Assembly (NCBI GenBank): GCA_038243585.1
Contig: JBBSQY010000011.1
Coordinates: 16,154-80,153 of the forward strand
Origin: Candidatus Sumerlaeales bacterium
GTDB taxonomy: Bacteria; Sumerlaeota; Sumerlaeia; Sumerlaeales; Sumerlaeaceae
Direction of reading: 5' to 3'
Length of the DNA: 64,000 nt
In this document: in pieces, positions 1-64,000 of the stretch
How the letters are laid out: each line of letters starts with the position of its first letter
Position numbering within the stretch: the first letter of the stretch is position 1
Notes under the pieces: generated by a model
What the model was told of the DNA's origin: nothing
Databases searched by the model: none
What the model saw: only the letters and a program-made list of their open reading frames with translations
Position numbers and translations under genes: made by a program

Positions 1-20
1 ACTCATATACCGCCGTCTTC

Positions 21-941
21 GTGTCGGCATGGCTTTTAACAACCGCAGCAGGTATCAGTCAAACTCAGGCAGTTCCAAATCAGAATCTTGCAGCATCGAA
101 CTTTTACATCACAACTCCCCAGACGGGTGAGCGACAGGCAGTTGGTGCCGCCAGCCCCTCCGTCACGGCGCCCGCAAGCCCAAATGTTGCCAATACTTAT
201 CTGACTCAAACGCCAAGGCAGACGGCTCAGAAACCCGCTAGCACTGCCCGGCAAGGCCGAAGGAATAGCGGTTCCGCAACAGCGACTGTTACACCGGCTT
301 ATTCAGTTCAGCAGGTTAGCAATTCTCCCGCGGCTTACCAGACCCAGCAAACTGCCGCCAACTATTATGTAAGCGCGCAACAGTCGCAGCAGGTTGTCTC
401 AACCTCAGCCCAGGCTGCCAGTAATTCTCAGCCATCAACTCAGCAAACCGTCAATCCGGCCTATGTTTCCAATGCGTCCAGCAACGATACGGGTTTTTTA
501 AGCCGGTTGCTGCATAGTAAGCCATCTGGTGGGAAGCAGCAACAGCAGCAGCCCGGTGCCATCAGGCAGGTTAGCAATCAGGTGGGTAACCTTGCGGGAA
601 AGGCAAGCAGAAGCGTTTCGTATGGGGCGAGCAAACTTGCAGGAACGATGCAGCAAGGAATGGCTAGCTGGTACGGTCAAGATTGGCACGGCAAAAAAAC
701 GGCCAATGGCGAGCGTTATGATATGGATAGCATGACGGCGGCCCATAAGACGCTGCCGTTTGGCACGGTGGTGAAGGTGCAAAACGAACGCAACGGTCGC
801 GAATGCCTTGTAAGAATTAATAATCGCGGTCCATTTTCGAAGGGTCGGGTTCTGGATCTTTCCAGGGCCGCGGCACGCCAGCTTGATATGGTCGGCTCAG
901 GCGTTGCGAAAATTAAAATGCAGGTTGTCGGAAAAAGCTAA
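21..941 (+). CDS. rlpA: Septal ring lytic transglycosylase RlpA-like lipoprotein (double-psi beta-barrel domain) with a long Q/S/T/A-rich low-complexity N-terminal region
   Basis: The C-terminal 90 aa carry the RlpA DPBB signature (SWYGQDWHGKKTANGERYDMDSMTAAHKTLPFGTVVKVQNERNGRECLVRINNRGPF...LDLSRAAARQLDM). The N-terminal two thirds is Q/T/S/A/P-rich low complexity. The start at 21 is GTG and the frame is open back to base 1, so the gene may begin upstream of the window. Confidence 0.7.
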   Translation: MSAWLLTTAAGISQTQAVPNQNLAASNFYITTPQTGERQAVGAASPSVTAPASPNVANTYLTQTPRQTAQKPASTARQGRRNSGSATATVTPAYSVQQVSNSPAAYQTQQTAANYYVSAQQSQQVVSTSAQAASNSQPSTQQTVNPAYVSNASSNDTGFLSRLLHSKPSGGKQQQQQPGAIRQVSNQVGNLAGKASRSVSYGASKLAGTMQQGMASWYGQDWHGKKTANGERYDMDSMTAAHKTLPFGTVVKVQNERNGRECLVRINNRGPFSKGRVLDLSRAAARQLDMVGSGVAKIKMQVVGKS

Positions 942-951
942 ATTCAGGCTT

Positions 952-1752
952 TTACATTGCCGCTTTTAATTCCCGCATATAGCCTTCCACAGATGCATAC
1001 AGTTCTTTCTCCGGCTCTGCTGCGTTTCTTCCGATAAGATCAATTAACGCGCTTCCGACGATTACGCCGTCCGCCCATTGCCCCACCTGCGCAGCTTGTT
1101 CCGGCGTTGATATGCCAAAGCCTACCGCAACCGGGGTATCCGTACATTGACGAATCTCCGCCAGGGCTTCGCTCAGCTCAAACTGTTGATTTTGACGAGC
1201 ACCGGTGACACCCTGCAGGCTGATGTAGTAAAGGAAGCCACCGCCATGGGTGCAGATAAGCTTTTTGCGGGCGAGGTTCGATGTTGGAGCAATCAGACAT
1301 ATCAAATCCAGGTTATGCTTTTTGAGCACAGGCGCAACTTCTTCGACCTCCTCTGCCGGCAAATCCGCGATAAGCACCCCGTCGGCTCCAGCGGCTTTTG
1401 CGTCTGCGGCAAACTTTTCCATCCCGTAATGGAAATAAGGATTATACGCCCCAAATAAAACAACGGGCGTTTCGCTGCCGGCGGCTCGGAACTGACGTAC
1501 CATATCAATTACCATGACAAGGTTTACCCCGTGCCCCAGTGCTACGGAAGAAGATTTTTGAATGGTCGGACCATCTGTCAGCGGATCGCTGAAAGGTACT
1601 CCGAGTTCAATGATGTCCGCGCCGCCTTTCTCAAGGCTGCGCATCAACTCAACCGTGTGCCGCGGCTCTGGGAATCCGGCGGTTAGATATGGAATAAGGG
1701 CGCGCTCCCCGCGGGAACGCAGCTGAATAAATGTTTCCGTTATACGACTCAT
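952..1752 (-). CDS. trpA: Tryptophan synthase alpha subunit
   Basis: 266 aa. The N-terminus FIQLRSRGERALIPYLTAGFPEP...GGADIIELGVPFSDPLTDGPTIQ and the C-terminal GFGISTPEQA phosphate-binding loop are canonical TrpA motifs. Confidence 0.85.
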   Translation of the reverse strand: MSRITETFIQLRSRGERALIPYLTAGFPEPRHTVELMRSLEKGGADIIELGVPFSDPLTDGPTIQKSSSVALGHGVNLVMVIDMVRQFRAAGSETPVVLFGAYNPYFHYGMEKFAADAKAAGADGVLIADLPAEEVEEVAPVLKKHNLDLICLIAPTSNLARKKLICTHGGGFLYYISLQGVTGARQNQQFELSEALAEIRQCTDTPVAVGFGISTPEQAAQVGQWADGVIVGSALIDLIGRNAAEPEKELYASVEGYMRELKAAM

Positions 1753-1855
1753 AGAAACAACTACCTAATGTTGTGATCTCACAAGGAAAGCAAAATCCAT
1801 CGCGGAACAGTTTTAGTTGCGCACTACTTCGGGAAGACATCGGATTAAGGGACTC

Positions 1856-2866
1856 ATGACTACTAAAATTTATGACATCGCCATTATCGGCGCAGGCCCG
1901 GCTGGCCTGTTTGCCCTGTTTTACGCATCCATGCGAGACATGGACGCGCTTTTGCTGGATAGCCTTCCGCAGCCGGGAGGTCAGCTCGCAACCCTGTATC
2001 CGGAAAAGTTCATCTACGATATGCCGGGATTCCCAAAAGTTCCTGCCGCAGAGCTTGCCCAGTTGATGTATGAGCAGGCCACCATGCATCGCAAGCAGGA
2101 TATGGAACTTGGCGCTCGCGTGGAGACTCTGACCTTTGACGCGACGACGGACCTTTTCACGCTGCATGACTCGAAAGGAAAGCCATTTCAGGCTAGAACT
2201 GTTCTGATTACCACCGGGGCGGGAGCGTTTCGCCCGAACCGCCTCAAGATACCTCACGTCGAGCGACTGGAGGGCCAGAATGTTCATTATTTCGTTCAGG
2301 ACAAATCAGTCTTTGCCGACAAACCAATTGTTATCGTGGGCGGCGGCGACAGTGCCCTTGACTGGGTCTTGAATCTTCATGACGTGGCGTCTAATATAAG
2401 CCTTGTTCACAGAAGGGATACCTTTAGAGCCCACGAAGAGTCGGTGCGTAAGGTTAATGCCCTCTCTCATGTGAATCAGTATCTCTATTACGAGGTGAAA
2501 GAGCTGGAGATCGGCGGGCTGGAAAATTTGGAACAGGTGGTCATTGAGAATAATAAGACGGGCGAAAGGCTCATGCTCCGGGCAGATCATCTGATTATAA
2601 ACATGGGTTTCGTGGCTGATATGGGTCCGGTGAAAAATTGGGATCTGGAGTTGCAGGGCAATTACATCAAAGTGAACTCTCATATGGAGACTAACCGGAA
2701 AGGCGTATTCGCGGCGGGGGATGTGACTACGTACGACGGCAAGATCAAATTGATCGCAACGGCGACGTCCGAAGCGGCTATCGCTGTCAACGCCGCAAAA
2801 CAACGGATAGACCCGACCCAGCGGCTACAGCCGGGACATTCCTCTGCTTTGTACGAGTCAAAATAA
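1856..2866 (+). CDS. Ferredoxin-NADP+ reductase / thioredoxin-reductase-like FAD-dependent oxidoreductase (YumC type)
   Basis: N-terminal FAD Rossmann motif YDIAIIGAGPAGLFA and a second GGGDSALDW NAD(P) motif. Length of about 336 aa from the ATG at 1856 (MTTKIYD); the ORF-track start at 1817 is less likely. Confidence 0.75.
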   Translation: MTTKIYDIAIIGAGPAGLFALFYASMRDMDALLLDSLPQPGGQLATLYPEKFIYDMPGFPKVPAAELAQLMYEQATMHRKQDMELGARVETLTFDATTDLFTLHDSKGKPFQARTVLITTGAGAFRPNRLKIPHVERLEGQNVHYFVQDKSVFADKPIVIVGGGDSALDWVLNLHDVASNISLVHRRDTFRAHEESVRKVNALSHVNQYLYYEVKELEIGGLENLEQVVIENNKTGERLMLRADHLIINMGFVADMGPVKNWDLELQGNYIKVNSHMETNRKGVFAAGDVTTYDGKIKLIATATSEAAIAVNAAKQRIDPTQRLQPGHSSALYESK

Positions 2867-2915
2867 TGACTCGTTATTTTATCCCGACGATGACAATTTT
2901 AAATAGGAAACAAAA

Positions 2916-3140
2916 ATGAGAGAACGCACCATTCGGGTCCTGATGGACAAACGAAACAATCGATTCGCTATTCATGACGTGGTATCCGGCGATCTCTTGC
3001 ATATATTTTATCCTACGCGAGACATCTCCGAGATGGCTCCTCAGCAGATTGTGGACAATGAGAACGAGGCCATTCGTGATTTCATGGTAAACGGAAATCA
3101 TGGGGACGAAGACGACAGCGAAAATGAGCTGGGCTGGTAG
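2916..3140 (+). CDS. Small acidic hypothetical protein (74 aa)
   Basis: The ORF ends 1 nt before the ATG at 3142 of the next gene, suggesting an operon. It has no recognisable motifs and only a weak RBS. Confidence 0.3.
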   Translation: MRERTIRVLMDKRNNRFAIHDVVSGDLLHIFYPTRDISEMAPQQIVDNENEAIRDFMVNGNHGDEDDSENELGW

Positions 3141-3141
3141 C

Positions 3142-4275
3142 ATGATGGTAGCAGGCGCTTTCACGAGGTGCGGTCTGGCCGCGGCTGCGATGTATATTGT
3201 CTCCGGGGCCACGGCGCAGCAACCTCCTTTGCCGGCGGCCCGGCAATCCGCTATCTCGACACCCGCCCCTGCGGCTCAACCGCCTGCGGCCGGACCGCCT
3301 GCAGCTGCGTCCGCCCAGGCCGGCATAAGCGATCGTCAATCGTCACTTACGGTGCAGCAGATCGTCGCTCGTCAGGAAGACAATTTCGCCAAAATTAAGA
3401 ACGCCCAGGGTATCGTAGTCCATACGGAAACGCGATATAATGAGCAGGGCCAAGCCCAAACCCCCAGCACCCAATATATCTTTTTTGCGTACGAGGGTAA
3501 TCGCAGCGTTACACTTACGATGCCGGAGCAGGCCGCCAGTATCTATAGAGGGTCGCAGGGACAGGTTCCCTGGAAGCAGATCACTGCGGCCTACCACGTA
3601 ACCGGCGATACTGTCTACATTATACAAAAGCCGGAAGGAACTGCCTCGACCCCAACGGTCGTAGCGACATCTTTTAACCCTGCCGTGCATGAAAACAATC
3701 CGCTGGTGGCGTTTCATCCGAGGCAGGTGAGCGATGAAACCCTGCCCCTGCGCGATCTGGCGGGAGCCATTCCCAACATGGAACAGCGCCCGACAGTTTC
3801 GGATACCTTCCATGATGGAAAGCCAATGGTTCGCATTGATTTTATAAATCCGAAAACGCCGACGGAGCGACTCTATTACATCATAGATCCGGCGCGGGGC
3901 TACCTGCCGGTGGAAATTGGCCGGGTCAGCGGGACCCAGGCCCTGAGTATGTCAAAGATTATCATTGGCAATACCCCCGACGGCACATGGATCCCAGCGC
4001 GACGCGAGCGTACCATGTATGATGGAAAAGGCAAGGGTGTAAGCCGGCAAACCTGGTATTATGAGTTTTTGGCAGTGAACGAGGGCCTGGCGGCGAAGGC
4101 CTTAAGCCTGATGTATTTTAACCTGCCGCTGACCACCAAAGTCTCGATAGTAGGCGGTAAAACGCCGGGTGGACCTCAACAGCCCGCAGGACGACCAGTT
4201 CCGCCGCTCCCCGCGACTCCTACGCCATTGCCACAGCGGACGGCGCCCACGCCTATGAGCGTGCCTTTGAGATAG
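3142..4275 (+). CDS. Secreted hypothetical protein with a Pro-rich C-terminal tail
   Basis: Signal-peptide-like N-terminus (MMVAGAFTRCGLAAAAMYIVSGATAQQ), an Ala/Pro-rich linker and a C-terminal PxP tail. The ORF-track start at 3100 overlaps the upstream small ORF, and the ATG at 3142 gives the cleaner signal peptide. Confidence 0.5.
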   Translation: MMVAGAFTRCGLAAAAMYIVSGATAQQPPLPAARQSAISTPAPAAQPPAAGPPAAASAQAGISDRQSSLTVQQIVARQEDNFAKIKNAQGIVVHTETRYNEQGQAQTPSTQYIFFAYEGNRSVTLTMPEQAASIYRGSQGQVPWKQITAAYHVTGDTVYIIQKPEGTASTPTVVATSFNPAVHENNPLVAFHPRQVSDETLPLRDLAGAIPNMEQRPTVSDTFHDGKPMVRIDFINPKTPTERLYYIIDPARGYLPVEIGRVSGTQALSMSKIIIGNTPDGTWIPARRERTMYDGKGKGVSRQTWYYEFLAVNEGLAAKALSLMYFNLPLTTKVSIVGGKTPGGPQQPAGRPVPPLPATPTPLPQRTAPTPMSVPLR

Positions 4276-4324
4276 GAAATCGCCCCGGAAACACGCACCC
4301 CATGTGATTGCTATCGTCCGAAAG

Positions 4325-5347
4325 CTACTTAGCGTCCGCTTTTAGCGCCGCGGCCAGTTTTTGCGCGTTGTAACGCATTGTCAGCAAGTAGCTGCCGCGC
4401 TCCTTGTCCCCCTCAGTACCGTAGGGGTCAAGCATACTAGTGGAACCGCCTGCCGCCTTGGCGATCAGTTCCGCCACCCGCGGGTTCAATTGTGGTTCCG
4501 TAAAAATAGTGCGAATCTTGAGAGCTTTCAGCCGATCGGTAACCGTTCGAAGGTATTTCTCGCTCGGGGTTTTGCCTGCATATTCTTCTATTACTGCGGC
4601 AATTTTTAAATGATAACGCCGGGCGAGATAAGGCCAGGCATTGTGAAAAGAAACAAAAGCCTGCCCTGCGTAGGGCTCCAGCATAGCCGCCACCTCGGCG
4701 TCCATATCTTTCAGATCCTGCAGATACTTGTCTGCGTTGGCCGCGTAAACGGCTTCACCGTCCGGATCGATCTTAGTCAGCGCGTCTCTAATAATTACCA
4801 CCGATTCTATTACGAGTTGCGGGTCCAGCCAGAAGTGTGGATTTACATCTCCGTGGTTGTGACCTTTATGTTCATGCCCATTATGATTGCCAGGACCATG
4901 TGCCTCTTCTGCTCCCACGTTCTCCACAGACTCATCCAGGTGCGCCACATCTGGAAGTTTCGCGGCCTCCAGAAGCATATTGCCGATGCTGATCACCTGC
5001 GGTCCGTTGGCTCCCGCAGATTTCACAAGACTTGCTCCCCAGTCGTCCATGTTCAGGCCTGTTTTCAAAAACAGTCGTGACCGGGCAATCAGGCGCATGT
5101 CTCGCGGAGCCGGATCAAATGTGTGTGGACTGGCTCCCGCAGGCAATAATGTTTCCACATAAACGCGCTCTCCACCCACCTGCCTCGTCCAGTCGGCCAG
5201 CGGAAAGACCGTCGCCACAACCACGACTTTTCCTTCCGCTTCTGGTAACGCGTCGCCGCGCTTTACGCAACCCGATGTCAGCGCTAAACAGCACAACAAT
5301 ATTGAAACGAGCACCGGATTAAAGCGGTTATTAAGATAAAGACGCAT
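4325..5347 (-). CDS. znuA: Metal ABC transporter substrate-binding protein, ZnuA/TroA family, with His-rich loop
   Basis: Lipoprotein signal (LLCCLALTSGC), the TroA-fold motif VVATVFPLADWTRQVGG and a His-rich insert (HGPGNHNGHEHKGHNHGDVNPHFWLDP) typical of ZnuA. Confidence 0.65.
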   Translation of the reverse strand: MRLYLNNRFNPVLVSILLCCLALTSGCVKRGDALPEAEGKVVVVATVFPLADWTRQVGGERVYVETLLPAGASPHTFDPAPRDMRLIARSRLFLKTGLNMDDWGASLVKSAGANGPQVISIGNMLLEAAKLPDVAHLDESVENVGAEEAHGPGNHNGHEHKGHNHGDVNPHFWLDPQLVIESVVIIRDALTKIDPDGEAVYAANADKYLQDLKDMDAEVAAMLEPYAGQAFVSFHNAWPYLARRYHLKIAAVIEEYAGKTPSEKYLRTVTDRLKALKIRTIFTEPQLNPRVAELIAKAAGGSTSMLDPYGTEGDKERGSYLLTMRYNAQKLAAALKADAK

Positions 5348-5439
5348 ATTTTTATTGATCTTCTTATTGGAAGGCGATAGACGCTTTGTTTACTGATTGC
5401 GGAAACTGATATTCGATTATCGATTGTTGAGGTTGGGAA

Positions 5440-5844
5440 ATGAAACACGTTCGACTGCTGGCCCTGAGTGCTATGGTTTTTGCGATTTGCGCGAGCGGCT
5501 TTGCGCGCGGTCCATTTTATCCTGAAAATACCGGCGCAAAAAAATCCCGTAAGTTTGCTCGTGGATTTGTTAACACCTTGTTTTTCTGGGCTGAAGTTCC
5601 CAAGGAAGTCAATCGCGACTGGCAGAACGTGGATCCGCTGACCGGTGTGGTTACTGGAACTGGCAAAGGTATGTATAAAGGCGCGCAACGTTTCGGTGCG
5701 GGCGTATATGAAATGGTGACATTCCGTAAAGATCAACCGGCCAACTATCAGCCGCTGATATACCCGGAAGTTGTTTTGGAAGACGGATATGACTGGGGCG
5801 CTGAAGAATATTATCATCAGCAGCGGTCGTCGAATCTATATTAA
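5440..5844 (+). CDS. Small secreted protein, paralog A of a tandem pair (uncharacterised family)
   Basis: Signal peptide MKHVRLLALSAMVFAICASGFA. Shares conserved blocks with the next ORF (G.VNTLFFWAEVPKEVNRDWQNVDPLTG...GTGKG...G..R...G.YE..TF....PANYQPLIYPE). Confidence 0.55.
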   Translation: MKHVRLLALSAMVFAICASGFARGPFYPENTGAKKSRKFARGFVNTLFFWAEVPKEVNRDWQNVDPLTGVVTGTGKGMYKGAQRFGAGVYEMVTFRKDQPANYQPLIYPEVVLEDGYDWGAEEYYHQQRSSNLY

Positions 5845-5910
5845 TTTTTGCTGGACAAACGTAGAACGCTCAAAGTAGAGTTGAGGTTAAGGTTAAGGAG
5901 ATTGTTGAAA

Positions 5911-6333
5911 ATGATGACGAGAAAATGCTTTGGCATCGCGACTGCTGTCGCCGCTGTATGTCTGCTGGGCAACGTGGCGAGCGCGCAGATGTATGGCGAT
6001 GAATACCGTGATCAAAGCGCGTTTGGAAAAATGCAGAACAAACTGGGTCGCGGCCTTGCGAACATGGCTACGGGTTTTGTTGAAGTTCCTAAAAATATCA
6101 GCCGCGAATGGCGCAAGAGCGATCCGGCCACCGGTATTATTGTCGGCGGCGTAAAGGGCATCGGCTGGGGCTTTACGCGTTTTGCAACTGGCGCGTATGA
6201 AACGTTTACGTTTCCTGTTCCGTCACCGGCTAATTACGAGCCACTGATGTACCCAGAGACTCCGCTTCCAGATGTCTGGGGCGAGCAGCTTCCTTATTTC
6301 GACCGCGACGGCGATCCTCGCCTGACGCTGTAG
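5911..6333 (+). CDS. Small secreted protein, paralog B of the tandem pair
   Basis: A GGAG RBS lies 9 nt upstream of the ATG at 5911 (MMTRKCFGIATAVAAVCLLGNVASA), which gives a signal peptide. Motifs MATGFVEVPKNISREWRKSDPATG, GGVKG, GAYETFTFP and PANYEPLMYPE parallel the upstream ORF. Confidence 0.55.
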   Translation: MMTRKCFGIATAVAAVCLLGNVASAQMYGDEYRDQSAFGKMQNKLGRGLANMATGFVEVPKNISREWRKSDPATGIIVGGVKGIGWGFTRFATGAYETFTFPVPSPANYEPLMYPETPLPDVWGEQLPYFDRDGDPRLTL

Positions 6334-6475
6334 TACTAGTTTAAGAAGGTTATTTTTTTTGGCGGTGATCAGATAGATTTTTATCTGTTCACCGTCTTTT
6401 CTGTTTTCAGGAATGGCTCTGACATGTGGTTAAGATTGGATATAAAATGTTAAAATTAGAGTTTAAAATAGCGTA

Positions 6476-7420
6476 ATGGAAAAACAGGCATCAGCGACTG
6501 ATACAGTACACGGGCAGGCACCCGCACTGATCCGGAAGTTTACGTCAGCAAAATATTTAAAGCCGATTATTAGCCAGGCGTTGCAAGAGGATCTTGGAAC
6601 TGGAGATTTGACTGAAGGCCTTTTCGCATCATCGCCGAAGACAGAAAACGCGAAACTTGTGGCGAAGGCAGACGGCATTTTAAGTGGCAGCTACCTAGTG
6701 GACGCGGTTTACCGCCATCTGCACCCTCGTATAAAAGTAAAATGGAATTTCAAGGACGGGGAGCCGATTAAAAAAGGTCAGGTGCTGGCAACTATTGCAG
6801 GTCCCATTGCAGCACTTCTGCAAGGTGAACGCGTGGCTTTAAATTTTTTGCAGCGTATGTCCGGTATCGCCACGTTGACAGGGCAATTTGTTGCTTTAAT
6901 TGGCAAAGGCAAAAGTAAGCCGCGAATCTATGATACCCGCAAGACGACTCCCCTGCTGCGGGCTTTTGAAAAAAAGGCCGTTGTGGATGGCGGGGGAAGC
7001 AGCCACAGGTTTGCACTTTACGATATGGCGATGCTGAAAGATAACCACATTGACGCGGCAGGCGGGATCAGCGAGGCTGTGCAAAGCCTTGGGGAAAGTG
7101 GTTTCTTCGACAGACGACCGCGCCTTGGCCTGTGTATCGAAGTCCGCAGCCTCGACGAGGCTTTAGAAGCTATTGGATGTCGGGCGGACATCATTATGCT
7201 GGATAACATGTCGCCCGCAACGATTCGAACGACAGCAGACAAGCTGAAACGCAGGGCCAGGAGTCTCGGAATTAGGATGCCGGAACTGGAAATCAGTGGA
7301 GGGATAACTGTCAAAAATATTAAAAAGTACAGTGAGCTTCCAGTACAACGTATCAGCGTGGGAGCGCTTACACACAGTGCTCCAGCCCTCGACATTTCTA
7401 TGCTGTTTGCAAGACCGTGA
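6476..7420 (+). CDS. nadC: Nicotinate-nucleotide pyrophosphorylase (quinolinate phosphoribosyltransferase)
   Basis: QPRTase motifs: LQEDLGTGDLT in the N-terminal domain, plus RIYDTRKTTPLLRAFEKKAVVDGGGSSHRFALYDMAMLKDNH and IIMLDNMSP. Confidence 0.8.
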   Translation: MEKQASATDTVHGQAPALIRKFTSAKYLKPIISQALQEDLGTGDLTEGLFASSPKTENAKLVAKADGILSGSYLVDAVYRHLHPRIKVKWNFKDGEPIKKGQVLATIAGPIAALLQGERVALNFLQRMSGIATLTGQFVALIGKGKSKPRIYDTRKTTPLLRAFEKKAVVDGGGSSHRFALYDMAMLKDNHIDAAGGISEAVQSLGESGFFDRRPRLGLCIEVRSLDEALEAIGCRADIIMLDNMSPATIRTTADKLKRRARSLGIRMPELEISGGITVKNIKKYSELPVQRISVGALTHSAPALDISMLFARP

Positions 7421-7476
7421 TTAATCCGTTTGTTAATTAGCTTGCCTGCGGTCCTGTCAGGCGCTCCAGTTGTCTT

Positions 7477-8322
7477 ATGAAAACCGCAATCCTTGGACTT
7501 GGAATAATTGGCAGCGCCTGGGCAAAGAATCTTATTGCTGACGGCTTAGACGTTTCGTGCTGGAATCGCACTGCGAAGGAATTCCCTGGCAGTGTTTCCA
7601 CCCCTGCGGAAGCTGTCGATGGTGCTGACTCTATACTTGTTGTGGTGTCTGATCCGGAAGCTGTTCAATGCGTGGTTTCTGCAATCCTTCCTGTGCTGCG
7701 AAATGGTCAAACTGTGATTCAATCGTCTACCATTTCACCCAGCTGGTCGCGCGACTTTGCTCACCAGATTGAAACAACCGGAGCTAAGTTTTTAGAGGCT
7801 CCATTTACGGGCAGCAAGCCGGCGGCTGAGGATCGGAAAACCGTTTTTTACCTGGGCGGGACACCGGAAGTGGTGGCAGAGACAACTCCCCTACTGGCAC
7901 GGCTTAGCAGTACAATCATGCACGTTGGACCTCTCGGCTCAGCGTCGTCTCTTAAGTTGGCGATGAACTTGAACCTGGCTGGGATTTCTCAGGCGCTAGC
8001 GGAAAGTCTGACACTTGCTCGCGCCGAAGGCATACCTGACGATGTGTTTTTTGATGCGCTAAGAGTCAACGCCGGACGTTCCGGCTTTTCCGATATGAAA
8101 GAGACGAAGTTGCGCGAGCGCGATTACTCTGCTCAGTTCAGTGTCAAACACATGGGAAAAGATCTGCGCCTTGCTTTGGAAACGGCATCAAACGCCCAGG
8201 TGATTCTGCCACAGACTAAGCAGCTTTATGACGAAGTATACGCCCGCGGACTAGAAACCGGTTTGGGCGATCAGGATTTTACCGGGTTAATCCAGTTACT
8301 TGAAGATAAGCGTAGTGATTAA
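7477..8322 (+). CDS. NAD(P)-dependent oxidoreductase, 3-hydroxyisobutyrate/6-phosphogluconate dehydrogenase-like family
   Basis: N-terminal Rossmann motif MKTAILGLGIIGSAWAKNL, with length and a C-terminal helical domain typical of the beta-hydroxyacid dehydrogenase family. Confidence 0.7.
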   Translation: MKTAILGLGIIGSAWAKNLIADGLDVSCWNRTAKEFPGSVSTPAEAVDGADSILVVVSDPEAVQCVVSAILPVLRNGQTVIQSSTISPSWSRDFAHQIETTGAKFLEAPFTGSKPAAEDRKTVFYLGGTPEVVAETTPLLARLSSTIMHVGPLGSASSLKLAMNLNLAGISQALAESLTLARAEGIPDDVFFDALRVNAGRSGFSDMKETKLRERDYSAQFSVKHMGKDLRLALETASNAQVILPQTKQLYDEVYARGLETGLGDQDFTGLIQLLEDKRSD

Positions 8323-8381
8323 AATCCTGCTGGTGCATAGCAAAATCATTCTTTTTCCCATCATGCAATAAAGAGAGGTCA

Positions 8382-9167
8382 GTGAAAATGAATGCATCGA
8401 AATGCTTGCGAAAAACGTTTTTAAGCTTATCCATTTTTCTTTCGGTTGCTGGTTTCGCTGCGGCACAAACAGGAACTGATCCTGGTTTAACTAGTAGACC
8501 ACTTGCGCAAAGTGCTGTTGAGACTCTAACCGCTGAATTCGGACCGCGTTTGCTCGCTTCCCGATATATGGAGAAGAATACCAAACCGGTTGAATGGCCG
8601 GGGTACGAGGGGCTCCCGACTCTGTTATGTGAGTATTCTGTAACAGACAAAAAGACGAGCATTACCAAGAGCGCGCCTGTTGTACTGCTAAATCCGCCTC
8701 CGGAAATGCTGGCCGGCTGGATAGTCGACGCCTGCATCCAAGCATCTGGCACATTTGTACTGGACGATGCACGTAAATTTTTCAACCACGTAATCAGCCA
8801 GTCGGGGGGACAGTTTCCGGTGGCGGGCGTCGTGTATGAAGACATGGAAGGTGACGGGCTGATGAAGGCCTATTGCTTCCGTGATGGAGTCACTGTACGC
8901 GTCGACGGTATGGTTCACCGAACAACTGCGCCACTGACCATCGCCGAGCGTGAAGCGTCCCTTCGTGGGCCCGTTAACCGAGTTTATACCTATGCCAGAA
9001 TCGCCAGTACCAGTCCTAATGATTATAAAGCCGCAGGCGGAACCGTGGATGTCGGCGATAACCAGGAGCGGAAACTGGCTTGGTTAGAAGTGGTGCGCGA
9101 TGCCTACACTAAAGCGTGGAAAACCGGCCGCAATGATCTTTTTGTGCAGTGGTTGAAAAATCACTAG
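8382..9167 (+). CDS. Secreted hypothetical protein
   Basis: Signal peptide (LSLSIFLSVAGFAAAQ); no recognisable catalytic motifs. Confidence 0.5.
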   Translation: MKMNASKCLRKTFLSLSIFLSVAGFAAAQTGTDPGLTSRPLAQSAVETLTAEFGPRLLASRYMEKNTKPVEWPGYEGLPTLLCEYSVTDKKTSITKSAPVVLLNPPPEMLAGWIVDACIQASGTFVLDDARKFFNHVISQSGGQFPVAGVVYEDMEGDGLMKAYCFRDGVTVRVDGMVHRTTAPLTIAEREASLRGPVNRVYTYARIASTSPNDYKAAGGTVDVGDNQERKLAWLEVVRDAYTKAWKTGRNDLFVQWLKNH

Positions 9168-9314
9168 TACTTTTGGACGAGGAATCAACTCTGTTCCGTT
9201 GCCGAGACTAACGCTGAAGCGGTAACAAGGCCACGCTGAAGCGCACTATAATCTTTTACCAATCCCAACACCCCTCATAAATGAGGGTGCAAAGAGGGAT
9301 CCGGCTAAAGGCGG

Positions 9315-9385
9315 AAACTCGTAGTCATAATCACCGGAAAATCGTGGTCATAACCCATCGGAACCTTGTAGTCATAGTCATTCAT
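9315..9385. repeat. Three direct repeats of an approximately 18 nt unit (TCGTRGTCATARYCA) spaced 23-24 bp apart, flanked by GCTGAAGCGC-like boxes
   Basis: The copies are tcgtagtcataatcacc at 9319, tcgtggtcataacccatc at 9342 and ttgtagtcatagtcattc at 9366. Related boxes acgctgaagcgg and acgctgaagcgcac lie at 9221-9256, and tgctgaagtgcgcc at 9413-9426. Confidence 0.6.
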
Positions 9386-9446
9386 GCATTCTGCTGAGTC
9401 GCGTGCTTCATTTTGCTGAAGTGCGCCGTTTAGGCGGCGGTGTTCC

Positions 9447-9483
9447 TATTATTTAAACAAAAAAAACGCCCCGAGGCAATAAG
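9447..9483 (-). terminator. Rho-independent terminator of glnA
   Basis: On the minus strand, a GC-rich hairpin (cgccccgag/ctcggggcg, 8 nt loop) is followed by a run of 8 T, 80 bp downstream of the glnA stop. Confidence 0.7.
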
Positions 9484-9565
9484 CTCGGGGCGTTAAATTA
9501 TGTTGGCATATCAGATATCAATTGCTTGCAGGTGATCTGAAAGCCTGTCACGGTGTTCCGTTTAA

Positions 9566-11008
9566 TCAGACTTCGAAATACATCTGGAACTCGTGTGGGT
9601 GAGGACGAAGTTTTAGCGGAGCGACTTCATTTTCCCGTTTGTAGCTTATGTACGAATCAATGAGTTCCTTGCTAAACACGTCACCCTTCAGCAAGAAATC
9701 CTGATCGGCCACAAGGGCGTCAAGAGCTGCTTCTAGGCTTGCCGGCACCTGAGGAACGCTCCGGGCTTCCTCTGGTGGCAGGTCGTAGATATTTTTATCC
9801 AGAGAATTGCCCGGATGGATTTTGTTCTGGATGCCGTCCAGGCCGGCCATAACTATGGCCGAGAATGCGAGGTATGGATTGGCAGACGGATCTGGCGGAC
9901 GAAACTCGACGCGCTTGGCGGCTTCGTTACCGTGGTACATGGGTATGCGGATTGCAGCGGAGCGGTTGCGCATGGAATAGGCAAGGTTTACCGGAGCTTC
10001 ATAGCCAGGAACGAGGCGACGATAGCTGTTAGTGGTGGGGCTGGTGAAGGCAAGCACTGCCGCAGCGTGCTTCAAAACGCCGCCAATGAAGTAAAGGGCA
10101 GTGTCGCTCAGACCAGCGTAACCGGTTCCGGAGAACAAATTTTTGCCGCCGTTCCAAAGCGAGCAGTGAACGTGCATCCCGCTGCCGTTGTCGCCAAACA
10201 TTGGCTTAGGCATAAATGTCGCGGTTTTGCCCCATTGGTTGGCCGTGTTCTTAATCACGTATTTATATTTGATGGCCTGGTCGGCAATCTTTAACAGCGT
10301 GTTGAAACGGATGGCCAGTTCGCACTGACCGCCGGAAGCCACTTCGTGATGGGCAGCTTCAACTGTAATGCCGGTCTTCATTAGATTAAGAGCCATTTCG
10401 CTGCGGAGATCCGTCAGCGTATCTGTCGGGGCAACGGGAATATATCCGCCTTTGAAACCAGGGCGGTTGCCCAGGTTCGGGTTTCCGTCTTCATGGGGGC
10501 GGCCGGTGTTCCAGGCGCCTTCGTCGCTGAGGATTTCGTAGAAGCTGCCCTGAGGCTTGCTCTCAAAACGGATTCCGTCGAACACAAAAAATTCCAGTTC
10601 GGGACCGACGTAAATGGTGTCGGCAATGCCGAGGGATTTTGCGTAATTTTCGCAATTAATCGCGACGCCGCGGGGATCGCGATTATAGCGTTCCTTGGTA
10701 ATAGGGTCAAGAATACTGCATGTGAGTGACATAGTCGGGTGCATGGTGAAGGGGTCAATAAATGCTGTTTCAGGATCAGGCATGAAGAGCATGTCTGACT
10801 CATTGATGGCGCGCCAACCACGAATGGATGATCCATCGAAACCGAGACCGTTTTCGAAAATATCCTCGTCAAGCCGCTGACGGGGAATTGTAAGGTGGTG
10901 CCAAGTGCCGAGCATGTCGATAAATTTAAAATCGACAAATTCTATCTTCTGGGCATCCGCCAGCTTTAAAACGTCTTTGGGAGACTTGGGACCGTCTTCC
11001 TGATTCAT
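9566..11008 (-). CDS. glnA: Glutamine synthetase type I
   Basis: 480 aa with full-length GSI hallmarks: FVDFKFIDMLGTWHH, the ATP-binding region KPMFGDNGSGMHVHCSLW, and the adenylylation-region NLYDLPPEE-like motif (NIYDLPPEE). Confidence 0.9.
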   Translation of the reverse strand: MNQEDGPKSPKDVLKLADAQKIEFVDFKFIDMLGTWHHLTIPRQRLDEDIFENGLGFDGSSIRGWRAINESDMLFMPDPETAFIDPFTMHPTMSLTCSILDPITKERYNRDPRGVAINCENYAKSLGIADTIYVGPELEFFVFDGIRFESKPQGSFYEILSDEGAWNTGRPHEDGNPNLGNRPGFKGGYIPVAPTDTLTDLRSEMALNLMKTGITVEAAHHEVASGGQCELAIRFNTLLKIADQAIKYKYVIKNTANQWGKTATFMPKPMFGDNGSGMHVHCSLWNGGKNLFSGTGYAGLSDTALYFIGGVLKHAAAVLAFTSPTTNSYRRLVPGYEAPVNLAYSMRNRSAAIRIPMYHGNEAAKRVEFRPPDPSANPYLAFSAIVMAGLDGIQNKIHPGNSLDKNIYDLPPEEARSVPQVPASLEAALDALVADQDFLLKGDVFSKELIDSYISYKRENEVAPLKLRPHPHEFQMYFEV

Positions 11009-11143
11009 GAAAATTGCTCCTTGCCAGTTATCAGTCGCTTCCGAAGAACTATTTGATTTTGATCAACAGTTGGTTCTGAGCGCGTATGATTAGTGAAAAC
11101 ATACCCCTTAAAGAATTTATTTCTCAAAACCAATAGAAATATT

Positions 11144-11163
11144 TGTGGTTCTTTTTAACCACA
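11144..11163. promoter_or_regulatory. Perfect 7-6-7 palindrome TGTGGTT-N6-AACCACA in the glnA / kinase-like divergent intergenic region
   Basis: Seen directly: tgtggttctttttaaccaca. It lies 136 bp upstream of glnA (minus strand) and 47 bp upstream of the 11210 ORF. Confidence 0.3.
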
Positions 11164-11209
11164 TTGAATCTATCAACTAGTACAAGTAGTGGTGCGCTGA
11201 ATGAAATGA

Positions 11210-11992
11210 ATGGAGCCGAATGTTGTTACGCCGTTTATGCCCACCATACCTAACTGTATTCTTGTGCCGGGACGCGACAACCTTGATCAGTTTGAGAAAA
11301 CTTATCTGAAGAAGTCGACGTCGTGGGTTGGTCCTGACGTGGTGTTGTTGACGGCGCCTGATGGAGTGAAATTCGTCATGAAGGACTGGGGGGCTCGTTC
11401 TCTCCTGTTTCGGGGCACATGGTGCCGTGTGGCCGCGTCTCGCGAAATAAAGGTTTACCAAAAACTGCGCGGAATGAAGGGTGTGCCGCAGCTGATCTCC
11501 ACGTTGGGCAGCCATGGCTTCGTTATGGAGTGGCTGGACGCACGGACGTTGCCGGTTACCAAACTGCGGGATTTACTGGGTCTGGAGTTTTTTCAAGACC
11601 TGACGGAAACCGTTGCTGAAATGCACAGCCGCGGGGTGGCTCATGGGGATTTGCGCCGGCGCAATATATTGCGAGGGCTGGACGGAACGCCAAAACTTAT
11701 CGACTTCGAAACCGCCGTACATGCGGAAAAAAGCCCTGGAGGCGGATGGCTTTTTCGGGCCGTTTCAACCATTGATAATATTACGATTCTTAAAATTCGG
11801 GCGCGTTATTTCCCCGACAGCGTAACTTCGGAGGAGCGTCAGCTTCTGGACGAGGTGCCCTGGCATCTGGCCGCTGGTCGATTTTTAAGAAAGAAAATTT
11901 ACGCGCCGTTGACAAAAAAAGGCTACAGAAAGCGCGTAAGACAACGGCGAAACCGACAAAAAAGCAAGAGCACCAACGACACGCAGAATTAA
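11210..11992 (+). CDS. Lipopolysaccharide kinase (Kdo/WaaP)/RIO-like protein kinase family protein with a basic C-terminal tail
   Basis: Catalytic-loop-like HGDLRRRNIL and a DFE motif (KLIDFETAV) as in Kdo kinase and eukaryotic-like kinases. The C-terminus is KKGYRKRVRQRRNRQKSK. Confidence 0.5.
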   Translation: MEPNVVTPFMPTIPNCILVPGRDNLDQFEKTYLKKSTSWVGPDVVLLTAPDGVKFVMKDWGARSLLFRGTWCRVAASREIKVYQKLRGMKGVPQLISTLGSHGFVMEWLDARTLPVTKLRDLLGLEFFQDLTETVAEMHSRGVAHGDLRRRNILRGLDGTPKLIDFETAVHAEKSPGGGWLFRAVSTIDNITILKIRARYFPDSVTSEERQLLDEVPWHLAAGRFLRKKIYAPLTKKGYRKRVRQRRNRQKSKSTNDTQN

Positions 11993-12148
11993 GGCAGCCG
12001 GGACTAAATTGTCCAGCCTTCTCCCGTTGCGGTAGCTTGTCGTGTCAGGGCCCTGCCCGCGTTTATTAAGAAACTAGCCTTAGCCTATTACGGCACGGAG
12101 TTGGCGTAGCCATGCATATCCATATAATAGGAAAAGAGAATACCACCG

Positions 12149-13111
12149 ATGGCATCAGCCAACAAACCGATTGCCGTATATGGCGCTATTGCGGCGAATG
12201 CTCTTATAGCTGTCATCAAATTCACAGCTGCGTTTTTTACCGGAAGCTCCGCCATGGTGTCGGAAGGAATCCATTCTGTGGTAGACACTGGCAACCAGTT
12301 GCTTTTGCTGCTGGGGATTCGTAAAAGCAAGAAGCCGGCGGATGAGTCGCACCCCTTTGGCCATGGCAAGGATTTGTATTTCTGGGGCTTGGTGGTTGCG
12401 ATGCTGCTGTTTAGCATCGGCGGCGGCATGTCGATTTATGAAGGCATATCTCATTTGCGCCATCCAAAGGAGCTGTCGGATCCAACCTGGAACTATGTGG
12501 TCCTTGCACTGGCGTTTCTCATTGAAGGCATCGTCTTTATAATCGCTATACGGGAACTTCAGCGCAGAAAACAAAAGGGTATGAATTTGTGGCAGGCCAT
12601 GAAGGCGAGCAAGGATCCGGCGATCTATGTTGTGGTGGCCGAGGACGCGGCGGCGCTGGCCGGCGTTACGGTGGCCGCTGTTGGAATCTTTTTAAGCCAT
12701 TGGCTGAACGACCCGGTCTGGGATGGCGTTGCGTCGATCGTAATTGGCGGAATCCTGGCTCTCGTGGCGGTGTTTCTTGCCTATGAAAGTAAGGCTTTGC
12801 TGCTGGGAGAGAGCGCCGATCAGACGATTGTCCAAGGTGTAAGAGAACTAGCAGAGCAAGATGCAACGGTCCATGCGGTCAAGTCGCCATTGACGATGCA
12901 CTTTGGCCCTGATGACGTTTTGCTGGCCATGTCGATAGAGTTTAAGTCTCACCTGTCGGGAGTTGAATTGGCAGGCGTAATTGATAATCTCCAGAGCCAG
13001 ATTCAGAAAAAATTTCCGTCGGTGAAAAAGATCTTTATTGAAGCGGATTCGATTACGGAAAGCGTGAAGGAACGGGGCGACGGGGATAGTAGCGCGGTGG
13101 ACGCAATATAG
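12149..13111 (+). CDS. Cation diffusion facilitator (CDF) family divalent metal efflux transporter
   Basis: Six-TM N-terminal domain with the CDF signature SEGIHSVVDTGN and HPFGHGK, plus a C-terminal cytoplasmic domain. Confidence 0.8.
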   Translation: MASANKPIAVYGAIAANALIAVIKFTAAFFTGSSAMVSEGIHSVVDTGNQLLLLLGIRKSKKPADESHPFGHGKDLYFWGLVVAMLLFSIGGGMSIYEGISHLRHPKELSDPTWNYVVLALAFLIEGIVFIIAIRELQRRKQKGMNLWQAMKASKDPAIYVVVAEDAAALAGVTVAAVGIFLSHWLNDPVWDGVASIVIGGILALVAVFLAYESKALLLGESADQTIVQGVRELAEQDATVHAVKSPLTMHFGPDDVLLAMSIEFKSHLSGVELAGVIDNLQSQIQKKFPSVKKIFIEADSITESVKERGDGDSSAVDAI

Positions 13112-13192
13112 CAATTAAGATACTTTCAGTTTTCCCACATCGCTCTACTGCCGCTGAACAGGCGGATGAGTCCAGCGGTATGATTTGCCATA

Positions 13193-14359
13193 ATGACTGA
13201 TACACTCCAGACGCCAACGCGGGCAGATAATGGTTTTGGCCGCGCGTCTACTATTGTGGTGAAGCTCGGGTCTGCCGTGTTAACCCAGGCAGGCAGCGCC
13301 GCGCTGGACATGGATGCGCTGGAAGAAATTTGCAGTCAGGTTGCCGCTATGGTCAAGGGCGGGCGACAGATTATTATTGTGACCAGCGGGGCCGTGGCGG
13401 CAGGGCGCGGGGTTTTGAACGTATGGGATCCGAAGCCGACCATTGCAGTGAAGCAGGCGCTGGCGGCGGTAGGGCAGTCGCGACTGATGCAGATATATGC
13501 CGACATTTTTGCGCGGCATGACGTAGTGGTTGGGCAGATGCTTTTAAGCCTGAGCGATATGGAAAACCGGAAGCGTTACGTGAACGCCCGATACACGCTG
13601 GAAGAGCTGATGCGGCGGGGTTGCGTTCCCATTATTAATGAAAACGACACCGTGACGGTGGATGAGCTGAAGTTTGGCGACAACGACGGGCTGGCTGCCA
13701 TTGTCGCGGTGAAAATGCAGGCGGACGCCTTGCTGCTTCTTTCGGACGTGGATGGTTTGTATGATTCTAATCCCAAATCGAACCCAAACGCGCGCCTGAT
13801 TCCGGTGGTTGATCGGATCTCGGCGGATGTGATGCGTACGGTGACAGGCGCCGCCGGTGGCGGTGGCCTTATCCAGATGGGCACGGGCGGCATGGAAACA
13901 AAATTGCAGGCGGCCCGGCTGGCGACGGCGGCGGGGGTGGGAACGGTCATCGCGCAGGGAAAGCAAGCAGGGATCATTACCGAGGCGCTTTCGGGCAAAG
14001 ATGTCGGCACATGGTTTCCTCCAGCGGACTGTCACCGAAGCCGCAGGGAAAAGTGGATATTGTCCGGGAAAATCCACGGGCGGCGGGTGGTGGTGGATTC
14101 GGGCGCGTGCGACGCTTTGTGCCTGAAAAACAAGTCTTTGCTGGCGGCAGGATTGCGGGCGGTGGAGGGCGCGTTTCAGGCCATGGACCTGGTGGAGATC
14201 GCAGATCAGGATGGCCGGGTGCTTGGCCGCGGCGTGGTGAATTATAATTCTGAACAGCTCCGCCGGATCATGGGTCGGAAGTCTGCCGAGATTGAAAAAA
14301 TCCTCGGGGCAAAGACTTATGATGAAGTGATTCACCGGGATAACCTGGTGATGTTTTAA
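13193..14359 (+). CDS. proB: Glutamate 5-kinase with C-terminal PUA domain
   Basis: VVKLGSAVLT...IIVTSGAVAAGRG and NENDTV...FGDNDGLAA amino-acid-kinase motifs, plus a C-terminal PUA domain (RRVVVDSGA...GRGVVNYNS). Confidence 0.85.
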   Translation: MTDTLQTPTRADNGFGRASTIVVKLGSAVLTQAGSAALDMDALEEICSQVAAMVKGGRQIIIVTSGAVAAGRGVLNVWDPKPTIAVKQALAAVGQSRLMQIYADIFARHDVVVGQMLLSLSDMENRKRYVNARYTLEELMRRGCVPIINENDTVTVDELKFGDNDGLAAIVAVKMQADALLLLSDVDGLYDSNPKSNPNARLIPVVDRISADVMRTVTGAAGGGGLIQMGTGGMETKLQAARLATAAGVGTVIAQGKQAGIITEALSGKDVGTWFPPADCHRSRREKWILSGKIHGRRVVVDSGACDALCLKNKSLLAAGLRAVEGAFQAMDLVEIADQDGRVLGRGVVNYNSEQLRRIMGRKSAEIEKILGAKTYDEVIHRDNLVMF

Positions 14360-14486
14360 TAGCAGGTCTGAATCGGGTTTATGTTCTCACGCCTGTAGGA
14401 CCAGCTTGCCGGAAGGAAACTTTCTACATTATCCTATTTCATTTTTTGTGACCTATTAGCTTGAGCAGTGAGGTTGTTTTTCTCTT

Positions 14487-15263
14487 ATGGATTCTTTAAG
14501 TTTCACTTATCTACCCGGGCAGTGGGGGCTGCTTTTGTTTGCGGCTTTTTTTGTAGGTTTGTCGAAGACGGGGATTCCGGGGGTGGGGATTTTCGCGGTG
14601 GGATTGTTTGCGACTGTCATTCCCGCGCGGGCCTCGGCCGGGGTTATCCTTCCTTTGCTGATTGTCGCTGATATGGTGGCGGTAGTTAGTTACTGGAAGG
14701 ACGCGCGTTGGGCGCAGCTGATTCGGCTTTTTCCCTGGGCGATTATCGGGATCGTGGTCGGCTGGCTGGCGATGGATCATATTGACGACAGGCAGACGGC
14801 CCGCCTTATCGGATTAATCCTGGTGGTGATGGTGGCGCTGCAGGTGGGCCGTGGATGGCGGCGGCGGAAAGGCGCTTTGCAAGCAGAACCGCAGGCCGAG
14901 ACGCCGCATGGCCATACCTATACTGCCGCCATGGGCGGGCTGGCAGGGTTTACAACAATGGTCGCAAACGCCGCCGGGCCGATTATGAACCTCTATTTAG
15001 TGGCGATGCGGATGCCGAAGATGGCGTTTATGGGGACGGCAGCCTGGTACTTCTTTCTTCTTAATTCTTTTAAGGTCCCCTTCAGCATAAATCTTGGGCT
15101 GATTACGGTGCCCAGTTTTGTCCTGAACTTAAAGCTGATACCAGCCGTTCTGGCGGGGGCCATCCTGGGCCGGCTGCTGTTGCCTTACATTAATCAGAAA
15201 GTGTTTGAGTTCATAGCGCTGGGGTTTGCTTTTGTGGCAGGGTTGCGCTTGCTGTTTATTTAA
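14487..15263 (+). CDS. TauE/SafE (DUF81) family anion exporter
   Basis: Eight predicted TM segments and the N-terminal GLSKTGIPGVG motif typical of TauE/SafE. Confidence 0.7.
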   Translation: MDSLSFTYLPGQWGLLLFAAFFVGLSKTGIPGVGIFAVGLFATVIPARASAGVILPLLIVADMVAVVSYWKDARWAQLIRLFPWAIIGIVVGWLAMDHIDDRQTARLIGLILVVMVALQVGRGWRRRKGALQAEPQAETPHGHTYTAAMGGLAGFTTMVANAAGPIMNLYLVAMRMPKMAFMGTAAWYFFLLNSFKVPFSINLGLITVPSFVLNLKLIPAVLAGAILGRLLLPYINQKVFEFIALGFAFVAGLRLLFI

Positions 15264-15326
15264 ATACCCGCGCTAGCGGTTTGGTCCAATAAACCCCTCC
15301 CCCTTGCGGTAAGCCAGCCCGACCAA

Positions 15327-16406
15327 ATGGCCAATTCAGACGACATACTTCATCGATTTCATGATGTGGAGCAGCGGTTTCAATCCATTGAAGCGCAGCT
15401 TTCTGCGCCAGATCTCGCAAACCGGCCAGACGAATTACGGAAGCTTTCTAAAGCGCATTCTGACATGGCGGATGTGGTGGCGAAGATTGGCGAATTTAAG
15501 GGCGTCGATTCGCGGCTGACTGACGCCAGGGCGCTGGCTGGGGACGCTGATCCGGAGATGGCGGAGATGGCCCGGATGGAAATCCCGGAGCTTGAGGAAA
15601 TGAGCGAAGGGCTGCTGGCGGAAATACAGGTGCTTTTGCTACCAAAGGATCCGCTGGATGATAAGAATATCATCGTTGAAATTCGCGCTGGCACCGGCGG
15701 CGATGAGGCGGCATTATTTGCCTATGACCTCTTCCGGATGTATAACAAATATTTTGAGGACAAAGGCTGGCGGACGGAGCTCCTGAGCACCAACGAGACC
15801 GGTCTTAACGGTTTCAAGGAAGTCATATTTTCCGTTACGGGCGACAGCGTGTACAGCCGGATGAAGTTTGAAGCGGGTACGCACCGGGTGCAGCGGGTGC
15901 CGACGACGGAGACGCAGGGGCGCATTCATACATCGGCGGCGACGGTGGCCATTTTGCCGGAGGCTGAAGAGGTGGATATCAACATCCGCGGCGAGGACCT
16001 TCGTGTGGATGTGTTTCGCAGCGGCGGTCCTGGGGGGCAGAGCGTGAATACGACGGATTCTGCGGTGCGACTTACGCATATTCCTACAGGACTAGTGGTG
16101 CAGTGTCAGGACGAGAAGAGCCAGCTTAAGAACAAGAACAAGGCCATGAAGGTGTTGCGGAGCAGGCTGCTGGATAGGGAAATGAGCAAACAGGCGGAGG
16201 CGCAGGCAGCATCACGCAAAGGCATGGTGGGCTCTGGCGATCGAAGCGGGCGGGTTCGTACGTATAATTTCCCACAAAACCGGCTGACGGATCACAGGAT
16301 CGGGTTGACGCTGTATTGCCTGGACCGGGTGATTGAGGGCGACCTTGACCAGGTTATTAATCCGCTGATCATGCAGGAGCAGACTGACCGACTTCGCGGG
16401 GAGTAA
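15327..16406 (+). CDS. prfA: Peptide chain release factor 1
   Basis: GGQ motif (SGGPGGQSVNTTDSAVRLTHIPTG). The RF1-type recognition region RVQRVPTTETQGRIHTSAATV has a P-T-T tripeptide in the PxT position, rather than the SPF of RF2. Confidence 0.85.
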   Translation: MANSDDILHRFHDVEQRFQSIEAQLSAPDLANRPDELRKLSKAHSDMADVVAKIGEFKGVDSRLTDARALAGDADPEMAEMARMEIPELEEMSEGLLAEIQVLLLPKDPLDDKNIIVEIRAGTGGDEAALFAYDLFRMYNKYFEDKGWRTELLSTNETGLNGFKEVIFSVTGDSVYSRMKFEAGTHRVQRVPTTETQGRIHTSAATVAILPEAEEVDINIRGEDLRVDVFRSGGPGGQSVNTTDSAVRLTHIPTGLVVQCQDEKSQLKNKNKAMKVLRSRLLDREMSKQAEAQAASRKGMVGSGDRSGRVRTYNFPQNRLTDHRIGLTLYCLDRVIEGDLDQVINPLIMQEQTDRLRGE

Positions 16407-16629
16407 GTCGGTGTCGTGATTGAGCTTAAACTTGGTTTCTTATTCCACGTTTTGCTCAGCAACAATCGCAGCGCTGGCTGACAGGGCGCATGTATTTTGA
16501 CTTAAGGGTTTGCGTTCGGGTGGGTTGCCTGTTTCCATGGGATTTTGAACAACATGATGACATGACTGTTACGGATAGAAGCTAACCCGCTCATGTTATT
16601 AGTCCCGTTGTTTTACCAGGTTAGTCAAA

Positions 16630-19600
16630 TTGCATATGCTGGAAAACCTTAGCTCACGACATAGTAGGCTGTTGGGTGTATTGCTGGCGGTTCTCGCGGT
16701 AGGTCTTCTTCTGACCTTTAGCGATTCTGTTAGTGGCTACGATGCGCCCAAAGCTTTGACCAGAATCACTGGGACTCATGCCCGTACGCCGGGCGTCATA
16801 CCTTCAACTTACAATGGACGAAGCTCACGCAAGTCTGATGCCAAAGACAGCGGCACGTCTGGTGCGGCCACGCTGTCAGGCCCTGACTACAGCACATCCA
16901 TAACGCTACATGGAAGAACCCTGGATGAGCAGGATAAGCCTCTTAGTGGTGTAAAGGTGTCTGTTCGGCGATCGGGATATTCTGAAACTGTTAAAACACA
17001 GGATTCGGGCAAGGATGGCAGCTTCTCTTTAGATGGTCTTCCTGCGGATACTTATGATATTCTGGCAACTCATGAGAAGTTTGTCTCCCTGATCAGGCCC
17101 AGTTACACTTTTAAGCCGGTGGAAACGATGGTCCATATGGACTTTCATTTGCCGCTGGGAGCAAATATAAACGGTCTGGTTGTCAACGAAGAGGGTCAGC
17201 CGCTGGAAAATGTGCGTGTAGCGGCTCGCAGAAAACAAGCGACAGAAAGCAAAAAGAACGGCGCCGTTCTTTTGGATGACAGCACTTATCATACGCAGAT
17301 AACTGACAAGCCAGGCACCTTTACGCTGTCGGGCATTTCTCTCGGCGATAATGTGTTTGAGTTTTTTGTTCCGGGTTACGCGATGGAGCGTATGGCGCTG
17401 GATATCTCTCCAGAGAAAGCCGCGGAGCAGATGAAGGTGACGCTGAAGCGAACCGGGATTATCGCGGGAATGGTTCTGGATGAAAACAACCAACCTGTTT
17501 CTACGGCAACGGTTTCGTTGACCCGTTATAAGCCATTGCAGAGTGAAGCCCAGAATATTGATAAGGGTAAGCTGACCGCCGTGACAAACGCGAAGGGTGA
17601 GTTCAAGTTCGAGAAGCTCTACAATGAGGGCTACTACGACCTGCTCGTGGAAGAGGCGCAGTATGCGCCGGGTATATACCCGCTGGTTCCGGCCAATTCG
17701 GATCGCGTGGTATGTCAGGTAGGGTTAGGGGGCGAAATCTCTGGATTGTCTCAGCTTATTGATAGGCCCACGACTGCCGTTTCTGTGTTAATCAAGGCAA
17801 CGGCTTTAATTAAAGGGACCACATTTACAAAAGAATCAACCAGCGATGGGGCAGGCCGCTTTCGATTCCAGAAGCTACCCTACGGCGCGTATAGTCTGAC
17901 TGTAGACGACGGTAAGTTTTTGAGTGAACCTAAAGACGGAGTCGCCTGTGCGCGGGAAAAACCTACGCAGGATGTCGCGGTAGAGTTGTTTGAAACCGCC
18001 AGGTTGAAGGGGCGGGTGAGCGACAGTGAGAATGACGCGTCCGTTCCGGGAGCAAAGGTCACGCTAAAAGCCACCTATGGATTCGATAAGGCCCGGCAAA
18101 AAACCTTTACGCTGACTGCAGATGCCCACGGGGTTTTTGATTTTGGAAAACTACCATCGGGGATTCATATAGCGCAGGCGGAAGCGCGAGGCTTTCTAAA
18201 AGGACAAACTGTTAAATCCCAGCAGAATTTTGTGCTGACACCGGGCGAGCGCAAGAGCGATCTCATCCTGTATCTGGATCACGGGGGCAGCGTGGAAGGC
18301 TTCGTGCTTGATCCAGCGGGGCGCAGCGTGGCGGATGTAGACATCCAACTGTTCGCGGCAACGCAGTTTGATGGAGCGGTGGATCCGGCCAAATTAAAGG
18401 GACGGACGGACGGCACTGGGTATTTTAAAGTTTGGGGCATCGAGGTGGGCGAACGGGTGCAGCTTTATGCCAGCGCGTCTAAAGCGGGCTATACCAAAAC
18501 CCGGAGCGACATGGTTGAGCTATCTCCCAAGGCCATGAGTCAGGCAGTGCAGATCAGCATTTCTGATGGCGGAGAAGTAACCGGAATTGTGACTGATAAA
18601 AACAAGATGCCTATTCCAGGGGCAGAGGTTCGCATGGACAGCCAGGCTTTCCCGGGAGATCCGTCGCCGTCTCATATTGTTGTCCATTCGCAGCCTAACG
18701 GAACCTATCGGGTGGACAGCGTTCCGCCGGGAGGTGCGACCCTCACGGTGAGCCGGGCGGGCTTCGTGAAGCAGGGGCGCGGGGTCACGGTTCGCGATTC
18801 GCAACACAACGACAATGTTAATTTCGAGCTGGAAAGTGGCACTACGATAGCCGGTGTGGTAGAGGATTTAGATGGTAATCCCATAGCCGGCGCAAAGGTT
18901 AAAGCTACCGGGATTAAGGGGTCGGCCGGTTCCGAAGAGGATACAACGGATAAAAAAGGGAACTTCGAACTGAACAATCTGGGCAAGGGGGACTTTCGTC
19001 TGGACACGACCTTTAATATTACGACGCCAGAGGGAGTCCAAGCGTATAGCTTTACGAATCCAAGCGTGCGCTCAGGTACGGCGCAGGCGTCGATTGAATG
19101 CGATCTTGGAAACACTACCCTTGGAAAAGTGAAGGGCGAAAAAGGTAAGGACGTCGACAACTTCACTGTAACTTTAAATAGCAAAACGGATACAAAAACA
19201 TCGCAGGATTTTGTGTTTAACCTTGCCAGAGGCCTGAAGGATTCGGGCGGCTTTTTTCGCCTGAGCAAACTGCCGAGGGGCATTTACAAAGTCACGGTGA
19301 CTGCGGACGGCTTTGAGCCTTACGTGGAAGACGAAGTTGCCATTGGCCCGCACAAGCGTACCGTACTGTCGGAGATTAGGCTAAATCCTGCAGGGGGTGT
19401 GGTTGGCCGGGTGTATTCGACGACTTCAGACCGTCCTGTTAATAACGCGTCGGTTAAGCTGGAGAGCGTGGATAGCCTGGCGGGCGAAGCACCTACAGTT
19501 GTTTCTGGCAGCACCAATATGCGCGGGGATTTCCGCGTGGCGACTGTACCGCAGGGGATGTATCGGGTAAGCATTGATCACCCAAGCTATATAGGTACAA

Positions 19601-20484
19601 AGCTGGAAATGATCCACGTGACGGAAAAGAAAGAACGGGATTTGGGCAAGTTGTTTCTGGAGCCGGGCGGGGCTGTTCGTGGGGTTGTGGAAAATCACCT
19701 GGGCGACCCTGTCCCGAATATGAAGGTTACGGTGAAGGGGGTAACCCCTACGAAGCAAACGACTACCGATGCTGCGGGAAATTATATGATTCAGGGCGTT
19801 CAGTTTGGCCGCTGGTCTGTGGTAGTCGAGGGTACTATGTCGAGCAAACCCATTTACGCCTTTCAAACTTCAGATTTTGAACGGGACGAATCTGAACAAT
19901 TGGATTTTATGTTGGAGACTACGGCAGACCTTTCCGGTCGCCTGATGGCGTCTGGAGAATCTGACCTACGCTCCGGCTCGGTAGCCATCCACGCTTATGA
20001 CGAAAACAATGTTGTGTTGGAAAACGTGCATTATGACGCTAAGGCAAGTTCTAACAATTTTGATATTAATGAAGTTCCGCCCGGACAGTACTTTTTATGG
20101 GTTGCAGGGCAGGGAGCAACTTCCTCTTTAAGTGCATGGAAAGATATCTTCCTGGAACGCGGAAAGAACCACACGAACGTGGAAATTGGATCGAGCAAAA
20201 TTCAGGGCAAGGTCATGACCGGAGCGGGAGAGCCAATTTCTAACGTTGCGGTGCAGGTGCTCCCGATTTTTAATATGCCGCGGCTATCGCAGAATTTGTA
20301 TAATAAGCTGATCCGTCCTACAGTATCCAGTGCGGACGGGTTGTTTAGTTTTGAGAATTTGCAGGCGGGATCTTACCAGGTGATTACGGAAACAGCTGTG
20401 GGTGGCGGATGGTATGCACAGCCGATTTTTCGGCTTAATAGTGCGCAGACATTCCAGGGGTTAAATGTGTTATTGAATGACTGA
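16630..20484 (+). CDS. Giant secreted/surface protein (1284 aa) composed of about 12 carboxypeptidase-regulatory-like (CarboxypepD_reg) beta-sandwich repeats
   Basis: N-terminal signal/TM (LLGVLLAVLAVGLLLTF). Recurrent units of about 80-100 aa follow the pattern G.V.D..G.P..GA.V.......T...G.F.F..LP.G.Y. Confidence 0.6.
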   Translation: MHMLENLSSRHSRLLGVLLAVLAVGLLLTFSDSVSGYDAPKALTRITGTHARTPGVIPSTYNGRSSRKSDAKDSGTSGAATLSGPDYSTSITLHGRTLDEQDKPLSGVKVSVRRSGYSETVKTQDSGKDGSFSLDGLPADTYDILATHEKFVSLIRPSYTFKPVETMVHMDFHLPLGANINGLVVNEEGQPLENVRVAARRKQATESKKNGAVLLDDSTYHTQITDKPGTFTLSGISLGDNVFEFFVPGYAMERMALDISPEKAAEQMKVTLKRTGIIAGMVLDENNQPVSTATVSLTRYKPLQSEAQNIDKGKLTAVTNAKGEFKFEKLYNEGYYDLLVEEAQYAPGIYPLVPANSDRVVCQVGLGGEISGLSQLIDRPTTAVSVLIKATALIKGTTFTKESTSDGAGRFRFQKLPYGAYSLTVDDGKFLSEPKDGVACAREKPTQDVAVELFETARLKGRVSDSENDASVPGAKVTLKATYGFDKARQKTFTLTADAHGVFDFGKLPSGIHIAQAEARGFLKGQTVKSQQNFVLTPGERKSDLILYLDHGGSVEGFVLDPAGRSVADVDIQLFAATQFDGAVDPAKLKGRTDGTGYFKVWGIEVGERVQLYASASKAGYTKTRSDMVELSPKAMSQAVQISISDGGEVTGIVTDKNKMPIPGAEVRMDSQAFPGDPSPSHIVVHSQPNGTYRVDSVPPGGATLTVSRAGFVKQGRGVTVRDSQHNDNVNFELESGTTIAGVVEDLDGNPIAGAKVKATGIKGSAGSEEDTTDKKGNFELNNLGKGDFRLDTTFNITTPEGVQAYSFTNPSVRSGTAQASIECDLGNTTLGKVKGEKGKDVDNFTVTLNSKTDTKTSQDFVFNLARGLKDSGGFFRLSKLPRGIYKVTVTADGFEPYVEDEVAIGPHKRTVLSEIRLNPAGGVVGRVYSTTSDRPVNNASVKLESVDSLAGEAPTVVSGSTNMRGDFRVATVPQGMYRVSIDHPSYIGTKLEMIHVTEKKERDLGKLFLEPGGAVRGVVENHLGDPVPNMKVTVKGVTPTKQTTTDAAGNYMIQGVQFGRWSVVVEGTMSSKPIYAFQTSDFERDESEQLDFMLETTADLSGRLMASGESDLRSGSVAIHAYDENNVVLENVHYDAKASSNNFDINEVPPGQYFLWVAGQGATSSLSAWKDIFLERGKNHTNVEIGSSKIQGKVMTGAGEPISNVAVQVLPIFNMPRLSQNLYNKLIRPTVSSADGLFSFENLQAGSYQVITETAVGGGWYAQPIFRLNSAQTFQGLNVLLND

Positions 20485-21028
20485 TCGGGACGCGGGGCAT
20501 AAGGACGCAGCCGTTATTATTGTTATGGGCGTTACCGGGTCTGGCAAGACGACTGTCGGCAATTTACTTGCCACGCGGATAGGTCTGCCTTTTTATGATG
20601 CAGATGATTTTCATTCTGACGCGAACCAGCAAAAGCTTGCAGATGACATACCTTTAAATGACGCTGATCGTGAGCCGTGGCTTGCGTACCTGGTTTCGCA
20701 GATTAAAACGTGGTCTGAAAACGGCGGGGCGGTTCTGGCGTGTTCAGCGTTAAAGCACGGATATCGGTCGCGATTTCGCAAGGCTGCAGATAATGTGCAT
20801 TTTGTCTTTCTTCATGGTGATCCGGCGATTATAGCGGAACGGCTTCGGGGTCGCGCTGCCAGAGGCGAGCATGTTATTTCCGATTTTGAGGCAATATTGC
20901 TGGGGCAGTACCGCGATCTGGAAGTGCCTTCGGATGCCTTTCGAGTGGACATTAATCAGACTCCGGAAAACATCCTGGATGCGATAGTCAGTGGTCTTTC
21001 GGCTTCGTTCGATTGTAATGTAAAATGA
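20477..21028 (+). CDS. gntK: Gluconokinase (shikimate kinase-like P-loop carbohydrate kinase)
   Basis: P-loop MGVTGSGKTTVG. The motifs FYDADDFH and SALKHGYR and a length of about 180 aa fit the thermoresistant gluconokinase family. Its start overlaps the upstream stop (ATGA). Confidence 0.65.
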   Translation: MTDRDAGHKDAAVIIVMGVTGSGKTTVGNLLATRIGLPFYDADDFHSDANQQKLADDIPLNDADREPWLAYLVSQIKTWSENGGAVLACSALKHGYRSRFRKAADNVHFVFLHGDPAIIAERLRGRAARGEHVISDFEAILLGQYRDLEVPSDAFRVDINQTPENILDAIVSGLSASFDCNVK

Positions 21029-21846
21029 CAGAAGACTCGCGTGTCGGGATGTCGCAAGTCCCTTTAATAGACGTAGATAACATCCGGGTTGAACGAGACA
21101 ATACGCTGATTCTGGATTCATGTTCGTGGCGGGTAAACGCGGGAGAAAACTGGGTCGTCTTTGGCCCAAATGGGGCGGGTAAGACGTCGCTTCTTAATGT
21201 AATCCAAGGTTATCTATGGCCTTCCAGCGGTGTGACGCGCGTGTTTGGCGGCACCCTTGGCAATGGGGTGGACGTGCGGGAAATGCGCAAGACAATGCCG
21301 GTGGTGAGCGAATCTGTAAGGCGGATGATTCATGATCACCTGACCGGACTTGAAGTTCTGGTGACCGGGGCACGGGCGCATCTTAATATTTTTGATGTGC
21401 CAACGGCAGAGGAACTGGAGAAGGCGCGCGGAGTGGCCGACGTGACTGGCGTTACTCCCCTGCTGGATAAGGCATTTTCCGTAATGAGTACGGGCGAGCG
21501 GCAACGGGTGTTGATTGCGCGGGCGCTGATGGCGGACCCTCGAGTGGTGATTCTGGATGAACCATGCACCGGTCTGGATCTGGCAGGGCGGGAGTGGGTA
21601 TTGCATAGCATTGAGAGCATTTATAAGTCTGCCTCACATGCGTCGCTGCTGTTTACAACCCACCATGTGGAGGAGATAGCTGAGGGTTTTACTCATGCGC
21701 TACTTATTGGCGGCGGGCGGGTGTTTGCGGCGGGTCCGATTGAGACGGTTTTTACAAGCGAAAACCTGAGTGAGTTGTTTCAGATTCCTCTGACTATCGG
21801 CCGTAAGGACGGACGTTGGAGCGCACGAGCTAGCGTGGCAGATTAA
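21025..21846 (+). CDS. ABC transporter ATP-binding protein
   Basis: Walker A GPNGAGKTS, an MSTGERQR signature-like motif and Walker B ILDEPCTGLD. It is coupled to gntK by a 4 nt overlap. Confidence 0.7.
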   Translation: MTEDSRVGMSQVPLIDVDNIRVERDNTLILDSCSWRVNAGENWVVFGPNGAGKTSLLNVIQGYLWPSSGVTRVFGGTLGNGVDVREMRKTMPVVSESVRRMIHDHLTGLEVLVTGARAHLNIFDVPTAEELEKARGVADVTGVTPLLDKAFSVMSTGERQRVLIARALMADPRVVILDEPCTGLDLAGREWVLHSIESIYKSASHASLLFTTHHVEEIAEGFTHALLIGGGRVFAAGPIETVFTSENLSELFQIPLTIGRKDGRWSARASVAD

Positions 21847-22103
21847 ACATTTGGAAATAAAATACCGGGACGCCTGAAGGGAGGCGCCCCGGTGGTTAAA
21901 ATGCCAGCCGCATTGCGGCGGTTGGTATAATGGCGGCGAGCTCGTTTGCCGAGGACTTGCACTCCGCCGAAAGTGTTAAGATAAGGATAAGACAGAGTCG
22001 TTTCGGAAAGGTTCCGGAGCGACATTGAAAATTTACTATTTGGGGCTATACCCCGCCGTGCCGGATTTTCCTTTTTCCCGTTAGCTTATTTAATTAGTCT
22101 TTC

Positions 22104-23342
22104 TCACTGATTGGCGTCTTCTATGAGATGAACCGCCATTGCATCGCGCAGCTTTGGCTCGAACCAAGTTGACTTTGGAGGCATCAGACCGTCGGCGTCG
22201 GCAATTTCCATCAGGTCTTCGACAGACGTGGGATACAGGCAAAAGGCCACCGCGTGTTCACCGGACGTAACGAGTCGTTCGAGTTCTTTCGTACCGCGAA
22301 TTCCGCCGATGAAAGCTACTCGTTTATCAGTTCTGGGGTCACCGATTGCCAGCATAGGCGCCAATACATTATCCTGCAATATAGACACATCAAGCTGCGC
22401 CACGGCGTCGCCGCGGGTCGCGATGGCGGGCATCCAGCGCAGGAGATACCATTTGTCTTTCAGGAACATCGTGACCTCGCCCTTTTCCCGAGGCATATTA
22501 TCGGGAGGAGAAGGAAGCACTTCGGCTATTTCCATTATTTGGGAGAGGAAGTCGTCGATCTCGTGGCCGTTGAGGTCTCGAATGGCGCGGTTATATCCGA
22601 GGATCTGAACCTGGTCATGAGGAAAGTTTACGGTAAGAAAAAGACCTGCTGGATTATCCGGGCCGGCAGCGCGTTCTTTGGCAACGCGTAGGGCAGCGGC
22701 GCTACGGTGATGGCCATCTGCCACGTATAGCGCGGGAACTTTTACGAACGCCGCTTCCAGAGAAGCTATGACTGATTCATCGTAGATCATCCACGCGGTA
22801 TGCTGAATGCCATCTTCGCTGGTGAAGTCGATGTCGGCGTCGCGTTGCGTTTCGCTGTCGACTATATTGTTGATCTCGGGCTCGGCGGGATACGTAAGAA
22901 ACACAGCGCCGGTTTGTGCCTGGAGAAGATTGATGTGGCGCGTGCGGTCGTCCTCTTTGTCCGGACGGGTCAACTCGTGTTTTTTAATTATGCCGTTGTC
23001 GTACTCTTTGCAGCTGGCGGCACCGACGATTCCGAATTGGGCGTGTTCGCCCATTACCTGGCGATAAATCATATAGACGGGCTTGTCTTCGCGGATGAGA
23101 ACACCGGTCTTGATCAGGCGCTGGAGATTTTCTGCGCCGTGCCGATAGACGTCATCACTATAGGGGTTTGCATCGGACGGGAATTCTATTTCGCTGCGAG
23201 TAACGCGAAGGAAACTATTGGGATGTCCCTCGGCCATGGCCCGCGCTTCATCCGTGTTCATTACGTCGTATGGAAGCGTGCAAACTTCTGGGGCTTTGTC
23301 AAATGCGGGTCTGAGTATGCGAAAAGGTTTAAGCGTGGCCAA
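22104..23342 (-). CDS. DUF1015 family protein (COG4198)
   Basis: The N-terminus MATLKPFRILRP...LPYDVM and the overall length of about 410 aa match the conserved DUF1015 architecture as I recall it. Function unknown. Confidence 0.55.
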   Translation of the reverse strand: MATLKPFRILRPAFDKAPEVCTLPYDVMNTDEARAMAEGHPNSFLRVTRSEIEFPSDANPYSDDVYRHGAENLQRLIKTGVLIREDKPVYMIYRQVMGEHAQFGIVGAASCKEYDNGIIKKHELTRPDKEDDRTRHINLLQAQTGAVFLTYPAEPEINNIVDSETQRDADIDFTSEDGIQHTAWMIYDESVIASLEAAFVKVPALYVADGHHRSAAALRVAKERAAGPDNPAGLFLTVNFPHDQVQILGYNRAIRDLNGHEIDDFLSQIMEIAEVLPSPPDNMPREKGEVTMFLKDKWYLLRWMPAIATRGDAVAQLDVSILQDNVLAPMLAIGDPRTDKRVAFIGGIRGTKELERLVTSGEHAVAFCLYPTSVEDLMEIADADGLMPPKSTWFEPKLRDAMAVHLIEDANQ

Positions 23343-23511
23343 TGGATGATCCTTTGTTGGTCTGAGTTATGGAACAGGCTGGAAAATGTGCCTGGTAGTT
23401 TGACATTACAATTCGGCGGCTGGGTATTCCGATGTCGTGGTTGGGAAGTCTTTCATAAGAGCCTGCGAATACTAGTATTGTGAGTACATCAGGCTTTGAA
23501 TTTTTTCACAT

Positions 23512-25338
23512 TTACCCAATTGACAGGTTCCCGATATCATCTGTTTTTAGCATGAGAATGACTCCTTCGCCGGGGCCAAGCTGTATTGCTCTTGAGACTG
23601 TGTCAGTGGATTTCCTTTCGGTAGAGGTCGAGAAAATGACCGGTATCGTTTTATCAGGCAGCGGATACTCGATGTTCTCGTTAGCAAAATTGATGATGAT
23701 ATAAAGTGCTTCCAGCTCATAATGGCGGCAATAGGCGGCAATGGGTTCTTTGGCGGGGACAGGCTGATGGGATCCGACGCTAAGTGCCTTGTGTTGGCGT
23801 CGCAGTTGGATGAGTTCACGTATCATGTTGAGCAAAGAATTCTCGTCGTTTTTCTGGACTTCAACATTGCAGGCTAGATTGTCACCCATAGGCAGCCAAG
23901 TGGCGTCGCCATCTGTAAAGTCGCCCATATGGGTCGAGTCCCATGGCATAGGAGCCCTTTGTGGGTCACGTCCATTCCCGATACCCGGTTCTCGTATCTC
24001 AAAGGGATCGCGAACCTGGTGCGGAGCGATGGGCACATCAAGCATTCCGATTTCGTCACCATAGTACATGGTTGGGGTGCCGCGCAGCGTAAGCAACAAC
24101 AGCTGCGCACCGCGTACCTGGTGAGGCTGGAGCCGGGAAGCCGTCCGCGTCTGATCATGATTGCCCAAAACCCAATTAGGCCAGGCACCTTCGGGGAGAT
24201 GGGATTCGTAAGTGTCCACCGCTTCCATGATTGGTTTGCTGCGCCACGGAAGATGAGCCAGCTGAAAGTTGTAAGGCATATTTGTGCCGTTGGCAGAGGG
24301 GCCATAATAGGCCATCAGGCGTTCGACGGGGAGGTAGATTTCTCCTATGAAAAGCTTATCGTGACCGTAACTATCGATGATGCTTCGAATCTGTTGAACA
24401 AGCGCATGGACCTCAGGGCGATCCGTGGAATAGATGGGATCGAGCTGGTCATAGGACGGCTGGCTGTCTTTTTTAAACCCAAGATTAATGGGATTATCGC
24501 GCCATTGATCGTCCTTAATGATATGCCATAATACATCGACTCTGAATCCGTCAACTCCTCGATCAAGCCAGTAGCGTAGTACGGCCTCCATGGCGTCAAT
24601 CACTTCAGGGTTTCGCCAGTTCAGGTCGGGTTGCTGTTTCAGGAATCCATGGTAATAGTATTGTCCGGTGTGCTCATCAAGTTCCCAAGCCGATCCACCG
24701 AATACGCTGAGCCAGTTGTTTGGAGGGGAACCGTCGGGGTTTGGATCTTTCCAAATGTACCAATCTCGCTTCGGGCTGTCCCTGGATGACCGGGATTCCT
24801 GAAACCACGCGTGCTGATCGGAAGTATGATTTGGCACAAAATCCAATATGATTCTCAGGTTAAGGGCATGGGCTTTTTTGATCAGTAGATCAAAGTCTTC
24901 GATTGTGCCGAAGATAGGATCCACGGCACAATAATCGGCGATATCGTATCCGAAATCCGCCATGGGTGATTTAAAAATCGGCGAGAGCCAAATGGCGTCG
25001 ACGCCAAGCCAACTGAGATACTCCAGGCGCTGGATGATGCCTTGCAGATCACCTACGCCGTCACCGTTACTATCCTGAAAAGACCGTGGATATATTTGGT
25101 AAATTATCCCTTTTTCCCACCAAAGGTATTCGGCTTTGGGGTTCGTAGCGGTAGCGTTGACCGGGATTTTTTCATGAGATTCGTGAGTCTGAGACATGGT
25201 TTGCGTAGGTCCTTTTTTAAAGCATGAAGCAAAATCTGAACCGGAACAAGACGGGGGATTCAGTGCGTCCTTCGGGGACTGGAACACCATGCTCTGCACG
25301 GGAAAGCCATGTTGGATGTAGACCTTTAAAAGTTTCAT
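23512..25338 (-). CDS. GH13 alpha-glucosidase / oligo-1,6-glucosidase-like (alpha-amylase family)
   Basis: WWEKGIIYQIYPRSFQDSNGDGVGDLQGI, GVDAIWLSPI, LDFVPNHTSDQH, GFRVDV and EIY motifs (GH13 regions I-IV). The true start is probably the internal Met (MSQTHESH) near 25197. Confidence 0.8.
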   Translation of the reverse strand: MKLLKVYIQHGFPVQSMVFQSPKDALNPPSCSGSDFASCFKKGPTQTMSQTHESHEKIPVNATATNPKAEYLWWEKGIIYQIYPRSFQDSNGDGVGDLQGIIQRLEYLSWLGVDAIWLSPIFKSPMADFGYDIADYCAVDPIFGTIEDFDLLIKKAHALNLRIILDFVPNHTSDQHAWFQESRSSRDSPKRDWYIWKDPNPDGSPPNNWLSVFGGSAWELDEHTGQYYYHGFLKQQPDLNWRNPEVIDAMEAVLRYWLDRGVDGFRVDVLWHIIKDDQWRDNPINLGFKKDSQPSYDQLDPIYSTDRPEVHALVQQIRSIIDSYGHDKLFIGEIYLPVERLMAYYGPSANGTNMPYNFQLAHLPWRSKPIMEAVDTYESHLPEGAWPNWVLGNHDQTRTASRLQPHQVRGAQLLLLTLRGTPTMYYGDEIGMLDVPIAPHQVRDPFEIREPGIGNGRDPQRAPMPWDSTHMGDFTDGDATWLPMGDNLACNVEVQKNDENSLLNMIRELIQLRRQHKALSVGSHQPVPAKEPIAAYCRHYELEALYIIINFANENIEYPLPDKTIPVIFSTSTERKSTDTVSRAIQLGPGEGVILMLKTDDIGNLSIG

Positions 25339-25364
25339 AGTCTAGTCCGGAAAGGACGCTTGTT

Positions 25365-26144
25365 ATGACTCTGCATCAAATTCTTATTATTGGGTTTTTC
25401 CTCATCTCCAGCATGGTTGAAGCTAGCGAGTCGCTGACGCTGCGCGTGATGAGTTTTAACATTCATCATGGGGCCGACAAATTGGAGCGGGACAGGCTGG
25501 ATGAGATGGCCTATGTAATTAAAGAATCGGGCGTGGATCTGGTTGGTTTGCAGGAGGTGGATATTGGCTGCAACCGGTCTGGAAAAGTTGACCAGATAAA
25601 GCGGCTGGCAGAGCTGACGGGGATGCATACCGCTTTTGCAGAGCACTTTGCGTATGACGGCGGACTTTATGGGCAGGGGCTTCTTTCACGGTATCCGCTC
25701 ACGAATATCAAAAACGATCGAATTACGCTGATAAAAAAAGACGGGACCACGGACACCCGCGCGCTCGTTTCGGCGGTGGCTACTTTGCCGGACGGCAAAA
25801 AAGTGACGATGGCGAGTGTGCATATGGCATTGGATCAGCCGTCGCGCATGATTCAGGCACGAGAAATTATTAACTTTTTATCCGAGGCTGAGATGCCTGT
25901 TGTTTTAGCAGGTGATATGAACGCGGAGCCGCGCACGGAGGAACTCCGCCTGCTGGAGACTAAGTTTACCGATCTCGACGCAGAGAACAGACTGACTTTC
26001 CCGGTCGATATACCGGTCAAGAAAATCGATTATATCTACGTAGGAACAAATCGTCTGGAGAAAATCCTCAGTTACCAGGTTCTGACTGAACAGAAACAAT
26101 CTGATCACCTGCCGATTGTCGGAGAGTTTAATATCTCGTTTTAA
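25365..26144 (+). CDS. Endonuclease/exonuclease/phosphatase (EEP) family protein, secreted
   Basis: A signal peptide followed by LRVMSFNIHHG...VDLVGLQEV and a C-terminal SDHLPI motif typical of EEP hydrolases. Confidence 0.7.
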   Translation: MTLHQILIIGFFLISSMVEASESLTLRVMSFNIHHGADKLERDRLDEMAYVIKESGVDLVGLQEVDIGCNRSGKVDQIKRLAELTGMHTAFAEHFAYDGGLYGQGLLSRYPLTNIKNDRITLIKKDGTTDTRALVSAVATLPDGKKVTMASVHMALDQPSRMIQAREIINFLSEAEMPVVLAGDMNAEPRTEELRLLETKFTDLDAENRLTFPVDIPVKKIDYIYVGTNRLEKILSYQVLTEQKQSDHLPIVGEFNISF

Positions 26145-26233
26145 GGATTTGGTTATCTGACATCGGCTATACGAGCGGTGAAGTGTTACCCGACTTTAAG
26201 TTAAAATTCCTTGATATCCAGGCAAAGGTATTC

Positions 26234-26647
26234 TCAGGGGGCCATTCCAAAGATTTCAGACGATAGTCCGAGCTTGCTTTGGAATATGAGTGCGATGTTT
26301 CTTGCGCGCTGTTTTGCGATTTCGGCCATTTCTCCCGAGTACAAAGTATCTATGGCGTGGTCAAATAGCTGTACCCAGCGTGTAAAATGCGCAGCAGTCA
26401 GATGCGACTGGAGCTCTGCGTGCACAGGAAAAGGCTGGCCTTTGTAGGTGCGGGCGCCTAGTAGCATGCTGGACCAGAAGGAGTACATTATCGGAAGATG
26501 TTCGTCCCAATTCACCTCGGCGACATCCACAAAGATCGGCCGCAGAAGATCATCCTGCAAAATGTCGGCGTAGAAAAAATCGACAAACGCTTTTACGTCT
26601 TCTGGAGTGGTGATATCGGGTAACGGAAGAGGTTTGGCTTTGGACAT
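26234..26647 (-). CDS. Group III truncated haemoglobin-like globin
   Basis: 137 aa from the ATG at 26647 (MSKAKPLP). Resembles Ctb-type trHbIII in blocks (FVDFFYADILQDDLLRPIF, WDEHLPIMYSFWSSMLLG...YKGQP, HFTRWVQLFDHAID). The longer 178 aa ORF-track frame has an implausible Arg/Cys-rich leader. Confidence 0.55.
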   Translation of the reverse strand: MSKAKPLPLPDITTPEDVKAFVDFFYADILQDDLLRPIFVDVAEVNWDEHLPIMYSFWSSMLLGARTYKGQPFPVHAELQSHLTAAHFTRWVQLFDHAIDTLYSGEMAEIAKQRARNIALIFQSKLGLSSEIFGMAP

Positions 26648-26929
26648 TAGAAAGTACCTTTTGAGACGCTGCTTTCGAATTAAGCTACCTGAGCAATCGC
26701 ATTGTATTGGCATGCGGCAAAATCGGATCAGCAGGGTTCGTTTTACGCGCGGAGTTTCTCTGTATCTCATTACCCTTTGAAACGATTTAAACTTTTTCCC
26801 GGGATGCGTCGCTGTCGCAATTTACCCGGGACTATCTTCTACAGGCAAGTCGCGGCAGTTTAATATAGTCAGCTCTAACAAATTACCGCCTACTACTGAC
26901 TGAGTTTGTTTATGGTGTGAAGGCTGGTG

Positions 26930-28414
26930 CTAGAACCGGTATCGGGTCTGGAAATAAAAGAAGTTTGCCGGGTCACTTCGGCCTGAGGCTGCAGGGAACG
27001 TGCTGGGAAAGAAGCGGGCAACTCCGGATTCGTAGGTCAGGCATTTGCTGGATTGGTATTCCGCCGTGAGACTTAATTCCTGGCCGATTGCGCTGCCGCT
27101 TCGTCCGGTTATGTCTCGAATTGCGTTTTCACCCGGGCCGTTTGACCACTCGTCTTTCTTACTGTCCATCCAGTAGGAATGGGCTTCGGCCTGAAAGGAT
27201 AATTTTTTGGTGGGCTGGATTTTCCCGATGAGGGCCAGCTCGCGCAGGTTGCGCGGGCGAACGAAATCTATAATTCCGTAGGGGCTATGGTTGGTTCCAA
27301 AAAGATTGTTGAACCCTCCGGCTACACCGTCGTTGGGATCATCGTCTCCACTGGCAAGGGTTCCGACGAGACCGAGGCTGGGCTTCCATGGTTGCTCCCA
27401 TTCGTATGTTAGATCACCACGTAGAAAATGCGCACGGATCTGATCTTTTGAGTAGCGGCCAAACTGAAAGGCGCCCTCGGCCGTGTAGCTGAGAGTGCCG
27501 GCGTCAGTTTCGCGCAGCGGACCGTAAAGTACGGATCCAACTGTATAGCGGTTTGCGCTGCCGTAGGTTCCGTCTTCGCTCTTTCGGTCTGGCGCGTAGG
27601 TCCGGTGTGAATCTTTGTCCGTATGGCCGAGAAAATAGCTTTCCAGGGTGTGAGGTTTGAAGTGTCGGGACGTTGTGTATGCACCGTAGAGAAACTCATC
27701 CTGTCGAGGTCTTCCCCGGCCGGTAATGATGTCGTCGCCGCGGCGCCGCTCGTAGTAATTGGGGTGAAGGACGAACAGGTCGGCGTCCAAATCTTCGGTG
27801 CGGTACATCGCTGTTACGCCGTCGAATCGGCGGCGAAGATTACTCCAGTTGCTGGCGTCCACCAGGCGTTTGTCGCGGCCCAGACTCAACTCCTGGCGAC
27901 CAACGCGCAAAGCCCATGGCCCATTGCCAGGCTGTTTAAAGTCCAGAAAAGCCTGGTGTAGATCACCATGATCTTCCTGGTTTTGCTCCTGTTTTGCGTC
28001 GATTACCCGGGCATCCACAAATTCCACAAAAGCCCGGACAACCGTCCCGTAAGTCAAATCGAAATTAATCCGGGTCCGCAGGAATCCAAGACCATCGTTG
28101 CTGGAGTTGTTTGAATCGTTAAGATCGAAATTGTCCCGGTACTCTGCCCGGGCCCTAACTTCGCCGCCTACCTGAAGGTTATACTCCTGCTCGGCTCCCC
28201 ACACCATGGGCTTGAACAGATGGTATTCGTCTTCTTTTTCTTTGGACTCGGTGGAACCGGCGTCGGTAGAGATGGTGGATGTGGTTTCGGGAGAGGCTGG
28301 AGGTTGGGCGGACGCGGATGTCAACCAGATGGCCAGGATGAGAAAACATGGGGCGAATTTGACATTGGCAGGGCGAAATGGAATTGTGAACCTATAAAAA
28401 TCGATAGTTTTCAT
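26930..28414 (-). CDS. Outer-membrane beta-barrel protein (alginate-export/porin-like)
   Basis: Signal peptide and alternating amphipathic beta-strand character with an aromatic-rich C-terminus ending in F (FYFQTRYRF). Lies 102 bp downstream of, and co-directional with, the 986 aa repeat protein. The family assignment rests on pattern only. Confidence 0.45.
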   Translation of the reverse strand: MKTIDFYRFTIPFRPANVKFAPCFLILAIWLTSASAQPPASPETTSTISTDAGSTESKEKEDEYHLFKPMVWGAEQEYNLQVGGEVRARAEYRDNFDLNDSNNSSNDGLGFLRTRINFDLTYGTVVRAFVEFVDARVIDAKQEQNQEDHGDLHQAFLDFKQPGNGPWALRVGRQELSLGRDKRLVDASNWSNLRRRFDGVTAMYRTEDLDADLFVLHPNYYERRRGDDIITGRGRPRQDEFLYGAYTTSRHFKPHTLESYFLGHTDKDSHRTYAPDRKSEDGTYGSANRYTVGSVLYGPLRETDAGTLSYTAEGAFQFGRYSKDQIRAHFLRGDLTYEWEQPWKPSLGLVGTLASGDDDPNDGVAGGFNNLFGTNHSPYGIIDFVRPRNLRELALIGKIQPTKKLSFQAEAHSYWMDSKKDEWSNGPGENAIRDITGRSGSAIGQELSLTAEYQSSKCLTYESGVARFFPSTFPAASGRSDPANFFYFQTRYRF

Positions 28415-28516
28415 GGTCTGAGGTTGGCTCTGCTAAATTGAAATTTTTGTTAAAGTGTTATTTTACAGCAAGGTTTTGCGCAGGCGGGACGCCTATGGTA
28501 CTTCTTGGATTTTTAC

Positions 28517-31477
28517 CTATTCCGACGCGCGAATGAAACCTTTTCCTTCTGATGTGACTTCTGCGTTTCCTATTACAGAGTCGCCGGACCACACTTCGTA
28601 TTGTCCCGGTGCGGCATCGGCTTCAAGGCCTTCGGCGGTCCACCGAGCACTTGTGGTCTGGCGTGACTGGCGGTTCATCATTATTATTGGCGAGTCGCTC
28701 TGTAAATTTAAAGCAGGGTCGATCGTGAAAATGACCGGCTGAGGGGGCGTCAGGTCCAGCCTTATTGTCGCGGGCTCTTCTCCGGCCTTGATAGCCACAG
28801 AAGCGGCGGCCTTAATTGTATCATTTTCGCTATTGAATTCTGTAGATATGGAATAGGAGTCGGGGGTGAGCCCTTCAAATAAAAAGCCTCCATTTGGGCC
28901 GGTGGTTTCGTTTCTTTGTTCATAGCTGGAATCAGTCTCCGACAATAATTGAACGGCCGCTCCGGGGACGGGCTCGCCCGCTATCTCGACTATTCCTGAC
29001 AAGCTGGCCATGGGCACTGCCGCCAGGTCAACGGTGACGCTCTGCCCCGGAGCGAGTTCAACGTTCAGCGCATAACTGGAAGTGGCCTCGCCGGCTCCCA
29101 TTACGAGGTAATTGCCTGCAGGGAGGCCGGTCATGCTGTATTTCCCGTTGGAGCTGGTTGCCTGGAACTCCGCCTTGTCTCTACCTGCGGATTCCGGGAC
29201 TGCCGTGTTTACTAACGTCACCACTACCGGCTGATTCTCAGCACCTGTGGCCCCGGAGATTGAGCCTGTCGCAGTGGATGAAAGAGAAATGGTTTTTCCC
29301 GTCGCCCGCTCCCCCGCCCAGTCGAAGGACTCGCTTACTATAATCGCGCCGTTTGTGGCGTTTACAGCCACAACGCGGAATTTCCCCTCCTCGCCGATTC
29401 CCGTCTCCAGGGATTCTCCGCCCGTGACTTCTCGCGTAAAGATGGAGTGGCCCATCAGCTGATCTGCGTAGGCACCGATGCCCCATGGCGACATGCGCAC
29501 GACATGCACATTCCAGGCTGTCGACGGAGACGCCTCTACCAATATGACAAGTTTGCCCAATGGCTGCATGGTCAGGATCTTTTCATCGGCGGGTAGCTGC
29601 ACGTTCTGCTCTCTATAATTGGCAAAGGAGGCAGCCTCGGCCACTATTCCAGGCAGCACGTTGGCGGTCAGGTCTTCTGCTTGAAATTTCCCAGTCTCAT
29701 CCGTCTCCAGCTGCAGGGGCCCACCGTCTGACTGAAACAACGTGACCCGGGCAAAGGGTATGGGTGCTCCCTGAGGGTTTAATACCTTTCCGGATATTCG
29801 GTTTCCTGCTTCCCACTGGATATCCGGCAAGGTATTAGACCCGGCAGAAAGAGATACCGGATGGGTGGTGGTTCTTGTTCTTGAGCCGTTGGTAACTGAC
29901 AATATGAAGTCTCCGGTGGGCATGGCCGGGAAGGTATAAGTTCCATCCGGGCGTGGGCTTACGCCAGAAAAGAGAGAAGCTGCAGTTCCTGATGGGTCCA
30001 TACCCAAAGTGAAACCACGAACTCTGGTGGTCTCATCGGTATTGACTAACGTCACTCGTCCTGACGCACTGGCGGCCTGCTCTAACTTGAGGGCTACCGG
30101 AATGCTTGTCTGATCTGTTACCGATACTTTTTCAACACCGGTCGCCAAACCTCCGGATATGCCGTATACGCCGTAAGACCCAGCGCGGTAAACCGGGATT
30201 GTTAAGGTGGCGGACGTCGCCAAACGACGTATTGCTTCTTCACTATCTGAGAGAACCGTCATTGATACCGGTTGGGTGGTTGCCCCGAAATTATCCAATT
30301 GGATCTCAAGCAATCGCTGCCTGCGCACGCGGAGTATCACTCCATTGACGTCGGTGAAGCCATCGGTCGCGTTGTACTCGTTTGCAGCTACGAGCTCGTC
30401 CAAACGCCAGCCATCTGATTCAGGAACAGCGAGCGCGAGTTGCCGCGCCTGGTAAAAAGGGCCCAGGACGAAGGATCCGTCTGTGGATGAAGTAGTCCAG
30501 CGATCATCCAGGCCAATAGAAACTTGATTTGCCGGAGCGCTGGTTTCCACATCTATGGCTGAACCGCGAATGTAGTAACCGGCGCTGACTTCCAGGGAAA
30601 TTGAGGTTTTGTTGTCGTCGGGCATTTCGACAACTTCGACCTCGGCGGAGCGTTCACCGTCCATTATCAGAGGTTCAACGGAAAAGGTCCCTCCTGGCAG
30701 TCCGTCAAACTGGAATTGTCCCGCAGGCCCGGCGCGGCGTACGACGTCGAACCCGTTGCCATTGGCGCGGACAATTGTGCCGGCAAATGCGGCAGGTCTC
30801 GAGCCTTTAGAATACACCTCACCGCCAACAGAAAAGCCGCCCTTGTCCATGGGAACGTTTGCTGTGGCCTGGCCTTCGGAAAGTTCGACGTTACCAATAA
30901 CATACCCTTCGACCTGCACAATAAAGCGGTGCGCGATATCCGGCGCGACTCCTTCAAAGGAGAACGAGCCGTTTTGGTCGGAAGTCGTCCACTGAGGAAC
31001 GACCCTCAGGGCACGCTGGGTCTGGGTATCTATTCCCGCAACCAAGGGTCCGATGTTTGCCCCAGCTATCGGCGCGTTTGTCGCGCGGTCCGTAATTTTT
31101 CCTTTCACTGCGATGCCCGGCTCCAGTGCCAGGCCGATTTTAACGCTTTTGGCAGTTGCGGGATTGATGGCATATTTTGTCATCCGATGCGCGGCGCCCC
31201 ATGCTACCAAGGCGACCGGGCTGGTAGAAGACACGTCAATGCTAAATTCGCCTTTGCTGTTGGTCTGCGTTTTCTCTGCCGGTTCCATTTCAGAAGGTGT
31301 CCAGTAACGACTCTGATCCGGCACGACAATCACATGGGCACCTGCCACCGGCACCTTTTTCGAATCTGTTACCAATCCAGTTAGCGTAGCCTGTTGCGCT
31401 AAGGCTCCATTTAAACCTAAAGCTAAAAGCAATGCGCTCAATGCGATATACCGAATTATCATAGTTAAGCTCCTCAA
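28517..31477 (-). CDS. Giant secreted protein (986 aa) of carboxypeptidase-regulatory-like repeats
   Basis: Signal peptide MIIRYIALSALLLALGLNGALAQ, followed by repeated G.V.D....P..GA.V......G.F.F..L..G.Y modules. Confidence 0.6.
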   Translation of the reverse strand: MRSLTMIIRYIALSALLLALGLNGALAQQATLTGLVTDSKKVPVAGAHVIVVPDQSRYWTPSEMEPAEKTQTNSKGEFSIDVSSTSPVALVAWGAAHRMTKYAINPATAKSVKIGLALEPGIAVKGKITDRATNAPIAGANIGPLVAGIDTQTQRALRVVPQWTTSDQNGSFSFEGVAPDIAHRFIVQVEGYVIGNVELSEGQATANVPMDKGGFSVGGEVYSKGSRPAAFAGTIVRANGNGFDVVRRAGPAGQFQFDGLPGGTFSVEPLIMDGERSAEVEVVEMPDDNKTSISLEVSAGYYIRGSAIDVETSAPANQVSIGLDDRWTTSSTDGSFVLGPFYQARQLALAVPESDGWRLDELVAANEYNATDGFTDVNGVILRVRRQRLLEIQLDNFGATTQPVSMTVLSDSEEAIRRLATSATLTIPVYRAGSYGVYGISGGLATGVEKVSVTDQTSIPVALKLEQAASASGRVTLVNTDETTRVRGFTLGMDPSGTAASLFSGVSPRPDGTYTFPAMPTGDFILSVTNGSRTRTTTHPVSLSAGSNTLPDIQWEAGNRISGKVLNPQGAPIPFARVTLFQSDGGPLQLETDETGKFQAEDLTANVLPGIVAEAASFANYREQNVQLPADEKILTMQPLGKLVILVEASPSTAWNVHVVRMSPWGIGAYADQLMGHSIFTREVTGGESLETGIGEEGKFRVVAVNATNGAIIVSESFDWAGERATGKTISLSSTATGSISGATGAENQPVVVTLVNTAVPESAGRDKAEFQATSSNGKYSMTGLPAGNYLVMGAGEATSSYALNVELAPGQSVTVDLAAVPMASLSGIVEIAGEPVPGAAVQLLSETDSSYEQRNETTGPNGGFLFEGLTPDSYSISTEFNSENDTIKAAASVAIKAGEEPATIRLDLTPPQPVIFTIDPALNLQSDSPIIMMNRQSRQTTSARWTAEGLEADAAPGQYEVWSGDSVIGNAEVTSEGKGFIRASE

Positions 31478-31832
31478 TTATCTACCGAACTAGGTCTGCG
31501 AGTTTTTCAAATGCAAGGGGGGAACTTTACACAGAAGCTGCCATTGCTTAAAAAAAATCACACCTGTCAATTATCCTGTTGCTTTTCGATTTAAGGCCGT
31601 GCACGAAGAGCATTTATATACACGGTGCATTAGGACTGTGCTACCAGTCATAAGTGAGTTAAAATAACAGGCATAATTTTCGCACAAGCTTCAAATTAAT
31701 CAGTACGTTTCACCTGGTAGCTCTCCGCGCGTACGCCGGAATTTAGTTTTAGTCGCAATCCGAGGTTCGTACCGCCCGTCCCACCATTATTTCTTTAACG
31801 CTTAGCCATTCTGTAACGATAGAAAGGATGTG

Positions 31833-31874
31833 TAGCTCTCTTCCTTGGATCCAGCAATGCTGGTGGAAGAGCTA
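31833..31874 (+). promoter_or_regulatory. Nested stem-loop upstream of the first amidase gene
   Basis: The outer 10 bp stem TAGCTCTCTTCC/GGAAGAGCTA encloses an inner perfect palindrome CCAGCA-a-TGCTGG. It lies 65-105 nt upstream of the amidase start. Confidence 0.3.
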
Positions 31875-31938
31875 GACCTGCCATCACTGGATGCAGGAAA
31901 CCGTTCGGCTTTTCGGCCGTATGCTACGTTAGATTGAA

Positions 31939-32976
31939 ATGGAGTTTTTTATAATGGTTCGGCATTTTCGTATTACTCTCATGGCCGCTTTGGCTATTAC
32001 CTGTTCCGCAGGATGGAGCGCCAAAGTTTGCATCGATCCCGGTCACGGCGGATCCGACCCTGGCGCAGTAGGCAGCACGCAGCAGGAAAAAACCAACGCT
32101 TTGAATACTGGTCTGAAATTTCGTGACTGGTTGAACGCTGATACCACGGACGGCGGCGGCGGCGGATCCTGGCAGGTGCTAATGACGCGCACTTCTGACG
32201 TATTCGTATCGTTGACTGCTCGGTCTGACTATGCGAACAACAACGGCGTGGCGCGCTTTATGTCCATCCACAATAACGCCTGCGGATGCGGTGCAAGTGG
32301 CACGGAAACTTATAGCCATACCAGCAACGGCGCTTTAAGCAACGACCTCCGGAATAACATTCAGTCACGTTCGATTCAGGCTTGGGGACTGCCAAACCGG
32401 GGCAATAAACAGGATAACTTTTCTGTGCTACGCGAGACAAATATGCCTGCGACTCTGGCAGAACTTGGTTTTATCGATAATGCCGGTGACCGCGGTTTTC
32501 TGGGCAGTTCTACGCAACAGAACACCATGGGTAAGTACCATATGTTTGCGTTGCAAAATCACTATGGCATTACCGCTTATACCCCTGGAGCAACTCTGCC
32601 AACATATGTGGACGACACTCCGGCAGTAAGCAGTGGCTGGTCTACCGGAACATCAGCAGGCGACAAGTATGGCTCTGATTATAAGTACAAATCAACTGCC
32701 GCTGTTAGTGATCCTGCCACGTGGAGCATCAACGTAGGCACGGCCGGATCTTATAAAATCCAGGCATGGTGGCCTGCAGGCACCAACCGGTCACTTGGCT
32801 CGCCTTTTGTTCTACCTAATGGAGCAACTGTTAACGCGAACCAGCAGATAAATGGTGGCAAGTGGAACACGCTGGGCACTGTTAGCCTGGGCACCGGCAC
32901 CAGAGACACGCAGCTTTCGTGTTGGGCTGCATCCGGCTATATCGTGGTGGCCGACGCCATTCGTTACACGCCTTAA
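31939..32976 (+). CDS. N-acetylmuramoyl-L-alanine amidase (Amidase_3 family) with uncharacterised C-terminal beta domain, copy 1
   Basis: Signal peptide, then the Amidase_3 motifs KVCIDPGHGGSDPGA, ANNNGVARFMSIHNNA and ELGFIDNAGD. The last 130 aa or so (WSTGTSAGDKYG...GGKWNTLGTVSLG...) form an unassigned domain. The likely ATG is 31957, with GGAG 9 nt upstream. Confidence 0.8.
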   Translation: MEFFIMVRHFRITLMAALAITCSAGWSAKVCIDPGHGGSDPGAVGSTQQEKTNALNTGLKFRDWLNADTTDGGGGGSWQVLMTRTSDVFVSLTARSDYANNNGVARFMSIHNNACGCGASGTETYSHTSNGALSNDLRNNIQSRSIQAWGLPNRGNKQDNFSVLRETNMPATLAELGFIDNAGDRGFLGSSTQQNTMGKYHMFALQNHYGITAYTPGATLPTYVDDTPAVSSGWSTGTSAGDKYGSDYKYKSTAAVSDPATWSINVGTAGSYKIQAWWPAGTNRSLGSPFVLPNGATVNANQQINGGKWNTLGTVSLGTGTRDTQLSCWAASGYIVVADAIRYTP

Positions 32977-33010
32977 ATCATATATCATAAGCGAAGAACC
33001 TGTAATTTTC

Positions 33011-33047
33011 ACACCCCGGATTATACAATCCGGGGTGTTTCTTTTTT
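33011..33047 (+). terminator. Rho-independent terminator of amidase copy 1
   Basis: Hairpin caccccgga/tccggggtg followed by TTTCTTTTTT. Confidence 0.7.
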
Positions 33048-33338
33048 GCCAATGGTTGGTCCTCCGGGTAAAGGAGTGAAGGCTTGTAACACTGTCCCAG
33101 TGCAATTAAAAAGGTTGCGTTGTGGATTCGGTCCCTGCGTTTCATTTATTGTTCGCTCGTCAATTAAAAATTATGGCGGCGGAGTGCAGGTCCTCCCTGG
33201 CGGGTGAGCGGCTTGAAATGCAATTATGCGCTTATGTGACTATGCCATAAAAAGATGGTTGACATTGGAAGACCCCACGGGTGGATTTGCGTGAGGTTTA
33301 TTGCTGGTAAGGTTCAAATTTTTTGGAGTGTCTGTTTC

Positions 33339-34340
33339 ATGAAACCCAAACAGTTGGCACTCATTGCCATCGCGGCCGTGGCGGTAGTCGGAATAATCGT
33401 TACGCAGCGAAACTCGTCTTCGACAAAAGTCGTTGCTTCTGCAAAACCTAACCAAAGTAATCAGAGTAAAGCCACAACCGCAGGAGCGGAGAAAAAACCA
33501 GTGCAGGCGGAATTAAAGCCTGAAGTTTTCTTTCTGGACGAAGCGGGTACAGATGCTGCGGCGAAGCGCCCTCGCGCTAATATGCTTCCCAAGGTGAACG
33601 GCACTCGATCTATCGCTAATGTGCGCGCGATTACCAGCCGGGAAGAGGGAGACTTTATGTCGCCGGTCTGGTCTCCGGATGGTCTTGAGCTGATGTTCAG
33701 CAAACCCGGATTCGCGGGCCTTTACACTAAGGGAATTCTGGGCGGCGGAATTACGCAGATTACGGCAAAGGAAAACGTAGGATTTAACGCGAAATGGACG
33801 AAAGACGGAAAAATTGCTACCAAGACCAATGATGGCGACGTCCAGGAGTTCAATCCGGACGGCACTCCGGCTGGAAGTGCTTCTCCAATAAGCGACAGTT
33901 CGGTCACGGGCCCGTTTTCCAGCAATGATACCGTCTTTTATCGAGCAAACCCGGGAGAGGCGCCAACTCCTATAAGCGCGGGAGAGGATCGTTACTATGG
34001 TGGCGTAGTGTCCCCCGATGGAAAGCACATCGCGTATAACGGTTTGGAAACAGGCATTTATGTACGGCCTTTGGATGGATCCGCCGCACCAGTAAATATC
34101 GGTTTTGGAACAAATCCTTCTTTCCTGCCGGACAGTAGCGGAATCGTTTACAGCGTCACACAGGACGACGGCCATAACCTTGTCGCCGGCGATCTCTATT
34201 TATCCACTCTGGATGGAGGTCAGGTTTCAGACCTAACCAACGCTTCGCCTGCCATCGAAACAAAACCTATGGTCAGTCCCGATGGAGGCAGTATTGCTTT
34301 TGAATCCGACGGCGTTATTTTCGTCGGCGATTTCAAGTAA
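33339..34340 (+). CDS. TolB-like PD40 beta-propeller repeat protein, secreted/membrane-anchored
   Basis: The ATG at 33339 has GGAG 11 nt upstream. An N-terminal TM/signal (LALIAIAAVAVVGIIV) is followed by repeated SP.WSPDG / SPDGK..A PD40 motifs. Confidence 0.6.
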   Translation: MKPKQLALIAIAAVAVVGIIVTQRNSSSTKVVASAKPNQSNQSKATTAGAEKKPVQAELKPEVFFLDEAGTDAAAKRPRANMLPKVNGTRSIANVRAITSREEGDFMSPVWSPDGLELMFSKPGFAGLYTKGILGGGITQITAKENVGFNAKWTKDGKIATKTNDGDVQEFNPDGTPAGSASPISDSSVTGPFSSNDTVFYRANPGEAPTPISAGEDRYYGGVVSPDGKHIAYNGLETGIYVRPLDGSAAPVNIGFGTNPSFLPDSSGIVYSVTQDDGHNLVAGDLYLSTLDGGQVSDLTNASPAIETKPMVSPDGGSIAFESDGVIFVGDFK

Positions 34341-34404
34341 ATGGGTTCATTAATTATGGATAGGAGGCGCCTACAGTAATCTTTCAAGAATCCTAATTTC
34401 GCGA

Positions 34405-35499
34405 AAGAGAACACCCGTTATCATTGGATGCGGGAACCAATTCGGAAAGACCGGAATGGAGCTCTTAAATATGTTTCAAAATCACACTCGGATTGCCCTG
34501 GCGGCAACCCTTGCAATTGCTTGCACTACAGGTTATAGTGCAAAAGTTTGTATTGATCCCGGTCACGGTGGGTCAGACCCAGGTGCAGTCGGCGGCGGAC
34601 AATACGAAAAAACCAATGCGCTGAACACAGGATTGAAATTCAGGAACTGGCTGAACGCCGACAGCAGCGACGGCGGCGGCGGCGGATCCTGGCAGGTGCT
34701 GATGACGCGCACATCAGATGTATACGTGTCATTGACGGCTCGGTCCAGCTATGCCAACAACAACGGCGTGGCGCGCTTTATGTCCATCCACAATAACGCA
34801 TGCGGATGCGGCGCAAGCGGTACGGAAACTTTTAGCCATACCAGCAATGGATCTTTAAGCAACGACCTCAGAAACAATATCCAGTCACGTTCGATTCAGG
34901 CTTGGGGGCTCCCAAACCGGGGCAACAAGCAGGCCAACTTCTCTGTGTTGCGCGAGACGAATATGCCTGCAACCCTGGCAGAACTTGGTTTTATCGATAA
35001 TGCTGGTGACCGCGGTTTTCTGGGCAGTTCTACGCAGCAGGATAAAATGGCAAAGTATCATATGTACGCGCTTCAAAATCACTACGGCATAACTGCTTAT
35101 ACTCCTGGATCAACAAGCCTTCCAACGTATGTCGATGGAAGCCCTACGGTGAGCGCAAACTGGGCAACAGGCACATCGGCATCCGACAAGTATGGAACCG
35201 ATTATAAATGGCGCTCCACTGACGCGGTCAGCGACGCAGCTTCGTTCACCATGAATGTTGGAGTAGCGGGATCTTACAAGGTCCAGGCCTGGTGGCCTGC
35301 TGGCAGCAATAGGTCTCCAAGTGCACCGTTTATCCTTCCTAATGGCAGCTCTGTCAGCGCCAATCAACAGGCGAATGGCGGGAAATGGAATACTCTTGGC
35401 ACGGTCAGCCTTGGAACCGGGAACAGAACAACAATGCTATCGTGCTGGACCGGCGCCGGCTATCTGGTTGTGGCAGACGCGGTTCGCTACACACCTTAG
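34405..35499 (+). repeat. Direct segmental duplication (about 1.1 kb) of the region 31890-32976, comprising an amidase gene plus a roughly 50 nt conserved leader
   Basis: The two amidase ORFs and their leaders (tcactggatgcaggaaaccgttcgg versus tcattggatgcgggaaccaattcgg, each followed by aatggag) align visibly. The two terminators have diverged. Confidence 0.75.
34456..35499 (+). CDS. N-acetylmuramoyl-L-alanine amidase (Amidase_3 family) with the same C-terminal beta domain, copy 2
   Basis: About 85% identical to copy 1 across its whole length, with identical catalytic motifs. The likely ATG is 34471. Confidence 0.8.
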   Translation: MELLNMFQNHTRIALAATLAIACTTGYSAKVCIDPGHGGSDPGAVGGGQYEKTNALNTGLKFRNWLNADSSDGGGGGSWQVLMTRTSDVYVSLTARSSYANNNGVARFMSIHNNACGCGASGTETFSHTSNGSLSNDLRNNIQSRSIQAWGLPNRGNKQANFSVLRETNMPATLAELGFIDNAGDRGFLGSSTQQDKMAKYHMYALQNHYGITAYTPGSTSLPTYVDGSPTVSANWATGTSASDKYGTDYKWRSTDAVSDAASFTMNVGVAGSYKVQAWWPAGSNRSPSAPFILPNGSSVSANQQANGGKWNTLGTVSLGTGNRTTMLSCWTGAGYLVVADAVRYTP

Positions 35500-35531
35500 T
35501 ATTAATGTAATATTTACGTGCTCTCTTATGC

Positions 35532-35567
35532 ACCCCCGGGCTCTTTTGCTCCGGGGGTTTTTTGTTT
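35532..35567 (+). terminator. Rho-independent terminator of amidase copy 2
   Basis: Hairpin cccccggg/cccggggg followed by a run of 7 T. Confidence 0.7.
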
Positions 35568-35790
35568 AAATATGGGTGCGAACCATATGAAGAGGTGGCG
35601 GCGGTTGACATGACAGCTTCGAATTCAATCCGCAATAGCACAATCGTGTTCCGCACACAGCGAAAGCGTTGAGGATAGCACCCACATATCGTAATGGTCT
35701 GGGTAAACGCCGGTGAACTGCTCAGGAGCAACACATGTCAGCTTTTGTTTCGTCTTCCTTTTTGCGCGTCTTAGGAATGAGGCCTCGTCA

Positions 35791-35830
35791 TAAAAAAATT
35801 GTCCGTCACCAGATCAGGTGACGGACAAAA
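35791..35830 (-). terminator. Terminator hairpin downstream of the TPR gene (bidirectional)
   Basis: A perfect 12 bp stem (ttgtccgtcacc/ggtgacggacaa, loop agatca), with an A7 run on the plus side that reads as a T7 run on the minus strand. Confidence 0.6.
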
Positions 35831-35974
35831 TTAAAGAAGGCAGATCCGAATTTCACTAAGGCGTCCGTCCACTAACCTGTCTTAGAGAAGTGATGGCTTT
35901 TGGACTTTGTGCTCCGCACTGCAAAAAGACATCATAACTTGAAGATTAAGGAATCCGTTGGGAACCCAATTTGG

Positions 35975-38680
35975 CTAGTGAGCGTGGTTGTCGCCTTCTA
36001 TGTTCAGTTTTTTACCGGTGTCGAGGGGGTTTCCGTCCTTACCAAAATCCAGGTGTATAGCGGGTTTGTTTTCGTGATCATCATGGTCGTCATGATCGTC
36101 TTGACCAGTGGCTGCAGCCGGTTGTTTTTTGTCGCTTTCAACTTTCGCCAGTCCTGCCGCGCCGAGATCGTGGCCGGGACCGTGATCATGATCCACGTGT
36201 GCTGGTCCGTATTCCAGCATGGCGCTTTCCACCAGCATACTGGTCGGAACTTCCATGCGATCAAGACGCATCACTTCGTCTCTTGCGAGCTGTTCGCCTA
36301 TTACGTCTCCTGTCGCGAGTTGTATAAAATCGTTATAAAACTTCCTCGCCTGCTCGATGCGACCTGTTTGAGCGAGAGCGCGTGCCGCATTTAATAGCGC
36401 CCTGGTAGCTGTTCTTTCGAGAGGAAGATCCGCCGCCAGTTTCTGCCATTGATCCACAGCAGGATCGATCTGACCTTCCAAACGGTAGGTCAGCGCCAGG
36501 TTATTTCGGAGAAAGGCCAGGCTTGCCGGCTCTGTCGTTCTACTTATTTCTTCACTCAGAACCCGCCGTGCCTCGTCGAAATCCTTTATTGCAGCGTATG
36601 TGCTTACGATAATATCCGTGGCAGAAACGGCCTCTTCCGGAAACTCCTCCTTCAGTTTATAGAAGAAATGAAGTGCTTCCTGATAAAGTCCGGCCGAAGC
36701 CAGCACACGCCCTTCTTCCAGCAGGAAGACTTCTCGCTCAGGAACGTTTTTATTGTTCAGCATTGTCATCAGAAAGTCCAGATGCTCTTTTCCATTTCCG
36801 TGTTTACGCGCCAGGGCGAGGGCGCTGGAGTGGACTTCGTGAATGTGATACTGGTGGCCGTTCACGCCGTGCTCAATAATTTCACGGTAGAACTTCATGG
36901 CGTCTTCATAGCGCCCGACACGCCCCAGGGCGGCTGCGTAATTCAAACGATACCTCGTGTCGTCCTGCATGGTCAGCGCGCGCTCATACAGCGGAATTGA
37001 GAGTTCCGGATAACCCTGGGTAGCGTATACGTATGCCGCCAGGTGAACTTCCTCTGGCATGGCGTTAGGCCGTTCCGAAAGATATTTCGGGACCTCTACC
37101 GCTTTTTCGGGCTGGTTGAAGAGCCGGTATAGGGCCATAAGTTTCTCATAGGGTTCCGGCGAGTACGGCTTAAGGCGAATGGAGTTCCACAAAGCTTTTG
37201 AAGCAGAGTTGGCGGCTTTTTCCAACTGCTCAAGGGGCGGACTTGTTTCCACATTATCAGAGACCAGGTGCCATGCCTCTGAGGCCAGGCCATTTGCGAG
37301 TTCCCGGGCGGCGTCGGAGTCATTGGGACGAGCTTCTGTGTATCTTGTCAGCGCTTCATACATCCCTCCATGGTTTCCTGTCTGGTTTTCCAGGCCCATA
37401 AGCAACACGTAAGCATTGGCGGCGGTTTCGGTAGAGCTGGAAACTTGCGCTTCCACGGCGGTACGCAGACCTTCCAGATTGTCAGGACTAAAATGGATAA
37501 ACGGCGCAGCGGCAATATCGCGCACTTTTTCGTAAGGAAGTTTTTCAGATAGTCTCAGCAGTTCCGTCACCAGGTCAGCCATTGGTCCAATCGCCCCGAG
37601 ACTTGACAGGTAAAGATTCATTGCTGTCTGCTGTTCACCGTCTTGTAATTCGTTAAAATCCAGAGGCTTCAATATCTCCACGACTTTCGGGAAAGTTTTC
37701 GCACGGAAGTGGTGCTGGGCCAGGTGGAGCCTGATTCGGGTTGCGTCGTTGCTTATCGGCAATAGTTCTTCGTAAAGCGAGATAACCCGCGACGTATCCA
37801 GCGCCACCAGGGTGGCCAGCTCTTCAAGCCATATTGATTTTTGGTTATTGGTCATTGTGGATGAAGTCACAGCTTCCAGAGTTGCCAGCGCGGTTTCGGA
37901 ATCTCCCTTTTTCAGGGAGGAGAGAGCAAATAGCCAGGCCTGGACGGGGGAAGTACTGATGTTCTGCTTGAGCGAGACATGAAAATCTTCGTAGGTGGAT
38001 CCCATGCTCAGGGCGGTGAGTCCCGCCAGCGCCAGCTCTCGAATTTCCGGGTATGTGTAGGTGGATGAGGTTACTACGGTCTCAACAACTTTAGGGATAA
38101 CAGCGGAAAGGCGCTCGGAACCGCCCACAAGCAGAAGCCGTTTAAAAAGATCACGCAGATCGGGTCCACTGAGTTCCGCAGAACCGAGGGCTTTTTCCAG
38201 TTCCAATGCAGCGACCTCCGCCTGGCCGAGTTGCTCCAGCTGGTTGGACAAAAGAAGCGTTCTCTGGTAGACGCTCTGCCCTTGATCAATCGGGGTGCGC
38301 AAGAGCTCCACTGCTTCTGTAGATCTTCCAGCGCTAACATAGGTCCGCGCGCGAACCAAAGGGGGCAGGGCGGCCAATGCTGGATCGTTACTTAATAGCT
38401 CCTCCACCGCAGTCGTTTGAGCCGTTTTGCTAAGGAACCGCGCGTATGCAGGAAAACCAGTATCAGGACAACATTGGATCAACTGACGATATATGGCGTC
38501 CGCGCCGGCTTTATCGCCGGACGCCGTGAGGGTGTATGCCTGGGCCAGAAGCGGTTCCGCTTCTCCCCCACCGACAGATTGGGACACAGCTGCGGCGGCA
38601 GGGTATACCCCTGAGCCGATTGTCAAAACCAGTCCGCCTTGCACAATCCATTTTGTGTAATTCAGCGTAATTTTAAACAT
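35975..38680 (-). CDS. Large tetratricopeptide-repeat (TPR) protein with a His/Asp-rich C-terminal tail
   Basis: 901 aa. The N-terminal signal is followed by recurring TPR-like pairs (A..YA.AL...G.Y..A...Y). The C-terminus is HVDHDHGPGHDL...DDHDDHDDHENK...GDNHAH. Confidence 0.6.
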   Translation of the reverse strand: MFKITLNYTKWIVQGGLVLTIGSGVYPAAAAVSQSVGGGEAEPLLAQAYTLTASGDKAGADAIYRQLIQCCPDTGFPAYARFLSKTAQTTAVEELLSNDPALAALPPLVRARTYVSAGRSTEAVELLRTPIDQGQSVYQRTLLLSNQLEQLGQAEVAALELEKALGSAELSGPDLRDLFKRLLLVGGSERLSAVIPKVVETVVTSSTYTYPEIRELALAGLTALSMGSTYEDFHVSLKQNISTSPVQAWLFALSSLKKGDSETALATLEAVTSSTMTNNQKSIWLEELATLVALDTSRVISLYEELLPISNDATRIRLHLAQHHFRAKTFPKVVEILKPLDFNELQDGEQQTAMNLYLSSLGAIGPMADLVTELLRLSEKLPYEKVRDIAAAPFIHFSPDNLEGLRTAVEAQVSSSTETAANAYVLLMGLENQTGNHGGMYEALTRYTEARPNDSDAARELANGLASEAWHLVSDNVETSPPLEQLEKAANSASKALWNSIRLKPYSPEPYEKLMALYRLFNQPEKAVEVPKYLSERPNAMPEEVHLAAYVYATQGYPELSIPLYERALTMQDDTRYRLNYAAALGRVGRYEDAMKFYREIIEHGVNGHQYHIHEVHSSALALARKHGNGKEHLDFLMTMLNNKNVPEREVFLLEEGRVLASAGLYQEALHFFYKLKEEFPEEAVSATDIIVSTYAAIKDFDEARRVLSEEISRTTEPASLAFLRNNLALTYRLEGQIDPAVDQWQKLAADLPLERTATRALLNAARALAQTGRIEQARKFYNDFIQLATGDVIGEQLARDEVMRLDRMEVPTSMLVESAMLEYGPAHVDHDHGPGHDLGAAGLAKVESDKKQPAAATGQDDHDDHDDHENKPAIHLDFGKDGNPLDTGKKLNIEGDNHAH

Positions 38681-38978
38681 CTTTTCCCCTACTATTTAAG
38701 AACTCTGTCGCCGGGAACACCATGGGCTGGCGTATCACCGGTTGCACAGGTAACCAGCGATATCATAACGTCTAAAAGAAGCGGCAATTGTTCCCGGGCA
38801 AATGCAAGCACTTTGCTGCGTCTTTTGGGTTTGTGGAGATCGAACGGGAAATCTCTGTTGCTTTACAGCATTAAATCAGCCCTCGTCAAATCGTCAGAAT
38901 CGTTGACATCATCATAAGTCTCAGACCCTGACTGACGTTGTAATCCTCATTCCATTAATAAAAAGCGGACGGTCCCTC

Positions 38979-40538
38979 ATGCGTAATATTTTGTTGGCAG
39001 CTTTTCAGGTTTTTGCGATCCTGCTGATCGGGGGCTCGGCCCGGGCGGAGTCTCTCCGGGTTGGAGACATTCTTATCAGAAATGGCCGAGTGATTGACGG
39101 GACAGGCGCCGCGGCGGTGGAAGCGGACGTGCTGGTACGCGGCGACAAGATTATCGCGGTTGAAAAATCGCTTCGCATTGATTCAGCGGATACAACCGGC
39201 GGCGTGACGATTATTGACGCCGCTGGACGGGTCGTAACTCCGGGGTTTATTGATACGCACTCTCACGGCGATCCGGCGACTCATCCGGATATGCACAACT
39301 TTCTTGCCATGGGCGTTACAACACTATGCCTCGGTCAGGATGGGAGCAGCAACCCCGTGACTACAATGAGTCAATGGTTGGACGACATGGCAACTACGGG
39401 GCTGGGGCCGAATGTTCTGACGTTTGTGGGTCACGGAACGGTGCGAACGGAATCGGGCGTGGGACTCTCGACGCAAATAACGCCGGCGCAGCTTGATAAG
39501 ATGGCAGCCCTGGTGGAGCAGGGATTGGAAGCGGGAGCTTTCGGACTGACGACCGGGCTGGAATATCAGCCGGGCTCGTTTTCCCGTGCGGAGGAACTGG
39601 CGGCAGTCGCGCGACCGGTAGGTAAGCGGGGCCTGGTCGTGATGAGCCATATGCGAAACGAAGACGATGACCAGGTTACCTCTTCTATACTGGAGCTTAT
39701 CAACCAATGCCGGACCGCAGGCGCGAATGCTCATATTTCACACATCAAATCCGTATATGGCAAAGGCAGCGGACGCGCAGAGGAGATTCTGACGCTATTG
39801 GACAAGGCGCGGGCGGAGGGAACGGCCATCACTGCAGATATCTATCCCTACACCGCCAGCCATACAGGCCTGAGTATTTTGTTTCCGCCCTATGCGCTGC
39901 CGCCAAACAGTTACACGGAGACCCTCGCGACGCGTCGCGATGAACTGGTTCAGTATCTGAATGATAGGGTTACAAAACGAAACGGCCCGGAAGCGACGCT
40001 GCTTGGGACTGGGGAAAACGCGGGCAAGACGCTGGCGGATCTGGCGGCAGAGCGCGGCAAACCGTTTGCGGAAGTGCTTGCGGATCTGGGACCTCGGGGA
40101 GGAAGCGCGGCGTATTTCGTAATGAACGAGGACCTGCAAAGCCGACTGCTGGTAGCGGATGGCGTCAACATCTGCACCGACGGAAGCCCCACCATGCGAC
40201 ACCCGCGTAGTTATGGCGCATTTGCACGGGTGATTCGAAAATTTGTAAATGATGAAAAACTTCTTACGCTGGAGGAGGCGATCCACAAGATGAGCGGCCT
40301 TCCTGCGCAAACGATAGGCCTGGACAAGCAGGCGCGCGGCACCATTAAGCCCGGCAACTTCGCCGACATTCTCATTTTCGATCCGGCTAAAGTTCAAGAC
40401 ACCGCAACCTTTGAGGAGCCGCACCAGCTGGCGGAAGGGTTTGAAACGGTGCTGGTGAACGGCGTCATCATTCGCGACGAGAGCAAATTTAACGGTAAAC
40501 GCGGTGGTCAGGTGATTCGCCATCAGGGAAAGAAGTAG
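38979..40538 (+). CDS. N-acyl-D-amino-acid deacylase (D-aminoacylase), amidohydrolase superfamily, secreted
   Basis: Signal peptide. A metal-binding GFIDTHSHGD motif and a later HISH motif are typical of D-aminoacylases. Length 519 aa. Confidence 0.7.
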   Translation: MRNILLAAFQVFAILLIGGSARAESLRVGDILIRNGRVIDGTGAAAVEADVLVRGDKIIAVEKSLRIDSADTTGGVTIIDAAGRVVTPGFIDTHSHGDPATHPDMHNFLAMGVTTLCLGQDGSSNPVTTMSQWLDDMATTGLGPNVLTFVGHGTVRTESGVGLSTQITPAQLDKMAALVEQGLEAGAFGLTTGLEYQPGSFSRAEELAAVARPVGKRGLVVMSHMRNEDDDQVTSSILELINQCRTAGANAHISHIKSVYGKGSGRAEEILTLLDKARAEGTAITADIYPYTASHTGLSILFPPYALPPNSYTETLATRRDELVQYLNDRVTKRNGPEATLLGTGENAGKTLADLAAERGKPFAEVLADLGPRGGSAAYFVMNEDLQSRLLVADGVNICTDGSPTMRHPRSYGAFARVIRKFVNDEKLLTLEEAIHKMSGLPAQTIGLDKQARGTIKPGNFADILIFDPAKVQDTATFEEPHQLAEGFETVLVNGVIIRDESKFNGKRGGQVIRHQGKK

Positions 40539-40680
40539 ATGTATCCAACGCCAGCCCGCCGATTCTTATACCCATATTATGACTTTTGGGAACCACCAAT
40601 AAACGTAGGATATTAATGTTTTTAAAAATCAAACTGATGGTGTCTGCAAAAGTCTGAACGCAGGTTGGGGGAGCTCTTCA

Positions 40681-42504
40681 TTGTTTTTATCCAGATACAA
40701 GCTGCACCGTCTCATAGTAGTTACGACACTGGCAGTATTATCGGTTGCGCCTATTTCGGCTCAACTCCTCGATGAGGCGGTTTGGTTTCAGCGGCCTGTG
40801 GGGCAGGGAGTTTATTGGAAATACTATCATTTCAAAAACCTGTTTGGCTCCAGACAAAGCGTTTCCTACATTGAAGTCGACCTTTCCACCCCTAACGTGA
40901 ATCTTGCAATAAATTACAGAGACAGCTATGTCGGCCCCAGCCCTGGCACAGGAAGCCCTTTATATCCCCGGGCGCCGACAAGCACTTTGGCACAGGGCAT
41001 TCCTGGTTCAAAAGCGGCGATCAATGGGACCTATTTCAATACAGCATCATATGATTCGACCAACCCGACGGTCCCATGGGGCGGTGGAACAACTTATCTG
41101 AAAGTAGATGGTTCAACTATACACAATTTTGATGGTACCAGCGTAAACCGGTATCTCATGGGAATCCTGTTTAACAGTAAAGACGATGTTACTGTATTCA
41201 AGAGGTCTGGTGCCTGGGCCAATCGTAGTGGTTCGTGGAATAACATGATGATTAGTGGACCCATCCTGGTTAACAACGGCTCCATAGAAACTTATGCCGG
41301 GGACAACACTCATGCCAATGCTCGACATCCGCGTTCTGCAGTGGGCAAAACCGCCGTCGGCAACAAACTGATAATGCTTACGGTGGACGGCCGAACGGCT
41401 GAGTCGGCTGGGATGTCATGCACGGAGCTGGCGCAGGTGATGAAGGCATTGGGCTGCAATTACGCGGTGAATCTGGATGGCGGCGGATCAACGACATTGT
41501 GGGCGACGGGCGAGCCTTTTAGCGGTGTAGTAAACTATCCTTCCGACAACGGCGAGTTCGATCACCTCGGACAACGGTTCTGCGCGAATGCACTCGTGGT
41601 TACATCGACAGCTCCGGTCAAGCCGGCGTATGATGCGCGTTTGACAGGGCTGACCTACGATTCACTGACGCGCAGTCAGGATGTTGTTACCGTGACGGCC
41701 AGCTACACGAACATTGGCAGCGCCACATGGACTTCGTCTAACGTGGACGTGGTGCCAAGCCGGAATTTTGGACGTAGCAGCGCGTTCATTCCCGCCGGCA
41801 GCGAAAACAATTTTGATGTAATGACGCCTTCAAGCGTGGCGCCGGGCCAGACGGCAACCTTTAAGTTGAATCTGAAAGCCCCGGTGGTGGCGGCCAACCG
41901 CAGCTATGAGGAAAACTTCGCCTTGTGGAACTCATCCACCGGTTATTTCGGACCTGCGGATGGAGAACTGAAAGTGCAGACGACGGTGCGTCCGGCGATT
42001 ACTGGCGCGCCACCGTTGCTGGTGGTGCAGGGAACCAGTGACGGACCAAATAATCAATGGTATCTGGAAGGTCTGGGAAACTGGGGAAACTCGAGTGTGG
42101 GCTTCAGTGCGCCGGGAGTTGCGAACTCCGGCACGCAGCGCTATGTGTCGGCTACGGTAACAGGACAGCACGCTGACTTCAGGCCGATTTTCGAAGTTCG
42201 GGGTGTGTATCGAGTAGACGTGGCCTTCCCTGCCAGCAGCAGCAATATTAATCCTGTTCACTACACGGTGAATCATCTGAACGGCTCTCAAACAGCCACT
42301 GTAAATCAGAACAACAGCGACCTTGCCAATAAGTGGCAACTGCTTGGAGAGTTTCCTTTTGGAACGGATTCTATCGCCAACCTTGGGGTCCACTCGGTTC
42401 GAGTAAGTAACAACACATCCACAGGCAATCGCTTCTACTCAGGGGCCATACGGCTTGACTATGTTGGCCCCCTGGCAGACGTTACCGACTGGGCTCTATA
42501 TTAA
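40681..42504 (+). CDS. Phosphodiester glycosidase (NAGPA/DUF2233) family protein with C-terminal Ig-like domains
   Basis: The NAGPA-domain hallmark ALGCNYAVNLDGGGSTTLW, an N-terminal signal, and about 250 aa of C-terminal beta-sandwich-like sequence. Confidence 0.6.
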   Translation: MFLSRYKLHRLIVVTTLAVLSVAPISAQLLDEAVWFQRPVGQGVYWKYYHFKNLFGSRQSVSYIEVDLSTPNVNLAINYRDSYVGPSPGTGSPLYPRAPTSTLAQGIPGSKAAINGTYFNTASYDSTNPTVPWGGGTTYLKVDGSTIHNFDGTSVNRYLMGILFNSKDDVTVFKRSGAWANRSGSWNNMMISGPILVNNGSIETYAGDNTHANARHPRSAVGKTAVGNKLIMLTVDGRTAESAGMSCTELAQVMKALGCNYAVNLDGGGSTTLWATGEPFSGVVNYPSDNGEFDHLGQRFCANALVVTSTAPVKPAYDARLTGLTYDSLTRSQDVVTVTASYTNIGSATWTSSNVDVVPSRNFGRSSAFIPAGSENNFDVMTPSSVAPGQTATFKLNLKAPVVAANRSYEENFALWNSSTGYFGPADGELKVQTTVRPAITGAPPLLVVQGTSDGPNNQWYLEGLGNWGNSSVGFSAPGVANSGTQRYVSATVTGQHADFRPIFEVRGVYRVDVAFPASSSNINPVHYTVNHLNGSQTATVNQNNSDLANKWQLLGEFPFGTDSIANLGVHSVRVSNNTSTGNRFYSGAIRLDYVGPLADVTDWALY

Positions 42505-42687
42505 GTTTCCACGGCAAACCTGAATGATGTAAATTGAAATAAGCGCGTTAAACCATGTCTGATAATACATAAAGTGAAGCCCGGAATGATCAGTTCATTC
42601 CGGGCTTTTTCTTTTGCTCTATTTGCACAAGCGAGACGCCTACGCTGCATCAATCCACGATAAGCTCTTGAACTGAGTAACGCCCGC

Positions 42688-44727
42688 TTACTTTGTGATG
42701 ATCATCAGATGTCCGCCGGCGGGCCGGAGCTTTGCGATGATGGTATCGGAAGCAGTCGCGGGGGCTTTACTGATTTCAAGCTGCTCCATTTTGGCGTTTG
42801 GCACCATGTCATCCGCATAACTTTTCACAGTGAAGTTGCCAGGGCCAAGGAATTCAAGAGGTATGGCCAAGTCCCTGGCTTCGCCGTCGGTCATCGTAGC
42901 GACATACCAGGTGTCGCCGCTACGCCGGGCGATAGTTATGTGATCGCCCACGGCCCCATTCACCACTCGCGTTTCATCCCATGTGGTCGGAGTGTTAACC
43001 ATAGCCTCCAGGCCCGGCTGTCCACGATAGGCGGCAGGATAATCCGACGTCATAGGCAGATACCCCTCGTAGACGACGTAGCGGGCGAGTTCCCTCGCGC
43101 GGGTGCCCATCACCAGCGGAGCGACGTACCGCGGCTTATAATCCTCCGGCTTAACGTATCGGAACCCGCCGGAATGAAAATCCAGCGGACCGGCCAGCAT
43201 CCGTGTGAAAGGGACAATCAGCTCATGTTCCGGCGAGCTACCCTTTTTGTCCCACTTGTTGAACTCCAGATTCAGCACCGCCTCGTAAGTCATGAGGTTG
43301 GGATAGGTCCGGTTGAGGCCGGTCGGCTTATAAGTATTGTGCAGGGTGATCGTCAGATGGTGTTTCGCCGCAAGGGCTACCGCTTCGTGGATGAAGTTGA
43401 CAACGTCTTGATCATCTCTATCAAAGAAGTCCAGCATCACGCCTTCAATCCCCCACTTTTCGTAAAGAGGAAAGGCCTTGTGCATATGCATTCGAGCCGC
43501 CTCCCAAGCCATCCACAGTCTCAGGCGCACACCTTTTTCTTTTGCATAACTGAGCACCTGTGGCAGATCCAGCGCCGCCAGCGTTGTGGTGGTGATGTCA
43601 GCTCCTTTGTATGGGCGCAGCGGGCCGCCATACCAGGCAGAACCTTTCACCCCGTCAAGAGAGTGGTATTCGATGCCAGCTTCGGCACAAAAGTCGATGT
43701 AGTGCTTTGCGGTATCTGTGTTCAGACCGCCCTTAAAGCCGACGGCGTCGTCCAATTTGAATCCATTCCACCAGGGAAAGGTGGTTTTGCCGGGCTTGAT
43801 CCAAGAGGTGTCGGCGATGACCGATGGCGGATTCAGGTTATTGACCAGGTTTGACTCGATGAGCCGCCCGGGTTGATCGCCAATCATAAATACACGCCAG
43901 GGGGTGTCGTGCGGAAGGGTAGATTCGACTTTGATTCCCTCGTGGCCAGGCAGTTCGGAAAGGATGCTGGAGAGCAGACCAGCGGTGCCTGTAGTTGGGG
44001 CAAGATACATTCCGGCGTAATCCTGAAGATGCGCCTCGGTGATAGCCATGACTGTCTCGTCCGGATATTGAACGAGCAACGGTAGATAAAGCAGTTGCTC
44101 TGCGGACACAGCGTCAAGCGGACCGGGCTTGTAATACGACTCATAAGGGGATTTAAAATCAGGGGCCGGCAACGGATAAGCCACGGGATTATTTTCGATT
44201 TTAAATTCCGACTGTTCTTCCGCTACTATGAATCGGTCCAGGGCAGGCTGTTCCGGCACCCGATACCGGAAAGCGGCTCCGTCGTCGTAGGCTCGAAAGA
44301 TTATATCGAGCTTTCGTTTAGCTCCGGCTGACTCTTCCAGCGAAATGACCGCCTCGTTATAATGATCGCGGGCCGAGCTGGTTTTACCGGGAAAAACCTT
44401 ATAGGTAGTATCGCTGGTGCGGTCTTCGATTCCGGTTATGTGCAAGGGGCCCAGCGGACCCGCCGGAGCCAGATCAAGCCCAAGGGCAGATTGGCCTACG
44501 AGGGTTTTGTCACGAAAGGATATGGTGTAGCAGGGCACAGAAGTCTGGTCGCCACGCGACGCCAGATCAAAGCGGATCTTAATCCGCTTATCGGGAGATT
44601 CAATGACTGCCGCGGCGTTAACGGCCGGAAGTTGTTGTGTTTCGCTCGCTGCAGTGTCCGCGTATGCAGCGCAAATCACAATGGATAGCATTGGAGCTAG
44701 TATCGCACAAACGCTTAGTTTTTGCAT
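42688..44727 (-). CDS. Glycoside hydrolase family 97 (alpha-glucosidase/alpha-galactosidase-like)
   Basis: Recalled GH97 motifs VMLDFFDRDDQ and FTRMLAGPLDFHSGGF. The 679 aa length fits GH97, and there is an N-terminal signal peptide. Confidence 0.65.
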   Translation of the reverse strand: MQKLSVCAILAPMLSIVICAAYADTAASETQQLPAVNAAAVIESPDKRIKIRFDLASRGDQTSVPCYTISFRDKTLVGQSALGLDLAPAGPLGPLHITGIEDRTSDTTYKVFPGKTSSARDHYNEAVISLEESAGAKRKLDIIFRAYDDGAAFRYRVPEQPALDRFIVAEEQSEFKIENNPVAYPLPAPDFKSPYESYYKPGPLDAVSAEQLLYLPLLVQYPDETVMAITEAHLQDYAGMYLAPTTGTAGLLSSILSELPGHEGIKVESTLPHDTPWRVFMIGDQPGRLIESNLVNNLNPPSVIADTSWIKPGKTTFPWWNGFKLDDAVGFKGGLNTDTAKHYIDFCAEAGIEYHSLDGVKGSAWYGGPLRPYKGADITTTTLAALDLPQVLSYAKEKGVRLRLWMAWEAARMHMHKAFPLYEKWGIEGVMLDFFDRDDQDVVNFIHEAVALAAKHHLTITLHNTYKPTGLNRTYPNLMTYEAVLNLEFNKWDKKGSSPEHELIVPFTRMLAGPLDFHSGGFRYVKPEDYKPRYVAPLVMGTRARELARYVVYEGYLPMTSDYPAAYRGQPGLEAMVNTPTTWDETRVVNGAVGDHITIARRSGDTWYVATMTDGEARDLAIPLEFLGPGNFTVKSYADDMVPNAKMEQLEISKAPATASDTIIAKLRPAGGHLMIITK

Positions 44728-44939
44728 AAGTTTTTTCCAGCATTATTTAGATTAAATACAATGGATGATATGCAAACCGGACCGTAGGTAAAGTCAAACT
44801 TATAAGCCAGCGGGCCAGCGGGCGGCAGCTGCGGAAACGGTTTAAAGCGAAGGGGCACTTAGTCGAAAGATGCCATTACACCTCTGAGGCGCCTATTCGA
44901 GAGTGGACATTTGACACCATTATGAAAAAATGAAAACGT

Positions 44940-45095
44940 CATAGCAGTGAAAATTTATTTTCGGCTGCAACCCCTTGCGTAAGGATGCGAGGGACACTGC
45001 TCACCGGATGTATTTTGTCGTTCAATAGAACAGCCGGAGCTTTATCGGTGTTACCTTCATCAGGCTGATGGATTGCTTCATCTATCGCACTTTTC
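44940..45095 (+). ncRNA. Structured 5' leader of the moa operon (candidate Moco-type riboswitch/attenuator)
   Basis: A long-range 7 bp helix (AGCAGTG 44943-44949 with CACTGCT 44995-45001) encloses a local hairpin CCCTTGC/GCGAGGG. More CAGCC/GGCTG pairings occur before the moaA start. Moco RNA motifs are known upstream of moaA in other bacteria. This is unverified. Confidence 0.25.
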
Positions 45096-46115
45096 GTGGC
45101 CGAATGTGGATTGTTCTTCTCGATGACTGATTTTAAACTGGTAGATTCCTATGGTCGCCAGATGACCTACCTGCGACTCTCCGTCACAGATCAGTGCCAG
45201 TTTCGTTGCGTTTACTGCATGCCTCCGGAAGGAATTGCCATGCTTCCGCGTGCCGATTATATGACTGCCGGTGAAATGGAATTGTTCGTTCGAGCGGTCG
45301 CGGCTATGGGGGTATGGCGGCTGCGGCTTACAGGCGGTGAACCGCTGATTCGGAAAGACATCGTCTCGCTTGTGGAACGGTTTTCGAAGATACCGGGCGT
45401 TGAAGACCTTTCGCTGACGACGAACGGCGAACGGTTGCCGGAACTGGTGGGTGATCTTAAACGGGCTGGCCTTCGCCGCCTGAACATCAGTCTGGACAGC
45501 ATGAATCCGGAGCGCTTCAAGGAGCTGACGTTGTCCGGTTCTTTTGACAAGGTTTGGAATGGAATCCATCAGAGCTTGGAAGCTGGACTTAAAGTAAAGA
45601 TTAACGTCGTCGTGATGAACGGCATCACTGCGGAGGAAATTGACGACTTCGCGCGGCTCGCTTTTGAGCAGCCTGTCGAGGTGCGGTTTATTGAGTTTAT
45701 GCCGCTGTGCGGCACCGGCTGGCGTCCGGATTTGACCTTGCCTATTGATGTGGTACGTTCCCAAATCGCCACGAACTACAACCTGGAGCCTCTCCCCCGC
45801 GGCAGCGAAGTGGCAGAAAGTTATCGCATGGTCGGCGGTAAAGGTGGCGTGGGATATATCGCGTCAATGACAGAGCCTTTTTGTTCAACCTGCTCCCGCA
45901 TCCGCATCAGCGCCACCGGCCGAATACAGCTTTGTTTGTTTTCTAATATTACATATAACCTGCTGCCAGCGCTTCGCAAGGAAGCCTCTATTGAGGAGAT
46001 ACAGGCGGAGGTGCGCAAGGCGGTAATGAGCAAGCCGGAAAGCCACCCGTGGGTAGACGGCAAGAGCCAGGTAAAACCGGAAGAGACTGCCATGATAAGG
46101 ACGATAGGTGGATAA
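45096..46115 (+). CDS. moaA: GTP 3',8-cyclase (radical SAM)
   Basis: YLRLSVTDQCQFRCVYCMP radical-SAM CxxxCxxC motif and a C-terminal second cluster (CSTCSRIRISATGRIQLC). The ORF-track start at 45096 is GTG, and the ATG at 45123 (MTDFKLVD) is more likely. Confidence 0.85.
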   Translation: MAECGLFFSMTDFKLVDSYGRQMTYLRLSVTDQCQFRCVYCMPPEGIAMLPRADYMTAGEMELFVRAVAAMGVWRLRLTGGEPLIRKDIVSLVERFSKIPGVEDLSLTTNGERLPELVGDLKRAGLRRLNISLDSMNPERFKELTLSGSFDKVWNGIHQSLEAGLKVKINVVVMNGITAEEIDDFARLAFEQPVEVRFIEFMPLCGTGWRPDLTLPIDVVRSQIATNYNLEPLPRGSEVAESYRMVGGKGGVGYIASMTEPFCSTCSRIRISATGRIQLCLFSNITYNLLPALRKEASIEEIQAEVRKAVMSKPESHPWVDGKSQVKPEETAMIRTIGG

Positions 46116-47028
46116 GGGCGGCATGCGCAATATTGCGCACAAAAACGACACGCTGCGAATCGCCACCGCGCAAGCGGTTGTGCATATGCATGAATCAACC
46201 ATTCAGCTTTTAAAAGATGGAAAGGCGCCGAAGGGTGATCCGCTTCCCCATGCGCGCATAGCAGCCATTATCGCTGCGAAGAAGACATCGGATCTGATCC
46301 CCTATTGTCATCCCCTGCTGATCGACTGTGTAACGGCTGACTTCGAGCTTGGCCATGATTCGGTCACTATAACTGTTACCGTGACAGCGGTGGCCAAGAC
46401 AGGCGTGGAAATGGAAGCGCTGACCGGGGCATCGCTGGCGGCGTTGACAATTTATGATATGTTGAAGCCAGTGGATAAAGACATGGAGATTCTGGGCTGC
46501 AAGCTGATCGACAAAAAAGGCGGCAAGTCAAGCTTTCCAGCGGGCGCGCCGGTGGGATTGAAAGTCGCGATTGTGGTGGTGTCTGATTCTACGGCGGCGG
46601 GAATTCGCATTGATAAGTCCGGCGCGCTGATTCGTGAGCGCCTCGCATCCTATGGCGTTGAGGATCCGATAATGCAGACGCTGCCCGATGAACAAGGACA
46701 GATTTCCCAGGCTCTCATTGATCTCGAGGAGAATGGCTGCGATCTTGTGTTAACCACTGGTGGTACAGGGTTGGGACCGCGCGATGTTACCGCCGCAGCC
46801 ACCAGGGATGTTATTGATAGAGAGGCGCCGGGCATTGCGGAGGCTATGCGATCCTACGGCCAGCGCCGCATGCCGTTTGCGATGTTGTCGCAGGGCGTGG
46901 CGGGGCTGCGCGGAACAACGCTGATTATCAACCTGCCCGGGTCAACCGCAGGGGTGGACGAATCCATGACGGCGATCTTTCCAGCGGTTTTTCACGCCTT
47001 TCCGATAATGGAAGGAGGAGGGCATTAA
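46108..47028 (+). CDS. moaC: Bifunctional cyclic pyranopterin monophosphate synthase MoaC fused to a MogA/MoaB-type molybdopterin adenylyltransferase domain
   Basis: The N-terminal half carries MoaC motifs (HMHESTIQLLKDG, DLIPYCHPLL, KTGVEMEALT). The C-terminal half is a MogA/MoaB fold (VVSDSTAAG...LVLTTGGTGLGPRDVT). It overlaps moaA by 8 nt. Confidence 0.8.
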   Translation: MDKGGMRNIAHKNDTLRIATAQAVVHMHESTIQLLKDGKAPKGDPLPHARIAAIIAAKKTSDLIPYCHPLLIDCVTADFELGHDSVTITVTVTAVAKTGVEMEALTGASLAALTIYDMLKPVDKDMEILGCKLIDKKGGKSSFPAGAPVGLKVAIVVVSDSTAAGIRIDKSGALIRERLASYGVEDPIMQTLPDEQGQISQALIDLEENGCDLVLTTGGTGLGPRDVTAAATRDVIDREAPGIAEAMRSYGQRRMPFAMLSQGVAGLRGTTLIINLPGSTAGVDESMTAIFPAVFHAFPIMEGGGH

Positions 47029-47769
47029 ATGCTCGCGTTAATACCCCTGTTTTTTCTTACGGCCCTGGCGTATTCCATGGCGGGATTTGGTGGCGGATCC
47101 ACCTACCTGGCGCTCCTTGTTCTTTTTGATCTGCCTCACGATTCAGTTAGAACAATCGCGTTAATGTGTAATGTAGCTGTGGTGACCTTCGGCACCTGGC
47201 ATTTTGCCAGGGGCGGACATCTGAGACTGCAAAAGGTTCTGCCGTTCGTGGTAACGTCAATTCCCATGGCTTATTTGGGCGGCACGATCCAGATTAGTAA
47301 GACTCTATTTACATTCTTGCTTGGGATATCGCTGGCGGTGGCGGCGGCGCGAATGTTATGGGTGGGTAAAGCCATTGAGCCGACTACAACAGTGAAACCG
47401 CAAACTATATGGTTGGTCGGAGCCCCTTTGGGTGCGATGCTGGGATTTCTTGCGGGCATTGTGGGAATCGGCGGAGGGATTTACCTGGCTCCCGTGCTCC
47501 TTTTTCTGGGTTGGGCTAACGCCAAAGAAATGGCGGCCGCAGCAAGTTTTTTCATCCTTGTCAATTCACTGGCGGGCCTGGCCGGACAGGCAACACGAGG
47601 CATTAATTTTGAGATGAACCTTCTGCTTCCGCTCCTTGTCGCCGTGTTGATGGGAGGACAGATCGGAAGCAGGCTGGGCACTTATAAACTGCCGAAGCTT
47701 GCGATTCAGAAACTTTCGGGGGCTTTAATTCTGCTGGTGTCGGGCCGCCTGCTCTGGGCGCTGATATGA
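47029..47769 (+). CDS. TauE/SafE (DUF81) family anion exporter embedded in the moa operon
   Basis: AGFGGGSTYL and IVGIGGGIYLAP motifs and eight TM helices. It starts 1 nt after the moaC stop and overlaps moeA by 4 nt. Confidence 0.7.
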   Translation: MLALIPLFFLTALAYSMAGFGGGSTYLALLVLFDLPHDSVRTIALMCNVAVVTFGTWHFARGGHLRLQKVLPFVVTSIPMAYLGGTIQISKTLFTFLLGISLAVAAARMLWVGKAIEPTTTVKPQTIWLVGAPLGAMLGFLAGIVGIGGGIYLAPVLLFLGWANAKEMAAAASFFILVNSLAGLAGQATRGINFEMNLLLPLLVAVLMGGQIGSRLGTYKLPKLAIQKLSGALILLVSGRLLWALI

Positions 47770-48980
47770 TTGATGTGAAAGAAGCTCAACAGATCATCCT
47801 TTCAACCGTTCGCGTTCAGCCGGCTGAGGAATGCGGGCTGTCGGAAGCCTGCGGGCGCGTTTTGGCTGAAGACCTGGCGTCGCCTATTTCCATGCCGTTG
47901 TTTGACAACTCGGCAATGGATGGCTATGCTTTGCGGAGCTGCGATGTCGCAGCGGCCACGGAGGACAATCCAGTTTATCTGACCCTCTCGGGAGAAGTGG
48001 CTGCGGGAGATGGCGTTGAATCCGGAATGATGCTCCAGCCGCATCACGCGGCGCAGATATTTACCGGGGCAATGGTGCCGGCGGGGGCGGATGCCGTGAT
48101 ACGGCAGGAAGATGTAACCGCAGAGGAAACAAAGATTACAATTAAGCGGGCAGTTAAGCTCAATGAAAACATCCGGTTTATGGGGGAAGAAATAAGGCAC
48201 GGAGATAAGGTGCTGACGGCGGGGACAAGGCTATCTCCCGCCGGAGTGGGCGTGCTGGCGAGTTTGGGCCAAACGAGCATTTCCGTATTTTCTCGACCAC
48301 GAGTGGGAATTTTAGTGACTGGTTCGGAAATCGTCGGCGCAACGGCTGACCTTCGGCCGGGTAAGATTTTCGACTCGAATTCATTCGCGCTTGCGGCAGC
48401 ACTTCGGGAATTGGACATACCAGTCACGTTTCAGAAAACTTGCATTGATGACCGGGAAACACTGCAGCGGGAGCTTATTGACGGATTGAACCAGACCGAT
48501 GTGCTTCTGGTAACTGGTGGGGTTTCCGTGGGGAAATATGATTTCGTGAAAGAAACGGCCGCGAAGGTCGGCATTGAAGAGTTATTCTGGCGCGTAAAAC
48601 AAAAGCCGGGCAAGCCGATATTTTTTGGAGCCACCACTGACAGGACCAAACTTTTTTTCGGCCTTCCGGGAAATCCGGCCTCTGTTTTAGTTAGCTTTTA
48701 CGAATACGTGCGCCCTGCGCTATTGAGTGCCATGGGGATGAGAGGTCCCTTTCTTACAGCCACAATAGCAACGCTTAAAAACGACTTCTCAAAACGCGTT
48801 GGCCTAACCCATTTTTTAAAGGGCAACCTTGCCTCGGACGGAACGGTCGAAATTCTTGAGCGTCAGGGATCGCACATGATGTCTTCGTTCGCCAGGGCAA
48901 ATTGCCTGGTGGTTTTGGGCGAGGCTGTTAACGATCTAGCCAAAGGAGACAAGGTGGAGGTTCACCTTTTAGCTGTATGA
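47766..48980 (+). CDS. moeA: Molybdopterin molybdotransferase
   Basis: MoeA architecture with SPISMPLFDNSAMDGYA and LVTGGVSVG motifs; 404 aa. Confidence 0.85.
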   Translation: MIDVKEAQQIILSTVRVQPAEECGLSEACGRVLAEDLASPISMPLFDNSAMDGYALRSCDVAAATEDNPVYLTLSGEVAAGDGVESGMMLQPHHAAQIFTGAMVPAGADAVIRQEDVTAEETKITIKRAVKLNENIRFMGEEIRHGDKVLTAGTRLSPAGVGVLASLGQTSISVFSRPRVGILVTGSEIVGATADLRPGKIFDSNSFALAAALRELDIPVTFQKTCIDDRETLQRELIDGLNQTDVLLVTGGVSVGKYDFVKETAAKVGIEELFWRVKQKPGKPIFFGATTDRTKLFFGLPGNPASVLVSFYEYVRPALLSAMGMRGPFLTATIATLKNDFSKRVGLTHFLKGNLASDGTVEILERQGSHMMSSFARANCLVVLGEAVNDLAKGDKVEVHLLAV

Positions 48981-49201
48981 AAATTCGAGTGTTGTATTTC
49001 GCGGCTATAAGAGAGCAGATGGGCCAGGCGGAAGCCACAATTGAAGTGGCTCCCGGCGAAACGCCGTCAAGCATGGCGAAGCAGCTTATGGGTTCGGATG
49101 CGACTTTGCTGTTCGCGGTCAACGATGAACTTGTCGCAAAGGACTATGCCTTGGCAGACGGCGATCAGTTAGCCTTTATTCCCCCCATGGCAGGCGGGTG
49201 A
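48977..49201 (+). CDS. moaD: Molybdopterin synthase sulfur-carrier subunit
   Basis: 74 aa ubiquitin-like protein ending in the diagnostic Gly-Gly (FIPPMAGG). ATGA overlaps on both sides. Confidence 0.7.
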   Translation: MKIRVLYFAAIREQMGQAEATIEVAPGETPSSMAKQLMGSDATLLFAVNDELVAKDYALADGDQLAFIPPMAGG

Positions 49202-49623
49202 GGATGCTGATAAAACTGACATCGGATGTGATTGACGTTTCAGAAGCACTTGCCTATGTTCGCGACCCATCGTGCGGAGCTGTTTCTATGTTTGAGGGCA
49301 ATATTCGAGACGAGAATCAGGGTGAGCTGGTGTTGAATCTCGAATATGAGGTGTACGAACAGCTTTTTACAAAAGAAGTTGAACGCATCGCTGCGGAAGC
49401 CAACGAAAAATGGCGCGTTCATGAGATGGCTATTGTGCAGCGGGTGGGTTTGCTGCAGGTGGGTGATACCGGCATCGTTATTTGTGTAAGCAGCGCACAC
49501 CGCCGCGACGCGCTTGAGGGACTTTCGTATATGATCGAAGAGTTCAAAAAGCGAGCGCCGGTCTGGAAAAAAGAGCGTACAGACGGCGGCGATAAATGGA
49601 TAAATTGGGGGCCGCAGATATAA
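49198..49623 (+). CDS. moaE: Molybdopterin synthase catalytic subunit
   Basis: 141 aa with MoaE motifs (GAVSMFEGNIRD, ICVSSAHRRDA, PVWKKE). Confidence 0.8.
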   Translation: MRMLIKLTSDVIDVSEALAYVRDPSCGAVSMFEGNIRDENQGELVLNLEYEVYEQLFTKEVERIAAEANEKWRVHEMAIVQRVGLLQVGDTGIVICVSSAHRRDALEGLSYMIEEFKKRAPVWKKERTDGGDKWINWGPQI

Positions 49624-49759
49624 ATTTCGAACTCGGTTAAGTCGGACAAAGCGGACCACATCGGTACCCATTTTAAAAAGACTTGCTACTGGGCGCCGGT
49701 TGCGCGACAAGTGTTAAAATTCCACTAAAACACTCCGTGGATTTAATGAAAGATTCCTC

Positions 49760-50137
49760 ATGGCCGAAGATATGTTCCACTTGGTAAGCAACCTGAACAC
49801 GGATATTTCTGTTCCCGCGAACGGTAAAACCAGCAAGGTGATTTACCAGGACGAACACCTGAAAGCGGTTTTGTTTGGCTTTGCGCCCGGCGCGGGTTTG
49901 GTTGAACACACTGCACCCATGCCTGGCATCCTGTATTTTGTCAGAGGCGAAGCCGAATTGTCACTGGGCAATCAGCAGAAGGAAGCCTCAGGCGGCCTGT
50001 GGGTTCACATGAACCCGAATCTGCCTCACAGCATCCTGGCTACGACTGAAACAGTAATGCTCCTTTTGATGCTTAAATGTGGAAAACCCTCTGCAAAAGA
50101 ATCAACCCCAGTTGAGTCTGATGAAACTTCAGATTAA
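49760..50137 (+). CDS. Cupin-domain protein
   Basis: A roughly 120 aa small-barrel cupin pattern (G...H.H......YFV.G) with possible metal ligands H-x-H. It lies immediately upstream of the molybdoenzyme operon. Confidence 0.5.
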   Translation: MAEDMFHLVSNLNTDISVPANGKTSKVIYQDEHLKAVLFGFAPGAGLVEHTAPMPGILYFVRGEAELSLGNQQKEASGGLWVHMNPNLPHSILATTETVMLLLMLKCGKPSAKESTPVESDETSD

Positions 50138-50558
50138 GAGTCACAGCATAAGATTCCGAATTACGATGGATGAAATGTTGGAGTTATCGACGCACAGGCA
50201 ACTGGCTTTTGAAACCCATGTCCCCCAAGGCGGAGGCGAAGTCGCCACGCTGCGATATGGTGTTCAATACCTGCCAGATATTGCCGCGTCTGATCTCAAC
50301 TTATTCCCGTTCGGCATGACCCTGGTTTTAAGCGAGACAGACTATACCGATCTTGCTAATCCGTCAAACGAAGGCATATACGTGCGAAGGGAATATGCTG
50401 GAGAAAATGGAAAGCTGATCCGCTTCGTGGCCTATATTGAAAAAGATATGAAAAGCAAAAAAGACAAAAAACAAAAGAAGCATAAGAATCGCAAAGACGC
50501 CTCAGACGCTGCTAACGTGGAAACCCTATTACGACAACCGGAGGTAAACGAACTTTGA
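50079..50558 (+). CDS. Hypothetical protein with Lys-rich C-terminal tail, translationally coupled to the NarI-like gene
   Basis: No recognisable domain. The tail is DMKSKKDKKQKKHKNRKD. Its 3' end overlaps the next gene by 4 nt. An alternative start is the ATG at 50121. Confidence 0.4.
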   Translation: MENPLQKNQPQLSLMKLQIKSHSIRFRITMDEMLELSTHRQLAFETHVPQGGGEVATLRYGVQYLPDIAASDLNLFPFGMTLVLSETDYTDLANPSNEGIYVRREYAGENGKLIRFVAYIEKDMKSKKDKKQKKHKNRKDASDAANVETLLRQPEVNEL

Positions 50559-51664
50559 CTCTTATAAGACGTTTGATACAGCAGCTTCACTGGCCTTCGG
50601 TCTTCTGGGGGCTGCTGGCTATGAGTGTCCTTGCGGTGCTGATATTGGTCGGCAGTCGAAATCTTGCGGATTTTGACGCCGCCCTGGTTGGCTATACGTT
50701 CGCCTGCCTGTTTTGTCTGTTCGGCACAGTATACCGTTACTCTGTCTGGATCAGCAAGCCGCCAACGCGGCGGTATTGGACGCGCGGATGGCAGCTATTA
50801 TTTACCCCGTCCACTTGGCGGATGGGGGCCAGAATCAAACTGCTGCTAAGTGCCATCTGGGGGCGTCTGATATTTCAGTCCTTTGTTCTTAAACGGAGCA
50901 AACGGCGCTGGCTGGGTCACATGTTGCTGGCCTGGGGCAGCATGCTTGGGTTTGCAGTAACATTCCCCCTGGTGTTCGGTTGGATCCACTTTCAGCAAAA
51001 TGCCATTGAACCGGTACAGACCTACAAAGTAATGTTTTTCGGTTTTCAGGTCTCCACCATTCCCCTGACGGGCTTGATAAGCTGGTCGATTTTTCATGCC
51101 CTGGTTATTGCATCGGTCATGGTAATGGCAGGCGTTATGATCGTCATGGTGCGCCGTATGTTCGACATGGGGGCGGTTGCCGTGGAGCGGTTCTCAAGGG
51201 ATTATCTTCCGCTGCTTTTATTGTTTTCGGTCGCGTCGAGCGGGCTGCTGCTCTGGATCAGCTATGAGTGGTTCAACGGGCAGTTCTATAATGCTCTAGC
51301 CACTTTTCACGCTATTACCGTGATTGCGTTCCTGGTTTATCTGCCGTTCGGAAAGCTCTTTCACATCTTCCAGCGTCCCGCCTCCCTAGGGGTTGTCTTC
51401 TACCGGGTGGTGGGCGAGATGGGCAAGCCGGCGGTTTGTCCCGTTACCGGCCAACCGTTTGCGTCCGAACTCCAGACAAACGATCTTAAGCACGTATTGC
51501 CAGAACTGGGGTTTGACTACTCAGCGCAGGTGGCGCCACCATCTACAGTCGAGACTAACCCAATCACCACGCCTGTTCCGGCGTGGAATGAGATTTCTCC
51601 GCAGGGGCGCCGGATCGTTATCGGGCGTGCCCACAACATAGCAAGACGTGGCAAATTTGATTAA
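50555..51664 (+). CDS. NarI-like (nitrate-reductase-gamma superfamily) membrane cytochrome b with C-terminal soluble extension
   Basis: Five predicted TM helices carry conserved His residues (GHMLLAWG, FHALVIAS). The motif YLPFGKLFHIF matches the PFxKLxH signature of NarI, HdrE and DsrM, as I recall it. About 90 aa of cytoplasmic tail are extra relative to NarI. Confidence 0.6.
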   Translation: MTLIRRLIQQLHWPSVFWGLLAMSVLAVLILVGSRNLADFDAALVGYTFACLFCLFGTVYRYSVWISKPPTRRYWTRGWQLLFTPSTWRMGARIKLLLSAIWGRLIFQSFVLKRSKRRWLGHMLLAWGSMLGFAVTFPLVFGWIHFQQNAIEPVQTYKVMFFGFQVSTIPLTGLISWSIFHALVIASVMVMAGVMIVMVRRMFDMGAVAVERFSRDYLPLLLLFSVASSGLLLWISYEWFNGQFYNALATFHAITVIAFLVYLPFGKLFHIFQRPASLGVVFYRVVGEMGKPAVCPVTGQPFASELQTNDLKHVLPELGFDYSAQVAPPSTVETNPITTPVPAWNEISPQGRRIVIGRAHNIARRGKFD

Positions 51665-51675
51665 AGGTTATTAAA

Positions 51676-53940
51676 ATGGCAGACGTTCCAGCGGCAGATC
51701 CTCGACACTTAATAGAGGAATATGGACCTCACATTTCCGATTCTCCGGTTACAGGCTGGAATGACAAACCCATTCCAGATAAACTCGTGGAAACTCATTG
51801 CTGTTTTTGCGGCATGCAGTGCGGTATCAAGCTCGCAGTTTCCGATAATAAGGTTGTGGGTTTTGAACCTTGGGAGGAGTTTCCTTTTAACGAAGGCCGC
51901 CTCTGTCCGAAGGGCGTCAAACGCTACATGCAGACCCACCATCCGGACCGCCTGCTGGACCCGTTGATCCGCACAGATTCCGGTTTCCGCAAGGCAACAT
52001 GGGACGAGGCGCTGGATCTGATCGTGTCCAAGATTCAGGACATTCAGAAGCGCCTCGGCCATGACGCCGTCGGCATGATGAGTGGTGTGTCCTTATCCAA
52101 TGAAAAGTCTTACCTGGTTGGCAAATTCGCTCGTCTGGGACTGCAGACGAAGCAACTGGATTACAATGGACGTTTCTGCATGGTATCGGCGGGAGCGGGA
52201 AACAAAAAAGCCTTTGGCATTGATCGCGCGGCCAACACCTGGCAGGACATTCCGGAGGCAGAGGTGCTGTTTGTTGCCGGCTCCAATGTCAGCGAATGCT
52301 TTCCGACCCTAATGCATTATATCTGGAAAGCCCGTGACCGCGGCGCCCAGGTTATCGTAGTCGATCCCCGCCTGACCCCTATATCGCGCACCGCAGAATA
52401 TCACCTGGCTTTGCGTCCGGGCACAGACAGCGCTCTTTACCAGGCGCTCCTTCATGAACTAATTCGCAACAACTGGCTGGATCACGAGTTCATCGCGGAA
52501 TGCTGCACCGGTTGGGAAGAATTGCGTACTTCTGTTGAAACCTGTACGCCTGAATGGGCCGGTGAAATTTGCGGTCTCGATCCCGATCTCATTCGTCGCG
52601 TTGCCGAAGTCTGGGGCAAGGCGAAAACCAGTTTCCTGATGCACGCCCGTGGCATCGAACAACACACAAAGGGCACCGACAACGTGCTCGGCTGCATCAA
52701 CCTGGTACTCGCCACCGGACGTATCGGGCGCAAGGGCTGCGGCTATGGTACAATCACCGGCCAGGGTAATGGCCAGGGCGGGCGCGAGCACGGGCATAAA
52801 TGCGATCAGCTTCCGGGTAACCGCGACATCGAAAACCCGGAGCATCGCGCCCACATCTGCAAGGTATGGGACATCACAGACGAGCAGTTGCCCCACAAAG
52901 GCGTCACCGCTGTGGAAATGTTTGAACAGGCCCACGACGGTGAGCTGGCAGCGATGATCAACATCTGTTGTAATCCCATCGTCAGCCATCCCGACACCAA
53001 TTATCTTCGTGAGGCCCTTGAACGGCTGGAGTTCTTTGTCGTCATCGACTTCTTCATGAGCGAGACGGCGCGCTATGCGGATGTGATTTTGCCGGGCTCT
53101 CTTCATGAGGAAGAAGAAGGCACATCCACCAGCGCGGAGGCGCGAGTAATTCGCATACGCGCGGCGGTTACGCCACCCGCCAATGCACGGTCCGACAGTT
53201 GGATCTTGATAGAAATAGCGCGCCGGCTGGGTCAGGGTAAATACTTCCCTTACGGAAACACTCAGGAAATTTTTGAAGAACTCCGCCTGGCCAGCTCCGG
53301 TGGCACCGCCGACTACGCGGGGATCACCTGGGAACGCATCGAACGGGAAATGGGCGTATTCTGGCCCTGCCCTACAGTGGATCACCCCGGCACGCCCCGC
53401 CTTTTCGAGGATCGGAAAAGCTACCACGCCGACGGCAAGTTTCACCTCTACCCGACGCCGTACCGTCTGAGCGCGGAAGTGCCGGATGCGGAGTACCCCA
53501 TCTACTATACCAGCGGCCGCAGCGTGTTTCATTATCTTAGCGGCACCCAAACTCGGCGCATCAAGTTTCTAGTCGATCAATGCCCGGGCCCCACCTGTGA
53601 GATGCACCCGGAACTTGCCACGGCCCTGGGACTCGTGGACAGGCAACTGGTCACGGTAGAATCGCGGCGCGGCAAGCTGACAGTTCCGCTGGAGGTCGTC
53701 GACACTATTCGTCATGACACCGTATTCGTCCCGTATCACTGGGCCGAACGCCTGGCGGCGAATCAGATCACCATTCGCGCTCTGGACCCCATCAGCAAAA
53801 TGCCCGAGTTTAAGGTAGCAGCCTGCCGGGTTCGGCCGGCCACGCCAGAGGAAGCACAGCAGCTGCGTGTGGACTATGGCGACCTTAGACTACTGGCCAC
53901 TTCAAAAGACGCTTCGCCTAGAGGAGAAAACCGACCATGA
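51676..53940 (+). CDS. Molybdopterin (bis-MGD) oxidoreductase catalytic subunit, NasA/NarB-like assimilatory-nitrate-reductase family, no Tat signal
   Basis: N-terminal 4Fe-4S motif C-x2-C-x3-C...C-P-K-G (HCCFCGMQCGIKL...RLCPKG). The 754 aa length matches NarB/NasC-type enzymes. No twin-arginine leader is present. Confidence 0.75.
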   Translation: MADVPAADPRHLIEEYGPHISDSPVTGWNDKPIPDKLVETHCCFCGMQCGIKLAVSDNKVVGFEPWEEFPFNEGRLCPKGVKRYMQTHHPDRLLDPLIRTDSGFRKATWDEALDLIVSKIQDIQKRLGHDAVGMMSGVSLSNEKSYLVGKFARLGLQTKQLDYNGRFCMVSAGAGNKKAFGIDRAANTWQDIPEAEVLFVAGSNVSECFPTLMHYIWKARDRGAQVIVVDPRLTPISRTAEYHLALRPGTDSALYQALLHELIRNNWLDHEFIAECCTGWEELRTSVETCTPEWAGEICGLDPDLIRRVAEVWGKAKTSFLMHARGIEQHTKGTDNVLGCINLVLATGRIGRKGCGYGTITGQGNGQGGREHGHKCDQLPGNRDIENPEHRAHICKVWDITDEQLPHKGVTAVEMFEQAHDGELAAMINICCNPIVSHPDTNYLREALERLEFFVVIDFFMSETARYADVILPGSLHEEEEGTSTSAEARVIRIRAAVTPPANARSDSWILIEIARRLGQGKYFPYGNTQEIFEELRLASSGGTADYAGITWERIEREMGVFWPCPTVDHPGTPRLFEDRKSYHADGKFHLYPTPYRLSAEVPDAEYPIYYTSGRSVFHYLSGTQTRRIKFLVDQCPGPTCEMHPELATALGLVDRQLVTVESRRGKLTVPLEVVDTIRHDTVFVPYHWAERLAANQITIRALDPISKMPEFKVAACRVRPATPEEAQQLRVDYGDLRLLATSKDASPRGENRP

Positions 53941-54674
53941 CTGTCGTAATACAGGATATGTTCATTGATTTTCAACGGTGTATCGGATGCATGGCCTGCG
54001 TGGCCGCATGCTCCGAATGCCACACCCACCGCGGCAACTCTATGATCCACGTGGATGAGGTTGATCCAGGTCACAGCACTCAGACCGTACCCATGATCTG
54101 CATGCACTGTAAGGTGCCCACCTGCGCCATGAGTTGCCCTGCGGACGCTATTAAAATGGACGAGCAGGGTATTGTGCATTCTTCGCTGAAGCCCCGGTGC
54201 ATCGCTTGCCGCAACTGTGAACTCACCTGCCCGTTTGGCGTGCCCATCATTCAAGAGGACATCCAGCAGATGCAGAAGTGTGACATGTGTTATGATCGCA
54301 CCAGCGCGGGCAAAAAACCTATGTGCGCCACGGTTTGTCCAACCGGTGCCATATCCTATGGTAACGTGGAAGATATGAAACGGAACCGCCCTCACTCCAA
54401 GCCGATAAATCAGTGGCGGTTTGGAAAGCAACTGGTTGAGACGCGAGTTTACGTGATGGTACCGCATGACATTGACGAGATGCTCGTTGATTGGCCGGAG
54501 ATGTTAAAGGGTGCACAGGGCCCGGTGGACCTTGCTGTTCAACTGCGTGACCGATTTATCCAAATGGGAAAACTTCCGACGGAAGTTCCTCTCGGGCCTG
54601 TAGCGGCGACACCAAACCAGATTCCCGAAAATCTCCAACCAACAACGGTACCAGGGGGGCCTGAATTCTTATGA
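53937..54674 (+). CDS. Four-cluster [4Fe-4S] ferredoxin subunit (DmsB/NarH/HybA-like)
   Basis: Four Cys clusters: CIGCMACVAAC, CMHCKVPTCAMSCP, CIACRNCELTCP and CDMCYDR...CATVCP. ATGA overlaps with both neighbours. Confidence 0.75.
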   Translation: MTVVIQDMFIDFQRCIGCMACVAACSECHTHRGNSMIHVDEVDPGHSTQTVPMICMHCKVPTCAMSCPADAIKMDEQGIVHSSLKPRCIACRNCELTCPFGVPIIQEDIQQMQKCDMCYDRTSAGKKPMCATVCPTGAISYGNVEDMKRNRPHSKPINQWRFGKQLVETRVYVMVPHDIDEMLVDWPEMLKGAQGPVDLAVQLRDRFIQMGKLPTEVPLGPVAATPNQIPENLQPTTVPGGPEFL

Positions 54675-55219
54675 GCCAGTCGAACTATCCGCAAAATCCT
54701 CTCCCGCCAAAATGGCGTGAAGATTTTCCCTATGAAACCGAAGGTGACGACTTTATCACCCGCCGCGACTTCACCCGTTTTCTTTGCATCATCAGCGCGG
54801 GTTTCGCTACCGGCAATGCGTGGATTCTGGGGAAGTCCCTCGTGGATAAAAAGCATAAGACGCCTGTTGTCGCTGTCTGCAAAACAGGCGATCTGCAACC
54901 GGGCAAATGGATGGTTTTTAAGTATCCCGATGATATAACACCCGCCATGCTTATCCGGCGCCTCAACGGAGACTTCATCGCCTATATGCAGAAGTGCACC
55001 CATCTCGCCTGCCCTGTTGCTTACGAGCAGGATCGTGACGGCGGCGGTGAAGGATTATCCTGTCATTGTCATAATGGACATTTCGATATTAACACCGGTG
55101 AAGGAATCGCGGGGCCACCGAAAGGGCTTCGGCCACTGCCGCGTATTAAGCTGGAATTTAAGGGTGACCAGATACTCGCTGTCGGATTCGATTATCATAG
55201 AGGGATTGGCCGCTCATGA
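54671..55219 (+). CDS. Rieske [2Fe-2S] protein of the high-potential (bc1/arsenite-oxidase AioB) type with Tat-like N-terminal membrane anchor
   Basis: Box I CTHLAC (C-x-H-x2-C) and box II CHCH (C-x-C-H) include the disulfide cysteines. The N-terminus TRRDFTRFLCIISAGFATGNAWILG resembles an uncleaved twin-arginine signal and anchor. Confidence 0.7.
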   Translation: MSQSNYPQNPLPPKWREDFPYETEGDDFITRRDFTRFLCIISAGFATGNAWILGKSLVDKKHKTPVVAVCKTGDLQPGKWMVFKYPDDITPAMLIRRLNGDFIAYMQKCTHLACPVAYEQDRDGGGEGLSCHCHNGHFDINTGEGIAGPPKGLRPLPRIKLEFKGDQILAVGFDYHRGIGRS

Positions 55220-55647
55220 AAAAAACGGCTCCCGAAACCTGGGTCGACACATCTCCTATTCCACCAACAAAAATTGTACCGACCCCTGATTTTCCGAAAC
55301 GTGCCGGAGTCGCAGCGACCGGCACCGCCATACTTATTTTCGTAGCCATGTTTTGTGTGTTTCAGTACTGGCTGCTTACAGCGACTTTAGAAGCATACCA
55401 CGCGGGTGACGACGACCTGCCGCTGGGCGCGTTCCTGGCATCAGTGGGTTGCTTTGTGATGGCTGTGGCACTCACCCTGATGGGAGAAATCGCGCTGATG
55501 AAACAGCAGGATTATCTTCGAAAAAATACGGCTGTGCCTGTGAAAATCCACGCGTATGAGCCCCCGGTTAACCGCGCTGGACCAAGCGGCGCTCCCTCAC
55601 CGAGTCAAACGATGACTACGGAAGCAGGCGGCGGCGACTCCGGCTGA
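55216..55647 (+). CDS. Small two-TM membrane protein of unknown function in the molybdoenzyme operon
   Basis: Two hydrophobic helices (AILIFVAMFCVFQYWLL, ASVGCFVMAVALTLMGEIAL). ATGA overlap with the Rieske gene. No known motif. Confidence 0.4.
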   Translation: MKKTAPETWVDTSPIPPTKIVPTPDFPKRAGVAATGTAILIFVAMFCVFQYWLLTATLEAYHAGDDDLPLGAFLASVGCFVMAVALTLMGEIALMKQQDYLRKNTAVPVKIHAYEPPVNRAGPSGAPSPSQTMTTEAGGGDSG

Positions 55648-55707
55648 TTAGCCACACCTGTAGTCTATTTCGCCACTGCCGCAATTATAGAAAGCCGTTC
55701 CCCCTCC

Positions 55708-57318
55708 ATGAAGGATCAAACTAAAGCCACCGTTGTTCTCACCGCGAACACTATAGCATTCGCCATCTGCTTTGCCTGTTGGATGATGAATGCTGTGCTC
55801 GTAACGTTCCTATCTACCAACGGCGTATTCGACTGGACTTCTGGTCAGGTAGGAATGCTGCTGGCCACTCCGGTGCTTACGGGCTCATTATTGCGGTTGC
55901 CCGTTGGAATGATGACCGACCGATTCGGAGGACGCGTCGTTTACACTGTACTGATGCTCCTGGCGGCGGCGGCGCTGTTTCTTAATTCCTATGCGAATTC
56001 CTACACACAGTTTCTGATTGCGGCGCTGGGTTTCGGCATTTCCGGAGCGTCCTTTGCCGTGGGCGTAGCTTATACCTCCGTATGGTTTCCGAAAGAACGT
56101 CAAGGCACCGCACTGGGCATATTTGGAATGGGAAACGCAGGGACGGCGTTGACACTGATGCTTGCTCCCACACTTCTGAAGATGCTGACCGACGGTGGAG
56201 CAAACCTGGATGGCTGGCGGAATCTGCCTCGGGTCTACGCGGTAATTCTTGTAATTACGGCGGTCATCTTTTACTTTGTGACATTTGCCAAAAAGCCTGC
56301 TGCAGTTAACCGCACAATGAGGCAACGCCTCGCTCCGCTGGGTCAGGTGCGCGTTTGGAGATTCGGGTTGTACTATGCCCTGTTGTTTGGCGGCTTTGTT
56401 GCCTTATCCAACTGGCTGGTCCCCTATTACGTGAAAGCTTACGGTCTTACCCTGGCTGCCGCCGGGCTGTACGCCACCATTTTTTCGTTACCGTCAGGCT
56501 TGTTTAGAGCGGTAGGCGGATGGCTCAGCGACCGGCTGGGCGCAAGGATGGTTATGCACGGTGTTCTCGCCACTGTCGCTCTCATCACTTTTGCATTATT
56601 CTTTCCAAAGATGGACATCATAACACCGGGCGAGGGAATCCTCGCAAAATTTCCAGGAATTGTAGTTTCTCGAACCGATACCGAAATTTCCGTAAAGCGA
56701 GATAAGTCTGATAAGGTTGATACATATCAACTAAGCGGTAAAGCGCCCAAAGGCGTGACAGAGTCTTCCGGTGCTGAAAGAGACCAGAAATTTACGCTTA
56801 TCCCAAAGACGGACAGTTGGCAGGAATGGGTTGGCAAAAGTAGCATGGGGCCAGACGGGACGATTAAGTACGAGCGCTTTAAGACCGGGGATAAAATAGC
56901 CCAGCGGGAACTGCTTGCCAAGGGTTCGACCCATATTTATTTTCAGGCAAACGTATACATCTTCACGCTGCTGGTCTTGTTGCTCGGCATGGCCATGGGA
57001 ATTGGAATGGCAGCTGTTTACAAACACATCCCCACGTATTTCCCCGATGATGTTGGCATAGTCGGCGGGCTGGTCGGAGTCATTGGCGGTCTCGGGGGAT
57101 TTGTGCTTCCGATAATCTTTGGCTGGTTGCTCTCGACCACAGGTATCTGGACGACATGCTGGGTGTTTCTCTTTCTTATTACTGTCGGGTGTCTGTTGTG
57201 GATGCGGCTGGTGCTCCGTTCAGCGGTTAATGAGTCGGCACCTCATCTGAAAGAGCATTTTGATAAGCAAGAAATCACAGGATCGTATAATATGGCATCG
57301 CGCGCTGCAGAAAAATAA
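55708..57318 (+). CDS. narK: MFS nitrate/nitrite porter (NarK/NNP family) with an unusually large insertion in the central loop
   Basis: Two copies of the NNP signature G-x3-D-R-x-G-x-R (MMTDRFGGRVVY, WLSDRLGARMV) and 12 TM helices. About 110 extra residues of hydrophilic sequence lie between the halves (residues about 300-410). Confidence 0.7.
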   Translation: MKDQTKATVVLTANTIAFAICFACWMMNAVLVTFLSTNGVFDWTSGQVGMLLATPVLTGSLLRLPVGMMTDRFGGRVVYTVLMLLAAAALFLNSYANSYTQFLIAALGFGISGASFAVGVAYTSVWFPKERQGTALGIFGMGNAGTALTLMLAPTLLKMLTDGGANLDGWRNLPRVYAVILVITAVIFYFVTFAKKPAAVNRTMRQRLAPLGQVRVWRFGLYYALLFGGFVALSNWLVPYYVKAYGLTLAAAGLYATIFSLPSGLFRAVGGWLSDRLGARMVMHGVLATVALITFALFFPKMDIITPGEGILAKFPGIVVSRTDTEISVKRDKSDKVDTYQLSGKAPKGVTESSGAERDQKFTLIPKTDSWQEWVGKSSMGPDGTIKYERFKTGDKIAQRELLAKGSTHIYFQANVYIFTLLVLLLGMAMGIGMAAVYKHIPTYFPDDVGIVGGLVGVIGGLGGFVLPIIFGWLLSTTGIWTTCWVFLFLITVGCLLWMRLVLRSAVNESAPHLKEHFDKQEITGSYNMASRAAEK

Positions 57319-57355
57319 TGCGATCCAGGTCGCAGAGAGCAGTCCGCGCCCTCCC

Positions 57356-57973
57356 ATGATTGTTGCCATAATGGTTGGCGGAAAAAGCCGAAGAATGGGG
57401 CGAGACAAGGCGGCGATAGAACTGGACGGAATGAGCCTGCTTGACCGGGTTGCCAGTGCCGCTTCAGATGCGGGGCACCCAGTGCTTGTAGTGGGACGGA
57501 ATACTTCGAACAGGCCTGTGCCTGTCCCATCTCAATGGGAAACCATCGCCGATGATAAACCAGACCAAGGCCCCCTGGGAGGGCTGGCCACAGCGCTGCG
57601 CTATGCCTGTGGAAGCAGTGTGCTACTCTGCGCAACGGATACCCCCGCGATTGAACCTCAAGCCTTTCGATGGTTAGCCGCTCAGGCGGCGGCATATGGT
57701 AGTTCGGAATATGACGGGGTTGTGGCGACTTGGGAAGGAAAGCCGGAACCTCTATTTGCGGTTTACTTTTCGTCAGTTCTCCCAATGGTTAATCGACGAA
57801 TGACCTGTAAGCAGCTTTCGATGCAGGGTTTGATTGAAGCGGGAAATTTTAAGCTGATCGAATTACCAAAGGTTCACGCTGGGGCCGTTGCCGACGTAGA
57901 CTCTCCCGGAGATCTTTCAAACATTATGTTTCTGCGGCAGCAAGCGGTGGTAAAGACGCCGACATATGACTGA
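57356..57973 (+). CDS. mobA: Molybdenum cofactor guanylyltransferase
   Basis: MobA N-terminal motif IMVGGKSRRMGRDKA...LDG and overall length of about 205 aa from the ATG at 57356. The 237 aa ORF-track start at 57260 overlaps narK and is unlikely. Confidence 0.7.
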   Translation: MIVAIMVGGKSRRMGRDKAAIELDGMSLLDRVASAASDAGHPVLVVGRNTSNRPVPVPSQWETIADDKPDQGPLGGLATALRYACGSSVLLCATDTPAIEPQAFRWLAAQAAAYGSSEYDGVVATWEGKPEPLFAVYFSSVLPMVNRRMTCKQLSMQGLIEAGNFKLIELPKVHAGAVADVDSPGDLSNIMFLRQQAVVKTPTYD

Positions 57974-58637
57974 TATCGATAAATGGCGCCTGCGGTTCAA
58001 TGAGTATCTTGAACAGCATTGGCAAACCGATGATGCGGCCCATGACATCCACCACCTCCACCGCGTATGGAAGACGTGCCAGCTGCTCCGGTGCGAAGAA
58101 GGCAATCTCGCTGATGAACTTGTCATACTGACGGCCTGCTATTTCCACGATTTTGTGACCTTGCCGAAGAACAATCCCGCACGGGCACAGGCTTCCCTTT
58201 TGAGCGCGGATAAGGTTGAGGCGCTCCTGACATTAGATGAAACTTTTAAAGATTTTCCGAGGGAACTAATCCACGGGGTGCACCATGCGATCCATGCCCA
58301 TAGCTTTTCGGCTCAGATTCCCGTGCAAACACCGGAAGCGGCAATATTGCAGGATGCAGATCGCATGGAAGCATTAGGCGCTATCGGTCTTGCCCGAATG
58401 TTCTACACGGCGGGCAAAATGGGCAGCGCATTGTTTGATCCGGAAGACATATTGGCAGTCAATCGCCCGCTCGATGACAACAGGTTTTCTCTGGATCACA
58501 TCGCAGCGAAACTGCTGACGCTGCCAGAGACGATGAACACAAACGCTGGCCGAAACATGGCGGAGCGGGAAGCCGAATTTCTACGCCATTTCCGGGCAAA
58601 GCTGATTTCCGAGGCTGAAGGATTCCGCCCTCTTTAA
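57966..58637 (+). CDS. HD-domain phosphohydrolase
   Basis: HD motif (HDIHHLHRV...YFHDF) plus downstream D. It overlaps mobA by 8 nt. Confidence 0.6.
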   Translation: MTDIDKWRLRFNEYLEQHWQTDDAAHDIHHLHRVWKTCQLLRCEEGNLADELVILTACYFHDFVTLPKNNPARAQASLLSADKVEALLTLDETFKDFPRELIHGVHHAIHAHSFSAQIPVQTPEAAILQDADRMEALGAIGLARMFYTAGKMGSALFDPEDILAVNRPLDDNRFSLDHIAAKLLTLPETMNTNAGRNMAEREAEFLRHFRAKLISEAEGFRPL

Positions 58638-58642
58638 ATCGG

Positions 58643-59722
58643 TTAGAAAGAGCGCATTCCGGAAATCATCCTTTTCATCAGCCCCAGGAACGTCGCTATC
58701 CAGGCCGCCAGGGCTATGTAGATAAACACCCGTGGGATAACCAGCAAAAAGTCCAGCCGCATTACTGTTGCCAGACTGTAGGTGCAGACGGTGTACATGG
58801 CTAGCGGAAACACAGCCCCCCAATACTGCGGATCATATTGAAGAGGGTAACGTTTAAAGAGGTGACGCCAGATGCCCAGTATCACCAGCATCGGAATCCA
58901 CCATGTGCCGGTGGCCCAATAAAAGATGGTAGCTCCTTTGAGAAACGGGAGCATCGACATCAGGAATGGCGCATCCACCGAATTTTGAATGAGCCGAGTG
59001 CCGGCTAGTGTGGATATGGCCATTGCTCCCATATTTATCCAATACGGCGGCGAAAGGTCGCCGGGTGAAAACTTGAAAAATGTGTACCTGTAAAAAATGA
59101 GCGAAATCATCCAGGTATAAAGCATACCGCCCCAAAGCCACATAGAGAGCGCCACGAAGTTGAGTTCAACCCTGTACGGTTGGGGCAGGTGTGCCGCCAT
59201 CAGCGCCGTTAAAACGACTACGGATTGCGTGGCCACAACAGAAAGCAACCACGCCCCGGAGATGCCGCTGGATAAATCCGGTTTAATTTCTTTGACGGTC
59301 CATGCGGTAAATATTGCATAGGTGAGGCTTACCCACAACAGCGCCGCAATGGCCAGCATGGCAGCGGCAATGTTAAATTGCTGATATATTATTATAAACT
59401 GTGATCCCACGACACAGGTACTAGCCACAAAGGTAAAGAAGCCAGGACCGACCTGGTGACTTACCATATCTGAAAAAAAGTGACGAGGATAATAAACCAC
59501 CCGGGTCATATTAACAAACATCAATACTAGGTAAACAGCCAGGTTCAGGAAGAATAGCCCCTCGGCTAGCCATGGCACCGAAAGCAAGTGGGCGGCGATG
59601 GACAGAGTCCCGGTCGCCATTGCCATCGCAAAATAAGAGGGTGGGAAATCGCGGACAACGTTACGCAGGCCCTTTTCAGGTATCGCAGCAGCATTTTGCA
59701 GTTTAGAAAGATCGTTCATCAA
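58643..59722 (-). CDS. TehA/Mae1/SLAC1-like tellurite-resistance/dicarboxylate transporter (TDT) family anion channel
   Basis: Ten TM helices. The N-terminal region DFPPSYFAMAMATGTLSIAAHLL is typical of the TehA family as I recall it. Confidence 0.6.
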   Translation of the reverse strand: MMNDLSKLQNAAAIPEKGLRNVVRDFPPSYFAMAMATGTLSIAAHLLSVPWLAEGLFFLNLAVYLVLMFVNMTRVVYYPRHFFSDMVSHQVGPGFFTFVASTCVVGSQFIIIYQQFNIAAAMLAIAALLWVSLTYAIFTAWTVKEIKPDLSSGISGAWLLSVVATQSVVVLTALMAAHLPQPYRVELNFVALSMWLWGGMLYTWMISLIFYRYTFFKFSPGDLSPPYWINMGAMAISTLAGTRLIQNSVDAPFLMSMLPFLKGATIFYWATGTWWIPMLVILGIWRHLFKRYPLQYDPQYWGAVFPLAMYTVCTYSLATVMRLDFLLVIPRVFIYIALAAWIATFLGLMKRMISGMRSF

Positions 59723-59799
59723 TACCGTTCACTTTTGTCTCAAGAGACAGCATTCTCGTAAGGCCAAAAGCAATACAATAACGTGGTTTAGCCAACCAG

Positions 59800-62700
59800 G
59801 TGCCTGCCCAGGTATTGAGTCAGAAGAAACTTTCCATGGGGTGTGGAGATTCTGAGAGAAAATCACGTTTCAATAGAAGTCCGTTTTCCTGGCTTCATCG
59901 GAAGCTTTTGTTTATGGAGTTCATCAACTTGCGTGAACGAACCCTGCCGGCTGGTTTGAACTTGCAACACCTGTCTTCCACGGCCACTGATTACGGTATG
60001 ATCCTCTACAATTTAATTTCCCGCGGCAGGTTTTCCCAACTCATAAACATCACCTTGGGAATTTGCATTTTTGTTTGGCTTTGTGCAAATGGTTCAGCGG
60101 ATAATTTAGCTGTGGGAAGTGGGACACTGGCAATGGATGCTGCTGGCAAGCCCACTCAATTGCAATTCGCCGATGGCGTCGAGTTCAGGTTTAATATGCA
60201 GGTACCGATTTGTTTTTTAGAGACAGAAAAAGGCAACATTGCACCGACGACAGTCGAAGCCAACGAAACGACCCTGAAGGTTATTTTTGAAGACGGATCA
60301 ACCGCTAGTTTCGAGCTGGAATCGGATCCTGATTTCACACTGTATCGCCTGAAAGTCCTTGACCTTAAAACCTCAGCGGCGAAAATGAGACTTTTTAGCC
60401 TGCCCATTCCGAAAGGTGCCAGTGTGAGTGGGACGTTAAACGGATATTTTATTAAAGATAAAGCGGTTGCTTTAATGGCGGGAACTCCTGATGTGCTTGC
60501 GTCAACAGCCTTCAGTGGCTCTCGCTCCGCAGATCGTGCCGGGTGTAGTCATCAGTTCCAACAGACCACAAGCTCTAAGCATGGAGATCATGCCGCAAAG
60601 TTTACCGCGATCTGTGATGAGAAGCCAAGTGGCTGGAGCATGAGGGGCCGGACCATTACCCCCTCGATAGACATTGAAAAGATGATCGGCCTGAGTGCCT
60701 GGATTCACGGAGATGGTCTCGGTGAACAGCTAAAGTTTCAACTTGATGACGGCAAGGGCGGTGCCCGAGACTACTATGTACCCGTTGATTTTAAAGGATG
60801 GCGTCACGTCCAAATGACTTCAGCATCACTAGACACAATGGGCGAAGACCGCCTTGCGGGTTTGAATCTTTATTACAACAGCGTCCCGTCAGAAGCGAAC
60901 GTCGCTTGTGTCATTGACGATATCCGCGGAATATTTGAAAAGGATGACGGCACAACTTCAACCGTCTTGATTGAAGATTTTGAAAAGGCGGAATCACCCT
61001 GGTGGAGTGATACAGTTCAGACGATCAATCTGGAAATGGAAGAACAGTATGGTTATGAAGATGCCGTTTTTGGTATCATTGCCTGTCCGGAAGAGCGTTT
61101 CTTCGACGTAGTTCAAAGATTTGAATCGGCTGCAGAAATTCCGGTTCCCCGCCCCGGTGGCGTATGGAACAAGCATTCTCCACTTGTGCAAAAATCGTAT
61201 CTCTTCCTCCAGTCGTTTTCTGAAGCGCAGTTTGATGATGCGCTGGCGCTGGCGAAACGTGGCGGTTTTGAACAGATTCTTCTTGGACAGGGATCGTGGT
61301 GCCAATCAACAGGACATTATGAAATCAACCGTAAGAGTTTCCCGGATGGTCTTCCGGGGCTTGTCCGAATTGTTAAGCGATTCCGCGATGAGGGCATTGA
61401 TGTAGGCTTGCATTTGCTGGGTGCATCCATAGATTCAAACGACCCTTACATTACCCCGGTACCTGATCCGCGCCTGGTAACTGATGCATCTACTACCCTG
61501 ACAACAAATATGGATGAGGTAACTACCACGGTCATTGTTGAAGACATGCCCGCAGGCTTTCCGAGCGAAGATGGCGGGTATGAGGGTAAAGGAACAGTAC
61601 TGCGTATTGGCGATGAACTCGTCAGTTATGGTGAGCGCACCAACAGCGCCCCGTATACTTTTACAAGGTGCAAGCGCGGATACCTCGGCACTCGCGCTGC
61701 GACTCATTCAAGTGGCGCGCAGGTGCAGCATCTGGCGCGATCCTTTGGTTACCACATGTTCGATATGGACACTACATTGCTGGATGAAGTAACGTCCAAT
61801 TTTGCGGTCGTCGCCAATGCCTGTGACATTGGAATGCTCTACTTTGATGGCTCCGAATGGCTTCAGGGCGACCATCGTCGTTATAATGCAAAGTTGATTA
61901 AGGCCTACGTTGATAAGTTGGATCGGAAAGATATTATCATCCAGGCCAGCAGCTACTCCCACTACTCATGGCATCTGTTGGCGCGTTCGGCTTCGGCAGA
62001 TGGTCACGGAGATCTGAAAGGTTACCTTGAAGAGAGATCTCCGGGATTTGCATTAATGGAACGCGACGGTATGCCTCTTGATATTGGCTGGTATTATGGC
62101 TACGATGCCTCAGCCACACCGGATATGTATGAGTACATTCTGGGAACAACTATCGGTTACAGTGGCTCATTCTCTTACCAGGCTTCTGTAGCTGCCGCTC
62201 AGAAACATCCTTTTACGGGCGAGATCCTTGACCTGATTAAGCAGTATGAGTTGCTGCGCCTCTCCGGTCGCGTGCCCGACAAGATGCGGCAACTTCTCCA
62301 AGTTGCGAAAGAACTGATGGGCAGGCCGCCTGAAGATGCAAACCGTCCTACGGAATTGCGGCGCGACTATCACCTGACAGAAGTCGACGGCAAAGAAGCG
62401 TTTCAGCGTATTGTCTATACGCCGTGGAAAACGGCCGACTCTCCTGGAAAAGAACTGTCATGGAAGGTTGATGTGACGACAGGTCCGGCACAAATTGGCC
62501 TGCAGATCCAGGCACAGAGCGGGCCATGGCCGAACGCTAGTGCATCTTATACTACTTCATCTGCCATCCTGTTGGAAGGTTTTGAGAACCTTGATGGTTG
62601 GGTAGGTGATGGTAAATTCGGTACAACTTCGGACGGTGTGACACAAACCCTTACTTTGTCGACCGATCATACGCCCGAAGGAACCAGCTTTGCCGTTTAT

Positions 62701-63327
62701 ACCGCCTCAAGCTCGTCAAATAATGACGACGGCTGGGCTTGTTTTCCTCACCACTTAGATACTCCGATTGATCTTTCACAATCAGCCGGACTAGGCTTAT
62801 GGTTACGAGGTGATGGAAACGGCGGGCTTTTCAAAGTCCAGCTATTAAGCGGTAAAGACGCAGTTGATCGTTACATCCATAACGACTATACGGGCTGGCG
62901 CTACCACCAACTGCCCCGCTCCTCTGGAGACAAGATCGACTATAGCTCTGTGACAGCACTTAATCTTTACTTTAACACCATGCCATCAAACACACAGATA
63001 TGTTGTGGTATCGACGGGATTAAGGCCATTCCTGCATTGGATAATCCCACTGTAAAAAATCCATGGGTTGAGGTTGCGGGTCAACGTATGGAGTGGAAGG
63101 GCGACATGACAGAGGGTCAATATTTGTTCATGGAACCGAACAAGCCAGCAATGCTTTTTGGTGCTCCCGTTACACAGGCGACAATCGTTGCGACTCCACA
63201 ACCAATGATAGTTTTACCTGTTGGTTCCCATGAGGTTAGGTTTGGATATGATAAAGAATCGTTGCTTGCATTGCGCGTCCGGGTCATTGTCCACCCTCCG
63301 GAAAAGCATATGATTTCAATTAAATAG
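59800..63327 (+). CDS. Large (about 1100-1175 aa) secreted hypothetical protein with two copies of an approximately 150 aa beta-sandwich module flanking a putative TIM-barrel glycosidase-like core
   Basis: The internal repeat is visible (IGLSAWIHGDGLGEQLKFQLDDGKGGARDYYVPVDFKGWRHVQM...LNLYYNSVPSEANVACVIDDIRGI versus AGLGLWLRGDGNGGLFKVQLLSGKDAVDRYIHNDYTGWRYHQL...LNLYFNTMPSNTQICCGIDGIKAI). The likely start is the ATG near 59998 (MILYNLISRGRFSQLINITLGICIFVWLCANGSA). Confidence 0.5.
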   Translation: MPAQVLSQKKLSMGCGDSERKSRFNRSPFSWLHRKLLFMEFINLRERTLPAGLNLQHLSSTATDYGMILYNLISRGRFSQLINITLGICIFVWLCANGSADNLAVGSGTLAMDAAGKPTQLQFADGVEFRFNMQVPICFLETEKGNIAPTTVEANETTLKVIFEDGSTASFELESDPDFTLYRLKVLDLKTSAAKMRLFSLPIPKGASVSGTLNGYFIKDKAVALMAGTPDVLASTAFSGSRSADRAGCSHQFQQTTSSKHGDHAAKFTAICDEKPSGWSMRGRTITPSIDIEKMIGLSAWIHGDGLGEQLKFQLDDGKGGARDYYVPVDFKGWRHVQMTSASLDTMGEDRLAGLNLYYNSVPSEANVACVIDDIRGIFEKDDGTTSTVLIEDFEKAESPWWSDTVQTINLEMEEQYGYEDAVFGIIACPEERFFDVVQRFESAAEIPVPRPGGVWNKHSPLVQKSYLFLQSFSEAQFDDALALAKRGGFEQILLGQGSWCQSTGHYEINRKSFPDGLPGLVRIVKRFRDEGIDVGLHLLGASIDSNDPYITPVPDPRLVTDASTTLTTNMDEVTTTVIVEDMPAGFPSEDGGYEGKGTVLRIGDELVSYGERTNSAPYTFTRCKRGYLGTRAATHSSGAQVQHLARSFGYHMFDMDTTLLDEVTSNFAVVANACDIGMLYFDGSEWLQGDHRRYNAKLIKAYVDKLDRKDIIIQASSYSHYSWHLLARSASADGHGDLKGYLEERSPGFALMERDGMPLDIGWYYGYDASATPDMYEYILGTTIGYSGSFSYQASVAAAQKHPFTGEILDLIKQYELLRLSGRVPDKMRQLLQVAKELMGRPPEDANRPTELRRDYHLTEVDGKEAFQRIVYTPWKTADSPGKELSWKVDVTTGPAQIGLQIQAQSGPWPNASASYTTSSAILLEGFENLDGWVGDGKFGTTSDGVTQTLTLSTDHTPEGTSFAVYTASSSSNNDDGWACFPHHLDTPIDLSQSAGLGLWLRGDGNGGLFKVQLLSGKDAVDRYIHNDYTGWRYHQLPRSSGDKIDYSSVTALNLYFNTMPSNTQICCGIDGIKAIPALDNPTVKNPWVEVAGQRMEWKGDMTEGQYLFMEPNKPAMLFGAPVTQATIVATPQPMIVLPVGSHEVRFGYDKESLLALRVRVIVHPPEKHMISIK

Positions 63328-63697
63328 GATAGCTAGTTTCTACCGAAAAGCACTGAATTAAATCAATAGTATGCGATAGAAAGTTTGCTAGACCGTTGAT
63401 TGATCAGCACGCATATTGATCCTAACATTCAGATCGAGGCCGAGAGGCTGGCAGGGAACCGTCGATCGTCCATAGAAGCAGTCGTTCTCCGAAAAGCTTG
63501 GATGGCAGAGATCGCGCGAGAGCGTGTTTATTACAACGTTGTAATTTCCCGAGAACGTGTAAGCGCATGCAGAAGATATCGAAAAAAAGCTATCGTGATA
63601 GACGGGAATGATTTCGTAACCTGTACCGCTTTTTGCCCCAGGGTTAAAACGGAATTTCCTAGCAGTCGGTACAAAACCAATCACCTTAAGGACAGCA

Positions 63698-64000
63698 ATG
63701 AAAAATCTCTTCTTACTACTGGGATGTATCATATTATCCAGTCTTCATTTTGATGCAGATGCGCAAACCGCCGCCATCGATGATCAACACCCGCTTGGCA
63801 AATCCGCGCCAGAGGCGCGCGAGCAATGGACGAAATTGACGACTGGAACCGAGCTGGCGCTTGGTAAAAAGGTCTTCTTTAATCCAGCCCCCAACTATCC
63901 TTTAACGACCGATAGCAACGATCCGCATGATTTGACGGACGGCACCCTGTCTTCGCTCACGGATGATCGTGTGTGGTTTAATAAGGACGCGGTGGGTTGG
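63698..64000 (+). CDS. Secreted hypothetical protein, 5' portion (runs off the window end)
   Basis: The ATG at 63698 gives MKNLFLLLGCIILSSLHFDADAQTAAIDDQHPLGKSAPEAREQWTKL..., a signal peptide followed by an open frame to base 64000. Confidence 0.4.
   Translation, partial: MKNLFLLLGCIILSSLHFDADAQTAAIDDQHPLGKSAPEAREQWTKLTTGTELALGKKVFFNPAPNYPLTTDSNDPHDLTDGTLSSLTDDRVWFNKDAVGW

Follow-up and report, generated by a model that had tools for sequence, protein, structure and literature searches.

Two genes for predicted N-acetylmuramoyl-L-alanine amidases flank a gene for a PD40 beta-propeller protein in a 64,000-nt stretch of DNA (hereafter the window) from an uncultivated Candidatus Sumerlaeota (Sumerlaeaceae) bacterium, and both are preceded by related leader sequences. 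The question is whether this locus represents a recently duplicated, co-regulated cell wall module, possibly under RNA-level control, as a preliminary description suggested, or whether the resemblance between the two genes has a different origin. The explanation that we favor, and consider probable as a whole, is that of an old pair of secreted amidases with Golvesin_C tails, partly homogenized by gene conversion and each preceded by a conserved and structured leader that would act in cis. The locus is mostly ordinary save for the conserved leader, which is one modestly interesting candidate RNA element.

Organization of the locus

ORF calls confirmed that two amidase genes on the plus strand (31939/31954-32976 and 34456/34471-35499) bracket a PD40 gene (33339-34340). 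The second ATGs of the amidase ORFs, at positions 31954 and 34471, are probably the true starts, because they are used by the database gene calls P0005 and P0001. From these starts, copy 1 (31954-32976; its ORF also opens at 31939) encodes 340 amino acids, the same length as P0005, and has a signal peptide, copy 2 (34471-35499) encodes 342 amino acids and is 100% identical to P0001, and a GGAG Shine-Dalgarno (SD) sequence falls 9 nt upstream. Pfam assigned two domains to each protein, Amidase_3 (nt 32026-32553 in copy 1 and 34546-35076 in copy 2) and Golvesin_C (nt 32623-32970 and 35143-35493, respectively). Each copy also has, as first described, its own intrinsic terminator on the plus strand, with a GC-rich hairpin and T-run at 33011-33038 and 35533-35557. 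The terminator of copy 1 (33011-33047 in full) has a 12-bp GC-rich stem, and folding and direct reading of the copy 2 terminator (35533-35563 in full) gave CCCCCGG...CCGGGGG followed by six T residues.

The amidases are CwlV-like and carry a Golvesin_C domain

The matches to Amidase_3 (PF01520) scored 136.1 and 141.7 bits against a cut-off of 27. H32, E46, and E171, metal-binding and catalytic residues, were invariant in both homologue alignments, comprising 25 and 63 sequences, and H107 was invariant in the former and nearly invariant in the latter. All four align with the corresponding residues of CwlV, and the His/Glu/His residues are presumably zinc ligands and the other Glu the catalytic residue, as established for CwlV-type amidases. 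The AlphaFold2 model of copy 2 had a pLDDT of 91.7, and using Foldseek its N-terminal domain superposed on 4RN7 (E = 1.7e-20, TMt 0.91) and 1JWQ (TMt 0.93), with TM-scores of 0.91-0.93 and an rmsd of 1.4-1.5 Å. Based on sequence and model, the proteins are predicted to be secreted zinc N-acetylmuramoyl-L-alanine amidases of the CwlV-like Amidase_3 type. The two-domain architecture was common to all 120 homologues among the matches listed, and those named by source were all from Sumerlaeota/BRC1.

The enzymes had been likened to AmiC, but this label is not appropriate. E. coli AmiA, AmiB, and AmiC, periplasmic peptidoglycan amidases involved in cell wall remodeling, belong to the same catalytic superfamily, but the structural TM-scores were lower (0.48-0.83), the alignments to the AmiA and AmiC structures in the PDB ended at residues 132-141, and the NCBIfam models for AmiA/B/C gave only 52-68 bits against cut-offs of 400-700. 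Moreover, Pfam found no AMIN or LysM domain in either amidase, only Amidase_3 and Golvesin_C, and the AlphaFold2 model had no inserted autoinhibitory, regulatory helix, with only 8 residues between the strands at 102-109 and 118-122. Since both the AMIN domain and the autoinhibitory helix are absent, we infer from sequence and model that these amidases would not need a LytM-type activator. The closest known systems are CwlV (1JWQ), CD2761-type amidases (4RN7), and Nostoc AmiC2 (5EMI), whose fold the window enzymes share, without an inserted autoinhibitory helix. They differ from all three in their C-terminal partner domain, and from CwlV in a conserved Gly-rich insertion, DGGGGGSW, at residues ~66-74.

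This C-terminal domain had been regarded as novel and unassigned, with a CBM-like fold as a guess. The domain is in fact already present in Pfam as Golvesin_C (PF25275), which matched with 80.4 and 81.8 bits against a cut-off of 31.6 (E about 1e-22), covering 120 of the 132 profile positions, and a homologous domain makes up the C-terminal part of PDB entry 6F2P (residues 919-1036, E = 6.9e-13). The guess about the fold proved correct, as structure prediction gave a CBM6/CBM35-like beta-sandwich, for which Foldseek returned 6F2P, CBM35 (2W1W, 2W46, and 2W47), CBM6 (2CDP), and MiXBM (7EHG). The family has been named CBM6-CBM35-CBM36_like_2 (PMC9166713) and is distinct from the xanthanase module CBM84 (PMC10049358). 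The same type of domain is found at the C-terminus of the Paenibacillus xanthan lyase 6F2P and in the Bacteroides lectins Cbeg4/5; unlike in the known Golvesin_C systems that we compared, it is here fused to a peptidoglycan amidase. Of the possibility that the tail is a known peptidoglycan-binding module, only the first half applies, since the module is known but no peptidoglycan binding is documented for the Golvesin_C family. Judging from sequence and model, the domain may direct the enzyme to a glycan, which could be the peptidoglycan backbone or some other polysaccharide of the envelope. In the same window, Golvesin_C is also fused to a NAGPA enzyme.

An old duplication overprinted by gene conversion

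That the two genes arose by duplication was supported, and the duplicated unit ran from the leader through the coding sequence and, as the stem sequence of the copy 2 terminator resembles that of copy 1, probably included the terminator. This was, however, not the simple, recent, and datable segmental duplication envisaged before, and the reported identity of ~85% is too high. The copies share 81% of their amino acids (281/347) and 76-78% of their nucleotides, and the nucleotide alignment is a mosaic of a central tract with 88.6% identity and flanks with about 70%. The tract extends from 32178 to 32511 in copy 1 (outer bounds 32125-32521) and from 34698 to 35031 in copy 2 (outer bounds 34645-35041), both on the plus strand. 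Inside the tract the informative sites were divided 39:8, compared to 24:54 outside (Fisher p = 1.3e-8), the dS between the copies was 0.58 compared to >2 in the flanks, and the longest-identical-run test gave p = 0.0015. In orthologues, synonymous sites in the same tract are saturated. The dN/dS was well below 1, and the sequences indicate that both copies are under purifying selection. The tract falls on the most conserved region of the protein, but the lower synonymous divergence there speaks against selection as the sole cause.

In other Sumerlaeaceae contigs each copy has orthologues of its own, and trees of the separate segments reflected the mosaic. With the 5' segment, copy 1 (win_1) grouped with its orthologue L091_1 at 98% bootstrap and copy 2 (win_2) with L090_2 at 90%, and with the 3' segment the orthologue pairs were recovered at 78% and 55%. 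The bootstrap support for pairing the two window copies with each other was 0% with the 5' segment, 100% with the middle segment, and 1% with the 3' segment. Thus, ~0.33 kb of the catalytic domain has been homogenized between the window copies by gene conversion, which accounts for their high overall identity.

Paralogues could also cluster by genome when each lineage has duplicated the gene repeatedly and independently, in a process of birth and death. In a first tree the paralogues indeed paired together in every two-copy genome, and the order of the genes varies among genomes (ami-PD40-ami, PD40-ami-ami, ami-ami-PD40, and ami-ami). Yet in the window lineage, orthologous groups of upstream and downstream copies emerge from the 5' and 3' segments and from the leaders with 55-98% bootstrap, the paralogues group in the middle segment only, with 100%, and the L090 paralogues do not cluster, so that we consider repeated duplication quite unlikely here. 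The mosaic test covers the window lineage; in L085, L086, and L087 independent duplication may still be the explanation. In the gene conversion scenario, the ancestral layout would have been a PD40 gene followed by one amidase gene, as is found in the distant Sumerlaeota loci L005-L008. In the lineage of the window, a unit of ~1.2 kb, comprising leader, coding sequence, and probably terminator, would then have been copied to the opposite flank of the PD40 gene, at a time before the sampled relatives split, and the ~0.33-kb stretch of the catalytic domain would have been homogenized at a later stage.

A conserved structured leader precedes both copies

The shared leader had been estimated at ~50 nt, but extends over about 115-135 nt, from 31819 to 31953 upstream of copy 1 and from 34357 to 34470 upstream of copy 2, both on the plus strand. 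With CM R1 these leaders scored 109 and 83 bits, respectively. Each contains three hairpins just upstream of the GGAG SD sequence: P1, P2 with a conserved RAACC tail, and P3, which is variable in sequence. In copy 1, an AAAGGA box (~31823-31828) is followed by P1 (31838-31871), P2 (31877-31897, with a GGAAACC tail), P3 (31906-31919), and the SD sequence (31941-31944), and in copy 2 an AGGAGG box (34362-34367) is followed by P1 (34380-34408), P2 (34414-34434), P3 (34441-34456), and the SD sequence (34458-34461). A nested palindrome that seemed peculiar to copy 1 is hairpin P1, which has its equivalent in copy 2. The core motif of P2 occurs exactly twice in the window, where 0.04 occurrences are expected by chance.

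The similarity was not limited to the window. Ten distinct leaders from seven genomes or contigs scored 83-113 bits with CM R1, and because the similarity is found in orthologues, the proposal of a conserved leader stands. RNAalifold across orthologues recovered P1 and P2 independently, 93% of the cells were paired compared to 38-56% when the partners were slid, and none of 500 shuffles reached the observed covariation score. Depending on the alignment, four (MAFFT) to seven (CM-fitted) pairs had changed on both sides, although in P1 and P2 these compensatory changes amount to few independent events in a narrow clade. At the level of sequence comparison, these data demonstrate that the leader has kept its structure through compensatory and G·U changes. 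The clade with leaders is confined to amidases that are at least about 71-75% identical; CM R1 did not detect a leader in L004, L086, L087, and L005-L008, and searching 30500-37000 on both strands against Rfam 15 gave no match at E up to 1.

It is conceivable that the leaders are residual homology from the duplication, or spill-over from conversion, and have no function of their own. The leader does belong to the duplicated unit, the two window leaders are only 59% identical overall, and folding energies are unremarkable, with modest z-scores of -0.4 to -3.1. However, synonymous sites in the coding sequence next to the leader have reached saturation (pS 0.70-0.74) and yet the leader blocks are invariant across the 10 leaders, the leader is preceded by DNA that can hardly be aligned between orthologues, conversion has left the 5' segment of the coding sequence untouched, and the helices have been kept by compensatory changes, all of which makes residual homology very unlikely.

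Another possibility is that the blocks act as DNA, a transcription factor binding P1 and P2 as palindromic operators or as a portion of a promoter. In the P1 and P2 stems not only the pairing but also the sequence is highly conserved, which fits a DNA or a protein recognition site equally well, and the leader stands where the promoter of copy 1 must be, while no promoter was identified elsewhere. Arguing against a role as DNA, P1 and P2 of leader L213 and P2 of copy 2 contain G·U (G·T) pairs in place of Watson-Crick pairs, and therefore an RNA helix is preserved where a DNA palindrome is broken. In addition, the inner P2 stem of L213 has wholly changed in sequence, from CATC/GATG to TGTC/GGCA, with pairing kept, and P3 has remained paired and in place although at least five unrelated stem sequences occur there. 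Finally, the leader of copy 2 is probably transcribed, because it begins 17 nt after the PD40 stop codon and a terminator scan of 34341-34470 found no terminator between the two genes. Binding as DNA therefore seems improbable.

In the model that follows from the preliminary description, the SD sequence would pair with upstream sequence and thereby control translation, in the manner of a riboregulator or thermometer-like switch, of two amidases co-regulated after a fairly recent duplication. Pairing of this kind is indeed predicted in copy 2 (CCAATTCGG...CCGGAATGG, p about 0.85), and in both copy 2 and L090_2, its orthologue, a CCA...UGG helix prolongs P3 and covers the first two G residues of the SD sequence (p 0.85-0.98). 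Seven of the 10 leaders have, shortly after P2 on the 3' side, a CC[A/G] able to form a helix with [U/C]GG of the SD sequence, and the third pair of this helix varies between A-U, G-C, and G·U. However, the helix is absent from the other three leaders, the predicted SD partners differ between leaders, and the mean pairing probability of the GGAG was no higher in the real leaders (0.62) than after shuffling the upstream sequence (0.67). In addition, the duplication is not recent, considering the dS outside the tract and the separate orthologues of each copy. This combination of a recent duplication and an SD switch is therefore unlikely.

Our preferred reading, a conserved RNA structure, leads us to infer from these sequences that the leader acts in cis on the mRNA. 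Most likely a protein or an RNase would use it as a recognition or stability element that sets the output of the amidases independently of PD40; a role that consists simply of occluding the ribosome-binding site is less likely. Structured leaders and cis-regulatory RNAs occur upstream of other cell wall hydrolase genes, such as the cyclic-di-AMP ydaO riboswitch. Like the ydaO-type leaders, the 5' element described here is conserved, forms several hairpins, and immediately precedes the SD sequence of a cell wall hydrolase gene, but it consists of three simple hairpins with no evident ligand pocket-like junction, and its phylogenetic range is narrow.

The PD40 protein and the conserved gene neighborhood

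The gene between the amidases (33339-34340, plus strand), with a GGAG 10 nt before its ATG, encodes a protein of 333 amino acids with Pfam PD40 blades and, as read from its sequence, an N-terminal hydrophobic anchor. The protein had been described as TolB-like, and TolB of the Tol-Pal system is likewise an envelope protein with PD40-type blades whose gene neighbors one for a peptidoglycan hydrolase and one for a TPR protein (compare CpoB/YbgF). However, the match to the TolB model TIGR02800 reached only 62.8 bits against a cut-off of 343 and was limited to profile positions 198-298 (~100 residues), which reflects generic PD40 blades only, and the hydrophobic anchor takes the place of the TolB N-terminal domain, for which Pfam gave no match. 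We therefore reject its identification as TolB. The 14 flanking ORFs scanned (16.6-46.1 kb) encode unrelated functions, and tolQ, tolR, tolA, and pal were not found among them.

The linkage between PD40 and the amidase, on the other hand, holds across the phylum, since PD40 orthologues adjoin an amidase gene in the 14 Sumerlaeota loci examined. In fact, a neighborhood of PD40, amidase, TPR, and CarboxypepD_reg genes recurs across Sumerlaeota. Based on Pfam and synteny, the conserved neighbors in the window are a gene for a CarboxypepD_reg-repeat protein of 986 amino acids (28517-31477) and a gene for a TPR protein of 901 amino acids (35975-38680), both on the minus strand.

Start sites, terminators and the duplicated unit

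ORF calling placed the two amidase genes of the window at 31939..32976 (copy 1, win_1) and 34456..35499 (copy 2, win_2), both on the + strand and flanking the PD40 ORF. Pairwise alignment of the products gave 281 identical residues out of 347, and the coding regions are 76-78% identical at the nucleotide level. Both ORFs contain an in-frame upstream ATG (31939-31953 and 34456-34470) that overlaps the Shine-Dalgarno sequence (ATGGAG). The database proteins begin at the second ATG: P0001, 100% identical to copy 2 over 342 aa, at 34471, and P0005 (340 aa), the database call for copy 1, at 31954. From this start, GGAG is located 9 nt upstream in both amidase genes, and the PD40 gene likewise has a GGAG 10 nt ahead of its ATG at 33339. 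Such an upstream ATG can make a gene caller add 5 spurious residues, and the second amidase of the homologous locus L090 was called from 8329, not 8344.

As the preliminary description stated, each amidase gene has its own terminator, a GC-rich hairpin followed by a T-run (+ strand, 33011-33038 and 35533-35557). Since the stems of the two terminators are similar (CACCCCGG in copy 1 versus CACCCCCGG in copy 2), the duplicated unit probably extends from leader to terminator, approximately 1.2 kb (31819-33047 and 34357-35563). A promoter scan returned no more sites than in shuffled sequences. Between the CarboxypepD_reg gene and the first leader, at ~31667-31686, lies a small conserved island, CAGGCATnnTTTTCGC, common to the homologous loci L091 and L090, where the surrounding intergenic DNA is otherwise unalignable; it could be a promoter or an operator.

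An old duplication partly homogenised by gene conversion

In a first protein tree, the paralogues paired within every genome, as would be seen after recent duplications or under concerted evolution. For the window lineage, a codon-level analysis settles this question. Trees were built from alignment columns 1-180, 181-630 and 631-1038, and identity and dS were calculated using the boundaries of the homogenised tract (~columns 226-564). Identity between win_1 and win_2 is 70.5% in the 5' segment and 70.1% in the 3' segment, and rises to 88.6% in a 334-nt tract within the catalytic domain (32178-32511 and 34698-35031). The corresponding comparisons of win_1 with L091_1 and of win_2 with L090_2 gave 75-78% (5'), about 73% (tract) and 74-76% (3'). 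In the trees, win_1 grouped with L091_1 with bootstrap values of 98%, 0% and 78% for the 5', middle and 3' segments, and win_2 with L090_2 with 90%, 0% and 55%, compared to 0%, 100% and 1% for win_1 with win_2. Paralogue dS exceeds 2 in both flanks (pS 0.71 in the 5' and 0.74 in the 3' segment) and is 0.58 in the tract; the orthologue comparisons are saturated even within the tract. The ratio of paralogue- to orthologue-type informative sites is 39:8 inside the tract and 24:54 outside it (Fisher p=1.3e-8), and a run-length test picks out the window pair (p=0.0015). Based on the segment trees, dS values, informative sites and run-length test, these sequence comparisons indicate that the duplication took place before at least the lineages of the window, L090, L091 and L001 diverged, and that gene conversion has since homogenised part of the old paralogous pair win_1 and win_2. 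Both copies have been maintained, given a dN/dS far below 1 throughout.

The identity of roughly 85% reported initially is therefore an average over the converted tract and the old diverged flanks (~70%), and amounts to 81% overall at the amino acid level. Aligning the loci to date the duplication, as had been proposed, bore out a duplication, but not a recent one, considering the dS values of flanks and tract. The locus is a clean case of gene conversion making an ancient duplication look recent, a caution for any dating of duplications from paralogue identity in metagenome-assembled genomes.

In L001, the paralogues (2138-3163 versus 4515-5543) reach 83-84% identity across the C-terminal domain (columns 811-990), which suggests that this lineage has a conversion tract of its own. 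The L090 paralogues showed no homogenisation, and the two-copy state of L004, L085, L086 and L087 reflects either conversion or independent duplication.

CwlV-like amidases with a Golvesin_C domain

Pfam assigned Amidase_3 to both proteins (136 and 142 bits), and Foldseek superposed the modelled N-terminal domain on CwlV (1JWQ) and 4RN7 with TM scores of 0.91-0.93. H32, E46 and E171 do not vary in either homologue alignment (25 and 63 sequences), H107 is invariant among the 25 and nearly so among the 63, and all four residues align with CwlV. AmiA/B/C enzymes carry an autoinhibitory helix between strands, whereas the model of the window amidase has only 8 residues there. Since Pfam found no AMIN domain in either amidase, and the scores against the AmiA/B/C models were far below the cut-offs, the enzyme is CwlV-like and not AmiC-type, the comparison drawn in the preliminary description, and it is probably activator-independent. 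In the homologue alignment, the hydrophobic N-terminus ends in A-x-A-like sites ahead of KVCIDPGHGG, which suggests that the amidase is secreted.

A glycine-rich insertion, D-GGGGG-S-W (residues ~66-74; 32146-32166 and 34666-34686), is near-invariant in Sumerlaeota homologues and missing from CwlV and the outlier database protein P0120. AlphaFold2 model confidence drops at this insertion, which may be a clade-specific substrate loop.

The C-terminal domain had been described as unassigned, but Pfam assigns Golvesin_C (PF25275) to both amidases at 80-82 bits (cut-off 31.6), and residues 919-1036 of a Paenibacillus xanthan lyase (6F2P) align to it with an E-value of 6.9e-13. The suggestion that structure prediction might reveal a CBM-like fold proved right: in an AlphaFold2 model built from 63 homologues (pLDDT 91.7), the domain matched 6F2P, CBM35 (2W1W, 2W46, 2W47), CBM6 (2CDP) and the xanthan-binding module MiXBM (7EHG) in Foldseek. 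The family is called CBM6-CBM35-CBM36_like_2 in a study of Bacteroides lectins, which noted the domain in xanthan lyase and golvesin (PMC9166713). CBM84 was ruled out as the identity of the domain, as it is a module of a GH9 xanthanase (PMC10049358). Overall, the protein part of this locus is an ordinary addition to known families.

The two-domain architecture was found in all 120 best homologue matches, and the homologues with a source name belong to Candidatus Sumerlaeota/BRC1. A scan of genome contigs recovered four full-length loci, all from Sumerlaeota; the other matches comprised the amidase domain alone. Bacillota candidates for the same architecture were rejected, as the ORFs of L024 (290 aa) and L020 (only 277 aa) are too short, and L034 has no ORF of at least 200 aa. 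A third Golvesin_C protein of the window (40681-42504, +; 607 aa) combines the domain (E 4e-13) with NAGPA, a phosphodiester glycosidase domain, and because of this protein Golvesin_C seems to be a reusable tag for secreted envelope or glycan enzymes of this genome. Across Sumerlaeota, a phylum with no cultured member, Golvesin_C recurs on cell-wall amidases, and in the window it is present on a further secreted enzyme as well; this points to a phylum-typical targeting of envelope enzymes.

A conserved three-hairpin leader

The leader shared by the two genes was confirmed, but the similarity extends over ~115-135 nt instead of about 50 nt. It also reaches orthologues, since the element precedes the amidases of L001 (both copies), L090 (both copies), L088, L091, L092 and L213, giving 10 distinct leaders. 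From the 5' end, it consists of an AAAGGAG box; hairpin P1 (CTCTTCC...GGAAGAG), whose loop varies; hairpin P2 (CCYG-n-CATC-NNNG-GATG-CRGG) with a conserved RAACC tail on its 3' side; hairpin P3, variable in sequence; and GGAG, 6-10 nt ahead of the ATG. The palindrome initially ascribed to copy 1 alone is P1, and copy 2 has its own (TCTTTC...GAAAGA, 34380-34408).

When the leaders were folded across orthologues, as had been suggested, RNAalifold recovered P1 and P2 on both MAFFT and covariance model (CM)-based alignments. Paired cells amount to 93% in the leaders and to 38-56% in controls with slid partners; four (MAFFT) to seven (CM-fitted) pairs change on both sides, and the covariation score was reached by 0 of 500 shuffles. 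For example, CCTG/CAGG is replaced by CCCG/CGGG in win_2 and L090_2, the inner stem CATC/GATG by TGTC/GGCA, including a U·G pair, in L213, and CTCTTCC/GGAAGAG by CTCATCC/GAATGAG in L001_1; P1 of L213 has GGAGGAG, giving another U·G pair. P3 occurs at one position as CGGCC/GGCCG, GGCC/GGCC, GCGG/CCGC, TTCGG/CCGAA, AGCAC/GTGCT or AGCA/TGCT. An RNA structure is favoured over a DNA operator by the G·U pairs and by P3, which is conserved without a fixed sequence. The leader must be under constraint, since orthologous intergenic DNA upstream of the AAAGGA box hardly aligns and the adjoining synonymous sites are saturated. Leaders also keep their orthology, win_1 resembling L091_1 and L090_1 and win_2 resembling L090_2, which matches the 5' gene tree.

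Within the window, motif and CM R1 (the leader model) searches found the leader only at the two amidase genes. In Sumerlaeota loci further away, CM R1 gave a single weak match, upstream of the L085 amidase (13 bits, E 3.2), which by eye resembles a diverged P1/P2/P3. Both leaders of this AT-rich relative (3117-3250 and upstream of 4841; leader GC 0.33) have a tetraloop hairpin followed by (U/C)AACC, with stems of unrelated sequence (AACC/GGTT and CTGAATT/AATTCAG). If these hairpins are homologous, the P2-plus-AACC core extends beyond CM R1 detection. When metagenomes were scanned with the P2 motif, the 5' arm of P2 was absent from all 120 matches listed. Rfam gave no match to the leader region at E up to 1, and the folding energies of the leaders do not stand out (z between -0.4 and -3.1).

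The pairing of GGAG with upstream sequence noted initially, CCAATTCGG...CCGGAATGG, corresponds to P3 plus three extra pairs. It is indeed predicted in copy 2 and L090_2 (p 0.85-0.98), and 7 of the 10 leaders could form a CC[A/G]:[U/C]GG helix. However, the mean pairing probability of GGAG is 0.62 in the real leaders versus 0.67 once the upstream sequence is shuffled, and GGAG is predicted to pair with different partners in different leaders, so occlusion of the ribosome binding site is unsupported beyond chance. A leader peptide was rejected, as neither a start codon nor a reading frame is conserved downstream of the AAAGGAG box. P3 was also rejected as an attenuator or terminator: its stems span just 4-5 bp, and copy 2 and L090_2 have weak U-runs or none. 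CsrA-type GGA sites are unlikely, since GGA in P2 and the tail is lost in L213 and L085, where the hairpin is kept.

We regard the three-hairpin leader as a candidate new RNA motif, clade-specific and of narrow range, which would set amidase output as a cis-acting recognition or stability element of the mRNA. As the copy 2 leader starts 17 nt past the PD40 stop codon with no terminator between, it may uncouple amidase expression from PD40 expression. The leader is a compact, covariation-supported candidate regulatory RNA tied to a peptidoglycan hydrolase; if functional, it would join the small number of autolysin controls known at the RNA level. We consider it improbable that P1-P2-P3 represent a new ligand- or protein-responsive class of cis-regulatory RNA for Sumerlaeota amidases, inside a Tol-Pal/CpoB-like, phylum-specific envelope module coordinating wall cleavage; if true, such a class would couple amidase synthesis to envelope status.

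The PD40/amidase neighbourhood

The amidase adjoins a PD40 gene in 14 fetched Sumerlaeota loci, and a TPR protein (800-900 aa) and a giant CarboxypepD_reg-repeat protein are also adjacent in most loci that reach far enough. The best reading is that the pair encodes secreted, CBM-tagged, CwlV-like peptidoglycan amidases within a Sumerlaeota-wide PD40/amidase/TPR/CarboxypepD_reg neighbourhood. The qualification of the PD40 protein as TolB-like holds for the propeller blades only, since the TolB model scored 62.8 bits over ~100 residues (cut-off 343), which excludes TolB orthology, the protein has a hydrophobic N-terminal anchor, and no tol/pal genes were present among the 14 flanking ORFs scanned.

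In the distant genomes L005-L008, PD40 is followed by a single amidase, which we take as the ancestral order. The layout is amidase-PD40-amidase in the window, L001, L004 and L090, PD40-amidase-amidase in L085, and amidase-amidase-PD40 in L087. L086 (1475-4653) has no PD40 gene; there, an Amidase_2+Golvesin_C gene lies immediately upstream of two Amidase_3+Golvesin_C genes, each preceded by a homologous terminator-like hairpin (GGCCTGGCGG/CCGCCAGGCC versus GGCCCGGCGG/CCGCCGGGCC) and then TAATTT(T)AACC.

The series of CarboxypepD_reg giant, PD40, amidase(s) and TPR gene spans 28517-38680 in the window and is found in L001, L004-L008, L085, L087, L088, L090 and L213; in L007 and L008, all four genes are located on one strand, operon-like. 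Upstream of the module, the window contains a second CarboxypepD_reg-repeat giant (16630-20484, +; 1284 aa, 8 repeats) and an Alginate_exp-type outer-membrane porin (26930-28414, -). The C-terminus of the TPR protein (35975-36150, -) has a His/Asp-rich tail, HVDHDHGPGHD ... DDHDDHDDHENK ... GDNHAH, which looks like a metal-binding segment.

Follow-up and report, generated by a model that had tools for sequence, protein, structure and literature searches.

Within a 64,000-nt stretch of DNA from Candidatus Sumerlaeales bacterium (assembly GCA_038243585.1, contig JBBSQY010000011.1, positions 16,154 to 80,153 of the forward strand), hereafter the window, five tightly coupled genes occupy positions 50555-55647 of the + strand and encode a NarI-like cytochrome b, a NasC-like bis-MGD catalytic subunit, a four-cluster ferredoxin, a Rieske protein and a small membrane protein of the DUF6755 family. 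Genes for the synthesis of the molybdenum cofactor (Moco) precede this operon, while genes for a NarK-family transporter and MobA follow it. The coordinates of these features, numbered from the first position of the window, are collected in the table below.

Table. Genes of the operon and its surroundings in the 64-kb window.
Position	Strand	Gene or product	Length (aa)	Domain or family match
45096-49623	+	Moco biosynthesis: moaA, moaC-mog fusion, moeA, moaD, moaE		
47029-47769		TauE/SafE-family permease, inserted among the Moco genes		TauE confirmed by Pfam
49760-50137	+	Cupin		Cupin_2, 26.5 bits, just under its cut-off
50079-50558	+	DUF7009 protein; likely start about 50121		DUF7009, 36.6 bits
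50555-51664	+	NarI-like cytochrome b	369	
51676-53940	+	NasC-like bis-MGD catalytic subunit	754	Molybdop_Fe4S4, Molybdopterin, Molydop_binding
53937-54674	+	Four-cluster ferredoxin	245	Fer4_11, 6.6e-21
54671-55219	+	Rieske [2Fe-2S] protein	182	Rieske, 3.3e-10
55216-55647	+	DUF6755 membrane protein	143	PF20540, 38.2 bits (cut-off 27)
55708-57318	+	NarK-family (NNP) nitrate/nitrite MFS transporter		TIGR00886, 193 bits (cut-off 311.7); MFS_1, 2e-41
57260-57973	+	mobA (Moco guanylyltransferase); likely true start ATG 57356		NTP_transf_3, 9e-30; MobA NCBIfam models, 65-82 bits, below their cut-offs
58643-59722	-	SLAC1/TehA-family anion channel		PF03595, 5.6e-49

These are genes rather than chance ORFs, as each has strong family hits and the gene order recurs across phyla. 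The junctions DUF7009/cytochrome b, catalytic subunit/ferredoxin, ferredoxin/Rieske and Rieske/DUF6755 each overlap by 4 nt, while an 11-nt gap separates the cytochrome b gene from that of the catalytic subunit, so that four of the five junctions are overlaps. The upstream Moco genes, whose junctions overlap by 4-8 nt, are found in the same order and with 50-75% identity in Sumerlaeota loci whose genes carry precomputed Pfam hits; as no moeB is present in the cluster, its description as a complete moa operon in the initial annotation was slightly generous. The cupin and DUF7009 genes are conserved only in the Sumerlaeota versions of the operon, being present in four loci. The MFS protein carries the NarK-family signatures GMGNAG (position 140) and GGLGG (position 460), together with a hydrophilic insert of roughly 100 aa (aa 307-407).

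The catalytic subunit has no Tat leader and exhibits an N-terminal 4-Cys [4Fe-4S] motif (C41/42, C44, C48, C76), as well as the molybdenum ligand Cys168 followed by Met169. Among NCBIfam profiles, NasC is the best hit with 826 bits, which remains below its cut-off of 1100, against 588 bits for Fdh-alpha, 309 for NapA and 63 for NarG. The motif DYNGRFCMVSA is shared with NasC, and in a neighbour-joining tree the family forms its own clade (200/200 bootstraps), sister to nirB-linked NasC enzymes (183/200) and lying with Nas/Nap to the exclusion of formate dehydrogenases (190/200). Regarding the substrate, another compound or the reverse direction, namely nitrite oxidation, chlorate or selenate reduction, or formate oxidation, could be envisaged, since the NasC score is below its curated cut-off, the best solved-structure relatives by sequence are formate dehydrogenases, and a Rieske exit route resembles that of oxidases such as Aio. 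However, no Nas structure appears among the PDB sequence hits, so that this ranking is uninformative, and the Cys-Met motif, rather than the Cys/Sec-His of formate dehydrogenases, argues against the latter. Besides, NarK fusions, nirB-nirD-HPP in Sorangium, and RIC/ScdA, NnrS, Rrf2 and Crp genes in 23/80 loci, a neighbour pattern also met in Apibacter, all point to nitrate and nitrite chemistry, while the carriers are ordinary heterotrophs and not nitrifiers. Another substrate or the reverse direction thus appears very unlikely.

The ferredoxin is of the DmsB/FdnH/NarH type, with 16 Cys in four groups and neither transmembrane helix nor signal peptide; its best NCBIfam hits, i.e. DmsB, HybA and FDH-beta, are all far below cut-off and its best PDB match is FdnH (1kqf_B). 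The cytochrome b has six predicted helices in a NarI-type fold and a conserved cytoplasmic tail of roughly 100 aa, although it falls below the NarI Pfam cut-off and the hhalign match to NarI is weak (probability of 2.6%). The proposed haem ligands are H122 and H270 on the cytoplasmic side, which are the best conserved, and H252 plus H181 or H145 on the outer side. The dihaem character put forward in the initial annotation is only partly supported, since three His are near-universal but the second ligand of the outer haem varies, with H181 in 77/121 representatives, H145 in 74/127 and neither of them in Brevibacillus.

The Rieske protein has a conserved N-terminal tail, a twin-arginine motif (T-R31-R32-D-F-T-R-F), a moderately hydrophobic anchor helix and the CTHLAC...CHCH boxes that include the bc1/Aio-type disulfide cysteines. 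The RR motif and the CxHxxC..CxCH boxes each occur in 65/66 homologues, and a classic Tat motif (DRRGFMKTMAG) is found in Brevibacillus. An AF2 model (pLDDT 86.4) has AioB (1g8j) as its best Foldseek match (E 7e-8, 30% identity), while by sequence AioB and the Thermus bc Rieske tie at about 37.7 bits; these closest structures, AioB and bc-complex Rieske proteins, are all Tat-exported. Together with the low hydrophobicity of the anchor, this suggests that the Rieske domain most likely sits on the outer face of the membrane, opposite the molybdenum subunit, a point missed in the initial annotation, even though the charges flanking the anchor are symmetric (+2.2 on each side) and the positive-inside rule does not fix its orientation. 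The high potential assigned to this protein in the initial annotation is not established, as the Ser and Tyr that raise the potential in bc1 are Gly and Phe here. The DUF6755 protein has two helices with basic and so probably cytoplasmic ends, an outer loop carrying the conserved motif Q-x-W-L-L-T-A-T-x-E/N-A-Y-x-G-G-D, and no conserved Cys or His; a homologue, named DUF6755 family protein by PGAP in Deinococcus, lies directly after the Rieske gene in most loci.

While the initial annotation considered this gene set as a chimera, it is not a one-off but a conserved family. The order cytochrome b, catalytic subunit, ferredoxin, Rieske is kept in 63 of 66 sufficiently long loci, out of at least 557 species genomes that carry it, across more than 12 phyla and including Sumerlaeota (the lineage of the window), Acidobacteriota, Planctomycetota, Myxococcota, Deinococcus, Brevibacillus, Apibacter and Geothrix. 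Curated libraries give only generic names to these proteins, and no description of the gene order was found in the databases and literature that could be searched. The possibility that there is no complex, a soluble NasC-type enzyme using the ferredoxin as donor with the membrane and Rieske genes merely co-located, has nothing positive in its favour and is simply the default if complex formation is not assumed; considering the conserved order, the overlapping stop and start codons, and a catalytic clade that is monophyletic and co-extensive with the partner genes, it appears remote.

Of note, transporters are closely linked to this system. NarK-like genes are fused or adjacent in 42/80 loci, and in 25/80 loci the cytochrome b is fused to the C-terminus of a NarK-type transporter, which places its N-terminus inside the cell, the six predicted helices putting the conserved tail inside as well. 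In 14/80 other loci, a SLAC1 gene follows DUF6755 in the operon and never co-occurs with NarK; NarK and SLAC1 are mutually exclusive alternatives, with 28, 10 and 0 loci having NarK only, SLAC1 only and both, respectively (Fisher p = 1e-5), and HPP fills the role in Sorangium. In the window itself, the SLAC1/TehA gene is convergent with the operon and its membership of the system is uncertain.

Taken together, the core proposal of the initial annotation, that is a NasA/NasC-type catalytic subunit wired to the membrane through a NarI-like cytochrome b, a four-cluster ferredoxin and a Rieske centre in an arrangement matching no described architecture, was supported by every computational test that could be run. 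The five genes would encode one membrane-bound complex reducing nitrate to nitrite with electrons from the quinol pool, a reading considered somewhat more likely than not, as complex formation, the quinol donor, the sidedness of the molybdenum subunit and the role of the Rieske protein in quinol oxidation are inferred, with subunit contacts being assumed and without experimental data. In this proposal, the catalytic subunit and the ferredoxin dock in the cytoplasm on the large conserved surface and tail of the cytochrome b, whereas the Rieske domain, exported by the Tat pathway and held by its uncleaved signal anchor, lies on the outer face next to the outer haem, a conserved beta-sheet loop of the cytochrome b and the outer loop of DUF6755. 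Quinol would be oxidised at this outer site with release of protons outside, electrons would cross the membrane through the b haems to the ferredoxin and then to molybdenum, and nitrate brought in by NarK would be reduced with consumption of cytoplasmic protons, i.e. a Nar-like, pmf-generating redox loop built around a Nas-type catalytic subunit. The physiological role may be respiratory (feeding NrfA or denitrification), assimilatory (next to nirBD in Sorangium), or both, depending on lineage; an assimilatory role is not established, and many loci sit next to NO-stress genes. Against the proposal as a whole, no nitrite reductase lies in the 64-kb window.

The similarity of the Rieske protein to AioB, which binds its molybdenum subunit directly and carries it across the membrane, favours instead an Aio-like periplasmic enzyme, where the catalytic subunit and the ferredoxin assemble with the Rieske protein in the cytoplasm, are carried across on its Tat signal and reduce nitrate outside the cell, with electrons passing from quinol through the cytochrome b to the Rieske, the ferredoxin and molybdenum, and with NarK, SLAC1 or HPP importing the nitrite produced. 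The Rieske is the only subunit with an export signal, the catalytic subunit, ferredoxin and Rieske genes are translationally coupled in that order, and this layout gives the Rieske a clear relay role. Yet the closest catalytic relatives are cytoplasmic NasC enzymes, the cytoplasmic-side haem ligands and the tail are the most conserved parts of the cytochrome b and would have no partner, its outer loops are small, a dedicated oxyanion transporter is almost always present, and no Tat-proofreading chaperone gene is conserved in the operon. This alternative is thus deemed unlikely, though not negligible.

NarI oxidises quinol without a Rieske protein and the need for one here is unexplained. While keeping the same layout, the outer Rieske could then be the entry point for electrons from periplasmic carriers such as cytochrome c, cupredoxin or HiPIP, or the high-potential exit of a bc1-like bifurcated quinol oxidation whose low-potential branch ends at nitrate instead of at a Qi site. 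Known relatives of this Rieske type all exchange electrons with periplasmic carriers (Aio) or with cytochrome c1/f (bc complexes). However, no cytochrome c or cupredoxin gene is conserved in the 80 loci, Rieske homologues, all of 164-192 aa, are never fused to another redox domain, and, as inferred from standard potentials, electron entry from cytochrome c against the membrane potential would leave little driving force, which makes this possibility doubtful.

Compared with arsenite oxidase AioAB, the Rieske subunit is the closest structural relative and carries the only twin-arginine signal of the complex, but AioA has a [3Fe-4S] cluster and no protein ligand to molybdenum, and scores only 128 bits here; besides, Aio has neither four-cluster ferredoxin nor cytochrome b, is soluble or peripheral in the periplasm and works as an oxidase. 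While the initial annotation held that enzymes of this family with a Rieske partner are essentially the arsenite oxidases, haloarchaeal and Methanoperedens Nar are also genetically coupled to a Rieske protein and a cytochrome b (NarGH with NarB/NarC; PMC4683180, PMC2483277). There, the catalytic subunit is a Tat-exported NarG type facing outside the cell and the cytochrome b is of the bc1/b6f type, whereas here they are NasC-like and of the NarI/EtfD fold, respectively. As for the NarI-fold modules in EtfD, HdrE, DsrM, QmoC and TcuB, none is known to work with a Rieske protein or with a Mo-bisPGD enzyme of the Nas type.

The assimilatory nitrate reductases NasC/NasA/NarB are the closest catalytic family, with 42-45% identity, the same DYNGRFCM and FS0 cluster motifs and no Tat leader, but classical Nas enzymes are soluble and take electrons from NAD(P)H, through NirB/NasB and the NirD-type Rieske ferredoxin NasG, or from ferredoxin or flavodoxin. 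With the respiratory NarGHI of the E. coli type, the overall logic proposed here is shared, that is a cytoplasm-facing molybdenum subunit and a four-cluster Fe-S subunit on a NarI-fold haem b anchor, together with NarK and Moco genes, where quinol oxidation at the outer face would give a redox loop. NarG, however, is of roughly 1250 aa with an Asp ligand (its model has a cut-off of 1084 bits) rather than NasC-like with a Cys ligand, and the Fe-S subunit of Nar is of about 510 aa; here, the anchor has six helices plus a long tail, NarJ is absent, and the complex would comprise an extra Rieske protein and a DUF6755 protein.

Every substantial ORF between 45096 and 58637 lies on the + strand, with very short or negative spacers. 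In the course of this stretch, moaA, a moaC-mog fusion, a TauE-family permease, moeA, moaD and moaE are followed, after a 136-nt gap, by a cupin gene, a DUF7009 gene and the five core genes, i.e. the membrane subunit, the molybdopterin oxidoreductase, the Fer4_11 protein, the Rieske protein and the DUF6755 protein; after a further 60-nt gap come the NarK-like MFS transporter, mobA and an HD-domain phosphohydrolase. Searches against Pfam and NCBIfam confirm each domain assignment made in the initial annotation, and the observation is thereby confirmed, with two small corrections. While the moa operon was described as complete and the five genes as translationally coupled, moeB is absent from the cluster and only four of the five junctions around the core genes are true overlaps, of 4 nt each, the cyt b/Mo junction being an 11-nt gap. 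A promoter and terminator scan gave counts at chance level and does not define transcript boundaries. Of note, the TauE/SafE-family anion permease is inserted inside the Moco biosynthesis operon, between moaC-mog and moeA, with 0 to -4 nt junctions, and a paralogue lies 32 kb upstream; molybdate, sulfite or nitrite are possible substrates.

Coordinates of the features considered in the window and, where indicated, in related loci.
Coordinates	Strand	Feature	Size
14487-15263		TauE/SafE-family permease, second copy
16630-20484, 28517-31477 and 59800-63327		Two very large proteins built of CarboxypepD_reg/prealbumin-like repeats, and a further ORF	1284 and 986 aa; 1175 aa
31939-32976, 34456-35499, 40681-42504		Three genes sharing a C-terminal Golvesin_C domain: two paralogous Amidase_3 genes and one NAGPA phosphodiester glycosidase
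47029-47769	+	TauE/SafE-family permease
50555-51664	+	Membrane subunit (cytochrome b)	369 aa
51430-51664	+	Cytochrome b tail
51676-53940	+	Molybdopterin oxidoreductase (Mo subunit)	754 aa
53937-54674	+	Fer4_11 protein (ferredoxin)	245 aa
54671-55219	+	Rieske protein	182 aa
55216-55647	+	DUF6755 protein	143 aa
55708-57318	+	NarK-like MFS transporter	536 aa
56626-56929	+	Hydrophilic insert of the transporter (aa 307-407)	about 100 residues
58643-59722	-	SLAC1/TehA-family anion channel
L015:6825-9035 (related locus)		Example of a NarK-cytochrome b fusion
L086:7774-8886; L088:4953-5993 (related loci)		CxxC...CxxC motif of the cytochrome b tail in Deinococcus and Brevibacillus

Regarding the catalytic subunit, the evidence points to a nitrate-reductase-type enzyme rather than a formate dehydrogenase. 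Among NCBIfam models, the best hit is the NasC equivalog (NF047855), at 826 bits but below its cut-off of 1100, followed by Fdh-alpha (TIGR01591) at 588 bits (cut-off 666), the haloarchaeal NasA model at 397 bits (cut-off 1000), the NapA models at 292-309 bits (cut-offs 904-930) and narG (TIGR01580) at 63 bits (cut-off 1084). Against PDB sequences, the top hits are cytoplasmic formate dehydrogenases (about 497 bits), ahead of Desulfovibrio NapA (359), but no Nas or NarB structure appears in that list and this ranking cannot decide the question. The Mo-ligand region reads DYNGRFC168M169VSAG, which is identical in pattern to nirB-adjacent NasC enzymes and to NapA, whereas FDHs have C/U-H at the same position. 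A neighbour-joining tree was built with reference sequences taken from annotated plasmid records, namely NasC-type enzymes next to nirB/nirD in Paenibacillus, Skermanella, Mycobacterium and Deinococcus grandis, NasA-type enzymes, NapA, three FdhF/FdhA and YdeP as outgroup. While this distance tree with few references is adequate for the question asked but not a definitive phylogeny, the enzymes from five-gene operons are monophyletic in 200/200 bootstraps, with Brevibacillus they are sister to the NasC group in 183/200, and all Nas/Nap exclude FDH in 190/200. The reading as a formate dehydrogenase was rejected on the basis of the Cys-Met motif, the NCBIfam ranking and this tree. An exact-sequence look-up of the Mo subunit returned nothing, although a homology search retrieved a 100%-identical NCBI entry on an 81-kb contig, itself likewise not on record, which reflects an indexing gap rather than biology.

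The ferredoxin exhibits four Cys groups, C15/18/21/25, C55/58/63/67, C88/91/94/98 and C115/118/130/134, which means four cubane clusters, with no transmembrane helix and no signal peptide; its best solved relative is FdnH. As for the cytochrome b, the model has six long hydrophobic helices, a three-stranded sheet in the loop between helices 3 and 4, and a tail of about 100 residues. Across 150 cluster representatives, H122, H252 and H270 are near-invariant (112/117, 116/118 and 106/113, respectively), but H145 (74/127) and H181 (77/121, Asn in 33) are not. An hhalign alignment against E. coli NarI, which gave only a weak match, pairs H252 and H270 with NarI H187 and H205, its outer-haem and inner-haem ligands. 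H122 and H270 are therefore assigned to a cytoplasmic-side haem, and H252 plus a variable partner to an outer haem, so that the designation as dihaem in the initial annotation is likely but not secure. Interestingly, the cytoplasmic tail of the cytochrome b has a zinc-ribbon-like CxxC...CxxC motif in Deinococcus and Brevibacillus, of which only C295 remains in the window, and the site is thus degenerate in this lineage.

The Rieske protein carries the bc1/Aio box pattern CTHLAC...CHCH, including the two extra cysteines that form a disulfide in those proteins, and this pattern is present in 65/66 homologues. The Ser and Tyr that raise the potential in bc1 (CPCHGSxY) are Gly and Phe here, so that the high potential claimed in the initial annotation is unproven. 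What was missed there is the N-terminus, where a conserved tail (W15, D18-F19-P20) is followed by a twin-arginine motif, T-R-R-D-F-T-R-F here and RR[DQ]F[TA]KF in the family, found in 65/66 homologues, and then by a helix too weakly hydrophobic to pass a standard transmembrane threshold. In Brevibacillus laterosporus, the motif is a textbook Tat signal, DRRGFMKTMAGAVGVFAV. The AF2 model (pLDDT 86.4) has a long N-terminal helix followed by a Rieske domain; its best structural matches are AioB chains (E 7e-8, about 30% identity), and bc1 Rieske subunits align along their full length. A soluble Rieske of the NirD/NasG type was considered but rejected, as the protein has the bc1/Aio cysteine pattern and a twin-arginine anchor, and NirD of Sorangium matches it only marginally. 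The positive-inside rule was uninformative for orienting the anchor, the net charge being +2.2 on both sides, and no natural fusion of the Rieske with other domains, which could have fixed its topology or partners, was found. The DUF6755 protein passes the PF20540 gathering score (38.2 bits against a cut-off of 27) and is a two-helix hairpin with basic ends, whose outer loop carries a conserved Q-x-W-L-L-T-A-T...A-Y-x-G-G-D motif; no Cys or His is conserved and a cofactor is consequently unlikely.

While the initial annotation took the gene set for a chimera, a scan of genomes rejected the possibility that it is lineage-specific. A search with the membrane subunit returned 4642 hits at E below 1e-5 among the 8000 candidates scored, which, where named, are called 'hypothetical' or 'MFS transporter', and an exhaustive profile-free search of 1.84 billion cluster representatives gave 630 at E below 1e-10 and 125 at E below 1e-30. 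The closest match is a Candidatus Sumerlaeales MAG (78% identity) with the same surroundings, i.e. moa genes, cupin, DUF7009, NarK and mobA. Other carriers include Sorangium, Bdellovibrionales, many Acidobacteriota, Planctomycetota, Obscuribacterales, Omnitrophota, Chthoniobacteraceae, Binatia, Dormibacterota, Longimicrobiaceae, Ardenticatenaceae and Acidimicrobiia. Of 66 loci that extend at least 3.9 kb beyond the cytochrome b gene, 63 have Mo, FeS and Rieske in that order, and the three exceptions look like broken assemblies. Cultured carriers are Deinococcus sp. NW-56, D. psychrotolerans, D. wulumuqiensis, Brevibacillus laterosporus B9, Apibacter, Geothrix sp. and several Sorangium strains; by catalytic-subunit homology only, Flavobacterium sp. 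RSSB_23 and Oscillatoria amoena may also carry it.

The genomic context points to nitrate and nitrite chemistry and to a cytoplasmic active site. In 25 of 80 loci (e.g. L015, L018, L029, L032 and L036, loci from other genomes), the cytochrome b is the C-terminal half of a 740-780-aa protein whose N-terminal half is a NarK-like MFS transporter, a natural fusion that is probably the reason why NCBI names the stand-alone cytochrome b 'MFS transporter', a propagated misannotation. As MFS termini are cytoplasmic, the fusion also places the N-terminus of the cytochrome b in the cytoplasm and, with six helices, the conserved tail is then cytoplasmic too. A fused or separate NarK is present in 42 of 80 loci, whereas 14 loci have instead a SLAC1/TehA-type anion channel directly after DUF6755. 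Among 46 loci with wide flanks, 28 have NarK only, 10 have SLAC1 only, none has both and 8 have neither (Fisher p = 1e-5), three of these 8 being Sorangium loci that carry an HPP-family gene. A dedicated oxyanion transporter is thus a near-constant, interchangeable part of the system, which is what a cytoplasm-facing active site requires. The window itself has both NarK and, convergent to the operon, a SLAC1/TehA-family channel, so that the link of the latter to the system is unclear here. Besides, the NarK-family transporter of the window carries a hydrophilic insert between two transmembrane segments, which is unusual for NNP transporters.

In Sorangium, the operon follows nirB-nirD-HPP. In 23 of 80 loci, and in Apibacter, the neighbours include RIC/ScdA, NnrS, Rrf2 and Crp/Fnr genes, a set that typically accompanies nitrite-producing respiration. 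In addition, protoglobin-domain histidine kinases and sigma-54 response regulators recur next to the operon (loci L016, L020, L030, L046, L050 and L059), and one homologue of the cytochrome b (P0100, 526 aa) carries a protoglobin domain itself, which hints at gas (NO or O2) sensing tied to the system. No nitrite reductase lies within the 64-kb window, but published Sumerlaeota surveys report nrfAH as widespread in the phylum (PMC8092238) and a nitrate-to-nitrite step feeding NrfA is therefore plausible for this lineage, though this is an inference.

Taken together, a Nar-like redox loop built on a Nas-type catalytic subunit is the mechanism favoured here. In this model, quinol is oxidised on the outer face, at a site formed by the cytochrome b (invariant TFPLVFGW-x-F at the end of helix 3, plus the beta-sheet loop), the Rieske cluster and the DUF6755 loop; electrons cross through the b haems to the four-cluster ferredoxin, then to FS0 and the Mo cofactor, and nitrate is imported by NarK and reduced in the cytoplasm. 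While folds, motifs, conservation and linkage come from computation, complex formation, the donor, the sidedness and the role of the Rieske are inferred. That the system is a multi-subunit membrane-associated nitrate reductase can be held with good confidence, and a cytoplasmic Mo subunit fed through the b haems appears more likely than not, but the participation of the Rieske in quinol oxidation is only tentatively proposed. The main alternative is an Aio-like arrangement, in which Mo, ferredoxin and Rieske are exported together on the Tat signal of the Rieske; the AioB-like fold of the Rieske favours it, but the conservation of the cytoplasmic-side haem ligands and tail, the small outer loops, the transporter linkage and the cytoplasmic sister clade argue against it. 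Another possibility keeps the layout but makes the Rieske an interface to periplasmic carriers or a bifurcation exit, which no conserved cytochrome c or cupredoxin gene supports.

Compared with NarGHI, the catalytic subunit is 754 aa with Cys168 as Mo ligand instead of the about 1250 aa and Asp ligand of NarG, the 245-aa Fe-S subunit with 16 Cys scores 41.7 bits with narH (TIGR01660, cut-off 524), NarH being of about 510 aa with three [4Fe-4S] plus one [3Fe-4S], and no NarJ assembly chaperone appears among the annotated window ORFs or the conserved neighbours. With NasC/NasA/NarB, it shares the Cys Mo ligand in the C-M motif, the N-terminal [4Fe-4S] and the absence of an export signal, but the curated cut-offs are not reached and the window operon has no NAD(P)H module, ferredoxin or flavodoxin gene as the soluble electron donor that defines Nas, the conserved partners being membrane and Fe-S proteins. 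Regarding Nap, the Mo subunit has no RR leader and no nap partner genes are present. For arsenite oxidase AioAB, the large-subunit and Rieske-subunit models score 127.7 bits (TIGR02693, cut-off 359) and 37.9 bits (TIGR02694, cut-off 95.65), even though the Rieske fold is closest to AioB. As in bc1/b6f complexes, the Rieske is Tat-anchored with the characteristic Cys/His boxes and disulfide cysteines, but the cytochrome b is not of the bc type. The closest published Rieske-linked nitrate reductases are the haloarchaeal and Methanoperedens Nar systems, which use an exported NarG and a bc-type cytochrome b (PMC4683180; PMC2483277). The modules are known, but their combination is widespread and no description of it was found in the literature, though most subscription journals were outside the search and an existing description cannot be ruled out; the Apibacter genome paper does not mention nitrate at all.

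It remains possible, though this is tentative, that the system represents a fourth architectural class of prokaryotic nitrate reductase alongside Nar, Nap and Nas, that is an energy-conserving quinol:nitrate oxidoreductase whose quinol-oxidising module is a previously unknown pairing of a Tat-exported Rieske protein with a NarI-fold cytochrome b and DUF6755, widespread in dominant soil and sediment phyla (Acidobacteriota, Planctomycetota, Myxococcota, Verrucomicrobiota, Sumerlaeota) and at present counted in surveys as 'nasA', 'napA' or a generic molybdopterin oxidoreductase. Nitrate reduction is the entry step to denitrification, to DNRA (dissimilatory nitrate reduction to ammonium) and to assimilation. 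If this family is a membrane-bound, quinol-linked enzyme, many Acidobacteriota, Planctomycetota, Myxococcota, Sumerlaeota, Deinococcus and some Bacteroidota and Firmicutes would have a nitrate-reducing, possibly energy-conserving, capacity that current marker-gene surveys mislabel or miss. It would also be the first case of a Rieske protein working with a NarI-fold rather than a bc-type cytochrome b, which bears on how quinol-oxidising modules evolved, and would show a Nas-type catalytic subunit recruited into a respiratory-style complex.

As to current labels, the PGAP pipeline of NCBI names the Deinococcus genes only as MFS transporter, molybdopterin oxidoreductase family protein, 4Fe-4S dicluster domain-containing protein, Rieske 2Fe-2S domain-containing protein and DUF6755 family protein, while JGI labels the catalytic subunit 'assimilatory nitrate reductase catalytic subunit' and the Rieske 'arsenite oxidase small subunit' or 'nitrite reductase/ring-hydroxylating ferredoxin subunit'. 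Sumerlaeota MAGs are reported to carry 'napA' (PMC10866078), yet the Sumerlaeota loci examined here had this five-gene system and none showed Nap partner genes; some of those calls may be this enzyme mislabelled by automated annotation. Elsewhere in the window, two very large proteins are built of CarboxypepD_reg/prealbumin-like repeats and three genes share a C-terminal Golvesin_C domain, one of them a NAGPA phosphodiester glycosidase; a NAGPA gene also lies upstream of the operon in the related contig L002.

Follow-up and report, generated by a model that had tools for sequence, protein, structure and literature searches.

Does the nitrate reductase-like locus of Candidatus Sumerlaeales bacterium encode one enzyme in two compartments? 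We analyzed a window of 64,000 nucleotides (contig JBBSQY010000011.1 of assembly GCA_038243585.1), in which a Rieske protein that appears to be exported is encoded beside a molybdopterin subunit and a four-cluster ferredoxin without signals. The preliminary description had proposed two explanations: either the catalytic subunit is exported together with the Rieske protein by hitchhiking, as AioA is with AioB, or electrons cross the membrane within one complex. We found that the observation itself is correct, and that its interpretation is only partly supported: the two options were framed properly, further evidence favors the second without excluding the first, and the implied high-potential Rieske center is not supported.

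Rieske, Mo and Fe-S subunits

The genes and motifs needed for this question are as follows.

51676..53940 (+), 754-aa Mo-bisPGD catalytic subunit, NasC/Nap-type nitrate reductase, no signal peptide
53937..54674 (+), 245-aa four-[4Fe-4S] ferredoxin subunit (DmsB/FdnH type), no signal and no TM helix, with a variable C-terminal linker
54671..55219 (+), 182-aa Rieske [2Fe-2S] subunit with a conserved N-tail, a Tat motif, one TM helix and the Rieske domain
54710..54757 (+), conserved N-tail KWREDFPYETEGDDFI, preceding the RR motif
54758..54781 (+), twin-arginine motif TRRDFTRF
54779..54841 (+), 20-residue hydrophobic helix FLCIISAGFATGNAWILGKSL, the signal anchor
54995..55012 (+), Rieske box I, CTHLAC (cluster Cys and His plus the first disulfide Cys)
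55061..55084 (+), Rieske box II, CHCHNGHF (cluster Cys and His, the second disulfide Cys, and Gly136/Phe138 at the bc1 Ser/Tyr positions)

Translation of 54758-54841 gave TRRDFTRFLCIISAGFATGNAWILGKSL, and translation of 54995-55084 gave CTHLACPVAYEQDRDGGGEGLSCHCHNGHF. The Rieske subunit matched Pfam Rieske (E 3.3e-10), and its NCBIfam matches were AioB (37.9 bits), QcrA (35.8) and the proteobacterial bc1 Rieske (33.7), while NirD was absent from the matches at E<=0.01. In PDB sequence searches it matched AioB 1g8k_B and the Thermus Rieske protein (1.5e-8), with 30% identity to AioB. The AF2 model (pLDDT 83.6) contained a helix at residues 31-57. A structural match to cytoplasmic NasG/NirD-type proteins, or a confident prediction that the RR motif is non-functional and the Rieske domain faces the cytoplasm, had been named beforehand as a refuting result, and neither was obtained: by Foldseek, the best fold match of this model was periplasmic AioB (1g8j, 6.5e-8), although cytoplasmic Rieske ferredoxins (TodB, CarAc) scored almost as well.

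To determine whether these features arose by chance, we aligned 81 orthologous Rieske sequences from more than 10 phyla, including Sumerlaeota, Myxococcota, Armatimonadota, Acidobacteriota, Planctomycetota, Chloroflexota and Bacteroidota. The results showed that they did not: R31 is kept in 79/81 and R32 in 81/81; position 30 is S/T/A, position 33 is E/D, position 34 is F/L, and position 36 is K or R in 80/81. The family consensus, (S/T/A)-R-R-(E/D)-(F/L)-x-(K/R), is a canonical Tat motif. C109, H111, C114, C131, C133 and H134 are each conserved in 81/81. In the N-tail, W15, D18, F19 and P20 were invariant among 28 sequences, and were kept in 77/81, 74/81, 81/81 and 76/81, respectively, in the full set. 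Conservation of a Tat n-region is unusual, and we infer from it a cytoplasmic docking or chaperone-binding peptide. The preliminary description had also assigned the extra cysteines to a periplasmic high-potential center. However, the Ser and Tyr of CPCHGSxY, which raise the potential in bc1 Rieske proteins, are replaced here by Gly136 and Phe138 in 81/81 sequences. The center is of the disulfide type but probably not high-potential.

The Mo subunit contains the Pfam domains Molybdop_Fe4S4, Molybdopterin and Molydop_binding. Its best NCBIfam match was NasC at 826 bits, below the equivalog cut-off of 1100, compared with Fdh-alpha at 588, NapA at 309 and AioA at 128. The active-site stretch RFCMVSAG carries Cys-Met, the Nap/Nas type, rather than the Sec/Cys-His of Fdh. 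The ORF already starts at the first start codon after a stop, and its N-terminus, MADVPAADPRHL..., contains no RR. In more than 60 orthologues the true N-termini (MAKPP..FGPH..PDKLVKTHCCFCGQQC) also lack a Tat motif. The ferredoxin subunit matched Pfam Fer4_11 (6.6e-21), NCBIfam DmsB (93 bits), HybA and FdhB, and PDB FdnH 1kqf_B (3e-21). It has 16 Cys in four motifs, the first CxxCxxCxxxC beginning at residue 15, and no signal was found in any orthologue.

Conserved module and membrane subunit

We next examined the neighboring genes.

45096..49623 (+), molybdenum cofactor genes moaA, moaC/mog-type fusion, TauE-like, moeA, moaD and moaE, upstream of the reductase genes
50079..50558 (+), DUF7009 protein of unknown role
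50555..51664 (+), 369-aa membrane subunit (memB), a probable NarI/HdrE-type dihaem cytochrome b with six predicted TM helices, N-in and C-in, and an about 100-aa predicted cytoplasmic C-tail
55216..55647 (+), 143-aa small 2-TM subunit (DUF6755), basic termini predicted inside, conserved QxWLLTAT..A...GD at the predicted outer face
55708..57318 (+), 536-aa NarK-family MFS transporter with an insertion of about 100 aa in the central loop
57260..57973 (+), MobA-like molybdopterin guanylyltransferase (makes the bis-MGD form), true start probably downstream of the listed TTG
58643..59722 (-), 359-aa SLAC1/TehA-family anion channel

The module memB, Mo subunit, FeS subunit, Rieske and small 2-TM protein is conserved in about 70/80 loci over more than 10 phyla. 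The Mo, FeS, Rieske and DUF6755 genes overlap by 4 bp (ATGA), indicating translational coupling. A 2-TM ORF follows the Rieske gene in 73 of 80 loci, usually with an ATGA overlap, and the Pfam DUF6755 profile matched the protein of this window at 1.7e-9. The FeS-Rieske adjacency and ATGA coupling are kept even where the gene order changes, as in Armatimonadota. We found no description of this complex, and NCBI names the cytochrome b "MFS transporter".

The family of memB is supported only by weak matches. Pfam Nitrate_red_gam gave E 0.0079, below threshold; the best HMM hits were NCBIfam TcuB (5.9e-6) and QmoC (1.5e-5); hhalign to E. coli NarI gave E 0.015 with a probability of 3%, aligning H252 with H187 and H270 with H205; and the only meaningful Foldseek hit was EtfD 9ojn (prob 0.98, E 0.11) from an AF2 model with pLDDT 87.4. 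No PDB cytochrome b was hit. In the family, His122, His252 and His270 are invariant, His181 is conserved in >=90%, and the motif LPFGKLFHIFQRP is conserved. We counted K and R residues as family means, and found 28 on the predicted N-side segments (1.5+10.1+3.5+12.7) against 3 on the P-side segments (1.2+1.3+0.5). About 150 conserved residues of memB are thus predicted to lie in the cytoplasm, including a Cys4 ribbon-like tail in 56/66 homologues, which is a docking surface with no obvious use if the partners were outside.

The NarK gene, from which the preliminary description had inferred cytoplasmic nitrate, matched Pfam MFS_1 (2e-41) and the NarK family TIGR00886 at 193 bits, below its cut-off of 311. 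MFS genes, including the NarK type, flank 52/80 loci, and SLAC1/TehA channels (Pfam SLAC1 5.6e-49 in this window) are present in 27/80, mostly directly downstream of Rieske-DUF6755 on the same strand; either one is linked in 60/80. Genes for cytoplasmic NO/nitrite stress are also linked: RIC in 13 loci, NnrS in 6, NorR-like in 4 and Rrf2 in 4. No c-type cytochrome or nitrite reductase gene is linked, no periplasmic acceptor is encoded nearby, no narJ was seen in the module, and no NapD/TorD-type chaperone was seen among the conserved neighbors. The DUF7009 gene (Pfam 6.3e-9; no PDB relative) is conserved only in the Sumerlaeota-type islands (loci L001, L002, L007 and L081 of our set). Locus L081 carries the same molybdenum cofactor island, as shown by its Pfam labels, and a 208-aa orthologue of the MobA-like protein, which in this window matched Pfam NTP_transf_3 at 9.3e-30.

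Proposed topology and rival readings

Our best reading, held as about as likely as not, is a five-subunit, membrane-bound quinol:nitrate oxidoreductase with NarGHI-like topology, assembled from different parts. In this view, quinol would be oxidized at the outer (P) face of memB, and electrons would pass from the distal haem (His181/His252) to the proximal haem (His122/His270), then to the ferredoxin docked on the cytoplasmic face, and finally to the [4Fe-4S] cluster and Mo-bisPGD site of the NasC-type subunit, which would reduce nitrate in the cytoplasm. Nitrate and nitrite would move through the linked NarK-type MFS and/or SLAC1-type channel. The Rieske subunit would be inserted by Tat with its N-tail in the cytoplasm and its disulfide-bearing domain on the P face, beside the quinol/distal-haem site together with the DUF6755 subunit, serving either as the first-electron and proton acceptor of quinol oxidation or as a port to periplasmic carriers like NarC of Thermus. 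Gene content, motifs, conservation and synteny are shown by our analysis, whereas the NarI-type assignment rests only on the weak matches above, and the topology, the location and docking of the subunits, the electron path and the role of the Rieske center are inferred.

Several lines of evidence support this reading. The five genes form a module conserved over more than 10 phyla, with ATGA overlaps from the Mo to the DUF6755 gene. The known NarI/HdrE/QmoC/TcuB/EtfD-type proteins all hand electrons to or from a cytoplasmic partner, and the positive-inside bias of memB is extreme. The Mo and FeS subunits lack any signal in all orthologues, and the Mo subunit is closest to cytoplasmic NasC and cytoplasmic Fdh. 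In known systems narK accompanies cytoplasm-facing Nar/Nas, not Nap, and the linked stress genes are in line with this. The Tat motif, the invariant disulfide cysteines and the nearest relatives, AioB and bc-type Rieske proteins, are evidence for the Rieske domain on the P side, while the conserved N-tail fits a cytoplasmic contact. A periplasmic redox subunit bound to NarI of an inward-facing nitrate reductase has a precedent in Thermus NarCGHI (PMC7694296). However, a NarI-type haem wire needs no Rieske center, so the model leaves this subunit without a necessary role although it is never missing from the module, and the lack of a nearby periplasmic acceptor also speaks against the model.

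Tat hitchhiking is not excluded, but we consider it rather unlikely. In this reading, the Rieske, ferredoxin and Mo subunits assemble in the cytoplasm and are exported together on the Rieske signal-anchor, and nitrate is reduced on the outer face. memB and the Rieske would form a bc-like quinol-oxidizing site, with one electron going through Rieske, FeS and Mo, and the two b haems recycling the other electron or serving as an anchor, as proposed for the haloarchaeal Rieske/cytb-pNar system. It would explain the signal-less subunits and the indispensability of the Rieske more economically, giving every redox subunit a necessary role in a linear wire. The only targeting signal in the module is on the Rieske, where it is canonical and invariant, and the Rieske is most similar to AioB, the known hitchhiking carrier; the kept FeS-Rieske adjacency also agrees with it. 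There is precedent for Rieske/cyt b feeding an outward-facing nitrate reductase (PMC3509893), and multi-subunit hitchhiking is known, for example, in E. coli PaoABC, DmsAB and FdnGH. On the other hand, a periplasmic enzyme would not need the transporters linked in 60/80 loci, the cytochrome b is of the probable NarI/HdrE type and not bc-type, with a predicted proximal haem site and about 150 conserved residues on the cytoplasmic side and no known Qi site, the Mo subunit is nearest to NasC/Fdh rather than NapA, and no NapD/TorD-type chaperone was seen.

A location of all soluble parts in the cytoplasm is unlikely. Here the RR motif would not be used by Tat, the helix would insert N-out/C-in or be merely membrane-associated, and the Rieske domain would relay electrons between the proximal haem and the ferredoxin, so that no compartment puzzle remains and all Fe-S centers form one linear chain. 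Net charge favors it, as the N-flank of the helix is on average net negative (3.1 K/R against 3.9 D/E) and the C-flank net positive (2.9 K/R against 1.2 D/E); an acidic N-tail of about 30 aa could be translocated without Sec, and cytoplasmic Rieske ferredoxins match the model almost as well as AioB. However, the canonical Tat motif lies immediately before the helix in 79-81/81 sequences, basic residues after the h-region are a Sec-avoidance feature of Tat signals, and three conserved K/R directly N-terminal of the helix argue against N-out. In addition, both disulfide cysteines are invariant, yet they are absent from known cytoplasmic Rieske proteins, and NirD-type models do not match at E<=0.01.

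It is very unlikely that the enzyme is instead a Rieske-linked Mo enzyme for another oxyanion (iodate, chlorate, arsenite, formate) in the manner of AioAB/IdrAB: although Aio/Idr are the only characterized Mo enzymes with Rieske subunits, the NasC score is below its cut-off, and the best solved relatives are formate dehydrogenases (no Nas structure exists for comparison), NasC is by far the best family, the Cys-Met motif is Nap/Nas-like, NarK-family transporters and NO-stress genes are linked, and AioA-type features are absent, because the Cys ligand and a four-Cys FS0 motif are present.

Comparison with characterized systems

Like E. coli-type NarGHI and Thermus NarCGHI, the module combines a probable membrane dihaem cytochrome b, with the NarI-like His pattern and the C-terminal PFxKLxHIxxxP motif, with a four-cluster Fe-S subunit and a Mo-bisPGD subunit without signals, and a linked narK; Thermus also has an additional redox subunit bound to NarI on the periplasmic face. 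However, the catalytic subunit is Cys-ligated NasC/Nap-type (754 aa) and not Asp-ligated NarG (about 1250 aa), and the Fe-S subunit is of DmsB/FdnH size with four complete Cys4 motifs and not NarH (TIGR01660 41.7 bits against a cut-off of 524). The cytochrome b has 6 predicted TM helices plus large predicted cytoplasmic additions, the extra P-side subunit is a Rieske protein and not a cytochrome c, and there is an additional 2-TM subunit.

In AioAB and IdrAB the Rieske carries the only Tat signal, and the Mo subunit has none and hitchhikes. Here a four-cluster ferredoxin lies between the Rieske and the Mo subunit, and a probable dihaem cytochrome b and nitrate transporters are part of the module. 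AioA has no protein ligand and a [3Fe-4S] cluster.

The assimilatory enzymes NasC/NasA/NarB share with this locus the best family match of the catalytic subunit, the absence of a signal peptide, a linked nitrate transporter and the presence in many aerobic soil heterotrophs. Known Nas enzymes are soluble and take electrons from NAD(P)H via NasB/NasG, or from ferredoxin or flavodoxin, whereas here the partners are membrane-bound (cytochrome b, TM-anchored Rieske and 2-TM protein) plus a four-cluster ferredoxin.

The bc1 and b6f complexes and the haloarchaeal Rieske/cytb-pNar cluster also pair a Tat-anchored, disulfide-containing Rieske with a transmembrane dihaem cytochrome b, and in haloarchaea such a pair is encoded with, and proposed to feed, a nitrate reductase (PMC3509893). 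The cytochrome b here is not the bc-type eight-helix (or split) protein, there is no cytochrome c1/f, and the Ser/Tyr residues are Gly/Phe. Haloarchaeal NarG carries its own Tat signal, faces outward and is NarG-type.

The HdrE/DsrM/QmoC/TcuB/EtfD membrane modules, among which memB found its best HMM and fold hits, are NarI-like dihaem b modules coupled to cytoplasmic Fe-S partners. These partners are CCG-domain or HdrD-like proteins and not a DmsB-type ferredoxin plus a Mo enzyme, and none of these modules is known to have a Rieske partner.

Gene composition of the reductase island

To determine which genes accompany the Rieske protein, we annotated the reading frames of the 64-kb window with Pfam and NCBIfam profiles, and found that positions 45096-57973 of the + strand form one island composed of the following genes, in order:
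molybdenum-cofactor genes moaA, moaC/B, a TauE-like gene, moeA, moaD and moaE (+)
49760-50137 (+), a cupin
50079-50558 (+), a DUF7009 protein
50555-51664 (+), a 369-aa membrane protein, here called memB
51676-53940 (+), a 754-aa Mo-bisPGD subunit
53937-54674 (+), a 245-aa four-cluster ferredoxin (FeS subunit)
54671-55219 (+), a 182-aa Rieske protein
55216-55647 (+), a 143-aa two-helix DUF6755 protein
55708-57318 (+), a NarK-family MFS transporter
mobA (+)

The Mo, FeS, Rieske and DUF6755 genes overlap by ATGA. A SLAC1/TehA-family anion channel gene lies just downstream on the other strand (58643-59722, -), and a 1175-aa ORF of unknown function directly follows the island (59800-63327, +). The rest of the window encodes unrelated proteins, including glycoside hydrolases, amidases and glutamine synthetase, and no nitrite reductase was found in it. 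An almost identical island occurs on a 308-kb contig of a relative. The cupin and DUF7009 genes precede the cytochrome b-like gene only in the Sumerlaeota-type islands; a PDB sequence search with DUF7009 found no solved relative, and the protein could be an assembly factor. The NarK-like protein is 536 aa long and scores below the NarK family cut-off (193 against 311 bits). It has an insertion of about 100 residues between predicted helices at about 281-299 and 418-436, whereas typical NarK proteins lack such a soluble domain.

Sequence features of the Rieske, molybdenum and ferredoxin subunits

The preliminary description had noted a twin-arginine-like anchor and extra cysteines on the Rieske protein, next to a molybdopterin subunit and a ferredoxin without any signal. 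Translation of the genes showed that this observation holds in every element. TRRDFTRF is followed by the 20-residue hydrophobic helix FLCIISAGFATGNAWILGKSL, and both CTHLAC and CHCH are present. The Mo subunit ORF cannot be extended upstream and begins MADVPAADPRHL with no RR, and the first cluster motif of the ferredoxin starts at residue 15.

To determine whether these features are conserved, we scanned one genome per species with a sequence pattern, found at least 569 genomes encoding a relative, and analysed 80 of those loci. Alignment of 81 Rieske sequences showed that R32 is invariant and R31 is kept in 79/81, with the surrounding consensus (S/T/A)-R-R-(E/D)-(F/L)-x-(K/R), which is the textbook Tat motif. 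The cluster ligands C109-x-H111 and C131-x-x-H134 and the second cysteine of each box, C114 and C133, are conserved in 81/81 sequences, and the Pfam Rieske profile matched at 3.3e-10. The Mo subunit N-termini of 60+ orthologues share MAKPP..FGPH..PDKLVKTHCCFCGQQC and never carry RR; the apparent long extensions in high-GC genomes come from taking the first possible start codon. These results indicate that the observed features are not due to chance.

The preliminary description had also assigned the Rieske centre to the high-potential class. In bc1 Rieske proteins the potential is raised by the Ser and Tyr hydrogen-bond donors of CPCHGSxY, whereas in this family invariant Gly136 and Phe138 occupy these positions in 81/81 sequences. 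The high-potential label is therefore not supported, and a potential nearer menaquinol-type or AioB-type centres is inferred. In profile and PDB searches the Rieske protein matched AioB and the Thermus and actinobacterial bc Rieske proteins best, and NirD-type models did not appear at E<=0.01. The AlphaFold model (pLDDT 83.6, one long helix at residues 31-57) is closest to AioB (E 6.5e-8, 30% identity), but cytoplasmic Rieske ferredoxins follow within a factor of ten, so the fold alone does not settle the compartment.

The Mo subunit is closest to NasC, with 826.1 bits for NF047855, below the equivalog cut-off of 1100, against 588 bits for Fdh-alpha and 309 for NapA. Its presumed Mo ligand sits in RFCMVSAG, and this Cys-Met pair is the Nap/Nas signature rather than the Sec/Cys-His of formate dehydrogenases. 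The best solved relatives are cytoplasmic formate dehydrogenases, followed by NapA, in a PDB without a Nas structure for comparison. We rejected a formate dehydrogenase identity despite these PDB hits, because no Nas structure exists for comparison, the NasC profile scores much higher and the active site is Cys-Met. The ferredoxin has 16 Cys in four motifs and matches FdnH, PsrB and DmsB. In the Sumerlaeota clade it ends in a conserved ...E(A/F)(E)(F/Y)L-COOH peptide (window 54575-54674; homologous proteins P0126-P0138), which follows a variable, apparently disordered linker of 40-80 residues and looks like a tethered docking motif.

To compare the module with known enzymes, we examined the defining features of each. 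For NarGHI, the NarG profile TIGR01580 gave 63 bits against a cut-off of 1084, and the NarH profile TIGR01660 gave 41.7 bits against 524. For the assimilatory NasC/NasA/NarB enzymes, which are soluble, take electrons from NAD(P)H, ferredoxin or flavodoxin and are linked to an assimilatory nitrite reductase, the conserved partners here are instead membrane proteins and a four-cluster ferredoxin, and no nitrite reductase was found in the window or among neighbour clusters present in >=4 loci. For the periplasmic enzyme Nap, which has a Tat signal on NapA and NapB/NapC c-type cytochromes or NapGH, no RR occurs in any Mo-subunit N-terminus, NapA models score 309 bits against a cut-off of 904, and no CxxCH proteins are linked. 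For AioAB/IdrAB, in which the Rieske small subunit is paired directly with the large subunit, the Rieske protein resembles AioB at 37.9 bits against a cut-off of 95.65, the large subunit scores 128 bits against 359 for AioA, and a four-cluster ferredoxin gene lies between them.

The membrane subunit and the conserved gene neighbourhood

The gamma subunit, which the preliminary description had left unnamed, proved informative. Alignment of memB homologues showed invariant His122, His252 and His270 and near-invariant His181, and the C-terminal motif LPFGKLFHIFQRP mirrors FPFSRLIHIWSVP of E. coli NarI. Each family match is weak. Profile alignment to an approximate NarI sequence, not taken from a database record, paired H252/H270 with NarI H187/H205, the distal and proximal haem ligands, at E 0.015 and a probability of 3%. 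The NarI profile Pfam PF02665 gave 16.3 bits, below its cut-off of 22.9, the other profile hits were QmoC and TcuB, and the only sensible fold hit was EtfD. A PDB sequence search with memB found nothing, including no cytochrome b match. The membrane partner is thus not supported as the bc-type cytochrome b of Rieske/cytochrome b complexes and matches NarI, QmoC, TcuB and EtfD instead. The assignment to a NarI-type dihaem cytochrome b rests on several weak but concordant signals. In every characterised member of this cytochrome b family described so far, electrons are exchanged with a partner on the cytoplasmic side.

The AlphaFold model of memB (pLDDT 87.4) has six long helices, a helical insert at 69-114, a three-stranded sheet at 144-170 and a C-tail of about 100 residues. 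Family-mean K+R counts are 10.1 (residues 68-115), 3.5 (200-216) and 12.7 (266-369) on one side and 1.2, 1.3 and 0.5 on the other. The predicted topology is therefore N-in/C-in, with His122/His270 near the cytoplasmic face and His181/His252 near the outer face. In 56/66 homologues (loci L009-L080 of the related set) the predicted cytoplasmic C-tail carries two CxxC pairs (C.RCG...HYQ.ICP.CRR), a ribbon-like Cys4 motif of zinc-ribbon or rubredoxin-like type, whereas the Sumerlaeota/Myxococcota clade of the window has lost three of the four cysteines (tail at window about 51434-51661). We also searched for natural FeS-Rieske or memB-Rieske fusions that would fix the topology. We found one 393-aa protein, P0397, in which a degenerate memB-like membrane domain is fused upstream of an RR-helix-Rieske unit. 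It is compatible with the memB C-terminus and the Rieske N-terminus lying on the same (cytoplasmic) side, but it is not a clear family member, and a second candidate, P0242, looks like a chimeric gene call.

Comparison of the 80 loci showed that the order memB-Mo-FeS-Rieske is kept in about 70 of them, whereas Armatimonadota have FeS-Rieske-(small ORF)-NarK-memB-Mo. A two-helix ORF follows the Rieske gene in 73 of 80 loci, usually overlapping it, and has basic termini and a conserved QxWLLTAT..A..GGD turn. MFS (NarK-like) genes occur in 52 loci and SLAC1/TehA channels in 27, and one or the other occurs in 60 of 80. In these 27 loci (L042:6113-7204 and 26 others) the channel gene is usually directly after Rieske-DUF6755 on the same strand, and it may encode a nitrate/nitrite channel used instead of, or together with, NarK. 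NO/nitrosative-stress genes also recur next to the module in other phyla, namely a rubredoxin-ScdA-hemerythrin RIC protein (13 loci), NnrS (6), a NorR-like sigma-54 activator (4) and an Rrf2 regulator (4) (L025:15190-16164 and 12 other loci; L063:10563-11882; L015:1210-2787; L007:3000-3485). No c-type cytochrome, nitrite reductase or NapD/TorD-type Tat-proofreading chaperone recurs among the neighbours of these loci.

Possible arrangements of the complex and their meaning

The Rieske domain is most likely outside, as suggested by the canonical Tat motif, the invariant disulfide-type cysteine pair that cytoplasmic Rieske proteins are not known to carry, and the AioB/bc affinity. The positive residues after the helix could be read as N-out/C-in, but they are equally the Sec-avoidance feature of Tat signals. 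Four independent observations point to a cytoplasmic location of the Mo and FeS subunits: the polarity and family of the putative NarI-type cytochrome b; the large conserved, predicted cytoplasmic surface of memB together with the conserved, predicted cytoplasmic N-tail of the Rieske protein (W15, D18, F19, P20); the NasC affinity and the lack of signals; and the pervasive linkage to nitrate/nitrite-type transporters and to cytoplasmic NO-stress genes. We therefore favour, at about even confidence, a NarGHI-like redox loop in which electrons cross the membrane. In this view the Rieske protein would be an outer-face accessory centre at the quinol site, and could be either the first-electron and proton acceptor or a port to periplasmic carriers, like NarC of Thermus NarCGHI (PMC7694296). 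Such a haem wire does not need a Rieske centre, yet the Rieske protein is never missing. Gene content, motifs, conservation and synteny are shown by the sequences, whereas Tat-dependent export, formation of the disulfide, subunit location, the electron path and the role of the Rieske centre are inferred.

The preliminary description had proposed either co-export of the catalytic subunit or electron transfer across the membrane within one complex, and this interpretation is partly supported: an outer-face Rieske protein is favoured and the second option is preferred, while the high-potential centre is not supported. Tat hitchhiking remains possible but less likely. The sequence pattern of one Tat signal and two signal-less subunits is compatible with it, it would give the Rieske protein a necessary role, and it has precedents in AioBA and in the haloarchaeal Rieske/cytb-pNar proposal (PMC3509893), but it leaves the transporters and the predicted cytoplasmic mass of memB unexplained. 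A more far-reaching possibility, which we hold only tentatively, is a new class of Rieske/cytochrome b complex, in which a Tat-anchored Rieske centre and a NarI-type (not bc-type) dihaem cytochrome b would form a Qo-like quinol-oxidising site on the outer face. Electrons would split there, the haem branch crossing the membrane to a cytoplasmic NasC-type nitrate reductase in place of a Qi site, and the Rieske branch serving periplasmic acceptors. This would be a fourth architectural type of bacterial nitrate reductase beside Nar, Nap and Nas, present in thousands of soil and sediment genomes that are currently scored as 'assimilatory nasA/narB'. An all-cytoplasmic arrangement is improbable and would require ignoring the Tat motif and the predicted disulfide. 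A non-nitrate substrate is unlikely.

Full-text literature searches, which did not cover subscription-only papers and so cannot exclude a prior description, returned no account of this module, and the Sumerlaeota genome papers examined mention only narGHI, nrfAH or napA. No solved structure found in our PDB searches contains it, and Pfam lists the small subunit as DUF6755. Modular Mo-bisPGD respiratory-type complexes are already known; what appears unprecedented is the combination of a NasC-type subunit, a DmsB-type ferredoxin, a putative NarI-type cytochrome b and a Rieske protein with a predicted Tat anchor. It would be the first Rieske protein paired with a NarI-type cytochrome b. It would also be either the first Rieske centre sitting across the membrane from the catalytic module it is encoded with or, if hitchhiking applies, a three-subunit Tat hitchhiker for a Nas-type enzyme, and either outcome would be new. 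If the enzyme is quinol-linked, membrane-bound and inward-facing, nitrate reduction in Sumerlaeota, Myxococcota, Acidobacteriota, Armatimonadota, Planctomycetota, Chloroflexota and others would be coupled to the quinone pool and probably also to proton-motive force, which changes its energetic and ecological meaning. Cultured carriers include Sorangium, Herpetosiphon, Chitinophaga and Rubrivirga.

The catalytic subunit is routinely annotated nasA/narB or napA, and genome-based nitrogen-cycle inventories therefore count this complex as soluble assimilatory, or periplasmic, nitrate reduction. The memB family holds at least 4642 proteins, which are named 'MFS transporter' or 'hypothetical protein' in NCBI/UniRef records (for example the homologues P0170, P0214 and P0220) and only sometimes 'nitrate reductase gamma subunit' in JGI, which looks like a systematic misannotation.
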